Shown here: positions 1 through 61,706 of the stretch, in pieces
Position numbering within the stretch: the first letter of the stretch is position 1
Layout: each line of letters opens with the position of its first letter
From: an uncultured Bacilli bacterium
GTDB taxonomy: Bacteria; Bacillota_I; Bacilli_A; RF39; UBA660
NCBI GenBank assembly: GCA_947626035.1
Contig: CANQQR010000004.1
Location: forward strand, 1 to 61,706
Reading direction: 5' to 3'
DNA: 61,706 nucleotides
Notes under the pieces: model-generated
What the model was told of the DNA's origin: nothing
Databases searched by the model: none
What the model saw: only the letters and a program-made list of their open reading frames with translations
Program-made: the position numbers and the translations under genes

Positions 1-86
1 TCTTACATAATAAATTAAAAAGTGTGTAATAGTCAATTCAATTAATGAATTAAATATTACACTTATATGGTACCAGGTTTTGCCTA

Positions 87-197
87 ATGAAGTTTAAGAC
101 TTTTATTTTAAGAGTGCTTAGACACATTTGTGCAATATTACTTGAAGTAATCGCACTCGTTGCATTATTGATAGTTTTAAAAAACACTGGAAATTAG
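87..197 (+). CDS. small hydrophobic peptide, 36 aa (MKFKTFILRVLRHICAILLEVIALVALLIVLKNTGN)
   Basis: ATG 87, TAG 195-197. Basic N-terminus plus one TM-like stretch. The diverged paralog at 1045-1146 differs in length by 9 nt (a multiple of 3) and keeps both ends. Weak SD. Confidence 0.3.
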   Translation: MKFKTFILRVLRHICAILLEVIALVALLIVLKNTGN

Positions 198-297
198 TTC
201 CAATGTTTACTAAACATTTTGGGTAAACATTAAAGTAGTTGCTTGAATGCTTCCCTTATGTATTAATATTACCACACAATTATTATTTATACAACAA
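87..297. repeat. direct repeat copy 1 (peptide ORF + 9-bp inverted repeat + promoter-like region)
   Basis: Aligns with 1045-1244. The 3' ~120 nt are near-identical (aaaaacactggaaatta..ccaatgtttac..gtaaacattaaag..gcttgaatgcttcccttatgtattaatattaccaca.aattattatttatacaacaa). Contains AATGTTTAC-N12-GTAAACATT at 202-231. Confidence 0.85.
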
Positions 298-315
298 AAA
301 AATAGGAGGAAATAA

Positions 316-555
316 ATGACTAAAAATGAACAACATGACGATAATTACTATTATAATATTATTAGAAAAAACATCAAAAAATATAGAAAAAATTTAAATT
401 TAACTCAACAAAATTTAGCAGATAAATCTGGTCTAACAATGAATTATATTGCAAAAATAGAGAGTAATAAATTAGAGCGAGGTTTTACTATCGCAACACT
501 AGGCCGAATTGCTGATGCATTAGAAATAGATATAACAAAATTACTAGAAAAATAA
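316..555 (+). CDS. XRE-family helix-turn-helix transcriptional regulator
   Basis: 79-aa ORF with HTH_3-like LNLTQQNLADKSGLTMNYIAKIES. AGGAGG lies 6 nt upstream of the ATG. Confidence 0.8.
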   Translation: MTKNEQHDDNYYYNIIRKNIKKYRKNLNLTQQNLADKSGLTMNYIAKIESNKLERGFTIATLGRIADALEIDITKLLEK

Positions 556-573
556 ATTTAAACAGGTGCCTTT

Positions 574-792
574 ATGAATAGATTAAAAGATTTAAGAGAA
601 GACAAAGATTTAAAACAAAAAGAAATTGCCAAGATATTCAATATAGATCAAAGCAATTATAGTAAATATGAATTAGAAAAAATTAATATACCAATAGATT
701 TATTAAAACAATTTGCAAAATACTATGACACAAGTACTGATTATATTTTAGGATTAACTAATGAAATAAAACCTTACCCTAAAAACAATTAA
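574..792 (+). CDS. XRE-family helix-turn-helix transcriptional regulator
   Basis: 72-aa ORF. LKQKEIAKIFNIDQSNYSKYE plus a C-terminal DYILGLT motif typical of phage-type Cro/CI repressors. Confidence 0.8.
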   Translation: MNRLKDLREDKDLKQKEIAKIFNIDQSNYSKYELEKINIPIDLLKQFAKYYDTSTDYILGLTNEIKPYPKNN

Positions 793-819
793 CTTATAAT
801 TTTTTTTAAACTTTTTTCT

Positions 820-851
820 CATACCAAAATTTAAAATTGGTATGCTTTTTG
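820..851 (+). terminator. rho-independent terminator after the XRE pair
   Basis: CATACCAA (820-827) / TTGGTATG (837-844), an 8-bp stem with a 9-nt loop, followed by CTTTTTG. Confidence 0.7.
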
Positions 852-1044
852 TATTACATTTGTACTATTTTTGTATTTTATTTGGTATAAATGTATATTA
901 TTTTGGTACAAAATTAATGTTCAAAATTCAATTTTGGAAAATTTGACTTTAATAAATACTTGTGTTAGTCTATAGAACTATGGGAAGTATTTAAGTAACC
1001 TTTGGTGTTTACCTTTTCTTTTAATAAATGAGAGGTTTTACAAA

Positions 1045-1146
1045 GTGAAGTTTAAGTTCTTTTTCTTAAGAGTGCTTGAACGCATTATTGTGATATTATT
1101 CGAAATAATAATTATTATTTTGATAATAAAAAACACTGGAAATTAA
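1045..1146 (+). CDS. small hydrophobic peptide paralog, 33 aa (GTG start; MKFKFFFLRVLERIIVILFEIIIIILIIKNTGN)
   Basis: GAGAGG lies 9 nt upstream of the GTG. Protein-level conservation with 87-197 despite nucleotide divergence in the middle. Confidence 0.3.
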   Translation: MKFKFFFLRVLERIIVILFEIIIIILIIKNTGN

Positions 1147-1244
1147 TCCAATGTTTACAAAACATTTTAGGTAAACATTAAAGCAGTGCTTGAATGCTTC
1201 CCTTATGTATTAATATTACCACAAAATTATTATTTATACAACAA
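1045..1244. repeat. direct repeat copy 2
   Basis: See 87-297. Inverted repeat AATGTTTAC-N12-GTAAACATT at 1150-1179. Confidence 0.85.
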
Positions 1245-1280
1245 TGAAATAAAGAGATATAAATTTAACTAAGAGAATAT

Positions 1281-1343
1281 ATGAATAGACTAAAAGACCT
1301 ACGAGAAGACCACGACTTAAATTACCCAAAAATAGAAAAATAA
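1281..1343 (+). pseudogene. truncated duplicate of the 574-792 XRE gene (first ~10 codons conserved, then early stop)
   Basis: ATGAATAGACTAAAAGACCTACGAGAAGAC.. encodes MNRLKDLRED, the same as the N-terminus of the 574 ORF. Stop after 20 codons. Confidence 0.6.
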
Positions 1344-1420
1344 CCAACATACCTAAACAAAAGGTATTTTTTTCATAAAAAAAACATCAAGCAATAAATC
1401 ACTCAATGTCCTTAATAAAT

Positions 1421-2134
1421 TTAACCTTTTATCTTTTTAAGTTCCTCATAATACATTGCTGTACTTACTGAAACATAAGGTCCTACATAAATAATTGCAA
1501 TACCAAAAGTAAAGAGAACTAATAAAAACCAACCTATAAAACTTAAAATAAACATAAAATAATCTAACTTATAACCATTAGTCAATCTCTTACTTTCACT
1601 AAGTGCATCCATTGCATTAATATCAGGATTATCTACAAAAATATAAAATACCATACTATAACTTAAAGCAGCAATAATCCCAGGAATAACAAACAATATA
1701 GACCATAAGCAAACTAACACACCAACTAACAATGAAATTGCTAAAACAGGTCCAAACATACCATAATACTTCACTAAATCATTAACAGAATATTCTTTAC
1801 CTCTAATAAAATTCAAAAAATAAGCAATAACCCCAACGCTAAGTGGTAAACTAACAAGCTCCAATATCAAAGTAACAACTAAACCTAACATAGAATCTTC
1901 TTCAAACATTCCACTAATAAATCCACTCACAAAACTAACAAGCATCACTACAAGCAAAGGAATTAACAAATTCCATAAATTATTATTAAGCTTAGCCTTA
2001 GCAGCCTCTTTCAAACTAGCTCTATTGATAACACCATTAGAACTAATCCTCTCATTAACTATCTTTCCACACTTAACACAAACATCAGCACCATCTTTTA
2101 ACTCTTCTCCACAATTTGGACAAAACTTAGCCAT
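1421..2134 (-). CDS. membrane protein with N-terminal zinc ribbon (DUF975-like)
   Basis: CPNCG..x..CVKCG zinc ribbon, then LKEAAKAKLNNNLWNLLIPLLV and multiple TM segments resembling DUF975 proteins. Confidence 0.5.
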   Translation of the reverse strand: MAKFCPNCGEELKDGADVCVKCGKIVNERISSNGVINRASLKEAAKAKLNNNLWNLLIPLLVVMLVSFVSGFISGMFEEDSMLGLVVTLILELVSLPLSVGVIAYFLNFIRGKEYSVNDLVKYYGMFGPVLAISLLVGVLVCLWSILFVIPGIIAALSYSMVFYIFVDNPDINAMDALSESKRLTNGYKLDYFMFILSFIGWFLLVLFTFGIAIIYVGPYVSVSTAMYYEELKKIKG

Positions 2135-2184
2135 ATAAAATACCTCCTATTAAGAAACATTATACTACTTAAATCACTTATTTA

Positions 2185-3285
2185 CTATACATTAAATCTA
2201 AAATAACAAATATCGCCATCTTGCATAACATAATCTTTTCCCTCAAGTCTCACTTTACCTGCTTCCTTAACCTTAACTTCACTACCAAACTCTACTAAAT
2301 CATCATAACTCATAACCTCAGCCTTAATAAAGCCTCTCATAAAATCTGTATGTATAATACCAGCACACTCAGGAGCTTTCATACCATTCTTAAAAGTCCA
2401 AGCCCTAACTTCATCCTTACCAACAGTAAAAAATGTACTAAGTCCTAAAATCTTATAAGTAGTATTAATAAGCTTATCAAGTCCACTCTCCATAATACCA
2501 AGTTCACTCAAAAACACCTTTTTCTCATCATCCGGTAACTCAACAAGCTCAGACTCAATCTTTGCACACATCAATATAACTGGAGCATTAGAACTACTAA
2601 CATAATCTTTAACCTTATCTACATAAGGATTACTTCCATTAACTAAATCAACCTCATTAACATTCGCTAAATAAATAACAGGTTTCAAAGTAATAAAATT
2701 AAAAGCCTTAATAACCAAAAGTTCCTCATCACTAAACTCTAAACTTCTAAGACTACCACCTTTAACCAAACACTCTTTACACTTATTCAAAACCTCTATT
2801 TCATAAAGAAGTTCCTTATCTTTTCCAGTCTGAGCCTTTTTAACAATCTTATCAAGCCTATTATTTAAAATCTCCAAATCAGAAATAGCAAGCTCCAAAT
2901 TAATAATATCAATATCTCTTACAGGATCAATATCTCCCTCAACATGAATAATATCTTTATCAACAAAACATCTAACAACATGTATAATAGCATCCACTTC
3001 TCTAATATGACTCAAAAACTTATTACCAAGACCCTCTCCATTACTAGCACCCTTAACAAGTCCAGCAATATCAGTAAACTCATACTGTGTAGGAATAGTC
3101 CTTTCTGGCATAAACATATTCTCTAAAACCTCTAACCTCTTATCAGGAACAACAACAGTTCCCAAATTCGGATCAATAGTCGCAAAAGGATAATTTGCAG
3201 CTAAAATATTCTTCTTAGTAATAGCATTAAAAAGTGTACTCTTTCCAACATTAGGCATCCCAATAATACCAGCTTTAAGTGACAT
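2185..3285 (-). CDS. ychF: ribosome-binding ATPase YchF
   Basis: 366 aa. [17 protein letters not shown]-loop, [10 protein letters not shown], conserved C-terminal TGS-like end ..[11 protein letters not shown]. Confidence 0.95.
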
Positions 3286-3303
3286 TCAAATCCCCTCCAA
3301 AAT

Positions 3304-4833
3304 CTAAAATACTAACCCTGGTGTACTTCCAATACCAATAGGAACCCCAGTAATATAAAATCCTACTATCAAAATAAACCACATTATAAACATATAAATA
3401 CCATAACTCTTCATATACTTAAAAGACCCAAACAAAGTAATTTGATTACCCTTATCATACTTCTCCATATATGCAATATAAATAACATAATACATCATAA
3501 TAGGTGTAAACGCCATAGACAAACTAGACCCAGCAACAAACACCACTTGTGCAAACTCAGGACTAATACTAGCATTCATTAAAGCAGGAACAACTTGTGT
3601 ACTCATAATTTGCCACTTACCTTGTAACCCTGTATAAAATAAACCAACAACAATAGACAAAATAAACAAGAAAATAACAAGACTAAGTCCACTAAAACTA
3701 AACATATCAGTCAAATGAGTAAGAAGTGCAACAACTACCACACCAATATTACTTTGCTCAAAAGTACTAATAAACAAACTAGCAACAAATATCAAAACAA
3801 TAATACTTCCAATCCCATCCAAACTATAACTCAAACACTCACTAATATCTTTATTAGTTCTAACAGTCTTACTAACAAAACCATAAGCAAGTCCTACAAC
3901 AATAAACAAGAAAGTAATAATAAACACAAAACCTTGATTAAACAAAGAATTAGCCCCAAATAACTTATCAATATAATAAGTTCCATTACTATCTAACAAT
4001 TGTCCACTAAAAGGAAGTCCTGGTATAATCATATAAATAACTAAAAGCAAATACAAAATAGCCGCACCAATACCAATAATTAAACCTCTAAGCTCTCTAT
4101 TAGAAAACTTAACCTTATCTAAAGTTTCAACCTCATCAAACTCATACTTTCCAAGCTTAGGCATAATCACTCTCTCAGTAACCCTAGTCATAAGAATAGA
4201 ACCTATAACCAAAGCAGCAAGCATAATAAACAATTGAAAATTAATACCAATACTATACCCCTCATCTATAACTCTAGCCGCAGTAAGAGTCAAATTTAAA
4301 AGTGTAGTCTCTTGACTAGTCAAAAATACATTAATTCCATACCCAAAACACACACCTGCAAAACTTGCAATAATACCTCCAAAAGGATGCCTATGTCCAT
4401 ACTTAAAAAGCATAGCCCCAACAGGAAGCATCAAAACAAACCCTATATTACCAAACAAACTTGATAATATACTAATAAAAATCAACATAAATGTTATACT
4501 ATTCTTTCTAAAATTCTGTGTAATTAAAGTAAAGAAAGTCCTAGCAAAACCACTCTTCTCCAAAACACCAATACCAATCAATATAATAATAAGTGTACTA
4601 AGTGGCGCAAAATTAACAAAATTAGAAACAGTATGTGTAATAATATACTTAATTCCACTAGTACTAAGTAAATTAGTAACCCCAATAACATTATTTGAAA
4701 GTGTATTAGTATAATCATTAACAGTACTATATTCAGCCTGTAAATCAAACAAAGATAACACAAAACTTAAAATTATAGTTACAAAAGTCATAAGTATAAA
4801 TATAAATATAGGACTAAATTTTTTATTTTTCAT
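3304..4833 (-). CDS. AbgT-family transporter
   Basis: Polytopic protein. FAPLSTLIIILIGIGVLEKSGF and GHRHPFGGIIASFAGVCFGYGINVF match AbgT signatures. Start moved to ATG 4833 (GGTGGA SD) instead of the ORF-track 4863. Confidence 0.75.
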   Translation of the reverse strand: MKNKKFSPIFIFILMTFVTIILSFVLSLFDLQAEYSTVNDYTNTLSNNVIGVTNLLSTSGIKYIITHTVSNFVNFAPLSTLIIILIGIGVLEKSGFARTFFTLITQNFRKNSITFMLIFISILSSLFGNIGFVLMLPVGAMLFKYGHRHPFGGIIASFAGVCFGYGINVFLTSQETTLLNLTLTAARVIDEGYSIGINFQLFIMLAALVIGSILMTRVTERVIMPKLGKYEFDEVETLDKVKFSNRELRGLIIGIGAAILYLLLVIYMIIPGLPFSGQLLDSNGTYYIDKLFGANSLFNQGFVFIITFLFIVVGLAYGFVSKTVRTNKDISECLSYSLDGIGSIIVLIFVASLFISTFEQSNIGVVVVALLTHLTDMFSFSGLSLVIFLFILSIVVGLFYTGLQGKWQIMSTQVVPALMNASISPEFAQVVFVAGSSLSMAFTPIMMYYVIYIAYMEKYDKGNQITLFGSFKYMKSYGIYMFIMWFILIVGFYITGVPIGIGSTPGLVF

Positions 4834-5008
4834 TTTCCACCACTTTCTTAAGCTTACGTTCAAACTCTATTCTATCCATCATAATAGTTCTACCACACTT
4901 AATACATCTAAGTTTAATATCAACACCCATCCTAATAACTTCCCAAGCATTCTCTCCACATGGATGTCCTTTCTTCATTACCACAATACTATTTAAGCCG
5001 TATTTCAT
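4823..5008 (-). CDS. DUF951-family small protein
   Basis: 61 aa. KKGHPCGENAWEVIRMGVDIKLRCIKCGR is the typical DUF951 motif. Conserved position between parB and ychF. Confidence 0.75.
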   Translation of the reverse strand: MKYGLNSIVVMKKGHPCGENAWEVIRMGVDIKLRCIKCGRTIMMDRIEFERKLKKVVENEK

Positions 5009-5015
5009 AAATCAC

Positions 5016-5903
5016 CTAATCCAAGTCTATTTGAATATTTAAAATCTCTAATATTCTCTCTAAATCTTTATCACTATCAAAAGGAATAACAATATTATTC
5101 TTATTAACCTTAACCATAGTACCTATCTTCTCCCTCATAGAATGTTCTACCACATTATACTTAGGATCCTTAACCTCTTTTTTCTTAATAACATTCTTCT
5201 TCTCAAAGTCTCCATTAGTTACTAAATCCTCTAGCTCTCTAACACTCATATTCTTCTTAACAACATCCTCTGCTAAAGTAACAATCTTATCTTCATCATT
5301 AAGCTTACTCAAACACCTAGCATGCCCCATACTAATCTCATCAGACAAAACCATATCTTGAACTTTCTTAGGTAAACTCAAAATACCCAAAATATTAGTA
5401 ACATGACTTCTACTCTTACCTATTTTATTCGCTAACTCTTCCTGTGTCAAGTGCATAGTACTAATCATATTCTTATAAGCCATAGCTTCTTCAATAATAT
5501 TAAGATTTTCACGTTGAATATTCTCTAAAATAGCTATACTCATCATCTCATCATCAGTAAAATCTCTAACAATCGCAGGAACAGTCTCAAGCCCAGCCTT
5601 TTTAGCAGCTAAACTTCTCCTCTCTCCTGCAATAATCTCATAACCTTTAATACTCTTTTTAACAATAATAGGTTGAATAACACCATACTCTTTAACACTA
5701 CGTGTAAGCTCATCTAACTTCTCTGGATCAAACACCTTTCTAGGTTGATAAGGGTTACTTCTAAGCTCATTCAAATTAACTTGTATAACATCCTCTTTAC
5801 TACTAGCTTCAACTACACTCTTCTCAAACTCATCAATATTAAAAGCTTCATTACTAAATAGTTGCTCTAACCCTTTCCCCAGTGCTCTCCTCTTTGTTTC
5901 CAT
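5016..5903 (-). CDS. parB: chromosome partitioning protein ParB/Spo0J
   Basis: RRALGKGLEQLF N-terminus, GERRSLAAKKAGL ParB box, HTH QEELANKIGKSRSHVTN. Start taken at METKRR. Confidence 0.9.
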   Translation of the reverse strand: METKRRALGKGLEQLFSNEAFNIDEFEKSVVEASSKEDVIQVNLNELRSNPYQPRKVFDPEKLDELTRSVKEYGVIQPIIVKKSIKGYEIIAGERRSLAAKKAGLETVPAIVRDFTDDEMMSIAILENIQRENLNIIEEAMAYKNMISTMHLTQEELANKIGKSRSHVTNILGILSLPKKVQDMVLSDEISMGHARCLSKLNDEDKIVTLAEDVVKKNMSVRELEDLVTNGDFEKKNVIKKKEVKDPKYNVVEHSMREKIGTMVKVNKNNIVIPFDSDKDLERILEILNIQIDLD

Positions 5904-6678
5904 CTCTCTCAATCACTTCCTTTGCTAAATTTATATAAGCAAGTGCTCCTCTACATTTAGGATCATACTCTAAAATTGGCTTACCATGACTTGGCGCTTC
6001 AACTAGCCTAACAAGTCTTGGAATAATTGTATTAAACACTTTTTCTTTAAAAAATTTTCTAACATCCTCTACAACCTCAAGTCCAACTAAAGTCCTACCA
6101 TCAAGCATGGTAAGAAGTACCCCCTCAATATCTAACTTAGGATTAATCTTACTCTGAGTAAGTAAAATCGTATTTAATAATTGTGTAACACCCTCAAGAG
6201 AATAATACTCACATTGAACAGGAATCAAAACACTATCACTAGCCGCAAGTGCATTAGTAGTTAAAACACCAAGTGCAGGCGGACAATCTATCAATATATA
6301 ATCATACCTATCTTTAATAGAATCAATCTGTATCTTTAACTGATCCCCTATAACAAAATCTTTCTCTTGACTAGCAGTTTGTATCATTTCAATCTCAGCA
6401 CCACTAAGAAAAATCATAGATGGAACAATACTAAGATTTTTAAACTTAGTCTTTATAATTGCATCCTTAATATCACAACTATGAATAATAACATCATAAA
6501 TACTCTTACTAATCTCTGCCTTATTAAGACCTAGTCCAGTAGTACTATTACTTTGTGGATCCAAATCAATTAATAAAACTTTTTTACCTAAATGCCCTAA
6601 AGCACTACTCAAGTTAATACTAGTAGTAGTTTTACCTACTCCACCTTTTTGATTAACAAGTGATATAACCTTTCCCAT
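5854..6678 (-). CDS. parA: chromosome partitioning ATPase ParA/Soj
   Basis: NQKGGVGKTTTSINL deviant Walker A, DCPPALG. The 3' end overlaps the parB start by ~50 nt. Confidence 0.9.
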   Translation of the reverse strand: MGKVISLVNQKGGVGKTTTSINLSSALGHLGKKVLLIDLDPQSNSTTGLGLNKAEISKSIYDVIIHSCDIKDAIIKTKFKNLSIVPSMIFLSGAEIEMIQTASQEKDFVIGDQLKIQIDSIKDRYDYILIDCPPALGVLTTNALAASDSVLIPVQCEYYSLEGVTQLLNTILLTQSKINPKLDIEGVLLTMLDGRTLVGLEVVEDVRKFFKEKVFNTIIPRLVRLVEAPSHGKPILEYDPKCRGALAYINLAKEVIERDGNKEESTGERVRATI

Positions 6679-6877
6679 AATACTACCTCGCTATAAAATA
6701 ATTTTAGCACATTTAAGAGTATTTTAAAACATATTTTAACTCTATTTTTTTACCTTGTGCTCTTATATTATATAATAAGAAAAAAAACTAGTCACTAATA
6801 AATTAAAGATTTTTAAAAATATTTAAAAGAAAATAGAATAAAGAATATAAAAGAAAAAACAACACATACTAAAAAAG

Positions 6878-8182
6878 GTGATAAACGTGAACTACAAAAA
6901 CTTTAACAAAAACTTATTTAACTTTATAGAAAACTCAACATGTGCATTTACTGGAATATTAAAAATAAAAGAAATACTACTAGAAAACAACTTTATAGAA
7001 CTAGACGAATTCAAAAAATGGTCTTTAGACCCAAACAAAAAATACTTTATAACAAGATCTGATGCATCCATAATAGCATTCACTTTAGGAAATGGCAATA
7101 CTTATAACATAGCTTGCACACACATAGATACCCCATCTCTTAAAATAAAACCTAAAAACACAATATATGAAAAAAATTATCTAAAAGTAAACATTACCCC
7201 ATATGGAGGTTTACTAGACTACGCATGGCTAGACACTCCACTTTCTATATCAGGAAGAATAATAATAAGAAAAAATGACAACTACTACAAAAAAATAGTA
7301 GACTTTAAAAGACCACTACTATGCATCCCTAGCCTTGCAATACACCAAAACAGTGAAGCAAACACTAACTTTAACATAAATGAACAAAATGACATGCTAC
7401 CAATAATATCACTAAAAAACACAAAAGACCCTATAAATGACTTAATAAAAGAAGAACTAAAACTAAGCTCCTTAGAAGAAATATGTGACTACGATTTATT
7501 CTTATACGTAACACACAAACCAAAATATTTTGGACTAGAAAATGAATTCATACTATCTCCTAGAATTGACGACATATCTTCTACATACTGTGCCCTAAAA
7601 GCTTTCATAGATAACTCTGTAACATCAAAAAACAACATATTCTGTGCATTTAACAGTGAAGAAATAGGTTCACTAACAACAGAAGGAGCAGACTCATCAT
7701 TTCTAATGGACACACTAAAAAGAATAGCAAAAGAAACAAAAAAAGACCTACCACTATCTATATCTAACTCTATAATATTAAGTGTAGACAACACTCATGC
7801 ACTACACCCAAATAAACCAGAAAAAAGTGATACCAACAACCTAGCACTACTAAACAAAGGAATAGTAATATCAAAAGACTGTGAAAGTCCAACAAACAGT
7901 ATCACTTCTTCAATAATAAAAGGAATATGCACAAAAGCAAAAGTTCCTTACCAAGACTTCGTAACAAAAAACGACATGACAAGTGGGAGCACACTATCAG
8001 GAATAAACCTAAGACACGTAAGCATTGACTCAGTAGACATAGGCCTTGCACAACTAGCAATGCATGGTGGAATGGAAATAATAGGCTCACTTGATCCATA
8101 CTATCTATACACTGCACTAAAAAAATTCTACACAACAAACATAATAAAAGACAAAAACAAAATAACCTTAAACTTCTTCTAA
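6878..8182 (+). CDS. M18-family aminopeptidase
   Basis: 434 aa. HIDTPSLKIKP, ITPYGGLLDYAWLDTPLSISGR, IPSLAIH, SVDNTHALHPN, DIGLAQLAMHG. Alternative GTG start at 6887 behind AAAGGTGA. Confidence 0.7.
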   Translation: MINVNYKNFNKNLFNFIENSTCAFTGILKIKEILLENNFIELDEFKKWSLDPNKKYFITRSDASIIAFTLGNGNTYNIACTHIDTPSLKIKPKNTIYEKNYLKVNITPYGGLLDYAWLDTPLSISGRIIIRKNDNYYKKIVDFKRPLLCIPSLAIHQNSEANTNFNINEQNDMLPIISLKNTKDPINDLIKEELKLSSLEEICDYDLFLYVTHKPKYFGLENEFILSPRIDDISSTYCALKAFIDNSVTSKNNIFCAFNSEEIGSLTTEGADSSFLMDTLKRIAKETKKDLPLSISNSIILSVDNTHALHPNKPEKSDTNNLALLNKGIVISKDCESPTNSITSSIIKGICTKAKVPYQDFVTKNDMTSGSTLSGINLRHVSIDSVDIGLAQLAMHGGMEIIGSLDPYYLYTALKKFYTTNIIKDKNKITLNFF

Positions 8183-9367
8183 CAACCAAAGAATAACATT
8201 CTTATGAATAATACCATTCTGTGAATAATCTATTTTATCAGTTGATATAACATACTTAGGGTAATTATCATCAATATTATCAAAAGCACCAAACTCTCTT
8301 ACTTCTGTCTTCTCATCCGCTAAAGTAAATGCTACTTGATAATATTCTTTTTTATTATGTTTAGTTGCAATAAAATCAATTTCCTTACCATTATTATTTC
8401 CTACACTAACATCATAACCACGATTAACTAACTCATTAAACACAATATTCTCTAAATATGCACCATATTGTGTTTTTTTATTAACATTTAAAATTTGTCC
8501 TAACCCTAAATCAGTTAAATAATACTTATCCTTACGTGACAAAATTCTTTTTCCTCTCACATCATAAGTAGAAACTCTACTCATTAATATAGAAGACACC
8601 GCATAATCTAAACATTCATAAACAGTCTTAGAAGAAACTGGTATCTTTTCCTTTGCAAACTCTCCTAACATATTTTTAGGAGAAAACACTTGAGATGGAT
8701 TAGTAACTAAATATTCCATAATCCTTTCAAATATATTTAAATTAAGAATATTATTCCTCTTAACAATATCTTTTAACACAATAGAAGAAAAAACATCCCT
8801 TAAATAATTATTCCTTGCTTCCTCTGTCACAAAATCAAACCTCTGAGGCATACCTCCCCACATTAAATAATCATTAAAAGCATCCTCCACATCCTGTTTA
8901 TCACTTATTCCCTTTAATAACACAACTTCCTTAAAAGAAAAAGGATTAATCAAAAAAGAAACATATCTTCCAGAAAGTAATGTAGCAAGTTCACTAGAAA
9001 GCAATTTAGAATTTGAACCAGTAATAAATATAGAAACATTTAAAGTAGCCTTAAATGAATTAATTGCTTTTTCCCATTCACTCACTAACTCTATCTCATC
9101 AAAAAATAAATAATACTTTTCTTTATCACTAATTTTATCTTTAACGAACTTATTTAAATCCATATAATCATTAATAAAAGAATACTCAACATCCTCAAAA
9201 TTAACATATATAATATGTTCATCATCAATTTTACTATCGCGAATCTCATCAATAATTTGCTTTAACAAAACTGATTTACCACATCTTCTTATTCCAATAA
9301 TAACCTTAATAATATCTAAAGAATAAAATTCTCTAATCCTCTTCAAATACATTTCTCTTTTTATCAT
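8168..9367 (-). CDS. AAA-family ATPase (AAA_14/DUF4143 type)
   Basis: GIRRCGKSVLL Walker A, LFFDEIELV Walker B, long C-terminal domain. ATG 9367 preferred over the ORF-track GTG 9379. Confidence 0.7.
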   Translation of the reverse strand: MIKREMYLKRIREFYSLDIIKVIIGIRRCGKSVLLKQIIDEIRDSKIDDEHIIYVNFEDVEYSFINDYMDLNKFVKDKISDKEKYYLFFDEIELVSEWEKAINSFKATLNVSIFITGSNSKLLSSELATLLSGRYVSFLINPFSFKEVVLLKGISDKQDVEDAFNDYLMWGGMPQRFDFVTEEARNNYLRDVFSSIVLKDIVKRNNILNLNIFERIMEYLVTNPSQVFSPKNMLGEFAKEKIPVSSKTVYECLDYAVSSILMSRVSTYDVRGKRILSRKDKYYLTDLGLGQILNVNKKTQYGAYLENIVFNELVNRGYDVSVGNNNGKEIDFIATKHNKKEYYQVAFTLADEKTEVREFGAFDNIDDNYPKYVISTDKIDYSQNGIIHKNVILWLLEEV

Positions 9368-9475
9368 AATCAACACCACTTACATTTTAAAACATAAAAC
9401 ATAAAAAGTCAACATATTTTCTTACAGGAAAATAAACCCGCAAAAATTACTTCATATTTTCCTACAAGAAAACAT

Positions 9476-9503
9476 AGAAAAAGAGTAGAAAACACATCTA
9501 CTC
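9476..9503 (-). terminator. rho-independent terminator of ftsH (stem overlaps the stop codon)
   Basis: Coding-strand GAGTAGA-TGTGTTT-TCTACTC followed by TTTTTC. Confidence 0.6.
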
Positions 9504-11369
9504 ATCTTTCTTACTCTTCTTTTCTTTCTTACTATTATTATACTCTTCCACTAAAGCCTCAATTTCCTCTTTAGTAATAGTTTCCTTTTCACTCAAAGTA
9601 TTAGCAAGCAATGTAACTAAATCCTTATTCTTAATCAAAATAGACTTAGCTCTTTCATAACACTCATTCATAATCTTTCTAATCTCTTTATCAATCTCAA
9701 GTGCTACAGTATCACTATAATTCTTATTACTAGTAGTATAATCTCTACCTAAAAATACCTCACTACTTCTATGCTCTAATTGAACAGGTCCTAAATCACT
9801 CATACCATACTCAGTAACCATACTTCTCGCAATAGCAGTAGCTCTCTTAAAGTCATCACTTGCACCAGTACTCATTTCTCCTAAAAATAACTCTTCACTA
9901 ACACGTCCACCTAAATAACTAGTAATCCTTTGAAGTAACTCTTCCTTAGTCATAACTAAAGTTCTCTCTTCCTTAGGAAGCATTTGTGTATAACCTCCAG
10001 CCATACCTCTTGGAATAATAGTTATCTTATGAACTTCCTCACCATTAGGAAGCTCAATACCTAAAACAGCATGTCCACTCTCATGATAAGCAACAACTTT
10101 CTTCTCAAAATCAGTAACCTTTCTACTAACCTTAGCAGGTCCCATTAAAACCCTATCACTTGCTTCATCAATCTCATCCATACCAATAGCATTCTTATTT
10201 CTTCTAACAGCTAAAAGTGCAGCCTCATTAAGTAAATTCTCTAAATCAGCACCACTATACCCTGGTGTCCTTTGTGCAATATGCTCAAGTTTTACACTCT
10301 CTTCTAAAATCTTACCCTTAGCATGAACATTCAAAATAGCTTCTCTTTCCTTAACATCAGGTAAATTAACAGTAACTTGTCTATCAAACCTACCTGGCCT
10401 TAAAAGTGCAGGATCTAAAACATCAGGCCTATTAGTAGCAGCTATAATAATAATTCCCTCATTAGCGCCAAAACCATCCATCTCAGTAAGTAACTGATTT
10501 AAAGTTTGCTCTCTCTCATCATGTCCTCCACCTAAACCAGTACCTCTTTGTCTACCAACTGCATCAATCTCATCAATAAATATCAAACATGGAGCAGTTT
10601 GCTTAGCTTGCTTAAACATGTCTCTTACTCTACTAGCACCAACACCAACAAACAACTCAACAAAATCACTACCACTTATATAATAAAATGGTACACGTGC
10701 TTCTCCCGCAACAGCCTTAGCAAGTAAAGTCTTACCAGTTCCAGGAGGCCCTACTAAAAGCACACCCTTTGGAATTCTAGCACCAAGCTTTTGAAACTTC
10801 TTAGGATTTTTAAGAAAATCAATAAGCTCCTTAACTTCCTCTTTCTCCTCATTTAATCCAGCAACATCCTTAAAAGTAGTCTTACCTCCATCTTGATTTA
10901 ACTTAGCTCTACTTCTACCAAAATCTAAAGTTCCACCTTTTCCATTACCCATCATTGATCTAACCAAATAAACAGAAAGACTGGCTATCATAATAATAGG
11001 AATAAACTCCATAAGAACAGAAACCCAAACATACCTAGGTTCTTTATTAACAACAATATCTAATTGTTGCAAATTAGCTTCCTCTAATACCTTACTAATA
11101 ACACTATCAGTATAAGGCAAAATAAGCGTAAAACTCTCATTCTTATCATAATCCTCTAACTTACCTGTTAACAAATAAGTACTATCACTTGACTTAGGTG
11201 TAACCTCTAACTTAGTAACTTGTTCACTCTCTAAATAAGTCATAAACTCATTATAACTTAACTCATGCACTTTAGTATTATTAGCATCCCAAAAATAAGC
11301 AGCAACTAATATTACAGACAAAAGTAACACATAAGGTAAAAATGTTCTAACACTATTATTTCTCTTCAT
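9498..11369 (-). CDS. ftsH: ATP-dependent zinc metalloprotease FtsH
   Basis: 623 aa. [34 protein letters not shown] zinc motif. Confidence 0.97.
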
Positions 11370-11385
11370 AAGATTTCCTCCTCTT

Positions 11386-12711
11386 TTAATAATACTTAAG
11401 TATTATATCATATTCCTGACTCTTTTCCTTATCAAATTTACTTTTTTTAAGACCAGGAATCCAAACAACATTATTATTAGCATCACACACAACAGGCCAA
11501 ACACTTCTATCTTTACTACTAATCTTACAATCTATAAATATATCATTAACCTTTTTATGTCCATCCATACCCTTAACACACATCTTGTCTCCATTTCTTC
11601 TTGTCCTAACATAAAGTGGAAGCAAAACCTCCTTAGAACTTAATCTAGTCACATAATTACTCGTATCTTCATCCAAACTAGTAGTAACAATATTCATCCC
11701 ATTAGGTAAATTAACCACATCCCCAATTTCAATCTCATAAACATCATACTCTTCCTCTTCATAACCAAAAGTAAGCTTATCATAAGTCTTAATAACCTTA
11801 ACATTATTAGGTAAATGAACAACAGCCTGAGCCCTATCTCCATTAACTAAATCCATAATAAGCTTAACATGAGTATTAGTAACAATAAACAAATCATCTC
11901 CATAAATCTTCTCTAAAATATTATAAATAATCTTAACCTGAATCAAATGATCTAACTCTAAAAACTTACCAATATAAAGAACACCATCAACAAGCACTCT
12001 ATTAATAATATGACTAACTTCTCTATCAATATAACTATTACACTCTATCAAAGTCTCACTAAACTTCAAAAACTTCTCATGAACATTCGCGTCCTCACTC
12101 TTCAAAAACGGAAGAACATACTTTCTATACCTATTCCTAGTATAAGTATCTTTACTATTAGACTTATCAATAAAATACTTAATATGTTGCTTCTTACAAT
12201 AATCTGCTAAATTCTCCTTAGTAACACTAATAAGAGGCCTCAAAATAACATAATCTCCTCTATCAATACTCTTAGAAAATCCACTATAGCCTTTCAAAGT
12301 AGACCCTCTAACAATCCTCATCAAAATAGTCTCAATCAAATCGTCCCCATGATGAGCAGTCATCAAAAACTTAGCATTATTCTCTTTACAAACCCTATCA
12401 AAAAAATTATATCTAATAGTTCTAGCCTCATTATGAAAATTATCATCTCCATAATTAGTAATCTTCATAAACTCAAACTGCAAACCCTTTTCCCTACAAA
12501 ACTCTCTCAAATACTCTTCTTCTATCTTACTCTCTTCTCTAACATTATGATTAACATGACACACAATCACTATCAAATCAAGTTCCTCTTTAAGCCTAAT
12601 AAGCAAATCCAAAAGAGCCATAGAATCAGGTCCACCAGACACCCCAACAGCCACAACATCCCTATACCTTATTCCGCTTTCCTTTAACAAATATTCATAA
12701 ATTTCTTCCAT
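11386..12711 (-). CDS. tilS: tRNA(Ile)-lysidine synthetase
   Basis: VGVSGGPDSMAL PP-loop. Position directly upstream of ftsH. No hprT between them. Confidence 0.9.
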   Translation of the reverse strand: MEEIYEYLLKESGIRYRDVVAVGVSGGPDSMALLDLLIRLKEELDLIVIVCHVNHNVREESKIEEEYLREFCREKGLQFEFMKITNYGDDNFHNEARTIRYNFFDRVCKENNAKFLMTAHHGDDLIETILMRIVRGSTLKGYSGFSKSIDRGDYVILRPLISVTKENLADYCKKQHIKYFIDKSNSKDTYTRNRYRKYVLPFLKSEDANVHEKFLKFSETLIECNSYIDREVSHIINRVLVDGVLYIGKFLELDHLIQVKIIYNILEKIYGDDLFIVTNTHVKLIMDLVNGDRAQAVVHLPNNVKVIKTYDKLTFGYEEEEYDVYEIEIGDVVNLPNGMNIVTTSLDEDTSNYVTRLSSKEVLLPLYVRTRRNGDKMCVKGMDGHKKVNDIFIDCKISSKDRSVWPVVCDANNNVVWIPGLKKSKFDKEKSQEYDIILKYY

Positions 12712-12724
12712 AACACTTTCTTCC

Positions 12725-13357
12725 TTAATCAGTCTCCACTACATAAAGTTTATTACTGTCCTTAATTAGATAAAATACACCACTACTCTCATACCCCATA
12801 TCAGTAACATATTCCCAACTAGCACTAGCCTTAAAAGCTTCATAACTCTGTCCATTATAATCATATGCCACGTCTTCTACACTACTAACATTAACATCCT
12901 TAACCTCAGGTAAATCTTGTACCCTATCTCCATAAACATTATTCTTAACATGATTATACATAGTATCTCCAGCATTAAGCTTAAAATTATCAAGAATATC
13001 AGGATGAACAAACTCTATTCCTCCAATATCACTACTAGTTAACTTATTACTAAGAGTATAAAAATCTGTAACAAAAAGCTTAGTTAAAATAGTAGCATAA
13101 CTATTATAATCTATTTCTTCCTTATTTAAAACATCTTTTAACTCATTAAAATACTTTTTATATAAAGAAGTATCTAAATCATCCAAACTATAACCATAAA
13201 CCTCCAAAGTATCTAACTTCTTCTTACTAACAACTTCCTTTTCATCCTTAACAACAAACTCAAGAACAAACTTCACACCAGTAACAACTAAAACAACCAA
13301 AATAAGAAAACCCATAACAGCATAAAACACTCTTGACTTATTAATAACCTTTTTCAT
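12725..13357 (-). CDS. membrane-anchored hypothetical protein
   Basis: 210 aa with an N-terminal TM anchor. No motif recognised. Confidence 0.5.
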   Translation of the reverse strand: MKKVINKSRVFYAVMGFLILVVLVVTGVKFVLEFVVKDEKEVVSKKKLDTLEVYGYSLDDLDTSLYKKYFNELKDVLNKEEIDYNSYATILTKLFVTDFYTLSNKLTSSDIGGIEFVHPDILDNFKLNAGDTMYNHVKNNVYGDRVQDLPEVKDVNVSSVEDVAYDYNGQSYEAFKASASWEYVTDMGYESSGVFYLIKDSNKLYVVETD

Positions 13358-13360
13358 TCC

Positions 13361-15475
13361 TTAATCTTTCCTCTCTAACAATTCATCTGCTTTACTAATC
13401 AAATCATGTACTATAATAGACTTACTAACCTCAAGTCTAGTATCAGCATACTCTTTAATCCTATCAATATAACCTGAATCAATTGGCAAATCATTAAGCA
13501 AAATATACTCATCCTTTAAATTACTATAAAACACATTATTAGTAAGAACATTACCATTAGGAAACACAACAATTCTCTCATTACTAGAGAAAACATCGCT
13601 TCCTAATGCATAATTATAATCTAAATTAAACATATTAGCAATAGTAGGAAACACATCCCACATACCCATAACATCCTTAATCTCGCCTTGTAACTTCTTA
13701 TCACTAGTCCAAATAATCAAAGGTGTATTCTTTAAAAGCTCATACTTATAATTATCAATATCAACATAAGTAGGATCACTCTCATCCTTTAAATCATCAG
13801 TATAAGCATCATAATTATATAAAAGTCTCAAATTCTTCTTACCTAACTTACTCTCATGATCTCCATAAATAACAAACACAGTATCTTCATCCAAATTATT
13901 CTCCATAACCATATCAAAGAACTCACCCAAAGCTTCATCAGCATAATGTGCACTCTTCAAATAATTACCCATTTGAGTACCCTCAATATAAGGAACAGTC
14001 ACACTCTCCATAATCTCATTACCATTTTCATCAAACTCTCCTGTACCCTTATCATAAGTAATACTAAAATCCAAATCTCCATACTTACTAACATCATCAA
14101 ACGGACTATGATTACTAAGAGTAATAATAGTACCCATAAAATTCTCATGATCTGCCTTAATATCAGTCAAAATAGGAATAATTTGCTTAAAAAATGACTT
14201 ATCAGAAAGACCTAAACCAACCCAATCTGGGTCACTCTTATCTTTAGGAACAAGATACCTGTCCTTTGCATAAAACTCTTGATAACCCAAAGTCTTATAC
14301 ATAGTTAACCTATTCCAATAAGTAGCCTCATTAGCATGCATACTAAACGTATAATAACCTTTCTTATTAAATTGTTGTTGAAGTGTCTCATAAGTTCTAT
14401 CATAAAAATTAATAAAAACTGTACCACTACTACTTGGAAGAAGACCAGTACTCAAAGTAAACTCAGTATCACTACTAGTACCAACACTAATTTGTGGATA
14501 AAAAGAAGAAAAATACAATCCCTCTTTACTAATCCTATTCAAATTAGGTGTAATAACAGTACCATTAATCTCCAAATCAATCAAATAATTCTGAATAGAC
14601 TCAGCATGAATAAAAATAACATTCTTACCCTCAAAAATATTAGTATACTGATTACTCTCCTTACTAACCTCTCTATTATTATAAAAATCCCTAAAAGTCT
14701 TAACCGCACTATCATAACCAAACATAGAACTAACACTAGGCTCTAAACTCTGAACCAAATCATTAAAAGTATACAAATATAACCCAAACCTTTGCACATT
14801 ATAATCCCTATTCCATTGCTTAATTAACCTACTAGCCTCACTAGGAACCAAAGTAACAATAACAAAAGCAATAATAACAACACCAACAATAATATTACTA
14901 GCAAACATCCTCTTACCCTTTTCATGCTTACCAACCTCAAAATAATAATTCTTCTTACTCAAAACACCATTAACAATAATCATAATTATAGGCGCAATAA
15001 TATAAATAAAATAAATAAGCTCAAGTCTACTAGTAACAGAATCACTAACCTCGCCCAACATAGACAAAGTAGCAAGCAAACTAACACTAACAAAACTCAT
15101 ATAAAAAGTATAATAAATATGATTTATAATACACAAAAATGTATAAAAAACACTAAGACCAAAAAAATACTTAAACTGATTTTTAGGCTTAAACAAATAC
15201 CCAAAACTACCAAGCAAAACACACATAGTAAAATCACATACAAACGCTTTAATATCAAATGCTTCGCCAACAGTAAGAAGCCTTAACAAAAAACCAATAA
15301 AAATAGAAGTACACAAATAAGTCAAAAACAAAACATTAGTAGAAAAATACTTCTTAAAACTTCTTAAAAATTTCCCTAACTTAACTTTAAAATTCTTCTT
15401 ACTAAAAATATCTTTAAATTTAACCTTAATATTCTTCATTTTATCTAACATTTTTCTATACCTCGACACATACAT
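13361..15475 (-). CDS. LTA synthase family protein (sulfatase domain)
   Basis: 704 aa. N-terminal polytopic region plus extracellular sulfatase-like domain (FIHAESIQN, GTSSDTEFT, YGDHES). Confidence 0.8.
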   Translation of the reverse strand: MYVSRYRKMLDKMKNIKVKFKDIFSKKNFKVKLGKFLRSFKKYFSTNVLFLTYLCTSIFIGFLLRLLTVGEAFDIKAFVCDFTMCVLLGSFGYLFKPKNQFKYFFGLSVFYTFLCIINHIYYTFYMSFVSVSLLATLSMLGEVSDSVTSRLELIYFIYIIAPIIMIIVNGVLSKKNYYFEVGKHEKGKRMFASNIIVGVVIIAFVIVTLVPSEASRLIKQWNRDYNVQRFGLYLYTFNDLVQSLEPSVSSMFGYDSAVKTFRDFYNNREVSKESNQYTNIFEGKNVIFIHAESIQNYLIDLEINGTVITPNLNRISKEGLYFSSFYPQISVGTSSDTEFTLSTGLLPSSSGTVFINFYDRTYETLQQQFNKKGYYTFSMHANEATYWNRLTMYKTLGYQEFYAKDRYLVPKDKSDPDWVGLGLSDKSFFKQIIPILTDIKADHENFMGTIITLSNHSPFDDVSKYGDLDFSITYDKGTGEFDENGNEIMESVTVPYIEGTQMGNYLKSAHYADEALGEFFDMVMENNLDEDTVFVIYGDHESKLGKKNLRLLYNYDAYTDDLKDESDPTYVDIDNYKYELLKNTPLIIWTSDKKLQGEIKDVMGMWDVFPTIANMFNLDYNYALGSDVFSSNERIVVFPNGNVLTNNVFYSNLKDEYILLNDLPIDSGYIDRIKEYADTRLEVSKSIIVHDLISKADELLERKD

Positions 15476-15504
15476 TATATCAAAATAATATGCACATTTT
15501 CAAC

Positions 15505-15548
15505 AAATAAAATAAAAAGACAAAAATATCTTTACATATTCCTGTCTT
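15505..15548 (-). terminator. rho-independent terminator closing the paralog locus
   Basis: Coding strand AAGACAGGAATAT-GUAAAG-AUAUUUUUGUCUU (13 pairs including two G-U) followed by UUUAUUUUAUUU. Confidence 0.7.
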
Positions 15549-16137
15549 AAGGTAACTTAGTTGTACCCTCTTTATAAGTATCATTATAATATAATGTACT
15601 ACCAGTAGTATCAACATAAAGTGTTCCATCAAACTTCTTACCTTGACTCTCATTTTGATTAACACTAGTTTCAGGCAATTCCATAGTAAGACTATAAGTA
15701 ATAACTGTCTCACTCTCACTTGGTGGAAAACTCTTATCAACTATCACAATATCTTTTTGTTCTCCACTACTATCTAACTCTATCTCTCCAACTGCACCAG
15801 AACCCTCAGTCTCACTAGTAACACTAGCAACAAGCCCTGGCATAGTATTAGTATACATTAACTTAATCTTAATAGGCCTTGTAGCATCACTAGCACTACT
15901 AGTAATAGTAAACGTCTTAGTCTCTTTCCAACTAGGCTCAATATTAGTTGCAGTCTTAAAATCAGCACCACCATCAAACTTAATAACACCAACATTAGCA
16001 CTACCAACATTAATAACAGGCTCGCCAGTAGTATTCATTTTAGCAGTAAAATAAGCGAAAGTAACACCAATAACCGTAACAATAACAGTCGCAATAGTCA
16101 ACACAACCAATATAATCTCATGCTTTCTACTCTTCAT
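15547..16137 (-). CDS. diverged TasA/camelysin-like secreted protein (paralog I)
   Basis: N-terminus MKSRKHEIILVVLTIATVIVTVIGVTFAYFTAKM (TFAYFT motif). Mature part carries EPSWKETKTFTIT and NESQGKKFDG, homologous to the PGW and QQG islands of the cassettes. Confidence 0.7.
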   Translation of the reverse strand: MKSRKHEIILVVLTIATVIVTVIGVTFAYFTAKMNTTGEPVINVGSANVGVIKFDGGADFKTATNIEPSWKETKTFTITSSASDATRPIKIKLMYTNTMPGLVASVTSETEGSGAVGEIELDSSGEQKDIVIVDKSFPPSESETVITYSLTMELPETSVNQNESQGKKFDGTLYVDTTGSTLYYNDTYKEGTTKLP

Positions 16138-16154
16138 AATAATTCCTTTCCAAC

Positions 16155-16760
16155 TTACAAATTAGGACTACCCTTAGCAATTATCTTACCCTCAAAAACC
16201 TTTCCTTGTAAATTATTTTGATTTTCTCCATTATCAAGAAATTTAACAGTCAATGTATATCTATGAGTAACACCGGTATTAATAGTACCAGTACCAATAC
16301 TAGAACTAGCACTAGGAACAATAAGTTCTCCAGGAATAGTAACCACCCTATTAGTATCACTTATAGGAACATTAACATCTCCTCTAAAACTAGTACTACT
16401 TAAAGTATAAACAAACGACTCATCATTAATAGTATTCTTATCAACATACCAATACAAAGTATAATCTCCAATAGCATTCTCAACTTGACTAACATTAGCA
16501 ATAGTAAACACTAACTCTTGACTCCAACCAGGTTCAACACTATCTGCATTAATATCATTCTCAGCATAAAAAGTAGTCATAATCTCTGAAACAGCTTGCA
16601 TACCAACCTCACCATTAGTATCATTACCAACAACACCAGAAAGCCAAAAAGCATAAGTAGTACCAACACTTACTGATATAAATGATAAAACAGAAACAAT
16701 AGCATAAATATAACTTCTAATAGAAAGCTTTAAATCATCTCTACTCTTTTTATCTTTCAT
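16155..16760 (-). CDS. diverged TasA/camelysin-like secreted protein (paralog H)
   Basis: Start moved to ATG 16760 (GGTGA SD): MKDKKSRDDL.., TM, GTTYAFWLSG. EPGWSQELVFTIAN and NNLQGKVFEG islands. Confidence 0.65.
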   Translation of the reverse strand: MKDKKSRDDLKLSIRSYIYAIVSVLSFISVSVGTTYAFWLSGVVGNDTNGEVGMQAVSEIMTTFYAENDINADSVEPGWSQELVFTIANVSQVENAIGDYTLYWYVDKNTINDESFVYTLSSTSFRGDVNVPISDTNRVVTIPGELIVPSASSSIGTGTINTGVTHRYTLTVKFLDNGENQNNLQGKVFEGKIIAKGSPNL

Positions 16761-16966
16761 ATAATCACCATATCTTACATATATTACTATATAATATAAT
16801 ACCAATAATTCCAAAAAAAAACAATACCAAAAGAAAAAAACACGCAAAAAATTAAATGACCCAATATCACTCTAAAAATAAAATAATAACCCCAAATAAC
16901 AAAAAACACACACTTCTACTTCCCCAAATAGTAAATTAACTATGTTCTTTCTTTCTCTTATCTCTT

Positions 16967-17617
16967 CTATTCTTCAAATGGATTTTTTTCTGTTCCTTGT
17001 GGGTTATCATTATTGTAGTAAATAGTATCGCCACTTGATAACTTACATGAAACTGTCGCTGCAATACTTGCTCCTTGTTGTTCATTTTGAGGAACTTCTG
17101 TTTCCTTGAAAGTTATTTTATATTTGAAGTTATGTACTAAATCACTTCCACTAGCATCTATTGTTCCAGTTGCTAATGGTATTGTTTGTGAGCCACCTGT
17201 AATCTTTACACCATCGCCATCTCCAGTGAATGCTTCATCAAGTTTAGCACCAGTTCCAGCAGTTGCAGTTACATACAAATCAGTAAAAGCAGTTTTTCCA
17301 TCGACACCTGAGTCAGCAGAAGCAGTATTTGAAGTAACTTCTAAATTACATACATAGTTAAATGTACTTTGACCCTTTGTTGCTGTTATAGTTACTGTTT
17401 GATCTTTACTGTCCCAACCTGGTAATATTTTAGTACCAGTTACAGCAGCAGTTTCATACTTAATTGTTCCTAGTTGTGCTGCTCCAACTTCTACATTTGC
17501 AGGATTACCTTGCATTGTTGTAGTGAAATATGCAAATGTAGCACCGATTATAGCAACTAAAAGTGTAGCAATTCCAATTACTGATAAGAATATAGTTTGC
17601 CCTCTATTATCTCCCGT
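16967..17617 (-). CDS. cassette G: full-length secreted-protein frame lacking a canonical start (ACG at 17615-17617)
   Basis: The frame is open from the TAA at 17648-17650 down to the stop at 16967. It encodes ..TGDNRGQTIFLSVIGIATLLVAIIGATFAYFTTTMQGNPANV... I found no in-frame ATG/GTG/TTG upstream of the internal Met used by the ORF track. Confidence 0.6.
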   Translation of the reverse strand, partial: TGDNRGQTIFLSVIGIATLLVAIIGATFAYFTTTMQGNPANVEVGAAQLGTIKYETAAVTGTKILPGWDSKDQTVTITATKGQSTFNYVCNLEVTSNTASADSGVDGKTAFTDLYVTATAGTGAKLDEAFTGDGDGVKITGGSQTIPLATGTIDASGSDLVHNFKYKITFKETEVPQNEQQGASIAATVSCKLSSGDTIYYNNDNPQGTEKNPFEE

Positions 17618-17678
17618 CTCCTCCTCCCCACACTCATAAATAGTAAATTAACTATGTTCTTTCTTTCTCTTATCTCTT
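17516..17678. repeat. inter-cassette junction repeat (F 3' tail + G leader)
   Basis: Contains the leader block and ataaatagtaaattaactatgttctttctttctcttatct. Recurs at 18237-18409, 18932-19113, 19606-19787 and 20286-20453, with partial copies at 16925-16966, 20955-21041, 21345-21406 and 21905-22006. Confidence 0.9.
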
Positions 17679-18338
17679 CTATTCTTCAAATGGATTTTTT
17701 TCTGTTCCAGTTTGATTTTCATTATTGTAATAAAGTTCGCCTTTACCTGTTAACTTACATGAAACTGTTGCTGCGATAGTTGCTCCTTGTTGTTTATCTT
17801 GAGACTCATTTTTATCTTTGAAAGATATTTTGTATTTGAAGTTATGTTCTAAATCACTTCCATTAGCATCTATTGTTCCAGTTGCTAATGGTATTGTTTG
17901 CACAGCGCTTGTACCGTCTATTTGCACACCATCTTCACTTGAAGTTATAGCATTATCAATTTTAGCACCAGTTCCAACAGTTGCAGTTACATACAAATCA
18001 GTAAAAGCAGTTTTTCCATCAACACCTGAGTCTTCAGAAGCAGTATTTGTAGATACAATTAAATCACATTCATATTCGAATGTACTTTGACCTTTTGTTG
18101 CTGTTATAGTTACTGTCTTATCTGTACTGTCCCAACCTGGAAATATATTAGTAGCTTCTGTAACAGGTTCAGCAGAATAAGAAATAGTTCCTAGTTGTGC
18201 TGCTCCAACATTTACATTTGCTGCTTTACCTTGCATTGTTGTAGTGAAATATGCAAATGTAGCACCGATTATAGCAACTAAAAGTGTAGCAATTCCAATT
18301 ACTGATAAGAATATAGTTTGCCCTCTATTATCTCTCGT
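17679..18338 (-). CDS. cassette F: full-length frame, ACG at 18336-18338
   Basis: Same leader. The mature region is closely related to cassette G (TVTITATKGQSTFxYxC.L, TAFTDLYVTAT, tail YYNNxNxxGTEKNPFEE). Confidence 0.6.
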   Translation of the reverse strand, partial: TRDNRGQTIFLSVIGIATLLVAIIGATFAYFTTTMQGKAANVNVGAAQLGTISYSAEPVTEATNIFPGWDSTDKTVTITATKGQSTFEYECDLIVSTNTASEDSGVDGKTAFTDLYVTATVGTGAKIDNAITSSEDGVQIDGTSAVQTIPLATGTIDANGSDLEHNFKYKISFKDKNESQDKQQGATIAATVSCKLTGKGELYYNNENQTGTEKNPFEE

Positions 18339-18409
18339 TTCTTCCTCTCCACACCCATAAATAGTAAATTAACTATGTTCTTTCTTTATTTATTTATTTT
18401 TGCTCGTTA
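18237..18409. repeat. inter-cassette junction repeat (E/F)
   Basis: See 17516-17678. The 3' element is partly diverged here (..ctttctttatttatttatttttgctcg). Confidence 0.85.
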
Positions 18410-19033
18410 TTAATGACTTTGTTCTGTGAAATGTTGTCCATCTTCTTCGCCAGATAGCTTACATGAAACTGTTGCAGCAATATTAGCTCCTTGTTGTTCA
18501 TTTTGAGACTTATTTGTATCTTTGAAAGTTAATTTATATGTGAAGTTATGTATTAAAGTAGTTCCATTAGCATCAATTGAACCAGTCGCTAATTTTATTG
18601 TTTGTGGTGCTTCTGTAGCTTCTATCTTTACCCCATCGCCTTGAGTTAATCCAGTTTCAACAGTTGCACCAGTTCCAGCAGTTGCAGTTACATATAAATC
18701 AGTAAAAGCAGTAGCTCCATCAACACCTTCAGCTGCAGCAGTATTTGAAGATACGACTAAATTACATTCATATTCAAATGTACCATTACCTTTAGTAGCA
18801 GTTATTGTTACTGTTTGATCTTTACTGTCCCAACCTGGAAATATATTAGAACCAGTTACAGCAGCAGCAGTAAAACTAATACTTCCTAATTGTGCAGCAT
18901 TCACAGTTACATCTTTTGCTTGTCCTTGCATTGTTGTAGTGAAATATGCAAATGTAGCACCGATTATAGCAACTAAAAGTGTAGCAATTCCAATTACTGA
19001 TAAGAATATAGTTTGCCCTCTATTATCTCCCGT
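18410..19033 (-). CDS. cassette E: full-length frame, ACG at 19031-19033
   Basis: Same leader. Mature region of the E/F/G subfamily with a unique C-terminal tail (..SGEEDGQHFTEQSH). Confidence 0.6.
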   Translation of the reverse strand, partial: TGDNRGQTIFLSVIGIATLLVAIIGATFAYFTTTMQGQAKDVTVNAAQLGSISFTAAAVTGSNIFPGWDSKDQTVTITATKGNGTFEYECNLVVSSNTAAAEGVDGATAFTDLYVTATAGTGATVETGLTQGDGVKIEATEAPQTIKLATGSIDANGTTLIHNFTYKLTFKDTNKSQNEQQGANIAATVSCKLSGEEDGQHFTEQSH

Positions 19034-19113
19034 CTCCTCCCCTCCACACCCATAAATAGTAAATTAACTATGTTCTTTCTTTCTCTTATCTCGTTTTGCT
19101 TATTATTGTTGGT
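18932..19113. repeat. inter-cassette junction repeat (D/E)
   Basis: See 17516-17678. Confidence 0.9.
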
Positions 19114-19707
19114 CTATTGACCTTTTTGTTGTGAATCTGTGTATTTTGCTTCGCCTGATAGCTTACATGTTACTTGTCCAGCAATGTTTCCACCTTGTTG
19201 CTCATTTTGTTCTTCATCATCTTTGAAAGCTAGTTTATAAGTAATTGTATGTATTGCTTGTTCTCCAGTTGTTTCTATAGTACCATGTGCTATTTTTAAT
19301 GTTTGAACACCTTCTGCTCCATCAGCTGAACTTATTTGTTTACCTTCGCCAGAAAAGCCATCTTCAATTGTAGCATTAGAAGACTCAGCACTAAAATACA
19401 AATCGGTAAATTTAGTATTTGCTGTCACTTCTAAATTACATTCATAATCAAATTTACCTGCACCACCTGCAGCAACAGTTATTGTTGCGGTTCCTGTCTT
19501 CTCCCAACCTGGAAATATATTAGAATCTGTTATTCCAGTTGCAGTATAAGTAATTGTAGGTAATGTTGCTGAACCAACATTAATATCGCCTTGAGTTCCT
19601 GTCATTGTTGTAGTGAAATATGCAAATGTAGCACCGATTATAGCAACTAAAAGTGTAGCAATTCCAATTACTGATAAGAATATAGTTTGCCCTCTATTAT
19701 CTCCCGT
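19114..19707 (-). CDS. cassette D: full-length frame, ACG at 19705-19707
   Basis: Same leader. The mature region is near-identical to cassette C over long stretches. Tail GEAKYTDSQQKGQ. Confidence 0.6.
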   Translation of the reverse strand, partial: TGDNRGQTIFLSVIGIATLLVAIIGATFAYFTTTMTGTQGDINVGSATLPTITYTATGITDSNIFPGWEKTGTATITVAAGGAGKFDYECNLEVTANTKFTDLYFSAESSNATIEDGFSGEGKQISSADGAEGVQTLKIAHGTIETTGEQAIHTITYKLAFKDDEEQNEQQGGNIAGQVTCKLSGEAKYTDSQQKGQ

Positions 19708-19787
19708 CTCCTCCCCTCCACACCCATAAATAGTAAATTAACTATGTTCTTTCTTTCTCTTATCTCGTTTTGCTTATTATTGTTGGT
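19606..19787. repeat. inter-cassette junction repeat (C/D)
   Basis: See 17516-17678. Confidence 0.9.
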
Positions 19788-20402
19788 CTATTGACCTTTT
19801 TGTTGTGAATCTGTGTATTTTGCTTCCCCAGATAACTTACATGTTACAGCACCAACAATACTACCGCCTTCTTGTGAAGTTTGAGGCTCATCTGTATCTT
19901 TAAAAGTTAGTTTATAAGTAATTGTATGTGTTGCTTCTGTTCCAGTTGTTTCTATAGTTCCGCTTGCTATTTTTAAAGTTTGAACGCCCTCTTCTCCGTC
20001 AGCAGAACTTATTTGTTTACCTTCGCCAGAAAAACCAGATTCAATTGTTGCATCAGAAGATTCAGCACTAAAATACAAATCAGTAAATTTAGTGTTTGTT
20101 GTTACTTCTAGACTACATTCATACTCAAATTTACCAGCACCACCTGCAGCAACTTTTATAGTCGCAGTTCCTGACTCAGACCAACCTGGAAATATATTTG
20201 TGCCAGTCAAAGCAGTTGCAGTATAACTAATTGCTGGTAATGTCGCAGCTCCAACATTAATACTACCTTTTTGAGTTTCTTGCATTGTTGTAGTGAAATA
20301 TGCAAATGTAGCACCGATTATAGCAACTAAAAGTGTAGCAATTCCAATTACTGATAAGAATATAGTTTGCCCTCTATTATCTCCTGTCTCCTCCTCCCAC
20401 AC
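19788..20402 (-). CDS. cassette C: in-frame GTG (20400-20402) but no SD; ACA at the homologous start position
   Basis: MWEEETGDNRGQTIFLSV... The purine tract upstream is 1 nt shorter than in D-G, which brings the GTG into frame. Confidence 0.6.
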   Translation of the reverse strand: MWEEETGDNRGQTIFLSVIGIATLLVAIIGATFAYFTTTMQETQKGSINVGAATLPAISYTATALTGTNIFPGWSESGTATIKVAAGGAGKFEYECSLEVTTNTKFTDLYFSAESSDATIESGFSGEGKQISSADGEEGVQTLKIASGTIETTGTEATHTITYKLTFKDTDEPQTSQEGGSIVGAVTCKLSGEAKYTDSQQKGQ

Positions 20403-20453
20403 CCATAAATAGTAAATTAACTATGTTCTTTCTTTCTCTTATCTTATTTCTCT
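20286..20453. repeat. inter-cassette junction repeat (B/C)
   Basis: See 17516-17678. Confidence 0.9.
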
Positions 20454-21125
20454 TTAGTCTCCACTTTGATTACTTTGTGTATAATGAGCCTCGCCTGACA
20501 ACTTGCATATTACTTGTGCTACAAGATTACCCTCTTGTTGGTCGTTTTGGTTATCATTATTATCTTCAAAATCAATTTTATATTTGAAGTTATGAGATAC
20601 ACTATCACCAGTTGTTGTAATAGTTCCGCTTGCTAATTTTATAGTTTGAACACCTTCTGCTCCATCAGCAGAACTTAATGTTTTAGCACTTTGAACACCA
20701 GTATCAATTTCAGCACCTGTTCCAGCTGTAACTGTTAACTTTAAGTCTTTAAATTTTTCATTAGTAGTTACTTCTAGATTACATTCATACTCGAATGTAC
20801 CTGCACCACCAGCAGCAACAGTTATAGTAGCTGTTTTGTCTTCACTTGTCCAACCAGGGTATATATTACTTGCAGTTATAGCCTCAGCAGTATAACTAAT
20901 TGCTGGTAATTTAGCAGAACCTACATTAATTTTACCTTGATTTTCTCCTGTCATTGTTGTAGTGAAATATGCAAATGTAGCACCGATTATAGCAACTAAA
21001 AGTGTAGCAATTCCAATTACTGATAAGAATATAGTTTGCCCTACCGCCGGAGGGTAGTAAGTAGTAAATAAAACATATAAACAACTTATCAACAAAGAAT
21101 TAATTAAAACTACATACACATCCAC
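20454..21125 (-). CDS. cassette B: conserved leader from GQTIF onward, replaced 5' end
   Basis: Upstream of GGGCAAACT the shared sequence is replaced by ..TACTACCCTCCGGCGGTA.., a GC-rich 16-mer. The only in-frame start is the distant GTG at 21125, so the true start is uncertain. Confidence 0.5.
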   Translation of the reverse strand: MDVYVVLINSLLISCLYVLFTTYYPPAVGQTIFLSVIGIATLLVAIIGATFAYFTTTMTGENQGKINVGSAKLPAISYTAEAITASNIYPGWTSEDKTATITVAAGGAGTFEYECNLEVTTNEKFKDLKLTVTAGTGAEIDTGVQSAKTLSSADGAEGVQTIKLASGTITTTGDSVSHNFKYKIDFEDNNDNQNDQQEGNLVAQVICKLSGEAHYTQSNQSGD

Positions 21126-21315
21126 AACCTAATAACAAAGTATATAAAATATAAAATAATATCAACAACATATACACAACTAAATTAATAAACAAGTAAC
21201 ATAATTTTTAAATCAAAAGAAATATAAAAAACTTCTAAAAAACATTAAATAACATAAATGATTTTTAGAAGTTAAAATGCCCATAAAAAAAAGACCATAA
21301 ATAATCTTTATTTAC

Positions 21316-21335
21316 AGTCTTAGTTAGATAAGACT
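21316..21335 (-). terminator. hairpin after cassette A (possible partial or bidirectional terminator)
   Basis: AGTCTTA-N6-TAAGACT, a perfect 7-bp stem. The T-run is immediate only on the plus strand. A second 11-bp inverted repeat sits at 21231-21272. Confidence 0.35.
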
Positions 21336-21406
21336 AACTTTTTTATAAATAGTAAATTAACTATGTTCTTTCTTTCTCTTATCTCGTTTTGCTTATTATT
21401 GTTGGT

Positions 21407-22006
21407 CTATTGACCTTTTTGTTGTGAATCTGTGTATTTTGCTTCCCCAGAAAGTTTGCAAGTTACTGTAGCTGCGATGTTTCCACCTTGTTGCTCGTTT
21501 TGCTCAATTTCAGTATCTTTGAAGTCTAGTTTGTAAGTAAATGTATGTGATGTAGCACTTCCTGTAGCTTCAATTGTTCCACTTGCTAATTTTATTTCTT
21601 GAACACCTTCTTCTCCGTCTTCTGAACTTATTGTCTTTGGACTTTGAACACCAGCATCAATAGTAGCACCTGTTCCAGCTGTAACAGTTAATTCTAAATC
21701 TTTAAACTTAGTATTAGATGTTACATTTAGAGTACATTCATAAGCAAATTTACCTTTACCACTGTCGTCAACAGATATAGTTGCTGTCTTTTCTCCACTA
21801 GACCATCCAGGGTATATATCACTTGCAGTTATCGAATCAGCAGAATATGTGATTTTTGGTAATGTTGCAGACCCAACACTGATATTACCTTGAGTTCCTG
21901 TCATTGTTGTAGTGAAATATGCAAATGTAGCACCGATTATAGCAACTAAAAGTGTAGCAATTCCAATTACTGATAAGAATATAGTTTGCCCTCTATTATC
22001 TCCCAT
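21407..22006 (-). CDS. cassette A: TasA/camelysin-like secreted protein, canonical expression copy
   Basis: AAAGGAGG-N9-ATG. MGDNRGQTIFLSVIGIATLLVAIIGATFAYFTTTM signal, 199 aa. Own promoter upstream. Confidence 0.85.
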   Translation of the reverse strand: MGDNRGQTIFLSVIGIATLLVAIIGATFAYFTTTMTGTQGNISVGSATLPKITYSADSITASDIYPGWSSGEKTATISVDDSGKGKFAYECTLNVTSNTKFKDLELTVTAGTGATIDAGVQSPKTISSEDGEEGVQEIKLASGTIEATGSATSHTFTYKLDFKDTEIEQNEQQGGNIAATVTCKLSGEAKYTDSQQKGQ

Positions 22007-22034
22007 AGTTCTTTACCTCCTTTACTATATACAA

Positions 22035-22063
22035 TGATATCAATTTTTATTTATAAAAGCAAG
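22035..22063 (-). promoter_or_regulatory. sigma-A-type promoter for cassette A
   Basis: Coding strand TTGCTT (22063-22058), a 17-nt spacer ending TGA, then TATCAT (22040-22035), i.e. an extended -10. Confidence 0.55.
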
Positions 22064-22114
22064 CAAAAAATGCAAAATATTGTAAAAATATTTCCCACCA
22101 CACATAATTAACCA

Positions 22115-22156
22115 TACAAATATAACAAAGAGTGACTAATTGTTAGCCACTCTTTA
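22115..22156 (-). terminator. rho-independent terminator of the giant repeat-protein gene
   Basis: AAAGAGTGGCTAA-CAA-TTAGTCACTCTTT (13 pairs, one G-U) starting 6 nt after the stop, followed by GTTATATTTG. Confidence 0.7.
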
Positions 22157-22161
22157 TCACA

Positions 22162-25059
22162 TTATTCATTAACTTTAACTTGTAATCTTGTATAAAATAC
22201 CTTACCTTTATCAGCACTTTGGTCTTCATTAGTATTTTTAAATTCAAAAGTCAATTTATAAGTATGAGTTTCCCCAGCTTTAATAGTTACATCCTTAAGC
22301 ATCTCTAACCCATTGTCAGATGGGTAAGGAACTCTACCCTCATTTAAATCTACAATAGTTTCGTCATTTCTAGTAATACCATAATAAAGTCTATTCTTAA
22401 AATTAAACGTATTAACTATATCTGTCCAAATAATACTATAAGTAACATCAGTATCTCCCTCATTCTTAATAGTAAAATTCTTACTACCTTTCCATCCAGG
22501 CGCAATACTTTGGTCTTTAAGTTCAGTATCATCTAAGAAAGTTAAATTAAATGTATCTCCTTGACCAGTACCAATAACAACATCCTTTAAATCACTAGGT
22601 GCATTTTCTCCAGTCTCTATAGGGTACTTATCAACCTTACCATCTCTATCTGTATCAATATTTCCGTCAGGTGTTCCATCTCCATCTAAATCAACATTCA
22701 AATCAGGTTTACCATCTCCATCAATATCAACATTAACATCTGGTAATCCATCATTATTAGTATCACAATTCAAATCACACTTACCATCATTATTAGTATC
22801 TTGATTAGTTAAATTCTTATCTGGTTTACCATCTCCATTAGTATCAACATTAACATCAGGTACACCATCTTTATTCATATCTAAATTAGTATCAGGTTTA
22901 CCATCCTTATCATTATCAACATTAGTATCAGCCTTACCATCTCCATTAACATCAATATTAACATCAGGTGTTCCATCACTATCAGTATCGCAATTCAAAT
23001 CACACTTTCCGTCTCCATCCTTATCAACATTCAAATCAGGCTTTCCGTCTCCATCAGTATCTAAATTACTATCAACCCTACCATCATTATTATTATCACA
23101 GTTTAAATCACACTTTCCATCTCCATCTGTATCTTGATTAGCAGGATTATCATCAGGTCTACCATCTCCATTAATATCTATATTAGTATCAGGCCATCCA
23201 TCCTTATTAGTATCACAGTTTAAATCACACTTTCCATCTCCATTAGTATCTTGGTCAGTTAAATTCTTATCTGCTTTACCATCTCCATCAGTATCAACAT
23301 TAACATCAGGCTTACCATCCTTATCTAAATCCAAATTAGTATCAGGATTTCCATCTCCATTAGTATCACAATCTAAATCACACACACCATTACCATCAAT
23401 ATCAACATTCAAATCAGGAATACCATCTCCATTAGTATCACAATTAACGTCGCATACACCATCCCCATTAGTATCTTGATTACTCTTATTACTATCAGGA
23501 TTTCCATCTCCATTATTATCTAAATTAGTATCTGGTACACCATCCTTATTAGAATCAATATTAGTATCAGGTTTACCATCTTTATTAGTATCACAATTAT
23601 AGTCACAAATTCCATCATGATTAGTATCAACATTAGTATCAGGTTTACCATCTCTATCTAAATCTAAATTAGTATCAGGAATACCATCCCCATTATTATC
23701 ACAATTTAAATCACATACACCATCTTTATTAGTATCTTGGTCAGTTAAATTCTTATCTGGTTTACCATCTTTATTAACATCACAGTTAAAATCACACTTA
23801 CCATCTCCTGTAACATCAATATCAGTATCAACATTACCATCTTTATTATTATCACAATTTAAATCACACTTACCATTACCAGTAATATCAACATTAGTAT
23901 CAGGCCATCCATCTCCATTATTATCGCAATTCAAATCGCACTTACCATCTCCATCAGTATCTTGATTTAACTTATTCTTATCTGGCTTACCATCTCCATC
24001 CTTATCAACATTAACATCAGGATTACCATCCTTATTAATATCTAAATTAGTATCAGGATTACCATCTTTATTAGTATCACAATTTAAATCACACTTACCA
24101 TTACCACTAACATCAACATTAGTATCAGGCCATCCATCTCCATTAGTATCACAGTTAACATCACACTTACCGTCTCCATCAGTATCTTGATTTAACTTAT
24201 TCTTATCTGGCTTTCCATCTCCATCCTTATCAACATTAACATCAGGCTTACCATCTTTATTAATATCTAAATTAGTATCAGGTTTACCATCTCTATTAGT
24301 ATCACAATTTAAATCGCACTTTCCATCTCCATCTTTATCTACATTCAAATCAGGATTAGTCTCTCTACTATAATCTTTATTAAAAGAACCCTCTCCATAA
24401 TTATCTCCATTAGATAAATTCTTATCTGCTTTACCATCTCCATCAGTATCGCAGTTAACATCACACTTACCGTCTCCATTATTATCTACATTCAAATTAG
24501 GCTTCCTATCTCCTGTAGTATCACAATTCAAATCACAAATACCATCATTATCTGTATCTAAATTCAAATCTGGTATACCATCTCCATTAAAATCTAAATT
24601 AGTATCAGGCTTACCATCCTTATTAGTATCACAGTTAACATCACATACACCATCTTCATCATAATCTTGATTAATCAAATTCTTATCTGGCTTTCCATCT
24701 CCATCAGTATCTATATTAAAGAATGGAACCATAGTATCTCTATACCCAAGATTAATATCAGGTATACCATCATCATTAGTATCACAGTTAACATCACAAA
24801 TACCGTCTCCATCAGTATCAACATTCAAATCAGGCCATCCATCTCCATCAGTATCAATATTAAGCTTCAAATGTGCCTTTTGAAAATAATTCAAAACAGA
24901 CCAAGTAGACGCTATTGTTGCAAGCATAAAAAGCAACAATGCAAAAATAATCAAAATAACTCTCTTATTTTTCTCAGCCTTACTCTTAGGCTCCTCAAAA
25001 TAAAGCCCATCCTCTTCAATAATCTTTTTCTCTTCATCATTATAAGGCTCTTGTCTCAT
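22162..25059 (-). CDS. giant secreted/anchored Cys-rich calcium-binding repeat protein (thrombospondin type-3-like repeats) with C-terminal cassette-type beta-sandwich domain
   Basis: Start taken at ATG 25059 (AAGGTGA SD). N-terminal TM/signal ..ATIASTWSVLNYF. Dozens of DxDxDGxxDxN and CDxNCD units. The C-terminal ~160 aa carry APGWKGSKNFTIKN and DQSADKGKVF islands. Confidence 0.8.
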   Translation of the reverse strand: MRQEPYNDEEKKIIEEDGLYFEEPKSKAEKNKRVILIIFALLLFMLATIASTWSVLNYFQKAHLKLNIDTDGDGWPDLNVDTDGDGICDVNCDTNDDGIPDINLGYRDTMVPFFNIDTDGDGKPDKNLINQDYDEDGVCDVNCDTNKDGKPDTNLDFNGDGIPDLNLDTDNDGICDLNCDTTGDRKPNLNVDNNGDGKCDVNCDTDGDGKADKNLSNGDNYGEGSFNKDYSRETNPDLNVDKDGDGKCDLNCDTNRDGKPDTNLDINKDGKPDVNVDKDGDGKPDKNKLNQDTDGDGKCDVNCDTNGDGWPDTNVDVSGNGKCDLNCDTNKDGNPDTNLDINKDGNPDVNVDKDGDGKPDKNKLNQDTDGDGKCDLNCDNNGDGWPDTNVDITGNGKCDLNCDNNKDGNVDTDIDVTGDGKCDFNCDVNKDGKPDKNLTDQDTNKDGVCDLNCDNNGDGIPDTNLDLDRDGKPDTNVDTNHDGICDYNCDTNKDGKPDTNIDSNKDGVPDTNLDNNGDGNPDSNKSNQDTNGDGVCDVNCDTNGDGIPDLNVDIDGNGVCDLDCDTNGDGNPDTNLDLDKDGKPDVNVDTDGDGKADKNLTDQDTNGDGKCDLNCDTNKDGWPDTNIDINGDGRPDDNPANQDTDGDGKCDLNCDNNNDGRVDSNLDTDGDGKPDLNVDKDGDGKCDLNCDTDSDGTPDVNIDVNGDGKADTNVDNDKDGKPDTNLDMNKDGVPDVNVDTNGDGKPDKNLTNQDTNNDGKCDLNCDTNNDGLPDVNVDIDGDGKPDLNVDLDGDGTPDGNIDTDRDGKVDKYPIETGENAPSDLKDVVIGTGQGDTFNLTFLDDTELKDQSIAPGWKGSKNFTIKNEGDTDVTYSIIWTDIVNTFNFKNRLYYGITRNDETIVDLNEGRVPYPSDNGLEMLKDVTIKAGETHTYKLTFEFKNTNEDQSADKGKVFYTRLQVKVNE

Positions 25060-25331
25060 ACTATTCACCTTCCTATTATCTAATATAAATAATAACACAA
25101 TTAAATAACTAAAGCAAACAAAATAAAACTAAGATTTACTATTTTTAACTCTTTAATGAAGTAATAGGTATAACATACACCCCATCATCCCTCATATAAA
25201 CAGCATTTGTCATCCCACAAATCACACATACAAATTCACTTTTTTCATTTCCATTACCACACTTTTTTAATAAGATAAGATTTACCAGACACTGTCTAAC
25301 ATTTTTTAACTCATAAAAAATGAAACAAAAC

Positions 25332-26213
25332 TCACTTCTGTTTCACTTTATTAGCCTTAACTTTCTCCTCTAATTCCTTTAATTTAATAGTATTAGTCTT
25401 CTCAATTTGCTCCTCAACATTAGTATAATTAAGCCCAAGCCCTATAACAAACACAAATGCTAAAATATAAAACCAAATCATTAAAACCACTATAGTACTA
25501 AGTCCAGCATAATAAACATTATAATGTGCAATATTCCTTATAAAAAACGAATAAATAAAAGTTGCTAAAAACCAAAATATAGTCGTAAACAAAGTCCCCT
25601 TAATAACATACTTACTCTTAATCTTCTCATCAGGTGCTATCACATAAATAAGTTTAATAAAATAATAAATAACTAACACAGTAAGTGGAACATACAAAAT
25701 TGGGTATAACAAATCAATACTATCAACAACTATATTATCAAAACCAATAGTCATAAAGAAATTAATAAGCTGTCTACCAAAAACAGGAACAATAAGTAAG
25801 AAAGTAAACAACATAAATATAAGAATAGTAATCAAAAAAGCCTTTAATCTTCTCTTAATAACATTATTACTCTTAATATTAAAAACAGTATTAGATGCAA
25901 CTATAATAGCATCACTTCCATTACTTGCTATAAAAAACGCAACTACCAAATAAACCAAAAAAGGTAACGAAAAACTATTCTCAGTAAACATAGGCATAAT
26001 CAAATTCATAAGATCTTCACTAAAATTCTTTGAAATAAACTCAGTAATATAAGAAATAGAAAGATTAAAAGAAGTTGCTATTAATATTATAATAGAAATA
26101 ATAGGTACACAAGAAAGCACAAAATAATATGCTAAAGAACTAGGAAGCGTTAATAACTCAGGTCTTCTAATAACTTCAATTAAATTATTAACAAATTTCT
26201 TGAACTTATCCAT
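25332..26213 (-). CDS. YihY/BrkB-family membrane protein
   Basis: 293 aa. SSLAYYFVLSCVPIISIIIL and 6 TM segments, typical of the YihY family. Confidence 0.75.
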   Translation of the reverse strand: MDKFKKFVNNLIEVIRRPELLTLPSSLAYYFVLSCVPIISIIILIATSFNLSISYITEFISKNFSEDLMNLIMPMFTENSFSLPFLVYLVVAFFIASNGSDAIIVASNTVFNIKSNNVIKRRLKAFLITILIFMLFTFLLIVPVFGRQLINFFMTIGFDNIVVDSIDLLYPILYVPLTVLVIYYFIKLIYVIAPDEKIKSKYVIKGTLFTTIFWFLATFIYSFFIRNIAHYNVYYAGLSTIVVLMIWFYILAFVFVIGLGLNYTNVEEQIEKTNTIKLKELEEKVKANKVKQK

Positions 26214-26216
26214 ACA

Positions 26217-28229
26217 CTATTCCCCTTTATTTTTTCTCATCATAATTAACGCTTCATTAATTGCATCATCAATAGTAGTACTCTCACTAGTAATCAAAGA
26301 ATAACCTACACCTGCTCCATACTCATAAGGTAAACCCTTTAACTCTTTCATTAACTTATTAACATAAGTAACAACTTGTTTCTCTTCATACCCTACCATA
26401 TAAACCAAAAACTCATTTCCATCAGTTCTAACAATCTCAGTATTCTCCCTTTGAGTCTTAATCAAAATATTAGCAGCACTCTTAATTTGCCTATCTCCCT
26501 CTTCATGTCCTTTAGTATCATTAATAACTGCAATATCATTTAAATCAACAACCACAACAGCCTGAGGGTATATCTTATTACTCTCCCAATAACTTAAATT
26601 ATCATTCAAATAATTCCTATTCTTTAAATTAGTCATAACATCTAAATACATCATTTTATCTTCTTTTTTAATCTTCTTAGTAACCTTAACCTTCTTATTA
26701 AACTTAAACAAGAAGAAAGAAACTGCAAAAATAAGTGCTAAAATATATGTAATATTATTAAGAATAAATTGAATTAACAAACTATTAGAAGCATCAGTCA
26801 AAGTATTACTAATAGCCATATTATTAATAGTCTCACTACCCAAAGTACTTAAATAAAAATTAAACATATTATTTAAAATCTTATTCTCATTATTAAGTAA
26901 AAAACTATTACTATTATTAGTATAACCAATATACCTAATAACATAATCTTTTAAAGAAGAATTCTTATAATAATCATACACACTCTTCTCTGAAACAATA
27001 ATACTCTTCTCATTTATATTCTTAAATAACTCTTCAAAATTACTAAACACAGTAGCATTAATATTATTATTTTTAACATAAGAATATAAACTAGTATTAT
27101 TAATCATATAAACTTCATCATCTCTAATACTCTTTAAATTATTAACAGCAGTAACATTATCTTTATGACTAATAACAGCATACTCTATATTACCTAAACT
27201 ACTACTCTTAACATAATTAGAATTACTTAAATTATAATAATTTAAAACAATATCAACCTTTTTATTCTTAATAGCCTCATTTAACTCTTCAACACTCTTA
27301 TACTTAATATATTTATAAGTAACCCCAGTCATTTCTCCAAACTGAGTCAAATATTCGTCAGTTAAACCACTAAACCTCTTATTAACCTTACCCTCATATG
27401 GTAAATTATCAACATAACCTACTAATATATCAACACCAGTAATACTATCAATATCAAGTTCAGATAATCCACTAGTCTCATAATAAAGAGATAAATAACT
27501 ATCATTTAAACTCTCATAAAACTTACTTCCCCATTTATTAAAAAACTTCTCATAAATAACACTTAACTCACTATTACTATCTTTACTACTCAAAACATAA
27601 TGTGAATGAAGTCCCTCAATATGGTATAAAACATTTAAATCATTACTCATAATATCTTTTAAATACTTAAACATAGGTACAATAGCATACTTCAAAGAAC
27701 CATTAACATCACTAACTAAATCACTAAAACTATCATACTCTTTATACTCTAAACCATATTCATTTAAATAACCACTAACATAATCCTTATCACTCTTAAT
27801 AACACCAACAGTACTACTTCCTAAATTACCTAAATCAGAAATAAAAGTACTGTCTTTTCCTATCAAAACATAATGATCAGTATAAAACACTAAATCACTA
27901 CTACTAACATTATTCTTATTAACAAACTGATAATCAGCATTACTATTATTAACAGTAATATCAAAAGACAACCCAGTATCTTTCTCAAGTCCACTTAAAT
28001 AATCATAAAACACACCCTTACCATTACTACTAAACAAAGGTAAATTCCCTTCAACACTAACACCTATCGCACTATTAGTATTATCATTAATCCAATTTCT
28101 CTCACTAAAAGAATAATTATTCTTAGAATTATTAACATAATAAAGTATGCCAAACAAAACTAATATAAGTATCATCACTAAAGCCACAATCATCAATAAT
28201 TTTCTCTTTTGTCTCTTTCTTATCTTCAT
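26217..28229 (-). CDS. membrane sensor with extracellular solute-binding-like region and C-terminal GGDEF-type domain (motif DGNEF)
   Basis: N-terminal TM, ~450-aa extracytoplasmic part, second TM. Then TNLKNRNYLNDNL..VVVVDLNDIAVINDTKGHEEGDRQIK..RTDGNEFLVYM. Confidence 0.7.
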   Translation of the reverse strand: MKIRKRQKRKLLMIVALVMILILVLFGILYYVNNSKNNYSFSERNWINDNTNSAIGVSVEGNLPLFSSNGKGVFYDYLSGLEKDTGLSFDITVNNSNADYQFVNKNNVSSSDLVFYTDHYVLIGKDSTFISDLGNLGSSTVGVIKSDKDYVSGYLNEYGLEYKEYDSFSDLVSDVNGSLKYAIVPMFKYLKDIMSNDLNVLYHIEGLHSHYVLSSKDSNSELSVIYEKFFNKWGSKFYESLNDSYLSLYYETSGLSELDIDSITGVDILVGYVDNLPYEGKVNKRFSGLTDEYLTQFGEMTGVTYKYIKYKSVEELNEAIKNKKVDIVLNYYNLSNSNYVKSSSLGNIEYAVISHKDNVTAVNNLKSIRDDEVYMINNTSLYSYVKNNNINATVFSNFEELFKNINEKSIIVSEKSVYDYYKNSSLKDYVIRYIGYTNNSNSFLLNNENKILNNMFNFYLSTLGSETINNMAISNTLTDASNSLLIQFILNNITYILALIFAVSFFLFKFNKKVKVTKKIKKEDKMMYLDVMTNLKNRNYLNDNLSYWESNKIYPQAVVVVDLNDIAVINDTKGHEEGDRQIKSAANILIKTQRENTEIVRTDGNEFLVYMVGYEEKQVVTYVNKLMKELKGLPYEYGAGVGYSLITSESTTIDDAINEALIMMRKNKGE

Positions 28230-28240
28230 AACTTAACCTC

Positions 28241-28699
28241 TTAATTATTAGTCCATGATATATTACTTCTCTTTGCACTCTTACTTCCCATCATTGGGTA
28301 AATCTTATTCTCTTCAGTATTAGTATCACAAGTAATAGTAAAATGTATATCATAAAAATTCTTCTCTTCGTCACTAAACTTTGTAAGCGCCTTAGTTGCA
28401 TAACTTCTAGCAGTAACCTTATCAGTAGTAGCCTTAACATCCATTATAACATAAACAATCTTACCCTTTACATCAACATCAACACTTAAAACCCCACCAT
28501 CTTCATACATTGCCATAATATCTTTATCTATATTCTTACTAATAGGGTAATCTTCAATTCCATCTAACCTATTTCCATATGGGTCAGTATCTCCTCCATA
28601 AAAATAAGAAACAAGCCCCACTACAATCAAAACAAATGATATTAAAAGAATAACAGCTAAAACAAATAAAACCTTATTTTCTTGTATTACTTTCTTCAC
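28241..28699 (-). CDS. membrane-anchored hypothetical protein
   Basis: 152 aa with a single N-terminal TM. Confidence 0.5.
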   Translation of the reverse strand: MKKVIQENKVLFVLAVILLISFVLIVVGLVSYFYGGDTDPYGNRLDGIEDYPISKNIDKDIMAMYEDGGVLSVDVDVKGKIVYVIMDVKATTDKVTARSYATKALTKFSDEEKNFYDIHFTITCDTNTEENKIYPMMGSKSAKRSNISWTNN

Positions 28700-28764
28700 T
28701 TTTCCACCTCTTTAAAATCAATTATACTATATTTTATTACTTAATTCTAGTTTACATACATATA

Positions 28765-31126
<2,362 letters not shown>

Positions 31127-31167
31127 TTAAAGCAAAATGTCCATGCACTTTAAAGAAAAAAAGTAAA

Positions 31168-31746
31168 CTAATTACTTTTTCTTGTAAAACCAAAAAAACA
31201 AAACACCAAAACCACTAAATAAAACGAAACCCCTTTATAACCAGTAAAAACTGATACATAACTAACTAAATTATACAACTGATGCATCATAACAGAGTAC
31301 CAAATATTTTTCTTTCTCAAATAAACAATAGTCAAAACACATCCCATAACAAATATAAAAGCACTTTCTATAAAATTAACATTATGTAAAAAAGCAAAAA
31401 TCAAATTAACAACCACTATAGAAATAAAATAATACTTCTTACTAACAAATCTAAAAGGAACATACCTAAAAAAATACTCTTCTATAAACGGAATAAACAA
31501 ACTATTAAATAACACACCAAGCAAAACAGAAAAACTAAACTCTAAAGAATTTACCTCTATAAACCCACTTCTTTCTAACAAAACCTTAAAAATCATACAT
31601 ATAGAAGTAAAAGTTAAACTATATAAAACAATATCTAAAAAATTAAAATTAAACCTAGACTTAACACGAAATCCATTATTAAAAAACTTCTTTTCTAAAT
31701 ACCAAATAAATATAATTAACAAAATAATTGATACCACATAATACAT
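31168..31746 (-). CDS. CPBP-family intramembrane metalloprotease
   Basis: EEYFFRYVPF (EExxxR), FAFLH (FxxxH), HQLYN (HxxxN). Confidence 0.75.
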   Translation of the reverse strand: MYYVVSIILLIIFIWYLEKKFFNNGFRVKSRFNFNFLDIVLYSLTFTSICMIFKVLLERSGFIEVNSLEFSFSVLLGVLFNSLFIPFIEEYFFRYVPFRFVSKKYYFISIVVVNLIFAFLHNVNFIESAFIFVMGCVLTIVYLRKKNIWYSVMMHQLYNLVSYVSVFTGYKGVSFYLVVLVFCFFGFTRKSN

Positions 31747-31750
31747 CTAC

Positions 31751-33832
31751 CTACACCTCGATTTTTTTAAGACTCTTATGATTTTTAGCAAGTTGCTTAA
31801 TACCATCTTTAAACCCAAATGCTACAGTAACTAAAGACCCATCAACCTTAACAACAACACCCTCGCCATACTTATCATGAATAACCTTATCTCCTACACT
31901 CATATCTTCATTTCTACCACTCTCATACATTCCTTTACCATCTATACATGTAGTACTAACATCATTACTAATAATCAAATCAGAATCAATCTCTTTAATA
32001 AACCTACTAGGCAAATTCATACTAGTCTTGCCAAACAAAGTTCTTCTCTTAGTATTAAGTAAAAACAAATTCTTCCTAGCCCTTGTAATACCTACATAAC
32101 ATAATCTTCTCTCTTCCTCTAACTCACTTTCACTCTCATAACTTCTACTATGTGGAAATATTCCCTCTTCAAGTCCAACCAAAAATACATTATCAAACTC
32201 TAACCCTTTCGCACTATGTAAAGTCATAAGAGTAACACCATTCTCTACTTCCTTATAATCAGACTTATCACTAACTAAACTAATATTCTCCAAAAACTCT
32301 TCTAAACTATAAATACCCTTCTCTTCAAAAGCCAAAGTAATACTCTTAAACTCCTCCAAATTCTCAAGTCTTATCTCACTTTCCAAACTATTTTGCTCTT
32401 CTAACTCTTTTCTAATACCAGACTTATCAAGTATCAAATCAACAAGCCCACTCAAATTAGTATTTTTAGCTTCCTCTATCAAACTAAGAATAAGACTCTT
32501 AAACTCTAACTCTTTACCACTACTAATAACATTAAACATACTAGTATCACTAACACTAGCTAAAGTCCTAAGCTTACTAACAGTCTTAGACCCAATACCC
32601 CTTTTAGGAACATTAATAATCCTCTCTAAACTAACATCATCACTAGTATTATAAATCAAATTCATATAAGAAATTAAATCCTTAATCTCTTTTCTATTAT
32701 AGAAAAAATAACTACCAACTATCTTAAACGGAATATTCTCCTTTAAAAAACATTCCTCAATAACACGTGACTGTCCATTAGTCCTATACAAAACAGCAAT
32801 CTCATGTGCTTCTTCTCCACTACTAATTAACTTCCTTACCTCTTTAACAACAGTCCTTGCTTCCTCAAGTTCATTATCACACCTAATATAATTAATCTTA
32901 CTACCATCTCCATTACTACTCCATAAATTCTTCTCTTTCCTCTCCCTATTATTCTTAATAACACTATTAGCAGCCTTTAAAATATTATTAGTACTTCTAT
33001 AATTCTCATTCAAAACAATAACCTTAGCATCAACATAATCCTTTTCAAAATTCATAACATTCATATAATTAGCAAACCTAAAAGAATAAATAGATTGGTC
33101 CATATCGCCAACTACAAAAATATTCCTATATTTACTAGTCAAAGTCTTACACAAATCATACTGAACCATATTAGTATCTTGATACTCATCAACCAAAACA
33201 TACTTATAATGCTCCATATACTTTTCAAGAACTTCCTTACTCTTCTTAAAAATCTTAAGAGGCAAAATAAGTAAATCATCAAAATCCACACTATTATTCC
33301 TCTTCAAACTCTCATTATACATCTCATAAATCTTAATAACAGCACAGTCGACTGGTCCTTTCATAAACTTCTCATACTCACTAGGACTAAGCCCCTCATT
33401 CTTAGCAAAACTAATCTTATTTAAAACATACTTAACAGGCACCTCTTCACTACTCAAATTAAGCTCCTTTAAAAACCTCTTAACCAAAGAAGTAGTATCA
33501 TCCCTATCTAAAATAGTAATATTCTTTTTATAACCAATAACCTCTGCATTCTCTCTTAAAACCTTTAACCCAAAAGAATGAAAAGTTCCAATAAAAATAC
33601 TATCAGCAACTTCTCCTAAAGAATTCCTAACCCTCTCTCTCATCTCTCTTGCAGCCTTATTAGTAAAAGTAATAGCAAGAATATTTTGTGGTCTTACACC
33701 CTTTTCAATCAAATTAACAATCCTTAAAGTTAAAACCCTAGTCTTACCACTACCAGCACCTGCTAAAACTAAACAAGGCCCATCTTCATGCATAACTGCT
33801 TCCTTTTGTCTATCATTTAATTTATCAAACAT
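31751..33832 (-). CDS. pcrA: ATP-dependent DNA helicase PcrA (UvrD family)
   Basis: LNDRQKEAV, LAGAGSGKTRVLT, VDEYQDTN, TLHSAKGLEF, VGITRA. ATG 33832 behind AGGAAG. Confidence 0.93.
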   Translation of the reverse strand: MFDKLNDRQKEAVMHEDGPCLVLAGAGSGKTRVLTLRIVNLIEKGVRPQNILAITFTNKAAREMRERVRNSLGEVADSIFIGTFHSFGLKVLRENAEVIGYKKNITILDRDDTTSLVKRFLKELNLSSEEVPVKYVLNKISFAKNEGLSPSEYEKFMKGPVDCAVIKIYEMYNESLKRNNSVDFDDLLILPLKIFKKSKEVLEKYMEHYKYVLVDEYQDTNMVQYDLCKTLTSKYRNIFVVGDMDQSIYSFRFANYMNVMNFEKDYVDAKVIVLNENYRSTNNILKAANSVIKNNRERKEKNLWSSNGDGSKINYIRCDNELEEARTVVKEVRKLISSGEEAHEIAVLYRTNGQSRVIEECFLKENIPFKIVGSYFFYNRKEIKDLISYMNLIYNTSDDVSLERIINVPKRGIGSKTVSKLRTLASVSDTSMFNVISSGKELEFKSLILSLIEEAKNTNLSGLVDLILDKSGIRKELEEQNSLESEIRLENLEEFKSITLAFEEKGIYSLEEFLENISLVSDKSDYKEVENGVTLMTLHSAKGLEFDNVFLVGLEEGIFPHSRSYESESELEEERRLCYVGITRARKNLFLLNTKRRTLFGKTSMNLPSRFIKEIDSDLIISNDVSTTCIDGKGMYESGRNEDMSVGDKVIHDKYGEGVVVKVDGSLVTVAFGFKDGIKQLAKNHKSLKKIEV

Positions 33833-33918
33833 AATTAACACTTCCTAACCAATAATAATATTATAAACTAAAACAATCACAAAAAAAAGAAAACATAGTC
33901 TATTTAACTATATTTCTT

Positions 33919-36504
33919 TTACTTATCATAAATAATATCAACAACTTTTGACCTAGTAATCTTAATTATTGGAATTACTGAAGAAACAAATGTAATAACA
34001 ACTGCTAAAACAATAACATAAATAATCACATTAGGATTAAACATTATAGGTTCAATTTTATAAAATAGCGACTTAGAAATAATCTTATTAACAATAGAAA
34101 CACCAAAATAACATATCAAACTTGAAAACGCTACACTTAAAATAGATATCAAAAAACTTTCTAAATAAAATATCTTATAAACATCTAAATTCTTAGCCCC
34201 AAGTGCTTTCAAAATTCCAATATCTTTCTTATTCTTAGTAATACTAGTCACAATAAAATTAGTAAGAAGTATAACACTAAAAACTAAAAATCCACCTGAC
34301 ACATATAAAGAAATTTTTTCTAACTTACCAACTGTCTTCTTAATTATATTAATAGAACTAGAAAACACAGTACTACTAACATAATTACTTCCATCACTAT
34401 AAGTCCTAAAAATATCAGTAAGCTTATCTTTATCACTTTCTATAACAAATATCTTCATAACTTCCCTATTATCTCTCATATAAGGCTTTAATACATTATA
34501 AGAAACATAAGAACCTAAATCAGTAAAATCAACACCCACCACTTTAAAATTAAAAGTATGTGTTTTTTCACTACCAAACCTATTATATAAATCATTCACA
34601 GTAATCGTTACATACTTTCCTATAATATCTCTATTTTTAACATAATTAGTATAATACTCTATCTGAGCATCCTCTAAAGACATATAAGAAATATGACTTT
34701 TTAAAAATTCCATATACTCTTTATTCTTTTCTTCCGTATTATCTTCTGGAAATATCTTATACAAATCACTTGCAGAAAGAATAATCTCATCATCCTTTAA
34801 ATTAACATCATTAATAAGCCCATTTTCATTAAACATATAAAATTTTTTAACACCCATACTAGAATAAAGAGAAAACAAATTTTCATCATAAGCGCCAAAA
34901 TCCGATATATAAAAACTATCTTCGCCATAAATCAATTTATTCTTAAAAAGACTCAAATCAAAAGAAGAATTTAAAGGCAAATCTAAATTATCATAAAAAT
35001 TTACAGGCACTATCACTTCATTTAATTTCTTTGAATATTTAGATTTAAACTCATCATATAACTTACTAGGATTAACTAAAATATCGTCATATAATATCTT
35101 CTTCAAACTATCATACTTACTCATATCTTCGTCAACTATTCCACTAATCACTAAATATCTATCAATAGACAAAAATATCTTTACCTTATCATTTACTATT
35201 TCTTCATAACTATTAGGCTTATAATAATAACTATCAAGCATTCCATCCTTTAAAGTAGTAATAGATAAACCATTAGAAATTATATAATCTGCAGTAACCT
35301 TATTAATTAAAATTTCTCCTTTTTCTTTAGGAACATTACCAATAATTTTTAACTTTTCAATATCACTAATATTATATTCAAGAAAATAAATATCGTCAGT
35401 ACTTAATTGATAATAAGCATACTGATTATATTTATAAGTATCATAATCAAATGAAAAATAACTATTATTTAAAACTAATTTACTAGACAAATAATACTTA
35501 CTCTTTAAATTATTAGTAACACTGATAATCTCTTCACTAGTAAAACTTTTAGCAGGATGCTTATCACTTAACTGTTTACCATCCACCCCTTTGGAAATCT
35601 CCACCCTATTTTCATTCTCTCTTACCATCGCATCCGCATGCATTAAAGGTACATCAAACTTAGTAAAAAGCGAAGTAAAAGCAAAAATACTAAGTGAAAC
35701 AGTAACAATAAAAGAAGTAATCAAAACTCGCAAACTTCTCTTCTTTAAATTCTTAAAAGCATAAGAAAAAGACTTAAATAACGATAATCTAGAAGACTTT
35801 ACCTTAATTTCACTCATATCGTCCAAAGTATCTCTAAACACCCTATCTTCTATAACACACCCATCTTTTAACTCAATAATTCTATCTGCATAAGTAGTTG
35901 CATACTCTAAATCATGTGTAGCTACAATAACTAATCTTTCTTTAGAAATATTTTTCAAAATATTAAATATAGATATACTATTTTCTGAATCCAAATTTCC
36001 AGTAGGCTCATCCGCTAAAATAATATTAGGATTTTTAATAATCGCACGTGCTATCGCAACACGTTGCTTTTGTCCTCCAGACAACTCATTAATATTCCTA
36101 TTCCCTAAATTTTCTAAATCTAACCCTTTTAAAATCTCATTTATAAACTTCTTATTAACTTTCTTTCTCTGTAAACTAAGAGCAAGTTCCATATTTTTAC
36201 TAACCGAATAATTTAAAATTAAATTATAATCTTGAAAAACAAAACCAATACAAGTATTTCTATACTTATCTAACTTACTCTTACTTAACTTAGTCAAATC
36301 TTTATTATTTAAAACAACAGAACCAGAAGTAGGTTTATCTAAAAGTCCAATCAAATTAAGAAGAGTAGACTTTCCACTTCCACTTTTACCTACTAAAAAC
36401 ACTAAACCTTTAGTATTAAAACTTAAATTAATATCATTTAATGCAGTAGTTTTAACACCTTTCTTAGGCTTATAAACTTTTCTAACATTCCTAAGTTCTA
36501 ACAT
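33919..36504 (-). CDS. fused ABC transporter ATP-binding protein/FtsX-like permease (MacB type)
   Basis: [37 protein letters not shown]. Large extracytoplasmic region flanked by TM segments, with a C-terminal FtsX-like 3-TM bundle. Confidence 0.8.
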
Positions 36505-36580
36505 AATATCTCCTTACAACCCCTAATATAAAACAAGTTTATCACTCTTTTAAAAAGACTTCAACAAAAAAAAGAAACTA

Positions 36581-36874
36581 TTAATCTATCTTAATAATAA
36601 TTTCTCCATCTTTACTATATAAATACTTCTCCCTTGCATACCTAGCAATATACTCATCATCCTGTAACTTCTCTATCTCACTCTTTAAAATCTCTTCTTC
36701 TTCCAAAATAGATGCATACTTTAAATCTAGCTCTTTTTTCTCTTTAATATTAGAATAAATATTAGACCAATACCTAAACATATTACTAACAAAAAAAGCC
36801 AGTAACGGAATAAAAACCAAAATAAGTACAGTAATTCTTCTCTTATCTCCTTTAGTAACTTTTCTCACACTCAT
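36581..36874 (-). CDS. divIC: septum formation initiator (DivIC/FtsB family)
   Basis: Single TM, a coiled coil, then DDEYIARYAREKYLYSKDGEIII. Follows yabP-yabQ as in Bacillus. Start taken at MSVRK. Confidence 0.75.
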   Translation of the reverse strand: MSVRKVTKGDKRRITVLILVFIPLLAFFVSNMFRYWSNIYSNIKEKKELDLKYASILEEEEILKSEIEKLQDDEYIARYAREKYLYSKDGEIIIKID

Positions 36875-36948
36875 CCACCTTATATTAATAGTACCACAAC
36901 AATTCCGTATTGTATAGCTATTTAATAAAAACACATGTAAACCAAAAA

Positions 36949-37248
36949 TCAACTTTTCTTACTTAACTTAATAAAATCCCTCATAAACTTATACTTACTA
37001 ACAAACAAAGAAAAACCTAACAAAAACGAAAATAAAAAATAAATGTGAATAACCCCAAAATTAATAACCTTAATAAGCAAAAAATAAAGTAAAGCACCAT
37101 TAACACAAAACAAAATGTTAATAACTATCTTATAAAGAATAGAAGTATTATAAATAAAATTATAATTTAAATTAAACAAATAACTAAAAACAACACCATA
37201 AATAAAAGAAAAAAGTAAACTCAAAACCTGTGTATCAAGACTCATCAC
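36949..37248 (-). CDS. yabQ: spore cortex biosynthesis protein YabQ-like membrane protein
   Basis: 99-aa polytopic protein directly downstream of, and overlapping, yabP. Confidence 0.6.
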   Translation of the reverse strand: MMSLDTQVLSLLFSFIYGVVFSYLFNLNYNFIYNTSILYKIVINILFCVNGALLYFLLIKVINFGVIHIYFLFSFLLGFSLFVSKYKFMRDFIKLSKKS

Positions 37249-37544
37249 TTAAATAACTTAGAAATCATACCACTCTTAATTGACTTCTTCCCCTCACTAT
37301 CTAAATAATTCAAACTAGAAATCTTACCCTTAATAGAAAGTGTACCTTGAAAAGTATCTAACTTAATAAGCTCTAAATTCTCTCCCTTAATTAATATATA
37401 CCCCATAACACTATCTAAAAAAAACTCTTTACTATCAAAATTATCTAGCCTTTTAACACCAGTTAAAATAATACTTTTTCTCTCATTTATAGAAACAGCA
37501 TGCGTAAGTGATTCATAACTACCTTGTTTGTCCATAACATTCAC
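37245..37544 (-). CDS. yabP: sporulation protein YabP
   Basis: HAVSINERKSIILTGVKRLDNFDSKEFFLDSVMGYILIKGENLELIKLD..GTLSIKGKISSL matches the YabP/YqfC pattern. Confidence 0.75.
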   Translation of the reverse strand: MNVMDKQGSYESLTHAVSINERKSIILTGVKRLDNFDSKEFFLDSVMGYILIKGENLELIKLDTFQGTLSIKGKISSLNYLDSEGKKSIKSGMISKLFK

Positions 37545-37585
37545 CCAGTAATTTATATGTTAATAACTCCTAATTTATACACAAC

Positions 37586-38008
37586 TTAAGAAATATATTT
37601 AGAAATAACACTTTTTAACTTACTTCCATCAACATAATAAAGTCTTTCTTCTTTCCCATCTAAACCAATACTAACTAAATAATCCTTACTAAACTCTTCC
37701 TTAATCAAATTAACAGTAGCCATCAAAATATTATCACTATTACAAAAACGAAGACTATAAAAATACCCCTCTAAACTAGTCTTATTACTAACTGACTCTT
37801 TACTAGCCTTAATAATATCTTTAAGTTCACTTACCTCTTTTTCTTTATCTATAGTAGTCATATTTCCATTACTTTCTAATATAACATAAGAAGTATCATC
37901 AAAAACACTAGAAACACTCTTACTAATATCATCTCCTATATCACTACTCTTACAACCAACTAAAACAAAAGAAACAACCAAAATTACCCCAAATAACTTT
38001 TTAAACAT
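37586..38008 (-). CDS. putative lipoprotein
   Basis: Signal peptide with lipobox VLVGC. Confidence 0.55.
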   Translation of the reverse strand: MFKKLFGVILVVSFVLVGCKSSDIGDDISKSVSSVFDDTSYVILESNGNMTTIDKEKEVSELKDIIKASKESVSNKTSLEGYFYSLRFCNSDNILMATVNLIKEEFSKDYLVSIGLDGKEERLYYVDGSKLKSVISKYIS

Positions 38009-38059
38009 AATCTTCCTCCAATAATACTAAAAAAGTTCTACTTATGTAGAACCTTTAAA

Positions 38060-38353
38060 TTATTCCTCTTCTGAAGTTGATGTAGTCTCTGTTGTATCAT
38101 CAGCATTAGCATAAGCGTCTAAAATTGCTTTCTCAAACATACTACGAACTTCTTGACTAATTGGATGTGCTATATCTCTATAACCACCTGTACTAGTTTT
38201 TCTACTAGGCATAGCTATAAATAATCCTTTAGTCCCTTCAATAATTCTAATATCATGTACTGCAAACTCATCATCTAATAATACAGATGCAATACCTTTC
38301 ATACGAGAGTCTTCTTTCTCTACCTTACGAATGCTTACGTTAGTTATTTTCAT
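38060..38353 (-). CDS. spoVG: septation protein SpoVG
   Basis: MKITNVSIRKV..MKGIASVLLDDEFAVHDIRIIEG..GLFIAMPSRKT..YRDIAHPI. Confidence 0.95.
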   Translation of the reverse strand: MKITNVSIRKVEKEDSRMKGIASVLLDDEFAVHDIRIIEGTKGLFIAMPSRKTSTGGYRDIAHPISQEVRSMFEKAILDAYANADDTTETTSTSEEE

Positions 38354-38410
38354 ATCTTTTCCTCCTTGTTAAACTCTACACATTAATTATAAAACTTATT
38401 TATTTATAAA

Positions 38411-38629
38411 TCAAGAATTACTTAAACTTATCTGTATATCTTTTGTAAGAACATCTGAATAAGAAAAACTTTTAACAAAATTAACAGTACTAAAAGTAAA
38501 CAAACATGGATAAACCTTTAAAATTTCTCCCTCATAATACTCATACTTATTTCTTCCAACATTCACTTTAATCCTAACCCTTTTACCAATAATCTTCTCT
38601 AACTCATTCTTAATTTTCTCTATATTCAT
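38411..38629 (-). CDS. veg: Veg protein
   Basis: 72 aa. IKNELEKIIGKRVRIKVNVGRNKYEYYEGEILKVYPCLF..SFSYSDVLT. Synteny with yabG and rsmA. Confidence 0.85.
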   Translation of the reverse strand: MNIEKIKNELEKIIGKRVRIKVNVGRNKYEYYEGEILKVYPCLFTFSTVNFVKSFSYSDVLTKDIQISLSNS

Positions 38630-39399
38630 GCATCCTCATTTCTAGGGTAACCAACATACATAGTACCCTTACACTTTAATCCACCCATCCCATCATGTCC
38701 ATACTTAGTCTTAGACAAAAGATTAAGTAAATCAATATCTTTACTCCTATCTAACAAACTAAGTGACGTTGCAATAATCGCAGGATCCAAAGCATGAATA
38801 TTTATTCTCTTAGGACTAGAAGCAAAAGTAGCACCACTCTTTATAAGCTCTTCATAATTACTCTGACACGCTCCCGCAATTATAATAAGTTTATCACTTG
38901 ACTTCTCAAACTTCCTTGCAACACTAACAGCCTTACAAAAACTCTCACTATTCTTATAATCACTATTAGAGTTCTCCCTAGCCTTATGATAAGCATCATG
39001 TCCAGTAATAATCAAAATATCAGGGTTATACTGATTCAAAAACTTAGGTAGCTCTTTATAAATCTCACTTTCCTTAACACACTTACCATATGCTAAAACA
39101 TTATTCTTTTTATAAAAATCCATACACCTACTTAAATAAGACTTATCAGCATCAATATGTAACACTTTCCCAGGTAAATAAAAATACTCATTCCTATCTA
39201 AATTCAAATCAATAAGAGGACAAAAATCATCTTTCATCTTACCCCTATCACAAACAACCAAATCTTGAATAGGCGCATCAGCACTTAACCTAACAAAAGC
39301 ACCCTTTAAATAACAAACATTACCTATAACACCTGTAACCTCAAAAACAATATCATTTGAATAACTCTTCCTAGTAACATAATCCCCCGTGTTAATCAT
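38626..39399 (-). CDS. yabG: sporulation-specific peptidase YabG
   Basis: GDYVTRKSYSNDIVFEV..LKGAFVRLSADAPIQDL.., ILIITGHDAY. Start at ATG 39399 (AGGGGG SD) rather than the ORF-track 39483. Confidence 0.85.
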   Translation of the reverse strand: MINTGDYVTRKSYSNDIVFEVTGVIGNVCYLKGAFVRLSADAPIQDLVVCDRGKMKDDFCPLIDLNLDRNEYFYLPGKVLHIDADKSYLSRCMDFYKKNNVLAYGKCVKESEIYKELPKFLNQYNPDILIITGHDAYHKARENSNSDYKNSESFCKAVSVARKFEKSSDKLIIIAGACQSNYEELIKSGATFASSPKRINIHALDPAIIATSLSLLDRSKDIDLLNLLSKTKYGHDGMGGLKCKGTMYVGYPRNEDA

Positions 39400-39451
39400 A
39401 AAATAACCCCCTAAATAAATATATGAAAAACTAAATAAAACATGAAAAAAA

Positions 39452-40243
39452 CTAACTACATAAATAGTTAGCCACAAACACAAAATCCAAAACCGTCAAC
39501 TGTTCAGCCCTATAAGTCAAATCTTTCCCAATATTCCCTAATGCTTCACTTAACTTATCTAAATCATAACTACCCAAATTATTCCTTAAATTCTTTCTCT
39601 TATGCACAAAAGCATCCCTAACTAACTTAAAAAACAAATCTTCATCCTCTAAATAAAGCTTATCTTTTTTCCTAGTAAACTTAACCACAATACTATCAAC
39701 ATTAGGCTTAGGAACAAAAGAATTCCTACTAACATCAGTAACCTTAGTAATATCAAAATAATACTGTAAAAAAACAGACAAACTACTATAATCCTTAGTA
39801 TTAGGTAAAGCCTTAAACCTATTTCCAACTTCCTTTTGAACCATTATAATCATTTCATCAATACTAACCTCATTCATAACCTTATTTATAATAGGTGTAG
39901 TTATATAATAAGGTAAATTAGCAATCAAATGAACTTTCTTATACCTAAAATTAGACAAAATAAGCCCTAAATCAGCACTCAAAAAATCCCCAAAAACCAA
40001 AGTCAAATTATCATACTCTTTCTTAATCTCATTAAGTTTATCAGTAAGCCTACTATCTATCTCAAAAGAAATAACAGGCACACCTAAAAGAACTAATCTC
40101 TTAGTCAAACTTCCACTACCAGCACCAACCTCTATTATAAGAGAATCCTTTGTAATAGAAGATGCATTAATAATCTTATCTTTAATATTATTATCAATAA
40201 GAAAATTCTGTCCTAAACTTTTCTTAAAACTAAACTCACTCAT
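39452..40243 (-). CDS. rsmA: 16S rRNA (adenine1518/1519-N6)-dimethyltransferase
   Basis: FKKSLGQNFLIDNNI, IEVGAGSGSLT, NLPYYITTPI. Confidence 0.95.
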   Translation of the reverse strand: MSEFSFKKSLGQNFLIDNNIKDKIINASSITKDSLIIEVGAGSGSLTKRLVLLGVPVISFEIDSRLTDKLNEIKKEYDNLTLVFGDFLSADLGLILSNFRYKKVHLIANLPYYITTPIINKVMNEVSIDEMIIMVQKEVGNRFKALPNTKDYSSLSVFLQYYFDITKVTDVSRNSFVPKPNVDSIVVKFTRKKDKLYLEDEDLFFKLVRDAFVHKRKNLRNNLGSYDLDKLSEALGNIGKDLTYRAEQLTVLDFVFVANYLCS

Positions 40244-40857
40244 TAATTAAACCTATTCCCATAATATGCTATATAGTTTTCACTGTAACCATATGTCCCC
40301 CAAGACCTAAAACTATAATAATTATTATTTCTTACACCATTCAAAGCATCACTAACAACCTCTTCTACAAGATTAGTAGAAGACTTTAGTGACCCATCAT
40401 CATTTAAATACCTTAAATAATAACCATCAAAATAACCTGCAAACTGACCTGGACTAGTAACCACTTCTACTGGTGTCTTACCAGCATCACTTCTATTCAA
40501 AATAACACTCATAACAGCTAAAATATCATCCCTATTAGTATGACTCTCACTAGCCACAACAGCTATAAAGAAATTATAATCACTTGCTGGAATCTCATAC
40601 TTTCTATTATTATTAGTAACAACAAAACCCTTTTCAGGTAAACTAGTATACTTAGTTAACTCAGGATTTTCTTGTAAATAAATATCTTTCTTATTATCTT
40701 CTATAAGAGCGCGTTCAAGTGCTTTACTCTCATTTTCATTCTTTGTATTTAACACATCATAAACCACATTAGTTGTTCTTCCTAATGTAAAAATAATTAA
40801 AAATACAATAAATAATCTGGTATAAGTAAACCATTTCTTCGGTTTGTATACTTTCAT
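40243..40857 (-). CDS. cell wall hydrolase (SleB/CwlJ Hydrolase_2-like)
   Basis: N-terminal TM. FFIAVVASESHTNRDDILAVMSVILNRSD resembles the Hydrolase_2 core. Confidence 0.55.
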   Translation of the reverse strand: MKVYKPKKWFTYTRLFIVFLIIFTLGRTTNVVYDVLNTKNENESKALERALIEDNKKDIYLQENPELTKYTSLPEKGFVVTNNNRKYEIPASDYNFFIAVVASESHTNRDDILAVMSVILNRSDAGKTPVEVVTSPGQFAGYFDGYYLRYLNDDGSLKSSTNLVEEVVSDALNGVRNNNYYSFRSWGTYGYSENYIAYYGNRFN

Positions 40858-40903
40858 TTTTTTTACACTCTCCTAAACATAAAACATTATAACAAATTAA
40901 ATA

Positions 40904-41641
40904 CTATATGTCAAAAACGCGTCTTGCATTACTAGTAGTCACATCCATTACCACACTCTCATCCACCTCTAAAATAGAAGCAACTCTTTTAGCAATAATA
41001 GGTATATACTTACTCTCATTCCTTTTACCCCTATAAGGTTCAGGTGTCAAAAACGGAGCATCAGTTTCAAGGATAATTCTATCTAAACCAATTTGCTTAA
41101 TAACTTCATATAACTTAGAATTTTTAAAAGTTAAAACCCCACCAATACCTAAATAAAACCCCATCTTAATATACTCTCTTGCTACCTCAAGACTTCCACT
41201 AAAACAATGAATAACGCCTCTTACCTTATACTCTTTCAAAATATTAATAGTGTCCATAACTGCATCTCTAGAATGAATAACAACTGGTAAATTAGCTTTC
41301 TCTGCTAAAGACAAAAAACTTTTAAACACCTCTTTTTGCCTTTCCTTAGTATCAGTTCCATAATAATAATCAAGCCCAATTTCCCCAATAGCCTTAACCT
41401 TTTCATTACTAATCAAAGCTACAAACTTACTAATATCATTATCATAACTAAGAACATTTAAAGGATGCACCCCAACACATGAATAAACATTTAAAAAGCG
41501 TTCACTTAAACTAACGCTTTCCAAACTTGTATTATAATCTTCACTAGCATTAATAAGAATATTAACATTTGCCTTTCTAGCATTTTCAATATAATCAGAA
41601 GCTCCATCAGTATCTATATGACAATGAGTATCAATATACAT
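40904..41641 (-). CDS. tatD: TatD-family metal-dependent DNase/hydrolase
   Basis: MYIDTHCHID, AIGEIGLDYYY, PVVIHSRDA, GVIHCFSGS, ILETDAPFLTP. Confidence 0.92.
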   Translation of the reverse strand: MYIDTHCHIDTDGASDYIENARKANVNILINASEDYNTSLESVSLSERFLNVYSCVGVHPLNVLSYDNDISKFVALISNEKVKAIGEIGLDYYYGTDTKERQKEVFKSFLSLAEKANLPVVIHSRDAVMDTINILKEYKVRGVIHCFSGSLEVAREYIKMGFYLGIGGVLTFKNSKLYEVIKQIGLDRIILETDAPFLTPEPYRGKRNESKYIPIIAKRVASILEVDESVVMDVTTSNARRVFDI

Positions 41642-41662
41642 AAAAACACCTTCTTTCAAAAC

Positions 41663-41830
41663 TTAAACTGTAAAAAATCTAAATATCAAAATCACAAAAC
41701 CAACAGGAAACACAACATCAGTAAAGTTATGTATGCCTAAACTAATAAAATAAGTAAGAACAACACTTGATACTAAACACATTTTTACTACATTTTTAAA
41801 TTCTCTACTTCTAAAATCACATATTCTCAT
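41663..41830 (-). CDS. possible 55-aa small membrane protein
   Basis: ATG 41830 to TAA 41663-41665. One TM-like stretch. The G/T-rich coding strand resembles neighbouring core genes. Below the ORF-track cut-off. Confidence 0.25.
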   Translation of the reverse strand: MRICDFRSREFKNVVKMCLVSSVVLTYFISLGIHNFTDVVFPVGFVILIFRFFTV

Positions 41831-41912
41831 AAAAATCACTATTACATTTTAACAACTTAAAAAGTACTTTTCTACAATATCGACAAAATTAGTTAATATT
41901 TGACAGTAACTT

Positions 41913-43448
41913 TTACAAATTAATCTTCTTTAACATCTCTTCTTTATCAATTCTTAAAAATATAGGACTAGCATTCATACCAGAATATTCATGACTTCCA
42001 AACTTCAAAGATTTATCTTTACTATTAATTTCTTCCAAAATCTTATCACTTGTACTAGGTAAAAATGGATTTAAAACCAAAGCACCAACACGAATAGACT
42101 CAAGTAAATTATAAATAACAGTCTCTAACCTATCTCTATTTTCTATATCTTTAGCTAAAACCCAAGGTGTAGTCTCATCAATATACTTATTACACCTCTT
42201 AAACACATCAAATATCTTACTAATAGCCCCACTAATATTAAGTGAATCAACTAAACCAGTAACCTCACTATCTAAATCATTAACCAAACTAATTAACTCA
42301 TCATCTTCTTGTCCACTTACACCCTTATTTGTAACATTACCAACAAAATACTTATTAGCCATAGAAATAGTCCTATTAACTAAATTACCTAAAATATTAG
42401 CAAGATCAGTATTATACCTATCTATAAGTAATTCATAAGTAATATTTCCATCATTTGCAAAACTAACCTCATGTAAACAATAATACCTTACCCCATCTAC
42501 ACCAAACAATTCTACAAGTTCATCTGGGTACATTATATTACCCTTAGACTTACTCATTTTATCATTTTGAAACAAAAGCCAAGGATGTCCATAAACTTTC
42601 TTAGGTAAAGAAACCCCAAGAGCCATAAGCATAATAGGCCAATAAATAGTATGAAACCTTATAATGTCTTTACCAACAACATGCAAATCAGCAGGCCAAT
42701 ATTTCTTAAACTCATCACTACAAGAGTCAGTATCATACCCTATATTTGTAATATAATTAGCAAGTGCATCAATCCAAACATAAATAACATGACTTGGATT
42801 AAAATCTACTGGTATACCCCACTTAAATGAAGTACGAGACACACACAAATCCTGTAAACCTGGTTTAATAAAATTATTAATCATCTCATTCTTTCTAGAA
42901 ACAGGAACAATAAAAGAAGGATTATCTTCAATATACTTAAGTAACTTATCACTATACTTTTTCATCTTAAAAAAATATGCTTCTTCACTAGTCTCCTTAA
43001 CTTCCCTACCACAATCAGGACACTTTCCATCCACTAACTGTGACTCAGTAAAAAACGATTCACAAGGAACACAATAAAGACCCTTATATTCCCCTAAATA
43101 AATATCGCCTTGTTGATACAACTTATTAAAAATATGCCTAACAACCTCCTCATGATGCTTATCAGTAGTCCTAACAAACTTATCATAAGAAATATCTAAC
43201 AAATCCCAAAGTCTCCTAATCTCCTTAGAAACTTGATCTACATACTCTTTAGGTGTAACACCTGCTTCTAAAGCCTTTAACTCAATTTTCTCCCCGTGCT
43301 CATCAGTACCAGTTTGAAACAAAACATCAAACCCATGATTTCTCTTAAATCTAGCAATAGCATCAGCTAAAATAATTTCATACATATTACCAATATGAGG
43401 TTTCCCACTAGTATAAGTAATAGCTGTAGTAATATAAAATTTCTCCAT
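41913..43448 (-). CDS. metG: methionine--tRNA ligase (short form)
   Basis: PHIGNMY (HIGH), KMSKSKGN, Zn knuckle CVPC..CPDCG. Confidence 0.96.
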   Translation of the reverse strand: MEKFYITTAITYTSGKPHIGNMYEIILADAIARFKRNHGFDVLFQTGTDEHGEKIELKALEAGVTPKEYVDQVSKEIRRLWDLLDISYDKFVRTTDKHHEEVVRHIFNKLYQQGDIYLGEYKGLYCVPCESFFTESQLVDGKCPDCGREVKETSEEAYFFKMKKYSDKLLKYIEDNPSFIVPVSRKNEMINNFIKPGLQDLCVSRTSFKWGIPVDFNPSHVIYVWIDALANYITNIGYDTDSCSDEFKKYWPADLHVVGKDIIRFHTIYWPIMLMALGVSLPKKVYGHPWLLFQNDKMSKSKGNIMYPDELVELFGVDGVRYYCLHEVSFANDGNITYELLIDRYNTDLANILGNLVNRTISMANKYFVGNVTNKGVSGQEDDELISLVNDLDSEVTGLVDSLNISGAISKIFDVFKRCNKYIDETTPWVLAKDIENRDRLETVIYNLLESIRVGALVLNPFLPSTSDKILEEINSKDKSLKFGSHEYSGMNASPIFLRIDKEEMLKKINL

Positions 43449-43454
43449 AAAAAC

Positions 43455-43672
43455 TCTCCTTTCAAAACAAAAACACGAACTAAAGGACTCCCATAAGGAG
43501 CGGTACCACCTTAATTCGTGTAAAAACCACGCTAACTTTCTTGTTTATCGCACAACACACGTATACTCTGCTCACTAAGCCATATTCAAATACTCAAATT
43601 ATTCCATTTCCACCAACAAGAACTCTCTATAAATTATATTATATTCTACTCGCAAATTTCATCGCATTTCTA
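43455..43672 (-). promoter_or_regulatory. T-box riboswitch leader (Met specifier) of metG
   Basis: Coding strand: GCGATGA..GAGTAGA K-turn/stem I, AGAGAGT box, specifier loop GGAA-AUG-G (AUG at 43605-43607), T-box AATTAAGGTGGTACCGCTCC (43493-43512). Terminator ACACGAATTAAGG../..CCTTTAGTTCGTGT plus a T-run. Confidence 0.85.
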
Positions 43673-43732
43673 AATTAAAAGTATTATAACACACTATCAT
43701 CATAAAAGAAAGAACTTTTAATATACTTTAAT

Positions 43733-44926
43733 ATGCTAAATATAATATGGACTATACTTTTAATCTATCTTTGCTTTCTAGGAATTAACATAAGTAAAAA
43801 AATAAACTATGATAATTACAAAATAACAAAAATGATAAAAAACATAAACTATGAAAGCTTATACCTAGCACTAGGAACAAAAATGGGGGTAGGCACTATT
43901 ATAGGAACAACCATAGCTATAACTATAGGCGGTAAAGGCTCAATTTTCTGGATTTTCATATTCACAATCCTAACCTCATCAATAATATACTTAGAAAGTT
44001 ACCTAGGAAGCAAATACAAACAAAAAATAAAAAACACATACATTGGAGGAATTTACTACTACACCAAATTTGGACTAAAAAATAACTTTCTAAGCATAAT
44101 AATACTAATACTATTCATACTAACATACTCATGTTTCTTCCTAATGATACAAGCAAACACACTAAGTAAAATACTAAACATAAACAAAATACCTCTAGCT
44201 ATAATTATATTTATACTACTAACACTTCTAATCACAAACAAAACAAAAGAAATAACAAAAATACTAAACAAAATAGTACCAATAATGTGCTTATTCTTTA
44301 TAATAATATCAATATACACAATAACTAAAAACATGAAACTACTACCAGCCCTAATAAAAAGCATAATAAAAGAAGCATTTAACAAAAAAACATTTTTAAC
44401 CGGTGCATTAATAGGCATAAAAAGAAGCATATTCCTAAACGAACTATTAATAGGCACCACATCAATGAGTAGTGGAATAAACAACAAAGAAAGTAAACTA
44501 ACCGCTCAAACACTAACAATAGGAACATACTTTATAACATTTATAATATCATTTTTTATTTCCTTACTAGTGTTAATATACCTAAAAGAACATAACACAA
44601 CCACTCTAAACTATAACATCTTACTAATAAACGTATTTACATACCACTACAAAACCCTAGGCCTATACTTTCTAAATCTTCTAATCTGTTTATTAGTAAC
44701 CACCACCATAATATCAGGCATTTACATAGGAATAAGTAACATTTCATACTTTACAAACAACAAAAAAATAATAAACACAGCAAAAATAATACTAATACTC
44801 ATAATAATAAGTGGCATATTCATAAACACAAACAAACTCTGGGTAATAGTAGATAATTTAATGCTCTTACTAATCATTCTAAACACATATGTCGTAACAA
44901 AGCTAAAAAATGAAATAGATAATTAA
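43733..44926 (+). CDS. alanine/glycine:cation symporter (AGCS) family-like transporter
   Basis: ALGTKMGVGTIIGTTIAITIGGKGSIFWIFIFT resembles the AGCS signature. Polytopic. The sequence is strongly shaped by its G-poor coding strand. Confidence 0.55.
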   Translation: MLNIIWTILLIYLCFLGINISKKINYDNYKITKMIKNINYESLYLALGTKMGVGTIIGTTIAITIGGKGSIFWIFIFTILTSSIIYLESYLGSKYKQKIKNTYIGGIYYYTKFGLKNNFLSIIILILFILTYSCFFLMIQANTLSKILNINKIPLAIIIFILLTLLITNKTKEITKILNKIVPIMCLFFIIISIYTITKNMKLLPALIKSIIKEAFNKKTFLTGALIGIKRSIFLNELLIGTTSMSSGINNKESKLTAQTLTIGTYFITFIISFFISLLVLIYLKEHNTTTLNYNILLINVFTYHYKTLGLYFLNLLICLLVTTTIISGIYIGISNISYFTNNKKIINTAKIILILIIISGIFINTNKLWVIVDNLMLLLIILNTYVVTKLKNEIDN

Positions 44927-44962
44927 CAATACTTATGATAAAATAACTAAAGGTGGTAATAT

Positions 44963-45631
44963 ATGATAGGTAACGATTGGGATGAAAAATTAGCAAGTGT
45001 AGAATCTAGCGAAGGATTTAAAAAATTTATGAACTTAGTTAAACTAAAATACAAAGAAACAACATGCTTTCCAGAATATAACAACATATTTAACGCTTTA
45101 AAACTAACACCATACAAAAACGTAAAAGTAGTCATACTAGGACAAGACCCATATCACGGTATAGGAGAAGCTCATGGCCTATCTTTTTCAGTACAAGACG
45201 GAATAAAAAAACCTCCATCACTTAAAAACATATTTAAAGAATTATATGATGACTTAGGAATAACTGAACCAACAAGTGGAAACTTAACAAACTGGGCAAA
45301 AGAAGGTGTATTACTTTTAAACAGTGTCCTAACAGTCGAAAAAGACAAACCAGCATCACACAAGGACTTAGGCTGGAACCTACTCACAGACCACATAATA
45401 AAACTACTAAACATAAAAGAAACACCAATAGTCTTCATATTATGGGGTAACTTTGCAAGAAACAAAAAAATATACATAACAAACAAAAAACACCTAATAA
45501 TAGAAAGCACACACCCATCCCCTTTCTCAGCAAGCAGTGGCTTTTTTGGAAGTAAACCATTTTCAAAAACAAACGACTTTCTAATAAAAACAAATCAAAC
45601 ACCAATAAATTGGGACCTAAAAAAGAGTTAA
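44963..45631 (+). CDS. ung: uracil-DNA glycosylase
   Basis: VKVVILGQDPYH, LLLNSVLTV, ESTHPSPFSA. Confidence 0.93.
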   Translation: MIGNDWDEKLASVESSEGFKKFMNLVKLKYKETTCFPEYNNIFNALKLTPYKNVKVVILGQDPYHGIGEAHGLSFSVQDGIKKPPSLKNIFKELYDDLGITEPTSGNLTNWAKEGVLLLNSVLTVEKDKPASHKDLGWNLLTDHIIKLLNIKETPIVFILWGNFARNKKIYITNKKHLIIESTHPSPFSASSGFFGSKPFSKTNDFLIKTNQTPINWDLKKS

Positions 45632-46191
45632 ACAACAAAATTTAACTCTTTATCTATTTCACTTTGTATCTCTCTACCCTCATATAAACTCTTTAAACCA
45701 AACTTTCTAAACTTACAAATAATTTTATAAGGAAACTTATTATACAAATTATTAAACATAGAAGCATACTTATTATACAAAGTACGTAGTGATATAAGAT
45801 CAATCTCTAACTTTTCTATATCTTTAATAATTCCATCAAAACTCTTAACACTTTTAAGCTCAGGATTATCAACATAAATCTTTTCTATCTCTTGAAAAGC
45901 ACTAGTTAACAACTTATCTTTATCATAATTATTTAGTTTACTAACCTTAATATTCTTAACTTCATCAAAAACCTTAATCTCTAACTTAATTTGTCTATTA
46001 ATAATATTAATACACCTCAAAATTAAATCTTCTTTATTCTTTAATCTATCATCAATATCACTCTCACACATACCTGTTTTATAAACTAACATAGTAATAT
46101 TCTCATTCTTAGTCAAAATAAATATAATAACTAAACAAACAATTATAATAATAACACCTAAAACAAATAAGAACGATATCATATTATTCAC
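45628..46191 (-). CDS. LemA-family protein (diverged)
   Basis: N-terminal TM. IDDRLKNKEDLI and LYNKYASMFNNLYNKFPYKIICKFRKFGLK resemble the LemA N- and C-terminal motifs. Confidence 0.45.
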   Translation of the reverse strand: MNNMISFLFVLGVIIIIVCLVIIFILTKNENITMLVYKTGMCESDIDDRLKNKEDLILRCINIINRQIKLEIKVFDEVKNIKVSKLNNYDKDKLLTSAFQEIEKIYVDNPELKSVKSFDGIIKDIEKLEIDLISLRTLYNKYASMFNNLYNKFPYKIICKFRKFGLKSLYEGREIQSEIDKELNFVV

Positions 46192-46323
46192 ATCCTTATC
46201 TTGATTGTATCACAAAAGACCAAAACAAACAACTAATCATTTACGACACATATATAAATTTTATATAACAAAAACCAATTATAAATATACAAATATTAAA
46301 AATTGTAGATTTTTGATATTTTT

Positions 46324-46333
46324 GTGATATAAT
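46324..46333 (+). promoter_or_regulatory. extended -10 promoter element (TGATATAAT)
   Basis: TG-n-TATAAT at 46324-46333. Only a weak -35 (TTGTAG, 19-nt spacing). Confidence 0.45.
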
Positions 46334-46433
46334 CAAAATAGAAAGAATAAAAAAACAAACTGAGATTAATTAGAAGTAAGGGTTTTAATAATTAATCTTA
46401 TATACGATAGTATTACTGCATCTTTCTTTCGCT

Positions 46434-46475
46434 TTAGTAAAAATATGTCGGTTTTTAATTTTTACTAACTTTTAT
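46434..46475 (+). terminator. terminator/attenuator hairpin in the leader of the XRE gene
   Basis: TTAGTAAAAAT (46434-46444) / ATTTTTACTAA (46458-46468), an 11-bp perfect stem followed by CTTTTATGTTTG. Confidence 0.55.
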
Positions 46476-46518
46476 GTTTGTTTGTTGCAGTAGTAAATAT
46501 TTAAACTGGAGGTTTTAT

Positions 46519-46821
46519 ATGAAAAAATGTGCAAATGAGCAGGAAAGATTAAACCAAATAATAGGAAGAAACATCAAGTTTTATCGAGAGGTTTATAATC
46601 TTAAAAACACTGGAAAAGAAAAAATGACCCAAGCCCTATTAGCAAAAAAAGTAGGAGTATCAACTCCGCTAATAGGTTCACTAGAAAGTGAAAATTCCAG
46701 TCAAGGTATAAGCGTTTATAACTTATACAAAATAAGTAAGGTATTAGGTGTACCAGTAGAAAAATTTTACGAAACACCAGTAGTAGAACAAATTGGAGAA
46801 GACTTAAAAATAACTAACTAA
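46519..46821 (+). CDS. XRE-family helix-turn-helix transcriptional regulator
   Basis: TGGAGG SD 6 nt before ATG 46519. MTQALLAKKVGVSTPLIGSLE HTH. Confidence 0.75.
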   Translation: MKKCANEQERLNQIIGRNIKFYREVYNLKNTGKEKMTQALLAKKVGVSTPLIGSLESENSSQGISVYNLYKISKVLGVPVEKFYETPVVEQIGEDLKITN

Positions 46822-46864
46822 CCGAAAAATCCAAAATAAGTAGTGTGCTAAGACATACTACTTT

Positions 46865-47374
46865 TTATTTTTCCTTACTAAATATAGACAAAACTCTACC
46901 AACAAAATACGTTATATCATTAGCATTTTTAATTGCAATTTTTTTACCAATAGCCTTTCCACCAACAGTCAAACTAGATAAAATAGAAGACAAAATAACA
47001 TTCCACATAGATAAATTATTAGACAAAAACAAATTAACCACTAAAACAGTAACTAAACTACCACTAACAATTCCACACACATCTCCTACTACATCATTAC
47101 AAAAAGAAGAAACACTACTAGAATTTTTAATTAACCTAATCGCCGTCCTAGCACCTTTTATCTTTTGACTAGCTCTAGAATGAAATGCCTTAATATCACA
47201 ACTAAGAACAGCAACACCTATAACATCAAAAATAATACCTATAACAAGAATAGATAAAATACATATTACCAAAACAAAATTATTAAAATTACCTAAAAAA
47301 TTAGATATCAAACTAAAAATAATAGCAAGCACAAATGTTAAAATAAAAACTTTAATCGTCCAATTATCTTTCAT
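46865..47374 (-). CDS. polytopic membrane protein (possibly CNNM/DUF21-related)
   Basis: 169 aa, 4 TM. AFHSRASQKIKGARTAIRLIKNSSSVSSFCNDVVGDVCGIVSG recalls short CorB-annotated proteins. Assignment is uncertain. Confidence 0.4.
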   Translation of the reverse strand: MKDNWTIKVFILTFVLAIIFSLISNFLGNFNNFVLVICILSILVIGIIFDVIGVAVLSCDIKAFHSRASQKIKGARTAIRLIKNSSSVSSFCNDVVGDVCGIVSGSLVTVLVVNLFLSNNLSMWNVILSSILSSLTVGGKAIGKKIAIKNANDITYFVGRVLSIFSKEK

Positions 47375-47399
47375 AATTCTCCTTTAATAATTAAAGAAA

Positions 47400-47912
47400 C
47401 TTCCTAATTTGAAAGTTCCTTTAACTATATTCAAAAATATTTAATTTTAATGGTATATTATAAATCAATTTTATGGTTTAGGTCGAGTTGAATTTCTCCA
47501 TTTTCTACTAAAAGTTACCCGTTAGCGATTTCTCTTTAAAGAAAATGACTAATCGTTACCGAATTAATTACTCGATTGCCACTTAATCCATACTCTAATA
47601 CTTATAATATGTACACTCTAGAGATTTTCTCAAACATCAGGGATTGTCCTTATTCGCTTTTGCAATAATGATTTCAATTAATCTTAATAATCATTAACAT
47701 TCCACAATTATCACTCACGACAAGAAATATAACAAAAAAATGACTTAGTAAAAGGAATTTAATTATATGCCATTATAACGATTCCTTAAACTTAAAATTA
47801 TATACTCACCCTAACCTGGGCGGAAAAAGCAAATATACAAAGTGTCTCATTCTATTGATAGATTTTTAGCCCTACCTTCAAACAATATGATGACTAGAAT
47901 AATGCACCACGC
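47400..47912 (-). ncRNA. unassigned structured RNA or long 5' leader downstream of a consensus promoter
   Basis: No ORF of 60 aa or more on either strand. Multiple 7-bp or longer local stems. Weak hairpin plus T-run just before the SD of the 47374 gene. Confidence 0.35.
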
Positions 47913-47917
47913 TATAA

Positions 47918-47946
47918 ATTATAACAAATTTTATAAAATATGTCAA
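47918..47946 (-). promoter_or_regulatory. perfect consensus sigma-A promoter
   Basis: Coding strand TTGACA (47946-47941), a 17-nt spacer ending TGT, then TATAAT (47923-47918). Confidence 0.75.
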
Positions 47947-47981
47947 ATTTATGTAAAAAATCTCTTCTAACTATTGACTAT

Positions 47982-49098
47982 TTAAAAATGACTTAAAATA
48001 TTATCAGTAACTAAAATAACTTTCTTGCCCAAAGATTCACAAAACTTAGAATCAAGAATTCTCTTAACAATATGTTTTTCAAAAAATTGCCTAATTAAAT
48101 CAATAACAACACCTACCACAAAAATAACTAAAGTTGTAAACAAAATATGAACAAAAAATTTACTTGTATAAATATATTGATAAGTCTTAAAAAAATCTCT
48201 CCAAATATAAACTTCCAAAAGTCCATCATGAAGCAAATAAAGCCCTAAAGTTGTAGATGCCAAAGAAGTAATAATCCTACTATACTTAATTTTAAATTTC
48301 AAAAACAAAGAAAATATAGAAACACTAAGCAAAAACAATAAAACACTATTAGGATGCCAAAAATAAGCAGGTTCATAAAGTCCAATCTTTTCAAAAAAGT
48401 TACTATACTTATTAACTAACAATATAAACAAACATAAAAATACTGATAAACACAAAATACTATAAATTAATCCTTTAACATTAGAAAGAATTTTAGGTTT
48501 ATATATTCTTATATAAGAACCAACAAAATACAAAACAATAAACCACAAAAACCTAGAAAAATATAGTAAATTCTCTGAACTATTTTTAAAAATACCAAAA
48601 ATAGTAGGAAACACACACCAAATAATCAAAATTACAAATATAAACTTTCTAAATTTTTCTCTATCTAAATTATCAATTAATATATTTAAATAAGGAGAAA
48701 TTATAAATAACAAAATATAACAAGTAATAAACCAAAACCTATTAGAAATAACAGGAAAAAATAATAAATCTTCTACAAACAAATCTTTAAATGTTAGTAA
48801 CCCCCCCCGATTAATAAGGAATATAGCCGTTAACCAATAATAAAACTGTACTTCCAATATTAACAAAATTAACTTTTTAAAAGAAAACTTCTTTTTTTTT
48901 ACACATAAAATAACCACTAATTAAAACAAATAAATTAACACCTAATTCTCCGAAATAATACATAACTTTTATCACATAAGCATTAATATTAAAATTAGTA
49001 AAATCATACCCACTCTTAAAAGCATAATGAAACATTATAATTAATAAAATAGATATTATTTTTAATAAATCTAAATTAGACTCACGAACATTTTTCAT
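47982..49098 (-). pseudogene. acyltransferase family 3 (OafA/YrhL-like) gene split by a frameshift in an A9 tract
   Basis: The N-terminal ORF (48877-49098, ..ISGYFMCKKKEVFF*) and C-terminal ORF (47982-48917) overlap at T9 48892-48900. Deleting one A gives ..GYFMCKKKKFSFKKLILL... About 10 TM segments in total. Confidence 0.75.
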
Positions 49099-49196
49099 AA
49101 TTAACTTACCTCTTTAAATCATTATACTAATAAATTAACAGTTTGCAAACAAATTATTAAATATGCTAAAAAAAGAATAGCAATTCACTATTCTAA

Positions 49197-49709
49197 TTAC
49201 ATTCCATGATGGAAAGTATCTTCCTCATACTCTTCATCTCGTAAATCTGCTAAAAGCCTTTCCGCTTCTGCTCTTTTTTCAGCCATTCTAGCTTCATATT
49301 CCTCATCACGTAGTCCAGCTAACATCTTATCTTGTGCTTTTCTCTTAGCTTCTTCTCTCGCCTCATATTCTTCATCTTTTAAATCTTCTAATATTTCTTC
49401 ATTAGTTCTTGCATCTCCAAACCATTTTTTAGGCTCTTCTTGTGGCCTAATAGGAGGATACCCTGCATTTTTTCTTGCTCTTAACTTAGCCAAAGCTTCA
49501 TCAATATTAGTTGATGTAAGATTTTCATTCACAATATAATTTGTAGTTCTAACAATTGCTTCTTGATTCCATAATGACTCTACCTTAGCAAAATCAACCT
49601 TTCCCTCTACTGTAAGAGGAACTTCCTTAGGAAACCATTTTTCCCCAATCATCTCTAAAGTTACATATTCATATACTTTCTTTTTAAATTCATCAGTTAT
49701 ATCAGCCAT
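49197..49709 (-). CDS. hypothetical protein with three L(K/R)DEEYE repeats
   Basis: 170 aa, acidic C-terminal half with LKDEEYEAR / LRDEEYEAR / LRDEEYEED. Confidence 0.5.
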   Translation of the reverse strand: MADITDEFKKKVYEYVTLEMIGEKWFPKEVPLTVEGKVDFAKVESLWNQEAIVRTTNYIVNENLTSTNIDEALAKLRARKNAGYPPIRPQEEPKKWFGDARTNEEILEDLKDEEYEAREEAKRKAQDKMLAGLRDEEYEARMAEKRAEAERLLADLRDEEYEEDTFHHGM

Positions 49710-49990
49710 ATCTATCTATCACCCAAATCTATTATAACATTCTCTATTTCTTAATGCAATTAATCGAAGTAAAGTAAAAGTAAAGTACTTAAGAATTTCT
49801 TTTTCCATTTAAAAATGCAATTTCTTCTTCTATTCTTTCTTTATCATATCTTTCATATAAAGGTGTAATATTTTTACTTAAAGAAACATTAGAAATAACA
49901 CGATATTCCCAACAAATCCATTAAAAATAAGTTGAAATAAAATAAGTTTTATATTAAAATAATTAAAAAAAAAGAAAGCGAGGTTAATAA

Positions 49991-50380
49991 ATGGCAACAA
50001 TATCTACTGGAATTAATTTAGATGCTAATCTAATGAATCTTAAAGCAATTGATATAAAAGAAGTTAGACCAGAAATACACGAATTACTAATCACTAATGA
50101 AAAAATAATGTTTGCATTTCAAACTATTCGCGACCAAGTAATTTTTACAAACAATCGTATTTTTGTAGCAAATGTTAAAGGAATAAGTGGTAAAAAAATA
50201 GCGTATTTCTCTTATCCATATTCCAAAATACAATATTATGGAATAGAAACAGCAGGTCTATTTGACATTGATAGTGAACTAATCATTGCTTTTAGTAATG
50301 GAACTAATCTACAATTCGATTTTAAATCTAATGTCGATATCAAATCAATAAGTTCACTTATTTCTAGTTATATTTTATAA
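49991..50380 (+). CDS. bacterial PH-domain (bPH/YokE-like) protein
   Basis: 129 aa. ..EKIMFAFQTIRDQVIFTNNRIFVANVKGISGKKIAYFSYPYSKIQYYGIETAGLFDIDSEL.. GAGG SD. Confidence 0.6.
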   Translation: MATISTGINLDANLMNLKAIDIKEVRPEIHELLITNEKIMFAFQTIRDQVIFTNNRIFVANVKGISGKKIAYFSYPYSKIQYYGIETAGLFDIDSELIIAFSNGTNLQFDFKSNVDIKSISSLISSYIL

Positions 50381-50440
50381 AATAACAAAAATAAGAGTAA
50401 TAAAAGTGACACCATAAACAAATGTCACTTTTTCATTTTA

Positions 50441-51820
50441 TTAAATAAATCCAGGAGCAAGTTCTTCAGTTACATCTTCAAAATCTGTGCTAATCTCTTT
50501 TGATTCAAGATTAAATAAAGTTTTTTCAAAGAAAAATTTAATATCACACTTTGATTTATCAGGAGCAACACTATACAAATTTTCATTCCTCTTGTACAAA
50601 CCTTTAACATAATCAAAATCAACTAAACATTTTATTTGTTCTTTTACTTCTTTCTTATCATCTTCATTAGTAAAACCAATTACTGTATAAAAATGAACTT
50701 TAGTATCATTAAAATTTGTACACTTACAATCGTATAAAGCTTTATTCCTATAATCAATTCTTTCTGTAAGAGTTGTTATATCATACTTCTTTGGAGTCTC
50801 ATCTTCTTTATAATCCAGAAAAGCTTTAATATCTTCAAGATGTGTCATAACGCCATTATTACCAAGAATAACAGAATCATCCACTTTAATTTCAACTAAA
50901 TAAATATCACTTACATTAAATATTTTTTCCTTCGTCATTTTATATTTATAAAATATGCAATCAATTCTTCCAGTTTTATAATCTTTCTCGTTTTTCTTAC
51001 CTATTATTGGATTTTTATTTATAATTCCATATTCTTGTTCAAAATGTACTACAACCTCATCATCTTCACGCGGAAATAAAGCTTTGCTTTCATTAGCTTT
51101 TAACATGAAATAATGTTGGTACTTCTTTTCTAATTTATCAGAAGATTTATAATTTGATATACCCATTTTAATATGTGAAATAAAATCAGAAAATTTAATA
51201 CCTTTATCAAAATCAATACTAATATCAAATTTATCATCTTTAGTTATAGTATCAAATCTACTTTTATATTTAAATAATTCTATATACTTACACTGTATTG
51301 TAACAATATCTCGAGGTTCACTAATAGGTTGATCAAACTTAATTATATACTTTGTTTCTTTATTTTCTTTAATCGAAAAACTACATCCTATATTATATCT
51401 TTCTTTAACAAATAATTCAAAATCATTTCTTACCTTTTCATATTTATCTTTATTAGTTGAATTTTCATTTAAACAATAAGAAATTCCATTAAATGAAAAA
51501 CTAGTAAATTCTAACAATCCATCCATTAAACTTATCTTACTTTCTTTATATTCTTCTAATTCTTCATTTTCTTTTTTCCTTACATCAGTTGTATTACATT
51601 TATAAACATTGACAGGAAACTCCAACTTAGCCTTTCCTCCATCATTTACTACATCAAATGCTTTAATCCCATTATAATAAGCAATATTGGATGCTTTATC
51701 TTCGTCCGTATCATTTTTATCTTTATCATTATTAGCTCTAACTCTTAAAATAAAACCATCTAACTCTTTATTATTATAAAAATTTTTTATAAATTCATCA
51801 AAATCAAAATTTGTTTTCAT
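50441..51820 (-). CDS. hypothetical protein with C-terminal PD-(D/E)xK nuclease-like motif
   Basis: 459 aa. ..HFEQEYG..GRIDCIFYKY..(20 aa)..IYLVEIKVDD (D287, E310, K312 in ORF numbering). AAGGAG SD. Separated by 14 nt from the upstream MBL gene. Confidence 0.6.
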   Translation of the reverse strand: MKTNFDFDEFIKNFYNNKELDGFILRVRANNDKDKNDTDEDKASNIAYYNGIKAFDVVNDGGKAKLEFPVNVYKCNTTDVRKKENEELEEYKESKISLMDGLLEFTSFSFNGISYCLNENSTNKDKYEKVRNDFELFVKERYNIGCSFSIKENKETKYIIKFDQPISEPRDIVTIQCKYIELFKYKSRFDTITKDDKFDISIDFDKGIKFSDFISHIKMGISNYKSSDKLEKKYQHYFMLKANESKALFPREDDEVVVHFEQEYGIINKNPIIGKKNEKDYKTGRIDCIFYKYKMTKEKIFNVSDIYLVEIKVDDSVILGNNGVMTHLEDIKAFLDYKEDETPKKYDITTLTERIDYRNKALYDCKCTNFNDTKVHFYTVIGFTNEDDKKEVKEQIKCLVDFDYVKGLYKRNENLYSVAPDKSKCDIKFFFEKTLFNLESKEISTDFEDVTEELAPGFI

Positions 51821-51834
51821 ATCTAAATTCTCCT

Positions 51835-53070
51835 TTATACTTGAATTACTTCTTTTTCTTTAACTAAAACGACATTATCTAATACTTCTTTTAATTTTTC
51901 AGGTTCAGTTGTATGAATTGGTATAACTTTTTTTGCATGTAATCTATTAAGTAATTTTATTGTCTTTCTATCTGCATGACCTGACGTATGTAAATCAATT
52001 ATATCTTTAACACCATACTTATTAATTTCCTCTAAAAATTTTTTTGTCTCTGGTTCTTTCTTATACCCATCCCACATTGAATAAATAAGGCAAGCATTAT
52101 CAATGAAATTTTTATTATACAATTTTATAATAGATTCCAACATCGAAGTTTTAATCAGTAAACAATATTTCTTATCTTTATAAGATTTTTGTTTAGATCT
52201 TTCTTTAAATTTATAAACATACTTTTGTTTAAATCTTTGACTTTTATCTTTCCCATATTTACTAGTTATCCAAGTATAAACATTATCTCTATTAAATGGA
52301 TTAGGTATAGATTCATCCTTTAAACTCAATGTTAAATTCGAAGTAAAAATATCTTCTATAAATGTTTTTCCTGTCTCAGTTGCAACATTATAAAAAACTT
52401 TAAGTCTATCAATATTAGTTGACGACTGCAATATAAAGACTTGATTATACTTATTAAAAATTTCTTTAGCTCTTTCCATCAAGTGTTCCTCTGTTTCATT
52501 AACTACATCTTCTCTACTTAAGGAAGTGCCCTCAGTTACAATAATATCAACACTACCAATCTCTTTTAAAGTATTATCAAATTCATTACCTCTTAACCCA
52601 TTGCATCTAAAGTCTCCAGTATGAAGCATCCTTTTACCATCACACTCAATTAAAAGCATACAAGAATTATAAGCAGAATGATCAACAAAGTAAGGCGTAA
52701 CTACCATATCATTTATTACAATAGATTTATTAAGTTTCATATCATTAGTTTTAAACCTAATACCTTGATAAGTAAATACTCCCAATAATTTATAAACAAT
52801 TTTAGACATTGGCTCAACATAAACTGGAATATCGTCAAGAATATGATCAATTAAACCAATATGATCACTATGACTATGGGTAATAAATACTGCATCATAT
52901 TGCTTAATACCTGTAGTTAACCCAACAATATTAGGATTTTCTTTCTTTATTTGATTATCTCCTTCTAAATCAGAACCAAAATCAATAATTATTTTTGTCC
53001 CCTTACTACTTACGACTTCAGTAACACAACCTCCTATTTGTTTTGTTCCCTTTATAATCTGTACTTCCAC
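51835..53070 (-). CDS. beta-CASP-type metallo-beta-lactamase-fold nuclease
   Basis: 411 aa. FITHSHSDHIG (HxHxDH), VDHSAYNS, LHTGDFR, VTEGT, LHTSGHAD, VIPIHT. This is the MBL motif 1-4 and beta-CASP A/B/C pattern. Confidence 0.7.
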   Translation of the reverse strand: MEVQIIKGTKQIGGCVTEVVSSKGTKIIIDFGSDLEGDNQIKKENPNIVGLTTGIKQYDAVFITHSHSDHIGLIDHILDDIPVYVEPMSKIVYKLLGVFTYQGIRFKTNDMKLNKSIVINDMVVTPYFVDHSAYNSCMLLIECDGKRMLHTGDFRCNGLRGNEFDNTLKEIGSVDIIVTEGTSLSREDVVNETEEHLMERAKEIFNKYNQVFILQSSTNIDRLKVFYNVATETGKTFIEDIFTSNLTLSLKDESIPNPFNRDNVYTWITSKYGKDKSQRFKQKYVYKFKERSKQKSYKDKKYCLLIKTSMLESIIKLYNKNFIDNACLIYSMWDGYKKEPETKKFLEEINKYGVKDIIDLHTSGHADRKTIKLLNRLHAKKVIPIHTTEPEKLKEVLDNVVLVKEKEVIQV

Positions 53071-53351
53071 TTTTGTAATACCTCCATAATTTCTTTATTA
53101 AAACCTTATATTCTAAATATTCACAAACAATAAATATTAACTAAAACTTATTTAAAATATCAAACTCTATCAACATTATATCATACGCTTTTATAACAAC
53201 AAAGTTTAATTTATCATATTAAAAAGAACTTTCAACTACACAAATTTATACACCATTTATATTATCATTATTATATTTTGTTATTACTTCATAATATTTT
53301 TTTATAAAACTTTTTAATTTCAACATATCTTCTTCCTTTATACTTATTTCT

Positions 53352-53561
53352 CTATTTATAACACACAATTGCCAAATTAGTCATTATAATATAGTACATC
53401 CAAAATATTTGTTTTACTTCAAACTCTGATATATCAACATTCCAATAATCTATTAACAGTTGTTTATGTGTTTTTATATATACTTCATCAAAATTTCTCA
53501 CTTCTTTTAAATTTTTTAAAATCTTAACATGTTTAATATCAACAGTTAAAAAAACATTCAA
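53352..53561 (-). CDS. hypothetical small ORF (possibly a fragment of a decayed gene)
   Basis: 69-aa ORF with no motif. Adjacent short in-frame-like fragments at 53580-53713 and 53260-53340. Confidence 0.2.
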   Translation of the reverse strand: MNVFLTVDIKHVKILKNLKEVRNFDEVYIKTHKQLLIDYWNVDISEFEVKQIFWMYYIIMTNLAIVCYK

Positions 53562-53735
53562 AACCCCATTTCTTAACTTTTATTTAAAAAATAAATCCTT
53601 TTAATCTTTCTTTTCCATTATAAACTAAATACAAAATTATATCAGTATAATCTTCATTTTCAAAAGAAATTGTTGCTTTAAATAAATTATTTATCATTTT
53701 ATCTTTTAATTTCATTATTAAACATCCGTTAACTA

Positions 53736-55922
53736 TCATTGATATTTTTGCATTATTTCAATAAAAATCCTTGGAAATTTAGCCTTATACCAAGAAAATT
53801 TATACGCAATTAAAGTATATGAGACAACATGTGATTTTAATGGTAAATAGCCAATATTTTCTAATTTAAATACATCTTCAGAAGAAATTTTATTAAGCAA
53901 AAATTTTTTATAATTATTCCAATTTTCTAAATCATTTATCTTTTCTTTTCCAATAAAATTCATTATTTCATAAGCTTTATCATACTCAACATTATGTTTA
54001 AGCAAAAACAATAAAATATCTTCACGATAAACTATTATATCTTTAATACTTTCCTTATTTTTTAACAACTTATTAATTTTATTTGTTATACCACCACTAT
54101 GCAAAAGTCCAATTACTTTAACTAAATCAGCAAAATTCTGAGGTTTTATAATATTAATTATAGTTTTAGCATACACATCATCAAATTCAAATAAATATTT
54201 CGTATCTTTCTTATTTATTAAATCAAAAACAATTTGTTCATTTAATGGTATATCTTCTAATTTAACTTTAGTTAAATCTTCTAATTCCTTTAGTATTGTA
54301 GGTACTCTATGGCCTAATACATCAAACTTAATAATAATTGAAACAAGATCATGATAATCAAAATGTGTGCTTAAATAATTATAAATATTATTGCTATGAG
54401 GATAATTACAAGGTGTAAAATCATATACTTCCTTATTTTTAGATATTAAAAATAATCCACCTGGATGTTGTCCAATATTCTTAAACTTACCTTCTAATTT
54501 ATGAATTAAACTAACTTTTTCACGATTAGTTAAACCTCTTTGCATAATTTTTTCTTTAATACTAATAGGCCGCATAAGTCCTATAACTCCGGCTTTAATC
54601 GTATAATCATTGCCCCAAAAATCGATTAAATAATTTATTAAATCTTTTTGAATATAATCAGCAAAATTAACATCAATATCTGGAATTTTCTCAACATTTA
54701 ATCCTAAAAAATTTTCATAAGGAATATTAAATCCATCTTTTTTTAATTTACTATAACACTTCGGACATTTTTTATCAGGCATATCTATTCCATAATTATA
54801 ATTTAAAGCATCATTAAAATAAAAATTTTTACACTTAGAACAATAATAATGAGGAGGAAGTGGATTTATGCTAGTAATTCCCAATAAATATGCAACAAAA
54901 GAAGATGCAACACCACCTCTAACAAATGACGGATACCCCATATCATAAGACTTATCTACTAACTTTTTATATATTAAAAATAAAGACTCAGTATTAGTAT
55001 TAATTATTCCATATTTATTAGAAGCATCGTTACCATATAACTCTTCATTTAATCTCTGGGTAATAATGCTTGGAATATTTTTATCGCACATCTCATTCAA
55101 TCTTTTATTTATAATATACAATATTTTATTTTTGCTATCTTTAATTTGAGGTAAATAACATTTATCATCAATTATTTTTATATCTTTTATTAAACTTGCA
55201 AGTTTATTAGTATTCGTAATAACCAGTTCATATGCTAACTCTTCATCTAAAAAACTAAAATCATCTAACATTTCCTTAGTTGTTTTTAAATAATTAACTA
55301 GTTTATCATCCTTAAATAATTTCTTATAATCATCCCTTTCTTCTTTCTTTAAATAACACACATTAAGAGAAGCTATAACAATCTTATGAATATCTTTAGC
55401 AATATCTATTATTCTTTTTAAATAATTCTTATCTAAAGCTGAATTAACTTCAATAAAATCCCACCATACTAAATCATCTTTAACTTGATAATCTTCCAAA
55501 TCATCATATATTTCTTCCATGTAAGATAAATTTAATCCATATAATAACCCATCACTTAAAAACACTAATTCATCTTTAGTAATAACCTCTTTTCCATATT
55601 TATCTAAATTATCTGTTTTAATCTTAGTAATTATTTTATATAAATTTTTTAATCCTTCTTGAGCTCTTACTAATATAGTAATAGGAATAACTGTTTCAAA
55701 CACAAGCATATTTACTACTGCACCATAAATAATCTTAAACTCAGTAATATTATTAGTTTTAAGATATTTCTCTATTTTAGGAAAATTATACACATTATTA
55801 AAATCAGTAATAGCTACTTTATTTAATCCTATACTTTTTGCATAATTGATTAATTCTTTAAAATCAACAATACTATTCTTTGTCATTTTAGTAAAAACTT
55901 TAAATTCTACTCTTTCTAACAT
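53736..55922 (-). CDS. PolC-like DNA polymerase III alpha core lacking the exonuclease, N-terminal and C-terminal domains, with a degenerate PHP domain
   Basis: GYPSFVRGGVASSFVAYLLGITSINPLPPHYYCSKC..CPKC..KKDGFNIPYENFLG..KIPDIDVNF, GQHPGGLFL..VYDFTPCNYP, HFDYHDLVSIIIKFDVLGH. PHP ligand positions read VEFKVFTKMT and ITDFNNV. Confidence 0.75.
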   Translation of the reverse strand: MLERVEFKVFTKMTKNSIVDFKELINYAKSIGLNKVAITDFNNVYNFPKIEKYLKTNNITEFKIIYGAVVNMLVFETVIPITILVRAQEGLKNLYKIITKIKTDNLDKYGKEVITKDELVFLSDGLLYGLNLSYMEEIYDDLEDYQVKDDLVWWDFIEVNSALDKNYLKRIIDIAKDIHKIVIASLNVCYLKKEERDDYKKLFKDDKLVNYLKTTKEMLDDFSFLDEELAYELVITNTNKLASLIKDIKIIDDKCYLPQIKDSKNKILYIINKRLNEMCDKNIPSIITQRLNEELYGNDASNKYGIINTNTESLFLIYKKLVDKSYDMGYPSFVRGGVASSFVAYLLGITSINPLPPHYYCSKCKNFYFNDALNYNYGIDMPDKKCPKCYSKLKKDGFNIPYENFLGLNVEKIPDIDVNFADYIQKDLINYLIDFWGNDYTIKAGVIGLMRPISIKEKIMQRGLTNREKVSLIHKLEGKFKNIGQHPGGLFLISKNKEVYDFTPCNYPHSNNIYNYLSTHFDYHDLVSIIIKFDVLGHRVPTILKELEDLTKVKLEDIPLNEQIVFDLINKKDTKYLFEFDDVYAKTIINIIKPQNFADLVKVIGLLHSGGITNKINKLLKNKESIKDIIVYREDILLFLLKHNVEYDKAYEIMNFIGKEKINDLENWNNYKKFLLNKISSEDVFKLENIGYLPLKSHVVSYTLIAYKFSWYKAKFPRIFIEIMQKYQ

Positions 55923-56051
55923 TTTTGTTCAACTCCCTCTAAAATTTTAAAATCTTTCTTTCAAAATTAACTTTTCTATTTTCAAATTGCATCTCTTCTA
56001 AAACAAAGCCATCTAATTTTTAAAGTTATCACTAAGGATAACAGAAAAATG

Positions 56052-56831
56052 TCATAAATTAGTATCGGTTACCTTTAATATTCTGTCATCCTCAGTAAAT
56101 TCAATAGACGTATCTTGTCCAAAAAGATTAATAGTAGCTTTAATATTGTTATAATCTAAATCAATTTCGTCAATTACAGCTTGAAGCCCTTGAAATGGTC
56201 CAGTTAAAATTTTAACTTTATCACACTCCTTAACATCTTTAAATGAAGTCCATTCACTTACTAGCTCCTCTTGACTATTTTTTCGATGCGTTTTTACATT
56301 AAGCCAAACACCTAGTTTAACATGATTAGATTTCACTAAAGGAACATCATAACCCTTAAAATACTTATTAATACAATACATTTCATATTCGGTAGATAAT
56401 CCACGATAAACAGGAGCATCATACCCATAATAAGTAGATGCACAAGATATATACTTTTGAACATCAATAGAATCTTGGTGTTCCTTTAATAACTTACATT
56501 GATCAATAATATTATCTTTAGAATCTAAAAGTTTCTCTATATAATCCATATTATAATCAGCTGGAGTAATAATACTAAGAGAATCAGGAATAATTAAAGG
56601 TTCTTCCTTATCTTCCACTTCTAAACCATAATAATACTTAACAATACAATATAAAATATACTTAGCATCTAAATCATAATCACGAAATGTATTTGCTAAA
56701 ATAAGTCTATCAATATATTGTCTTACCCCTTTCCTATATTTAACCTTGCTTAATTCCTTTAGTTGTTCAACAATATTGTCCTTGCTATCAACTATTTTTT
56801 TGACATACTTATTCGAGCGAGCGCAGTTCAT
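56052..56831 (-). CDS. KOW-domain (NusG-like C-terminus) protein with internally duplicated N-terminal region
   Basis: C-terminus DKVKILTGPFQGLQAVIDEIDLDYNNIKATINLFGQDTSIEF equals the NusG KOW pattern. Start at ATG 56831 behind AAAGGAGG. Confidence 0.6.
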   Translation of the reverse strand: MNCARSNKYVKKIVDSKDNIVEQLKELSKVKYRKGVRQYIDRLILANTFRDYDLDAKYILYCIVKYYYGLEVEDKEEPLIIPDSLSIITPADYNMDYIEKLLDSKDNIIDQCKLLKEHQDSIDVQKYISCASTYYGYDAPVYRGLSTEYEMYCINKYFKGYDVPLVKSNHVKLGVWLNVKTHRKNSQEELVSEWTSFKDVKECDKVKILTGPFQGLQAVIDEIDLDYNNIKATINLFGQDTSIEFTEDDRILKVTDTNL

Positions 56832-56954
56832 TAAAGTTTTTCCTCCTTTCAATATAACAAGTATACACCACTTTTTTCAAATCCTTTTAAACGACATAAA
56901 AAAACACATTACTTTCCCAGTTTAAAAGAAAATAATGTGGTTTTTATACTTGTA

Positions 56955-57971
56955 TTAATGTATAATATACCATTCATTTTTACTAAAATCATAACCAATA
57001 TTTCGATATATTTTATTACAATCTATCATATATCTTTCAACTTGTCTTATTGAAACATTAAATTTATTAGCTAAAACACTAGATTTTATAGCTTTTTTAC
57101 CCTTCAAAAATTTATTTATGCTAGAAAGAATTTTAATTTTAGATGACGTAAAATTTATCTTTTCAGTATCTAAAATATAATCATAATATAATTCAGTTAT
57201 ATCATAATCATCAAGAATTTCATTTATAAAATAAATATTAGTATATTTTATGTGACTTTGTCTAATCTTTTCCTCATCATCAGTAATAATATAAACTAAA
57301 TTAAAATGATTAAATAACTTGCGGTATTTTTTATCAATATCTATACAATCTTTAACTTCTAAAAATTTATCATAAATAATTAACAAAAATCCTTGTTTCC
57401 TTTGAAGAGCATCAATATTTTTGACTTTTTTAATATAAGGAAAATGAAAAAAATTATTATCTTCAACAATATCTCTTTTATCAGTAAGAAATCCATTATA
57501 ATCCCCACATATATAAACATTTCTTCCTACATGTTCTAAACCAATACTTTTTTTATAAAATTCTACTTTAACAAAAGAATATTCACCACTATGTAATTTT
57601 TCTAATAATTCATTTTGCAATTTAAGAGCTTGATCATAAGATACATTTTCTCTTTCACATAATATTCTCAATATTTTAGGATTTACATAAATAAATATTA
57701 TTAACTCGCATGGAACAAATTTATTACTAAAAAGTGGGTCACCTTTTTTTACTTCAATTAAATTTTCAACAGTCTTAACATCATTTTGATTCATTTTAAC
57801 ATAGCCATACTTAGAAACAAATAAATCATCTAACACTTTATAATATAATTCACCCATTTTTAACTGATATTTTAAAATTTTAAAATCCATTCCAATAGTC
57901 CCTAATATCAACACACTTTTATCCGTATTTTTCATTAATATTTTTTTAATTTCCTTATATTCTTTATTCAT
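56955..57971 (-). CDS. hypothetical protein with C-terminal HTH (putative regulator)
   Basis: 338 aa from ATG 57971 (AGGTG SD). C-terminal SSVLANKFNVSIRQVERYMIDCNKI. Confidence 0.5.
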   Translation of the reverse strand: MNKEYKEIKKILMKNTDKSVLILGTIGMDFKILKYQLKMGELYYKVLDDLFVSKYGYVKMNQNDVKTVENLIEVKKGDPLFSNKFVPCELIIFIYVNPKILRILCERENVSYDQALKLQNELLEKLHSGEYSFVKVEFYKKSIGLEHVGRNVYICGDYNGFLTDKRDIVEDNNFFHFPYIKKVKNIDALQRKQGFLLIIYDKFLEVKDCIDIDKKYRKLFNHFNLVYIITDDEEKIRQSHIKYTNIYFINEILDDYDITELYYDYILDTEKINFTSSKIKILSSINKFLKGKKAIKSSVLANKFNVSIRQVERYMIDCNKIYRNIGYDFSKNEWYIIH

Positions 57972-58160
57972 ATCAGCACCTATTCCTTTCACTTCACACA
58001 AGGCGTATAGTTTTTCAATCTTTTAATTAATAAATAACATATTAAGTCCTCTAAATTAAAAGATGTCAACCGCTTATAACATTGTGACATCCTTTATTTA
58101 ACGTATTTATTAGCACTTTTAAATTTTCTATTAAATTAAATCGCTTAAAATTCCTTATTA

Positions 58161-58208
58161 ATGCATTTTTTCCACAACAGTTCTTGTATTTCTTCCCACT
58201 TCCACATG
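58161..58208. repeat. 48-bp direct repeat copy 1 (reverse strand encodes a SEC-C motif CGSGKKYKNCCGKNA)
   Basis: 44 of 48 nt identical to 59825-59872 by manual alignment. Confidence 0.85.
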
Positions 58209-58397
58209 TCGTGCATATTCCAATATTTATAGTATTTATGGTATTTATTATTATTGTTGCTATAATTTTTTTTCATTTGCAAACATTTAGCAAACTTTGT
58301 TTGCATCCGTTTACTATCACAATGTACTACTTTGTTAATTGTTTAGAAATATCTCTTTTCCCAACATATACTTATTATAACTTATTAAAAACTCCCT

Positions 58398-59333
58398 CTA
58401 CAATAATTCCAAATATTTCTTTAACATTTCTATCTCTAATCCATTTATCAATTTAACAAAATCAGTATAATCTTTCGTTGTATGTGCTTTATCTAAAGCT
58501 TCATAATATTGTAATCTATTTTCTTTTTTTATTATTACAGGATTAAAGCCATGTTTCATCAAATCTAAATTCATAATTAATCTTGATGTTCTCCCATTTC
58601 CATCAACAAAAGGATGAATTTTAACAAGTTCACCATGCAATAATGTAGCTCGAATTATTGGATGATATTTATTCCAAGTTTTATAATTTAAAATTAATTT
58701 TTCCATTAACTCAGGAACTTTTACAAAGTCTGGTGGAATATGAGTTGCTCCTTTTATAGTTACATTTTCACTTCTATATCTTCCAGCATTTTCATCATCA
58801 ATTTCTTTTAATATAAGAGCGTGTATATTTTTAATATTCCACTCAGTAATTGGGTCATCATCCTTTACTAAATCATTTAAAAACAAAATTGCGTGTTCGT
58901 GATTTATAGCTTCTAAGTGTTCCTTTATTGATTTTCCTCCAACAGTAATTCCTTCTAAAACTACTTGAGTTTCTTTTAAAGTCAAAGTATTTCCTTCTAT
59001 ACCATTACTATTATAAGTCCATTCCAAATTAATTTTTTCTTGTAGAGTTCTAAGTGTATCTTTTGGTATAGGTCTTTTATTATCAAGTTCTTTTTTTAAA
59101 TTGTCTACTTCATCAAAAAAATTATCTGGCAAATTAATAATAAAATCATTGTGATCTGGTTTTATAATCCTTTTATCAACTGGTTTTAGTGCATCAATTG
59201 GGATATTCCAACTATTTCCATTTTTGACTGCACCTTCTATTCTTCCTTCTTTTAATAATTTTCTTATTCTTCTTTCGCTAATATTCCATTTTAGAACAGC
59301 TTCTTTTGTAGTTATAAATTCCAAAGATATCAC
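58398..59333 (-). CDS. Fic-family protein with N-terminal excisionase/MerR-like HTH
   Basis: HPFVDGNGRTSR Fic motif. N-terminal ITTKEAVLKWNISERRIRKLLKEGRI. The likely real start is the TTG at 59324 behind GAGGTGA. Confidence 0.85.
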   Translation of the reverse strand: MISLEFITTKEAVLKWNISERRIRKLLKEGRIEGAVKNGNSWNIPIDALKPVDKRIIKPDHNDFIINLPDNFFDEVDNLKKELDNKRPIPKDTLRTLQEKINLEWTYNSNGIEGNTLTLKETQVVLEGITVGGKSIKEHLEAINHEHAILFLNDLVKDDDPITEWNIKNIHALILKEIDDENAGRYRSENVTIKGATHIPPDFVKVPELMEKLILNYKTWNKYHPIIRATLLHGELVKIHPFVDGNGRTSRLIMNLDLMKHGFNPVIIKKENRLQYYEALDKAHTTKDYTDFVKLINGLEIEMLKKYLELL

Positions 59334-59378
59334 CTCTCAAAACAATTATACCGCTGGCGGTATATTTAGTCAATAACT

Positions 59379-59641
59379 TTAGTCCTTTTTATTTATAATT
59401 TGTTCAATAACTTTTGAAGAAATTGTTTGTTCAAATTTCTCGCTTACTTCTTTCCTTGAAGCAAAAGAACTTGTAACATAATAATTTTCGGTTGTTTCAA
59501 CATTGTTGTGACCTAGTGTATCAGCTACATCACTAAATAATTCCTAATTCATTACAAATTACTTTATAAGAATATTTCGTTATATCTTGCCGCTTCAAAA
59601 CGATACTGATAAACCTTTCCTCTTTTTTGTATACTAATCAC
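59379..59641 (-). pseudogene. tyrosine integrase remnant (N-terminal ~25 codons + C-terminal ~55 codons, internal deletion)
   Basis: GTG 59641 behind AAAGGAG: VISIQKRGKVYQYRFEAARY.. then a stop at 59564. 59379-59543 encodes ..DTLGHNNVETTENYYVTSS.. (LGH..T..Y catalytic Tyr region). Confidence 0.7.
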
Positions 59642-59824
59642 TTTAACCATCTCCTTTCATATTAGTAATTAGTACTTGCTAAAACAAAAAGGAATGTTAA
59701 CATTCTATCTATGTTAACACTCCCTTATTTATAAGTGTTTTAGCTATTTTTTCAACTTATGCAAACAAAATCAAATTTCGCTATCAATATAATTTTTCAT
59801 AAAATTAATAAAGACCCTTTATTT

Positions 59825-59872
59825 ATGCATTTTTTCCACAACAATTTTTGTATTTCTTACCACTCCCACATG
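59825..59872. repeat. 48-bp direct repeat copy 2 (SEC-C motif, ends in TAA at 59823-59825)
   Basis: See 58161-58208. Only a 21-codon ATG ORF (59823-59888) remains. Confidence 0.85.
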
Positions 59873-60160
59873 AACTTGTTACTCCCATATTATCAGTATT
59901 ATTTATATTTATAATATTATTGATATTTCAATGTTTTTAGGACTAGGTAACATTTATATTATCAGTATTTATTGTATTATTTTTATTATAAATATTTATC
60001 TACTGTGGACAAATCGTGGACAATGTCCACATCCGTTCACTGCAGCAATTATATTACATATAATATAAAAATCAAAATGTGTGGATTCTTTCTCCCGTAC
60101 ATTTGACATTTATATTATATCATTTAAAGAAAAGATATTCAATAAGCCTCAAAAAATTTA

Positions 60161-60248
60161 CAGGATAAAATCATGAAAAAATAAAAGAAGAACATTTAAA
60201 ACTATATAGAATATGGTTTTTAGATGTTTTTTTCTTTAAAAATTTACT
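60161..60248. repeat. IS left terminal inverted repeat
   Basis: caggataaaatcatgaaaaaataaaag.. is the reverse complement of 61542-61629, with 87 of 88 positions matching. Confidence 0.9.
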
Positions 60249-60284
60249 ATATTGATTTAAAATTGATGTAGGGTGTAATAGAAA

Positions 60285-61541
60285 ATGAATAAATATAATC
60301 GATTAAATATAACAAAAGAACAAATGAGATATTTAAAAAAGAAACTAAAGATAACGAAAATGGAAGACATAGAGACAACTGTCCTAAAAGATTTGAAAGA
60401 GACATTTAAGGAATTAAAAGATCGAAGACAAAAATCAAAAACTCATTATAAAATATGGGATATTGTATGTTATGTGATTTTTGCCCAAATGTCCGGTGCA
60501 GAAGATTGGGAAGATATAGAAGAATTTATCAATTATCATTATGATTTTTTTAGAAAGTTCTTATTGATGACAGGAGGAGTTCCGAATTATCAAACGATAG
60601 AAAGAGTAATGTCTATCATTGATAGTCATGAACTTGAAAATATGTTAGTTGAATTTATCAAAAAAATCACGTTTAATGAAAAAACAGAAACAGAAATTTT
60701 AAATATAGATGGAAGAGTAGATTGTGGAAGTAGTAGAAAAGAAACAAACTATCATGGAAAAACATCACCATTAAATGTACTAAATGTTTACTCTAATAAT
60801 TATGGTATGTGTTTAGCAAGTGAGATGATAGAAGATAAAACAAATGAAATAACAACTATACCATCAATATTAGAGCGTTTAAATATAAAAGATACAGTCA
60901 TAACATGGGATGCATTAAATACACAAAAGAAAAATGTAGAAATAGTGAAAAGCAAAAAAGGAAATTACGTTGTGCCAGTTAAGAAAAATCATCCAAACTT
61001 TAATGCTGATTTAGAGTTATATTTCAATGAAAAAACACAAGAAGAAATCATAGCAGGAAGAAGTGATAGTGCGTATTTAAAAGAAATGGAAAAAAGCCAT
61101 TCTTGTTATATAACCTATGAATATTTCCAAACAACTGATGTAAAGTGGTACAGTGGACATAAAGAATGGAAAGGGTTAAATAGCTTTGGTATGGTAAAGA
61201 AAACAATTGAGAGAAACAAAGAAACAATTGTTGAAAAAAGATTTTATATATCAAGTTTGTTTATAGATATAGAGTTATTTTCAAAATCAATAAGAAATCA
61301 TTGGAGTATAGAAAATAAATTACATTGGCATTTAGATTTTACTTTTAGAGAAGATAAGAATACTACACAGAATAAGAAAGCATTGATGAATTTGCAGCTT
61401 ATTAATAAATTTTGTCTAGGAATATTTAGTAGAATAAAGTCGTTTTATAAAAATAAAAGTTTACGTCGAATGAAAAAAATTATGGGAATGGATTTTGAAG
61501 GAATCTTAATAAAAAACATATGTTATTTATTACTATCTTAA
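60285..61541 (+). CDS. ISAs1-family transposase (DDE)
   Basis: 418 aa. The N-terminal FKELKDRRQKSKTHYKIWDIVCYVIFAQMSGAEDWEDIEEF matches the DDE_Tnp_1_assoc signature. C-terminal HWSIENKLHWHLDFTFRED. Confidence 0.8.
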   Translation: MNKYNRLNITKEQMRYLKKKLKITKMEDIETTVLKDLKETFKELKDRRQKSKTHYKIWDIVCYVIFAQMSGAEDWEDIEEFINYHYDFFRKFLLMTGGVPNYQTIERVMSIIDSHELENMLVEFIKKITFNEKTETEILNIDGRVDCGSSRKETNYHGKTSPLNVLNVYSNNYGMCLASEMIEDKTNEITTIPSILERLNIKDTVITWDALNTQKKNVEIVKSKKGNYVVPVKKNHPNFNADLELYFNEKTQEEIIAGRSDSAYLKEMEKSHSCYITYEYFQTTDVKWYSGHKEWKGLNSFGMVKKTIERNKETIVEKRFYISSLFIDIELFSKSIRNHWSIENKLHWHLDFTFREDKNTTQNKKALMNLQLINKFCLGIFSRIKSFYKNKSLRRMKKIMGMDFEGILIKNICYLLLS

Positions 61542-61629
61542 AGTAAATTTTTAAAGAAAAAAACATCTAAAAACCATATTCTATATATTTTTAAATGTTC
61601 TTCTTTTATTTTTTCATGATTTTATCCTG
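61542..61629. repeat. IS right terminal inverted repeat
   Basis: See 60161-60248. Confidence 0.9.
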
Positions 61630-61706
61630 AAAAATTTATTCTTTAATTTCATATTGAATTACTTTATTTATTATTTCTGATTTTATTATATCATCAAATA
61701 CGTCTG

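Follow-up and report, generated by a model that had tools for sequence, protein, structure and literature searches.

A beta-CASP nuclease and its putative PD-(D/E)xK partner in a PolC-linked gene cassette of an uncultured Bacilli bacterium

The window, i.e. the whole stretch of 61,706 nucleotides that was analysed, encodes a 411-aa metallo-beta-lactamase (MBL) protein of the beta-CASP type followed by a 459-aa putative PD-(D/E)xK protein, here called the partner. These two genes are not a stand-alone operon. They are the 3'-end and the conserved core of a cassette of 5-8 genes. Judged from sequence comparisons, the cassette has the nuclease pair as its invariant catalytic core, is horizontally mobile, and is apparently undescribed. 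The first-pass annotation had proposed a two-gene defence module. The coupling of the pair and the presence of mobile copies near defence-associated genes were borne out, but the pair is the end of a longer gene set. We tentatively interpret the cassette as a nuclease-centred, PolC-coupled conflict system and give this reading somewhat less than an even chance. An accessory role in repair or replication ranks close behind. The features of the region, in the direction of transcription, are:

58398..59333 (-): HTH_17-Fic gene, a neighbour outside the cassette (Pfam Fic 8e-23; PADLOC SoFic 1.3e-31, PDC-S04 1.9e-36)
56955..58001 (-): C2, 348 aa, first cassette gene, with a conserved C-terminal HTH-like segment (alignment of 21 homologs; co-occurrence with the MBL)
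56905..56939 (-): terminator-like hairpin between C2 and C3 (consensus scan: 14 stem pairs, then a T run)
56052..56852 (-): C3, 266 aa, with a tandem N-terminal repeat and a NusG-type KOW domain (KOW and nusG C-terminal matches; found with the MBL in most loci)
53736..55922 (-): truncated PolC-type core of 728 aa that consists of PHP-palm-fingers with a degenerate PHP site and lacks a DnaQ exonuclease (Pfam matches to PHP, DNA_pol3_alpha, and finger domains)
53249..53715 (-): pseudogene of C4, a small ATPase-like cassette gene, with a frameshift and an internal deletion (tblastn)
51835..53070 (-): beta-CASP metallo-beta-lactamase nuclease, 411 aa (Pfam, closest structures, invariant motifs)
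51821..51834 (-): 14-nt spacer with an AAGGAG Shine-Dalgarno sequence, indicating translational coupling of MBL and partner (direct sequence reading)
50441..51820 (-): partner, 459 aa, with a beta-rich N-terminal part, a ferredoxin-like middle part, and a C-terminal putative PD-(D/E)xK domain at about residues 205-459 (conservation and AF2)
50402..50432 (-): terminator-like hairpin directly after the partner stop codon, probable operon end (consensus scan: 12 stem pairs, T-rich tail)

Both open reading frames of the pair were confirmed at the positions given above. The MBL gene starts with GTG, with GGAGG located 5' of the start, and the partner gene with ATG. At the level of sequence motifs, the beta-CASP assignment of the 411-aa MBL is solid. 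The complete motif series described in the first-pass annotation is present: HSHSDH lies exactly at 52861-52878, followed by DH (residue 130), HTGD (150), TEG (179), HTSGHA (361), and PIHT (384). MBL superfamily motifs 1-4 are represented by D30, H65-S-H-S-D-H70, H131, and D153, and the beta-CASP motifs A, B, and C by E180 (TEG), H361/H365 (HTSGHA), and H386 (PIHT), the latter three being invariant in 30 relatives. All seven catalytic motifs were unchanged throughout the alignment of these 30 family members. Pfam matches to Lactamase_B_2 (2.8e-13) and Lactamase_B (1.1e-12) exceeded the cutoffs, whereas the match to RMMBL was weak (17.7 bits, below the cutoff of 21.6). Hence, the beta-CASP assignment is based on the motifs and on alignments to RNase J.

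The closest PDB sequence matches of the MBL were EF2904 (2az4; 2.7e-13) and RNase J (3.4e-10), and its best named sequence relatives were RNase J1 and aCPSF1. It is not an RNase J ortholog, scoring 53.6 bits for NF047419 (cutoff 820) and 45.8 bits for TIGR00649 (cutoff 400), with only residues 6-238 aligned; the RNase J C-terminal domain is absent. The ComEC model gave 21 bits, far under its cutoff. The sole PADLOC match of the MBL was component B of PDC-M48 (E 4.4e-4, residues 14-76 only). Since this match covers just the generic MBL N-terminus and no other cassette protein matched, it provides no evidence of PDC-M48 membership. The MBL family is large, with more than 4,800 matches, of which the best 120 share at least 46% identity and have a length of about 410 aa, in some cases extended by further domains. 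Some longer homologs carry an extra segment at the N-terminus; C-terminal nuclease fusions were ruled out as the explanation of these longer forms, as the extensions are N-terminal. By eye only, some of the extensions resemble polymerase segments, a weak likeness (BLAST E 0.066).

The earlier view that both proteins are nucleases thus stands on firm ground for the beta-CASP protein, while the PD-(D/E)xK assignment of the partner is putative and relies on motif and predicted topology. Its E..D..ExK arrangement had been placed at 50882-50971. GRIDCIF (50951-50971) and LVEIKV (50882-50899) are located inside this range, but EQEYG lies just outside (51026-51040). D287, E310, and K312 as well as E231, K232, E261, and E263 are invariant among 32 aligned homologs, which puts the motif far beyond chance. 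With E261, E263, D287, E310, and K312 the partner displays the PD-(D/E)xK signature of D...(D/E)xK plus an upstream E. AF2 models (pLDDT 88.7 and 91.3) predict an alpha-beta-beta-beta-alpha-beta core (H229-244, E256-268, E282-295 with D287, E300-313 with E310 and K312, H324-335, E374-382), in which D is located on beta2 and ExK on beta3, in agreement with the PD-(D/E)xK fold.

Sequence and profile searches of the partner against Pfam, NCBIfam, PADLOC, PHROG, and PDB yielded no match, nor did the family profile against PDB profiles. This is in line with the previous remark that no N-terminal domain is recognisable, although the N-terminus is conserved nonetheless (R26, R28, Y48, and G51 are invariant). 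The suggested likeness to NucS, Shedu, and Cap4 was not supported: profile and Foldseek searches revealed no specific similarity, and the nuclease domain models of these families (DUF4263 and others) were not matched in Pfam, PADLOC, or NCBIfam, nor was there a fold match. Foldseek gave nothing significant, whether the full model was compared with PDB and BFVD or a model of the C-terminal domain with PDB; the best E-value was 0.03, and matches to McrC, Avs3, and LmuA were weak and non-significant. One of 32 family members matched Pfam PDDEXK_9 weakly (1.3e-4). The partner family is rare, with 148 representatives among 1.84 billion proteins, and lacks annotation and a Pfam model.

MBL and partner very likely represent a functionally coupled pair, as they appear translationally coupled in the window, are conserved neighbours, and are fused elsewhere. 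The 14-nt gap with its AAGGAG sequence, already reported in the first-pass annotation, was read directly. In L029 and L034 the MBL is fused to the partner nuclease domain (39% identity, E 9e-76; hhalign 99.9%), and P0254 shows a second fusion architecture. Since a single polypeptide unites them in two distinct arrangements, the two proteins very likely act together. In divergent loci, too, partner homologs adjoin MBL homologs (hhalign 98.2-98.9%). The pair was also found without a polymerase gene (L006/L007, L015, L017, L031), and distant MBL and D..ExK pairs on plasmids adjoin McrBC/WYL, R-M/GIY-YIG, or DUF262 genes.

From its first gene to its last, the cassette encodes C2 (HTH protein), C3 (KOW protein), 0-3 DnaB-C-like ATPases, a family-C polymerase of the PolC type or a protein derived from such a polymerase, MBL, and nuclease. 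C2, C3, polymerase, MBL, and partner occurred together in most of the 27 loci seeded with the partner, and the cassette surrounded the MBL in all eight independently sampled MBL-seeded contexts in addition to the window. In the window and in its closest relative, L050, the pair is contiguous and co-oriented with C2, C3, and the polymerase gene. In L018-L025 and L030 the gene order is permuted, with MBL and partner separated, but the same five families are present. C2 had no match in Pfam or PDB, and a relation to the WYL regulator encoded upstream of a Butyrivibrio pair was rejected as the two share no sequence similarity. The hairpin between C2 and C3 is a possible attenuator. The C3 family profile matched NusG KOW structures (5e-11). 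No NGN domain was detected in C3, whose N-terminus is a family-specific tandem repeat. Since the KOW domain alone is present, an interpretation of C3 as a NusG paralog, i.e. an antiterminator of the NusG/RfaH/LoaP family, was rejected. BLAST did not confirm a homology of C3 to the polymerase that phmmer had suggested, and the idea was abandoned.

C4 has decayed in the window. Residues 1-55, 55-112, and 176-213 of the 226-aa C4 protein of L001 matched the window by tblastn in different frames and residues 113-175 are missing. Window ORFs of 51, 69, and 40 aa all match one single gene elsewhere. Among the catalogued defence systems of PADLOC-DB 2.0, no match was obtained for the partner, C2, C3, or the polymerase, and only the weak N-terminal PDC-M48B match for the MBL, which agrees with the earlier statement that no named defence system fits. 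No description of a PolC/MBL/nuclease cassette turned up in the literature searches.

The window polymerase aligns to residues 669-1442 of bona fide PolC. It is not a PolC equivalog (NCBIfam PolC 482 bits, cutoff 873): of a domain set that should also comprise N-terminal, OB, DnaQ-exonuclease, and HhH domains, it has just the PHP-palm-fingers core. It retains the catalytic Asp residues (PDIDVNF, KFDVLGH) but has lost the PHP ligands HxH and TDH. Polymerases of the window clade have lost both the PHP site and DnaQ proofreading. In L013 and L039 the catalytic Asp residues are replaced, probably also in L014 and L032. Thus, the cassette polymerases range from bona fide PolC/DnaE via truncated non-proofreading cores as in the window to catalytically dead copies. 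In contrast to these variable or dead polymerase sites, the nuclease sites are intact throughout the sampled relatives. Bona fide PolC (1523-1717 bits, cutoff 873) and DnaE adjoin the same genes in at least three lineages, namely L038 and the groups of L018 and L042.

The distribution of the cassette is patchy, and its flanks consist of unrelated genes that differ from locus to locus. An insertion sequence (IS) and the HTH_17-Fic gene flank the window copy. The mobile-DNA context noted in the first-pass annotation was recovered as far as Fic, IS, XRE-type HTH, and a split acyltransferase with an A9 tract are concerned, but a search with three recombinase seeds did not find the integrase remnant. 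A 130-nt repeat around the Fic gene was discarded as a regulatory or att element of the cassette, as it is absent from all other loci. Variable neighbours of the cassette matched PADLOC models for SoFic/PDC-S04, PDC-S02, PDC-S07, PDC-S01, and weakly DarG. Six of ten such neighbours matched SoFic, PDC-S families, or (weakly) DarG/PDC-S62, which is a raw count from a small sample. PDC-S families are candidates only and are common on mobile DNA.

The window carries an acquired copy of the cassette that is reduced and has partly decayed, beside a SoFic-like gene and an IS. Hence, conflict or defence against replicating foreign DNA would be its most likely role. In such a system the PolC-derived subunit, together with the ATPases where present, may serve as a DNA-structure or replisome-recognition module that binds primer-template or fork-like replication intermediates. 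This module would then deliver the nuclease pair to DNA, presumably within a polymerase-nuclease complex. The PD-(D/E)xK partner might nick the DNA, and the beta-CASP protein might resect it as a 5'-3' exo/endonuclease, DNA being the presumed substrate. A more far-reaching version of this proposal, which we regard as doubtful, is that the cassette represents the first immune-type system on a family-C replicative polymerase scaffold. It would form an undescribed multi-gene class in gut Firmicutes, in which a PolC-derived sensor or adaptor for replication intermediates or the replisome, in many cases devoid of proofreading or catalytically dead, controls a fused or coupled beta-CASP and PD-(D/E)xK effector, with KOW and HTH proteins as regulators. 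The conflict reading is weakened because bona fide polC/dnaE and housekeeping settings fit replication or repair at least as well. Further points against it are that PADLOC models matched neither partner, C2, C3, nor polymerase, that the PD-(D/E)xK fold obtained no significant structural or profile match, and that the PDC-S neighbours are candidates from a small sample.

The nuclease pair and a PolC-type polymerase may instead cut, resect, and resynthesise DNA at stalled forks, crosslinks, or primers as a replisome-associated repair or processing system. This would have been ancestrally chromosomal and polC-linked, with the window copy as a paralogous or transferred derivative. We consider it possible, though no more than tentatively. 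Housekeeping or repair contexts of homologs had been named beforehand as evidence against a defence module, and these were in part found. Family-C polymerase genes consistently accompany the pair, which in several lineages lies beside polC/dnaE among housekeeping genes, namely der, dus, lysS, and ackA or efp and spoIIGA-sigE in the L018 and L042 groups, with some copies being syntenic. The DnaB-C-like ATPases are consistent with repair as well. The same holds for the window polymerase, which keeps its catalytic Asp residues without any proofreading, so that a nuclease acting in trans could complement it. Analogies would be beta-CASP SNM1, which works together with TLS polymerases and a structure-specific nuclease, and the patchy imuA-imuB-dnaE2 operon with its dead polymerase homolog. 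However, a catalytically dead polymerase is the only one in several cassettes, and pairs lacking a polymerase occur in L006, L015, L017, and L031 as well as on plasmids. The patchy distribution, variable flanks, gene decay, and defence-associated neighbours also argue against repair.

It is improbable that the cassette is a replication/recombination module of an integrative element or phage satellite, replicating the element while the nucleases process DNA ends or recombination intermediates. Serine recombinase, resolvase, tyrosine integrase, excisionase-like HTH_17, and XRE repressor genes adjoin the cassette in L001/L016, L008/L009, L023, L028, and L036. In L001, a block of cassette, collagen-like gene, and recombinase is set between host genes, and the IS and HTH_17-Fic gene flanking the window copy point in the same direction. 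On the other hand, many loci have no recombinase within 10 kb, several polymerases are dead, some copies are syntenic in housekeeping regions, and genes for a primase, a clamp, or structural proteins were not observed. Moreover, tblastn of MBL and partner against 50,697 phage genomes (INPHARED) gave no match, and a pattern scan of IMG/VR for the partner only found nothing, by which a phage origin was rejected. Polymerase matches in 'phages' were generic PolC-like fragments of about 30% identity.

That MBL and partner suffice as a two-gene defence module with unrelated upstream genes is less probable still. The polymerase-free pairs and the distant plasmid pairs beside R-M and McrBC genes are in favour of such a module. 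It is contradicted by the contiguous, co-oriented arrangement with C2, C3, and the polymerase gene in the window and L050, and by the co-occurrence of the five families despite permuted order and separation of the pair. The polymerase-like N-terminal extensions of some MBL homologs, seen by eye with BLAST E 0.066, weigh weakly in the same direction. That the MBL is a housekeeping RNA-processing enzyme, namely a paralog of RNase J assisted by an accessory protein, is very improbable: RNase J1 and aCPSF1 as best named relatives and the weak RMMBL match are outweighed by the low RNase J model score (53.6 against 820), the missing C-terminal domain, the linkage to DNA polymerase genes and a DNA-nuclease-type partner, and the patchy distribution of a mobile gene set.

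Among the enzymes so far recruited into bacterial immunity, reverse transcriptases and primase-polymerases predominate. Should the cassette serve in defence or conflict, a polymerase scaffold of the family-C, replicative type would join them and a new two-nuclease effector would be defined. Should it instead be an accessory of repair or replication, it would reveal new partners of PolC in Firmicutes. What exonuclease-less PolC variants do in Clostridia has awaited an answer since 2013 (PMC3919608). In either case, a testable function is offered for a large unannotated MBL family and a rare orphan partner family, and both nucleases merit joint study together with the polymerase gene.

Compared with known systems, the MBL shares motifs 1-4 and the beta-CASP motifs A, B, and C with RNase J/beta-CASP nucleases (RNase J1, aCPSF1, SNM1/Artemis; EF2904). 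It differs from RNase J and aCPSF1 in its length of about 410 aa, the lack of the RNase J C-terminal domain, and scores far below the cutoffs. Its pairing or fusion with a PD-(D/E)xK-type protein and its linkage to PolC-type genes set it apart from this group as a whole. The partner resembles PD-(D/E)xK nucleases (NucS, Shedu SduA, Cap4, McrC, YhcG) in its E...D...ExK motif on a predicted alpha-beta-beta-beta-alpha-beta core. It had no significant profile or fold match to any solved PD-(D/E)xK protein, its beta-hairpins are unusually long, and only its own family has the N-terminal and ferredoxin-like domains. HamM modules of an MBL nuclease and a trypsin-like protease occur in Hachiman, AVAST, Lamassu, and DRT, where a fused protease activates the MBL, a proenzyme of the ComEC-like type (PMC12799240). 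There, as here, an MBL-fold nuclease gene lies directly beside a functional partner in a larger multi-gene system. In contrast to HamM, the cassette MBL is beta-CASP/RNase J-like and its partner is a second nuclease; no protease domain was found in the cassette. The imuA-imuB-dnaE2 mutagenesis cassette is likewise a patchy, transferable operon (PMC12926913) that combines a family-C polymerase with a RecA-fold ATPase-like protein and, like some of the cassettes studied here, with a polymerase homolog that is catalytically dead. The cassette described here differs in that its polymerase is derived from PolC and not DnaE2, a Y-family ImuB is missing, some versions have no active polymerase at all, and the two nucleases are invariant.

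Two rounds of comparison, a phmmer search of 38 fetched related loci with the window proteins and then a broader seed-based annotation covering 46 loci, firmly placed the nuclease gene pair in a PolC-centred cassette. The recurrent gene set consists of C2 (348 aa), C3 (266 aa), none to three small ATPase-like paralogs similar to the C-terminal domain of DnaB, a family-C polymerase, the beta-CASP metallo-beta-lactamase (MBL), and its putative PD-(D/E)xK partner. The first-pass annotation had described the pair as a two-gene operon. The observation of the two genes was as such correct and non-trivial, and its interpretation was partly right about the nuclease pair, but the pair is no two-gene operon, and the real unit, the PolC-linked cassette, was missed. 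The following cassette features were located in the window.

51835-53070, (-) strand: MBL ORF, 411 aa, GTG start, GGAGG upstream
50441-51820, (-) strand: partner ORF, 459 aa, ATG start
53249-53715, (-) strand: C4 pseudogene, with 51-, 69- and 40-aa ORFs between polymerase and MBL that are pieces of one gene
56905-56939, (-) strand: terminator-like hairpin with a T run, between C2 and the KOW gene C3

ORF calling reproduced exactly the coordinates and lengths originally reported for the two nuclease genes. Between the MBL stop codon and the partner ATG lie 14 nt that include AAGGAG, and a terminator-like hairpin is found 3' of the partner stop codon. The MBL motifs were likewise present as described, with HSHSDH at 52861-52878 as well as DH, HTGD, TEG, HTSGHA, and PIHT. 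In the partner, GRIDCIF and LVEIKV are located where they had been placed, but EQEYG lies slightly further upstream, at 51026-51040.

Contexts retrieved via MBL homologs alone contained the cassette in 8 of 8 cases (L008, L011, L039, L042, L045, L047, L055, and L057), and a Pol III alpha-type gene was part of 7 of these. Loci L018-L025 and L030 are arranged as partner-C2-(C3)-...-MBL-Pol. MBL and partner are not adjacent there, yet the genes are retained, and thus the set is conserved despite this separation. The window copy is a reduced form, C2-C3-Pol-[C4 pseudogene]-MBL-partner, in which a frameshift together with an internal deletion has inactivated C4, a cassette gene of about 226 aa for a small ATPase-like paralog. 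Its closest relative L050 (MBL 83%, partner 60%) has an identical layout. C3 contains a genuine NusG-type KOW domain, and no NGN domain was detected in it. In the alignment of C2, an HTH-like segment at the C-terminus is conserved, and no known relatives of this protein were found. The hairpin between both genes may act as an intra-operon attenuator.

The MBL was assigned to Pfam Lactamase_B and Lactamase_B_2, with a sub-threshold match to RMMBL. In NCBIfam and PDB searches RNase J, aCPSF1, and the uncharacterised EF2904 (2az4) were nearest, with scores far below the ortholog cutoffs. The family is large, with more than 4,800 matching clusters; the best 120 of these are about 410 aa long, some with added domains, and share 46-85% identity. 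Across 30 relatives, from cassettes and from plasmids, none of the seven catalytic motifs varies. Some homologs (P0102, P0105, and P0118 of 577-585 aa; P0125 and P0128 of 519 aa) carry N-terminal extensions that by eye look like the beginning of the Pol III alpha palm ('SLVLYILGLT...') or like the PolC zinc ribbon, a likeness without statistical support (BLAST E 0.066).

The partner had no match in Pfam, NCBIfam, PADLOC, PHROGs, or PDB. The search for close homologs retrieved only 42, with no named protein among them, and 148 family members emerged when all 1.84 billion representatives were scanned with an HMM. E231, K232, E261, E263, D287, E310, K312, and H327 are invariant, as is an N-terminal R26/R28/Y48/G51 block. 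Confident AlphaFold models (pLDDT 88.7 overall, 91.3 for the 205-459 segment) predict three parts: at the N-terminus a small beta-rich domain, in the middle a ferredoxin-like one, and at the C-terminus an alpha-beta-beta-beta-alpha-beta core whose beta2 carries D287 and whose beta3 carries E310/K312. Foldseek searches against PDB and BFVD gave no significant neighbor for the protein or the isolated domain, and one homolog weakly matched PDDEXK_9. Since motif and predicted core fit while structural and profile neighbors are non-significant, assignment to the PD-(D/E)xK nucleases is well motivated by motif and topology, though unconfirmed by similarity to a known member.

That the beta-CASP and D...ExK nucleases form a conserved, physically coupled pair is firmly shown. 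In L029 and L034, MBL (39% identity to that of the window, E 9e-76) and the nuclease domain of the partner (hhalign 99.9%) are joined in one 1,036-aa protein, and P0254 (768 aa) represents a second, shorter fusion architecture. Partner relatives directly follow the MBL homologs in L008, L039, L055, and L057 (hhalign 98.2-98.9%), although these MBLs are only 48-65% identical to that of the window. In L011 and L042, MBL is followed by proteins of about 225 aa with a 'GRID...LIELK' motif, whose likeness to the partner is non-significant. Distant MBL homologs (25-31% identity) adjoin D...ExK proteins on Butyrivibrio and Rhizobium plasmids.

The 728-aa polymerase of the window corresponds to the PHP-palm-fingers core of PolC, aligning with residues 669-1442 of a 1,590-aa PolC; with the PolC equivalog model it reached 482 bits, where the cutoff is 873. 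It is potentially active without proofreading, as judged from its sequence, because PDIDVNF, KFDVLGH, and the zinc finger are retained while the DnaQ insert and the PHP metal ligands are gone. In L013 all three catalytic Asp positions are occupied by Asn (PNININY, KINMLFH), in L039 two catalytic Asp are replaced, and the L014 and L032 enzymes look inactive as well. These four ORFs are intact (590-690 aa) and apparently encode catalytically dead PolC-derived proteins maintained under selection. Bona fide PolC was found in L018/L045 (1,705 bits), L042 (1,717), and L038 (1,523), the latter two additionally containing DnaE-type enzymes. Housekeeping genes surround PolC in the L018 group (der, dus, lysS, ackA, nrnA-like) and the L042 group (efp, spoIIGA-sigE). 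Polymerases are thus dead or reduced in some loci and bona fide in others, which firmly shows that polymerase chemistry is optional while nuclease chemistry is invariant.

A single block in L042-L044 (~3258-17061) and in L038 holds genes for DnaE-type enzymes and full-length PolC, with cassette genes between or beside them. This block is preceded by a gene of the same YhcG nuclease family as a cassette neighbor in L039 that matches PDC-S02.

The flanks of the cassette vary from locus to locus, and recombinases adjoin some copies (L001/L016, L008/L009, L023, L028, and L036). The neighbors of the window cassette are an HTH_17-Fic gene with an IS at one end and a bPH gene at the opposite end.

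58398-59333, (-) strand: HTH_17-Fic gene directly upstream of the cassette, PADLOC SoFic 1.3e-31, PDC-S04 1.9e-36
58122-58251 and 59786-59915: 130-nt direct repeat around the Fic gene, 72% identity, near-identical 34-nt core
60153-61637: IS element, DDE_Tnp_1 transposase 60285-61541 (+), 99-nt inverted repeats, 96% complementary
47982-49098, (-) strand: Acyl_transf_3 gene, broken at an A9 tract (~48891-48899) to give ORFs of 73 and 311 aa
47434-47926, (-) strand: OLE (ornate large extremophilic) RNA, full-length, Rfam RF01071, 204.8 bits, model 1-616
46865-47374, (-) strand: 169-aa membrane-protein ORF after OLE RNA, weak CNNM match, position expected for oapA

The window contains just these two copies of the 34-nt core, and the 54 fetched loci contain none. 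Slipped-strand phase variation would fit the split acyltransferase gene, and so would a sequencing error. In three unrelated loci (window 49991-50380 (+), L039 16414-16812, and L055 1860-2321) a bacterial PH-domain protein (bPH_1 or bPH_3) is encoded close to the cassette, which may be coincidence.

In a PADLOC scan, 6 of 10 variable neighbors matched defence or defence-candidate families. Besides the Fic gene, matches were obtained for YhcG (PDC-S02, 5e-125), NUDIX (PDC-S07), AAA_14/DUF4143 (PDC-S01, 5e-100), Macro (weakly, DarG), and a 526-aa neighbor in L006 (weakly, PDC-S62). The plasmid homolog pairs adjoin McrBC/WYL, R-M/GIY-YIG, and DUF262 genes. MBL and partner were both absent from 50,697 phage genomes, and a pattern scan of IMG/VR, which covered the partner only, found nothing. 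Because mobile, decaying copies such as that of the window have defence-type neighbors, we tentatively favor a role in conflict or defence, at somewhat less than even confidence. Syntenic copies adjoining polC/dnaE speak for a replication or repair accessory, a doubtful but serious alternative. Self-replication of a mobile element is improbable, as polymerases are dead in some copies and recombinases are often absent. The two least supported readings are a stand-alone two-gene defence module, which is quite improbable, and a role in RNA processing, which is hardly to be expected.

The coupling of the pair, its membership in the PolC cassette, and the combination of invariant nuclease with optional polymerase chemistry suggest an adaptor role of the polymerase-derived protein. 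Its main task would be to recognise primer-template or fork structures, or the replisome, and it may deliver the nucleases to such targets.

PolC variants lacking the exonuclease, as well as additional divergent copies, have been described in Clostridia; linkage to MBL or nuclease genes is not described in the searchable literature on them. The defence MBLs known so far resemble ComEC and are activated by proteases. That the pair matches no named system, as the first-pass annotation had held, was borne out. The cassette appears to be undescribed, with known folds brought together in a new arrangement.

Follow-up and report, generated by a model that had tools for sequence, protein, structure and literature searches.

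C-family DNA polymerases are regarded as replicases (PolC, DnaE1, and DnaE3) or as translesion enzymes (DnaE2). The metal site of the PHP domain is reported to be highly conserved in the PolC group, which in Clostridia and Negativicutes includes an Exo-less form (Timinskas et al. 2014, PMC3919608), and almost all C-family polymerases contain (HhH)2 and a clamp-binding motif (PMC3919608). The thumb of PolC splits the palm (PMC12592400). There are bacterial PolX proteins whose polymerase site has been inactivated, a precedent for a polymerase homologue that persists while its polymerase residues decay (PMC12926913). Of two published surveys, one annotated sequences as polymerases only where the active site was intact (PMC3919608), and another dropped strongly diverged or truncated sequences before tree building (PMC12926913).

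Here we describe a PolC-like protein of 728 amino acids that is encoded at 53736..55922 on the minus strand of a 61,706-nucleotide stretch of DNA from an uncultured Bacilli bacterium; the whole stretch is called the window below. The protein was characterized through profile, alignment, and structure matches, with G. kaustophilus 3F2B/3F2C, E. faecium 9QPC, and the NCBIfam models NF001688 and TIGR01405 as canonical PolC references. Judged from sequence comparisons, it is a selectively maintained PolC paralogue that has been cut down to a PHP scaffold and a Pol3 core.

Domain structure of the PolC-like protein

The protein is laid out as a ligand-less PHP domain, followed by the palm, thumb, and Cys4 zinc module, and then by the fingers. 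Pfam placed PHP at residues 12-127, DNA_pol3_alpha at 270-452, and DNA_pol3_finger at 541-666, and the PolC model NF001688 aligned over residues 81-720 with model positions 617-1297 of 1445 (E 3.6e-144). The score of 482.1 bits did not reach the cut-off of 873 for this NCBIfam equivalog, nor was the cut-off reached for the second one, TIGR01405 (448.4 vs 1043 bits). Alignment with G. kaustophilus PolC 3f2b, a construct without the N-terminus and exonuclease, was unbroken between residues 3-720 and chain positions 115-883 of 1041 (E 2.9e-95). The AlphaFold2 model of the protein (pLDDT 82) gave G. kaustophilus PolC 3f2c as its best PDB match (E 3.4e-48, TM 0.65), compared with ~1e-26 for DnaE structures in Foldseek, and the fold is therefore closer to PolC than to DnaE. 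PolC is the best match in sequence as well as in fold, which answers the comparison with PolC and DnaE proposed in a preliminary description of this DNA, and the protein is clearly PolC-derived.

The open reading frame, its length, and its motifs are as first described. The zinc module consists of C361, C364, C386, and C389, the polymerase aspartates are kept in PDIDVNF (D415, D417) and KFDVLGH (D534), the GQHPGG and YDFTP motifs are present, and RGxxxSS is intact. The PHP domain does not carry the metal signature HHDHEH[C/H]DH of an active PHP domain. Replacement of PHP ligands had already been noticed, and it extends to all nine positions (K8, F10, N16, F41, V69, one deleted, S133, N187, and C189), so that none is kept.

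The absence of the N-terminal, OB, and exonuclease parts of PolC, also noted earlier, was borne out by Pfam and by the 3f2b alignment. No match to RNase_T/PF00929 was obtained in Pfam for a DnaQ-type exonuclease in the 728-aa protein, which aligns without a gap to the exonuclease-deleted 3f2b at the site of the PHP exonuclease insertion. It begins at the first PHP strand (RVEF, residues 4-7) and has no matches to PF14480, PF11490, or PF01336 for the N-terminal domain and OB fold. At the other end, residue 728 lies directly after the last fingers helix, and Pfam found no HHH_6/PF14579 in the protein for (HhH)2 and the beta-clamp-binding motif; the part that is missing relative to PolC is the (HhH)2 and clamp-binding region of about 140-160 residues. 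The preliminary description had counted the thumb among the C-terminal losses, which holds for the HhH and clamp-binding parts. The thumb, however, is present, because it splits the PolC palm and thus lies inside the contiguously aligned region. The stop codon is TGA with TAA directly after it, and reading under code 4 (TGA = Trp) would extend the frame by only one residue, so a genetic-code artefact was rejected as the cause of the truncation; TGA also serves as a stop elsewhere in the window (4 of 49 ORFs).

A conserved family with variable active sites

The family comprises ~19 species-level relatives with 39-78% identity, nearly all from metagenome-assembled genomes of rabbit-gut “uncultured Bacilli”. 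The C-terminal end residue is common to 19 of 19 members, the HxH and DH ligands of the PHP domain are gone in every one of the 19, and the four cysteines C361, C364, C386, and C389 are invariant. The family evolves under purifying selection, with dN/dS values of 0.19-0.27 in the intact-triad clade and 0.37-0.45 in the clade that has lost the catalytic triad. The homologues are thus not all pseudogene fragments of a duplicated polC, as had been considered; the truncation point shared by 19 members and the dN/dS range of 0.19-0.45 instead agree with the earlier suggestion of a minimal PolC-derived protein rather than simple decay.

The active site is less constant. Six of the 19 members no longer have the DxD motif and four lack the third aspartate, and the members with lost aspartates still conserve the Cys4 module and RGxxxSS. 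Catalysis appears dispensable across the family, and the PolC-like protein is probably not a replicase because related copies have lost catalytic residues. This bears on the idea that the protein is the host’s own replicative PolC, whether split or shortened in a lineage with a small genome; in its favour, no other C-family polymerase gene lies within the 61.7-kb window. We consider this explanation extremely unlikely, as homologues in sister species have no catalytic residues, the protein itself has neither exonuclease, active PHP, OB fold, nor clamp-binding region and scores far below the PolC equivalog cut-offs, and L100, from a related lineage, has a normal PolC of 1672 aa beside the operon core.

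All three aspartates, GQHPGG, and the zinc module are kept in the window protein and 12 relatives (13/19), which makes active polymerization quite possible in the intact clade. This retention also counts against the sensor or scaffold reading that is set out below, and the dead copies could represent secondary decay.

The PolC-like gene in its operon

Although it had been labelled an orphan, the PolC-like gene is a fixed member of a conserved operon of 6-8 genes, with the order c1-c3-c4-PolC-like-(c5)-(c4')-MBL-PD-(D/E)XK in 19 loci. The first gene, c1 (56955..58001, minus strand), encodes 348 aa, or 338 aa from the conserved M11 that is probably the start, and its two alpha/beta domains are followed by a winged helix-turn-helix (wHTH) at the C-terminus. 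Its upstream position is conserved in 17 of 19 loci. No Pfam family matched c1, and a known fold was matched only by the C-terminal ~65 aa of its AlphaFold2 model (pLDDT 88.6; BrxR/CapW wHTH, rmsd 2.1). We could not assign a function to c1 from its fold, which gave this generic wHTH and a weak P-loop-kinase-like match. Among 1.84 billion proteins c1 has 119 representatives, and its N and C halves are also found as separate proteins. A terminator-like hairpin (56905..56939, minus strand), detected by consensus scan only, separates c1 from c3 (56052..56852, minus strand). The latter encodes 266 aa, beginning with two ~90-aa repeats and ending in a NusG-type KOW domain (Pfam 2.3e-4, NCBIfam nusG 3.1e-8; 3.6e-9 for the family profile against the NusG KOW in the PDB) and is present in 16 of 19 loci.

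Next to c3, an intact c4 fills the same position in most relatives, and the window contains only a remnant at 56004..56045 (minus strand) that reads SVILSDNFKN and then a stop. The remnant matches c4 residues 9-22 with 79-86% identity (tblastn), and only 12 codons of c4 remain. The assignment of c4 as DnaB_C/RecA-like is marginal from the window family alone and is made firm by the L100 homologue, which scores 7e-16 against DnaB_C.

On the other side of the PolC-like gene, the 660 bp downstream (53071-53735) do hold only broken ORFs, as the preliminary description stated. They had been considered as a possible PolC C-terminus with frameshifts, and this was rejected: they belong to a c5 pseudogene (53249..53715, minus strand) that runs through three frames with an in-frame stop and ~60 codons missing, and that matches the intact c5 of L005-L010 and L019 with E down to 1e-31. 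Intact c5 is an operon gene of ~225 aa, weakly DUF4160-like in Pfam. When 8 long PolC sequences (1,121-1,265 aa, with two partial records) were used as tblastn queries, only 53763-55928 was matched, and no pieces of the PolC N-terminus, exonuclease, or C-terminus were found anywhere in the window.

The operon continues with a predicted beta-CASP metallo-beta-lactamase (MBL) nuclease of 411 aa (51835..53070, minus strand), in which all catalytic motifs are intact and the invariant residues include HSHxDH, H131, D153, HTSGH, and H386; MBL is the best-conserved gene of the operon, and its homologues amount to more than 100 clusters with at least 46% identity. The final gene (50441..51820, minus strand) encodes a 459-aa protein with PD-(D/E)XK nuclease motifs (GRIDCIF ... 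YLVEIKV), of which D287, E310, and K312 are invariant. A homologue has a weak PDDEXK_9 match, profile searches of the PDB with the 459-aa protein, as with c1, found nothing, and in L007 and L019 the protein is fused to MBL. A terminator-like hairpin at 50402..50432 (minus strand; consensus scan only) lies at the operon end. By homology, the constant parts of the system are the wHTH protein c1, the KOW protein c3, the DnaB_C/RecA-like c4, and the beta-CASP MBL, and the PD-(D/E)XK protein is usual.

With c4 deleted and c5 a pseudogene, the system in the window is probably impaired, and it may not work at all because c4 is present in most variants examined. The earlier idea of decay thus applies to the surrounding operon and not to the PolC-like ORF itself. 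A stronger form of this idea would make the PolC-like gene a non-functional relic in the window strain, its frame intact only through recent inactivation. The reduction of c4 to 12 codons, the stop codon, frameshifts, and ~60-codon deletion in c5, and an insertion sequence with 99-nt terminal repeats that lies ~2 kb upstream of c1, beyond a Fic gene, are all consistent with a relic. Contrary to this, c1, c3, the PolC-like gene, MBL, and the 459-aa nuclease are intact in a region of 24% GC in which random ORFs break quickly, and dN/dS between the window protein and that of L005 is 0.21, like other pairs. In addition, relatives can do without c5 and the second c4, L010 has no upstream c4 and L020 no recognisable c4, and the identical 728-aa protein was found again on three other metagenome contigs, which come from at least two samples. 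On this evidence we judge a relic improbable.

Distant operon variants and other truncated PolC-like proteins

The operon also occurs in more distant forms, in which MBL retains 52-69% identity compared with ~26% for the PolC-like protein and about 35-41% for c1. A C-family polymerase or derivative is found in 5 of 6 operon variants, and L097 has an operon without any PolC-like gene. The PolC-like gene of L092 has PDININF and SFGILEH at the catalytic positions and no zinc module, and those of L095 and L103 carry PRITIKT. Accessory genes vary: L092 has Macro and NUDIX genes, and L095 encodes a DnaQ-like exonuclease. A full-length dnaE, 2 bp away, and a full-length polC flank the operon core in L100-L102. 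This arrangement, found in one lineage, provides a specific connection to the replisome that can be tested, and an accessory role in replication or repair would explain it no less well than defence. Derivation of the PolC-like gene by duplication of the adjacent polC of an L100-type ancestor was considered, and region-matched identities revealed no special affinity. A general link of the operon to canonical polC loci was likewise discarded, as an MBL homologue is nearby in 1 of 67 PolC-containing loci (L023).

Other truncated PolC-like proteins resemble the window protein. Those of P0064, P0069, P0111/P0114, L092, L095, L103, and L023 also have a PolC core without Exo, and P0064 and P0100 share its exact end point. 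Dead active sites recur in P0064 (PKISLNF), L092, and L095. P0064 (707 aa) and P0069 (893 aa) adjoin WYL regulators and have no MBL protein beside them. Association with DnaB_C-like proteins is a further likeness, and in P0111/P0114 DnaB_C is fused to the PolC core. The proteins of P0064, P0069, P0036, P0111, and L092 are each nearer to canonical PolC than to the window family, with L095 as the exception (128 vs 119 bits in favour of the window family). That most truncated forms are closer to canonical PolC points to repeated, independent truncations. The PolC core would thus have been cut down repeatedly to a PHP scaffold and Pol3, without proofreading, clamp binding, and often catalysis, and has nonetheless been kept under selection inside a nuclease operon.

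Several of these observations would suit an active accessory DNA polymerase, without clamp or proofreading, that fills gaps or extends 3' ends made by the operon's two nucleases, beta-CASP and PD-(D/E)XK. On this view the genes would form a module for recombination, repair, or mutagenesis whose function resembles that of the ImuA-ImuB-DnaE2 cassette or of the module for replication and recombination in an integrated element. Consistent with this, D415, D417, D534, GQHPGG, RGxxxSS, and Cys4 are intact in the window, a RecA/DnaB_C-like partner is encoded alongside as c4, and DnaB_C fusions to the PolC core exist. L095 encodes its own DnaQ-like exonuclease and adjoins a resolvase and a tyrosine integrase, the L100 core sits between real dnaE and polC genes, and other truncated forms adjoin WYL-domain regulators, a class linked to DNA-damage and defence responses in the literature (PMC10693628). 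However, the aspartates are lost in the 6 family members and in L092, L095, L103, and P0064, in which the ORFs are still maintained, the L097 operon has no polymerase gene, and the protein has no (HhH)2 or clamp-binding motif. Ligase, ImuB-like, and SSB genes are absent from the operon, and the viral and plasmid collections searched contain no family members. An active accessory polymerase is possible but, on balance, less likely than not.

Genomic setting and proposed function

The genomic location of the operon varies, and the window flanks are not syntenic with other loci. Alleles are mosaic: between the window and L005, the PolC-like proteins are 78% identical and the c3 proteins 39%. Operon neighbours include Fic/SoFic, AbiD, and KilA-N, and a resolvase and tyrosine integrase are found near loci of relatives. 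Neither convincing flanking direct repeats nor a tRNA gene was found at the island boundaries. No member of the PolC-like or MBL family was found in IMG/VR, and INPHARED and PLSDB contained nothing beyond matches of ~27-32% identity to PolC-type polymerase genes; a phage or plasmid origin was rejected on these grounds. The preliminary description had proposed an element-borne replicase, which these searches and the loss of catalytic aspartates in one third of the family do not support.

A search of PADLOC-DB 2.0 returned no matches for the PolC-like protein, c1, c3, or the 459-aa protein, and for MBL only a weak match to PDC-M48B (E 4.4e-4). The neighbouring Fic protein, which lies outside the operon, matched PADLOC SoFic and PDC-S04. 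A known defence system was rejected on this basis, and in the literature that we searched neither a truncated PolC paralogue nor such an operon was described. The 91 flanking proteins scanned are mostly housekeeping, which, like the PADLOC result for the operon, weighs against defence. A role in conflict with phages or mobile elements is favoured over housekeeping repair because of the changeable gene content, mosaic alleles, and shifting position.

The explanation that we prefer, tentatively, is that the PolC-like protein is a subunit of polymerase origin that binds DNA ends or serves as a scaffold in a nuclease system, and that this system is probably related to conflict or defence. The PolC-derived core would recognise a primer-template junction or 3' end, or would mimic or dock with the replisome, and would thereby position or license the two nucleases on target DNA. 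Nucleotide addition would not be the conserved activity, and the window copy, with its catalytic triad, may perform short synthesis without clamp or proofreading. From the same comparisons we infer, with less confidence, a wider model in which an undescribed Firmicutes system (wHTH, KOW, DnaB_C-like, and beta-CASP nuclease, with or without PD-(D/E)XK) is coupled to C-family replicases. A captured PolC copy would have become a pseudo-polymerase sensor or adaptor in most lineages, recognising replication-type DNA ends or decoying PolC-targeting factors and directing two nucleases against invading or aberrant DNA. In this full form the model is doubtful.

If the operon serves defence or replisome surveillance, it would contain a sensor of a new class, made from a replicase, and, were the sensor reading true, the first pseudoenzyme derived from a replicative polymerase with a part in bacterial immunity or in surveillance of the replisome. 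Should the protein prove active, it would be roughly the smallest PolC-type polymerase in nature and would help to define the minimal catalytic unit.

Comparison with known systems

The window protein has in common with PolC-type DNA polymerase III alpha the PHP fold, the palm with inserted thumb, the PolC-specific Cys4, and the fingers, along with the catalytic DxD and third aspartate, GQHPGG, and RGxxxSS. It differs in being without the N-terminal domain, OB fold, DnaQ exonuclease, (HhH)2, clamp-binding region, and all nine PHP ligands. Identity to PolC is ~30%, the scores are about half the equivalog cut-offs, and the gene lies in a nuclease operon rather than at the polC locus. The Exo-less PolC of Clostridia and Negativicutes (1140-1270 aa) has a PHP domain without the Exo insertion, as in the window protein, and is among the best full-coverage matches outside the family, with ~30-32% identity over the whole query and 35-45% over the palm-fingers. 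These matches keep OB and (HhH)2 in Pfam, whereas the window family has neither, nor the PHP metal site.

The ImuA-ImuB-DnaE2 mutasome, in which a DnaE2-type polymerase has ImuA and ImuB (an inactive Y-family polymerase) as partners under SOS control, provides an analogy only. The likeness is that of a C-family polymerase that is not essential, has an inactive PHP domain, does not proofread, and is encoded beside a RecA-fold protein without a normal ATPase site. DnaE2 is derived from DnaE and the window polymerase from PolC, and no ImuB or Y-family homologue is present in the window operon, where the partners are instead nucleases, a KOW protein, and a wHTH protein and the catalytic residues appear dispensable across the family. 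Compared with PolX, which keeps its PHP exonuclease, the window family has gone further, with a PHP site that is entirely dead and no enzymatic site that is conserved family-wide.

Architecture of the PolC-like protein

The preliminary description had aligned the 728-residue protein encoded at 53736-55922 (minus strand) to PolC by eye, and profile and structure comparisons agree with this assignment. Pfam domains comprise PHP (residues 12-127), DNA_pol3_alpha (270-452) and DNA_pol3_finger (541-666). Residues 81-720 align with positions 617-1297 of the 1445 in the NCBIfam PolC equivalog NF001688 (E 3.6e-144), with a score of 482 bits that is about half of the 873-bit equivalog cut-off. Residues 3-720 align without a break to residues 115-883 of the 1041-residue chain in 3f2b (E 2.9e-95), a crystal construct of G. 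kaustophilus PolC without the N-terminal domain and exonuclease. The best match to the AlphaFold2 model (pLDDT 82) is PolC (3f2c, E 3.4e-48, TM 0.65), and DnaE structures are weaker matches (E ~1e-26). The Cys4 module (C361, C364, C386, C389) is present and the protein keeps PDIDVNF (D415, D417), KFDVLGH (D534), GQHPGG and YDFTP, so that the earlier account of the ORF and its motifs was correct except for the thumb. The reported non-His residues at the PHP ligand positions were likewise borne out by alignment with 77 long PolCs, in which all nine positions are replaced or deleted (K8, F10, N16, F41, V69, gap, S133, N187, C189).

The C-terminus had been described as missing, thumb included. The (HhH)2 and clamp-binding region, nearly universal among C-family polymerases (PMC3919608), is indeed absent, but the thumb is present, because in PolC it is an insertion inside the palm (PMC12592400). 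It is very improbable that this protein serves as the host replicase. The gene ends in TGA-TAA, so reading TGA as Trp makes no difference, which rules out a genetic-code artefact at this end.

Conservation of the family and loss of catalytic residues

One proposal had been simple decay, in which the broken ORFs at 53071-53735 would be a frameshifted PolC C-terminus. These ORFs match c5 and not PolC, so this test was negative. The c5 gene encodes a weakly DUF4160-like protein of ~225 aa, and seven relatives carry it intact; the window copy is a pseudogene whose coding sequence is divided among three frames, contains an in-frame stop codon and lacks ~60 codons. When the window was searched by tblastn with eight PolC sequences of 1,121-1,265 aa (two of them partial records), the sole matching region was 53763-55928, and no PolC N-terminal, exonuclease or C-terminal fragments were found anywhere in the window. 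Judged from its sequence, the PolC-like protein is not a product of simple decay.

A search of 5.8 billion proteins returned ~20 clusters of 630-750 aa with the same architecture at 40-78% identity. Scanning GTDB species genomes identified 18 loci (L005-L022), 17 of which are titled 'uncultured Bacilli bacterium, isolate Lapin-...', that is, rabbit-gut MAGs; the title of L018 is uncultured Muribaculaceae. All family members end at a common position, after the helix KAHxxSY..AWYK..P..F, and all lack the PHP HxH and DH ligands. In pairwise comparisons dN/dS came to 0.19-0.27 for the clade closest to the window and to 0.37-0.45 for the clade that diverges most. Three other metagenome contigs, which come from at least two samples, encode a protein identical to that of the window. 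The alignments and substitution rates identify the protein as a minimal core that derives from PolC and is maintained by purifying selection.

Thirteen of the 19 members, the window included, keep the DxD dyad; it is altered in L014 (NID), L017 (NIN), L018 (SID), L020 (VIN), L021 (EIN) and L022 (QII); the third aspartate is Asn in L017, L018, L021 and L022. The four zinc cysteines, unlike the catalytic aspartates, are conserved throughout the family, as is RGxxxSS, with S340 and S341 nearly so (Ala at 340 in L021). A subgroup of search matches, P0004-P0012, has a ~45-residue deletion in the fingers. Polymerase catalytic residues have been lost in many relatives. The intact triad of the window clade keeps in play the main alternative to a non-catalytic role: an active accessory polymerase, lacking clamp and proofreading, in a repair or recombination module. 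We regard this as possible but doubtful.

A conserved operon encoding predicted nucleases

ORF clustering across the 19 loci gave a fixed gene order: c1 (~345 aa), c3 (~250 aa), c4 (~200 aa), PolC-like, optional c5, optional c4' (~244 aa), MBL (~420 aa) and a protein of 460-557 aa that is fused to MBL in L007 and L019. No Pfam family matches c1; its model, which is confident (pLDDT 88.6), has two alpha/beta domains and, at the C-terminus, a winged HTH that resembles the one in BrxR/CapW. The C-terminus of c3 is a NusG-type KOW domain (profile against PDB, 3.6e-9). The c4 protein has a predicted DnaB_C/RecA fold, an assignment that is marginal within the family and clear through the L100 homologue (DnaB_C 7e-16); a Walker A motif is absent from c4 family members. 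MBL is by sequence a beta-CASP nuclease in which none of the catalytic motifs varies, and an invariant PD-(D/E)XK motif (D...ExK) is present in the last protein. This putative nuclease operon is conserved. In the window, terminator-like hairpins lie 3' of c1 and 3' of the last gene, c4' is absent and c4 is deleted, with twelve codons left at 56004-56045 ('SVILSDNFKN' then stop). Because c4 is deleted the window copy may be functionally impaired, which we consider unlikely.

The PolC-like family is absent from IMG/VR, and matches in phage and plasmid collections were to canonical PolC only, at no more than 32% identity. The chromosomal site of the operon varies; in several MAGs it lies between secA and prfB, and in the window it is flanked by a Fic/HTH gene on one side and bPH and acyltransferase genes on the other. 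Neighbors are mostly housekeeping genes, with a few of defence type (AbiD, SoFic, KilA-N). Alleles are mosaic: between the window and L005 the PolC-like proteins are 78% identical and c3 39%, and between L009 and L008 the values are 86% for PolC-like and 51% for c1.

Several other features of the window were observed. The Fic/DOC protein directly upstream of the operon (311 aa, 58398-59333, minus strand) has an N-terminal HTH_17 and matches PADLOC SoFic (1.3e-31) and PDC-S04 (1.9e-36). Beyond it, ~2 kb upstream of c1, lies a complete IS (60153-61637) with 99-nt terminal inverted repeats, 96% complementary (60153-60251 and 61539-61637), and a 418-aa DDE transposase (DDE_Tnp_1_assoc and DDE_Tnp_1, 60285-61541). 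A 130-nt direct repeat of 72% identity, directly upstream of c1 (58122-58251) and 453-582 nt upstream of the Fic gene start (59786-59915), could stem from duplication of a junction or represent a shared regulatory element. At 15547-25098 (minus strand), nine tandem paralogous ORFs (15547-22006; 163-230 aa, 40-80% mutual identity) come after the gene for a 978-aa protein that weakly matches Ntox24 (22162-25098). Some of them resemble the C-terminal ~120 aa of the large protein, and the arrangement is reminiscent of a polymorphic-toxin locus in which spare C-terminal or immunity cassettes form an array. TGA is rare as a stop: of 49 long ORFs, 28 end in TAA, 17 in TAG and 4 in TGA, and two of these four are in the operon (PolC-like and c3). 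GC content is 23-24% over 50-58 kb compared with ~30% in much of the remaining window.

Distant variants and C-family polymerases

MBL is much more widespread than the PolC-like protein (>100 clusters at 46-85% identity). A set of 1.84 billion proteins contains only 119 representatives of c1, and each of its two halves can also be found as a stand-alone protein. The L092/L093 variant (locus coordinates 9555-18112) runs NUDIX, c1, a 457-aa c4-similar protein, c4, Macro, PolC-like, MBL (54% identity) and a 413-aa nuclease-like protein; its PolC-like protein (690 aa, 26% identity) lacks the zinc module and reads PDININF and SFGILEH. NUDIX adjoins c1 and Macro adjoins the catalytically dead PolC-like gene, a possible sign of a connection with ADP-ribose or nucleotide metabolism. 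In L095/L096 and L103/L104 the order is c1 C-terminal half, c3, a dead 891-aa PolC-like protein (PRITIKT) fused to a c4 domain, c4, an exonuclease-slot protein, MBL and a 480-518-aa protein. The slot protein of L095/L096 is 346 aa (RNase_T 2.2e-11), and its L103 homologue (296 aa) has no Pfam match; a resolvase and an integrase lie near the L095 operon. The L097 operon, between murF/ddl and rdgB, has no polymerase gene and consists of c1 C-terminal half, KOW protein, c4, MBL and a 229-aa protein. L023 has a 226-aa protein, MBL (31-35% identity) and a 917-aa PolC-like protein.

In L100-L102 a YhcG-like gene and full-length DnaE (968 aa) are followed, after a 2-bp gap, by c1 C-terminal half, a 265-aa protein, c4, a 160-aa protein, MBL and a 224-aa protein, and, after 44 bp, by full-length PolC (1672 aa, with Exo and HhH), spoIIGA and sigE. 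This dnaE-operon-polC arrangement also keeps the active accessory polymerase in play. The array is co-directional (locus coordinates 2247-15061; MAGs GCA_910587745.1 and GCA_949536635.1), and the 265-aa protein is weakly similar to residues 1503-1605 of the adjacent PolC.

From these distant contexts, the constant core is therefore a predicted wHTH, KOW, DnaB_C-like and MBL set. A C-family polymerase or derivative, often catalytically dead, accompanies the core in five of six variants, a recurrent association at the level of gene content. The module is absent from 67 PolC-containing loci, L023 excepted, so the association is specific to these lineages.

Other truncated proteins were found. The search match P0064 (707 aa), which has a dead active site (PKISLNF) and no zinc module, shares the end point of the window protein; it and P0069 (893 aa) each adjoin a WYL regulator. 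At L088 and L090/L091, truncated PolC-like genes (707 and 893 aa) lie three or four small genes downstream of WYL-domain regulators, and those of L090 are surrounded by restriction-modification and methylase genes; the two truncated genes are independent, and the DxD dyad is gone from the 707-aa protein. P0111 and P0114 are DnaB_C fused to a PolC core. For P0064, P0069, P0036, P0111 and the L092 protein, canonical exonuclease-less clostridial PolC is in each case a closer relative than the window family, and truncation therefore seems to have been repeated; the L095 protein is the exception (128 vs 119 bits, not nearer canonical PolC). For the window family itself, no one donor stood out.

Discussion

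We tentatively favor, as the best explanation, a non-catalytic PolC-like subunit that guides nucleases in a conflict or defence system. In this view the protein would have the conserved role of recognising primer-template or 3' ends, or of interacting with or mimicking the replisome, and it would thereby direct or license the beta-CASP and PD-(D/E)XK nucleases. A conflict or defence function would fit because of the variable accessories (Macro, NUDIX, DnaQ-like exonuclease), the mosaicism, the shifting location and the rapidly diverging non-effector subunits.

We found no description in the literature of a truncated PolC paralogue or of this operon, which may be a new, as yet unproven, system. 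Exonuclease-less PolC is known (PMC3919608) and C-family diversity has been surveyed (PMC12926913); of these two surveys, one made an intact active site a requirement for annotation, and the other removed strongly diverged or truncated sequences before tree building.
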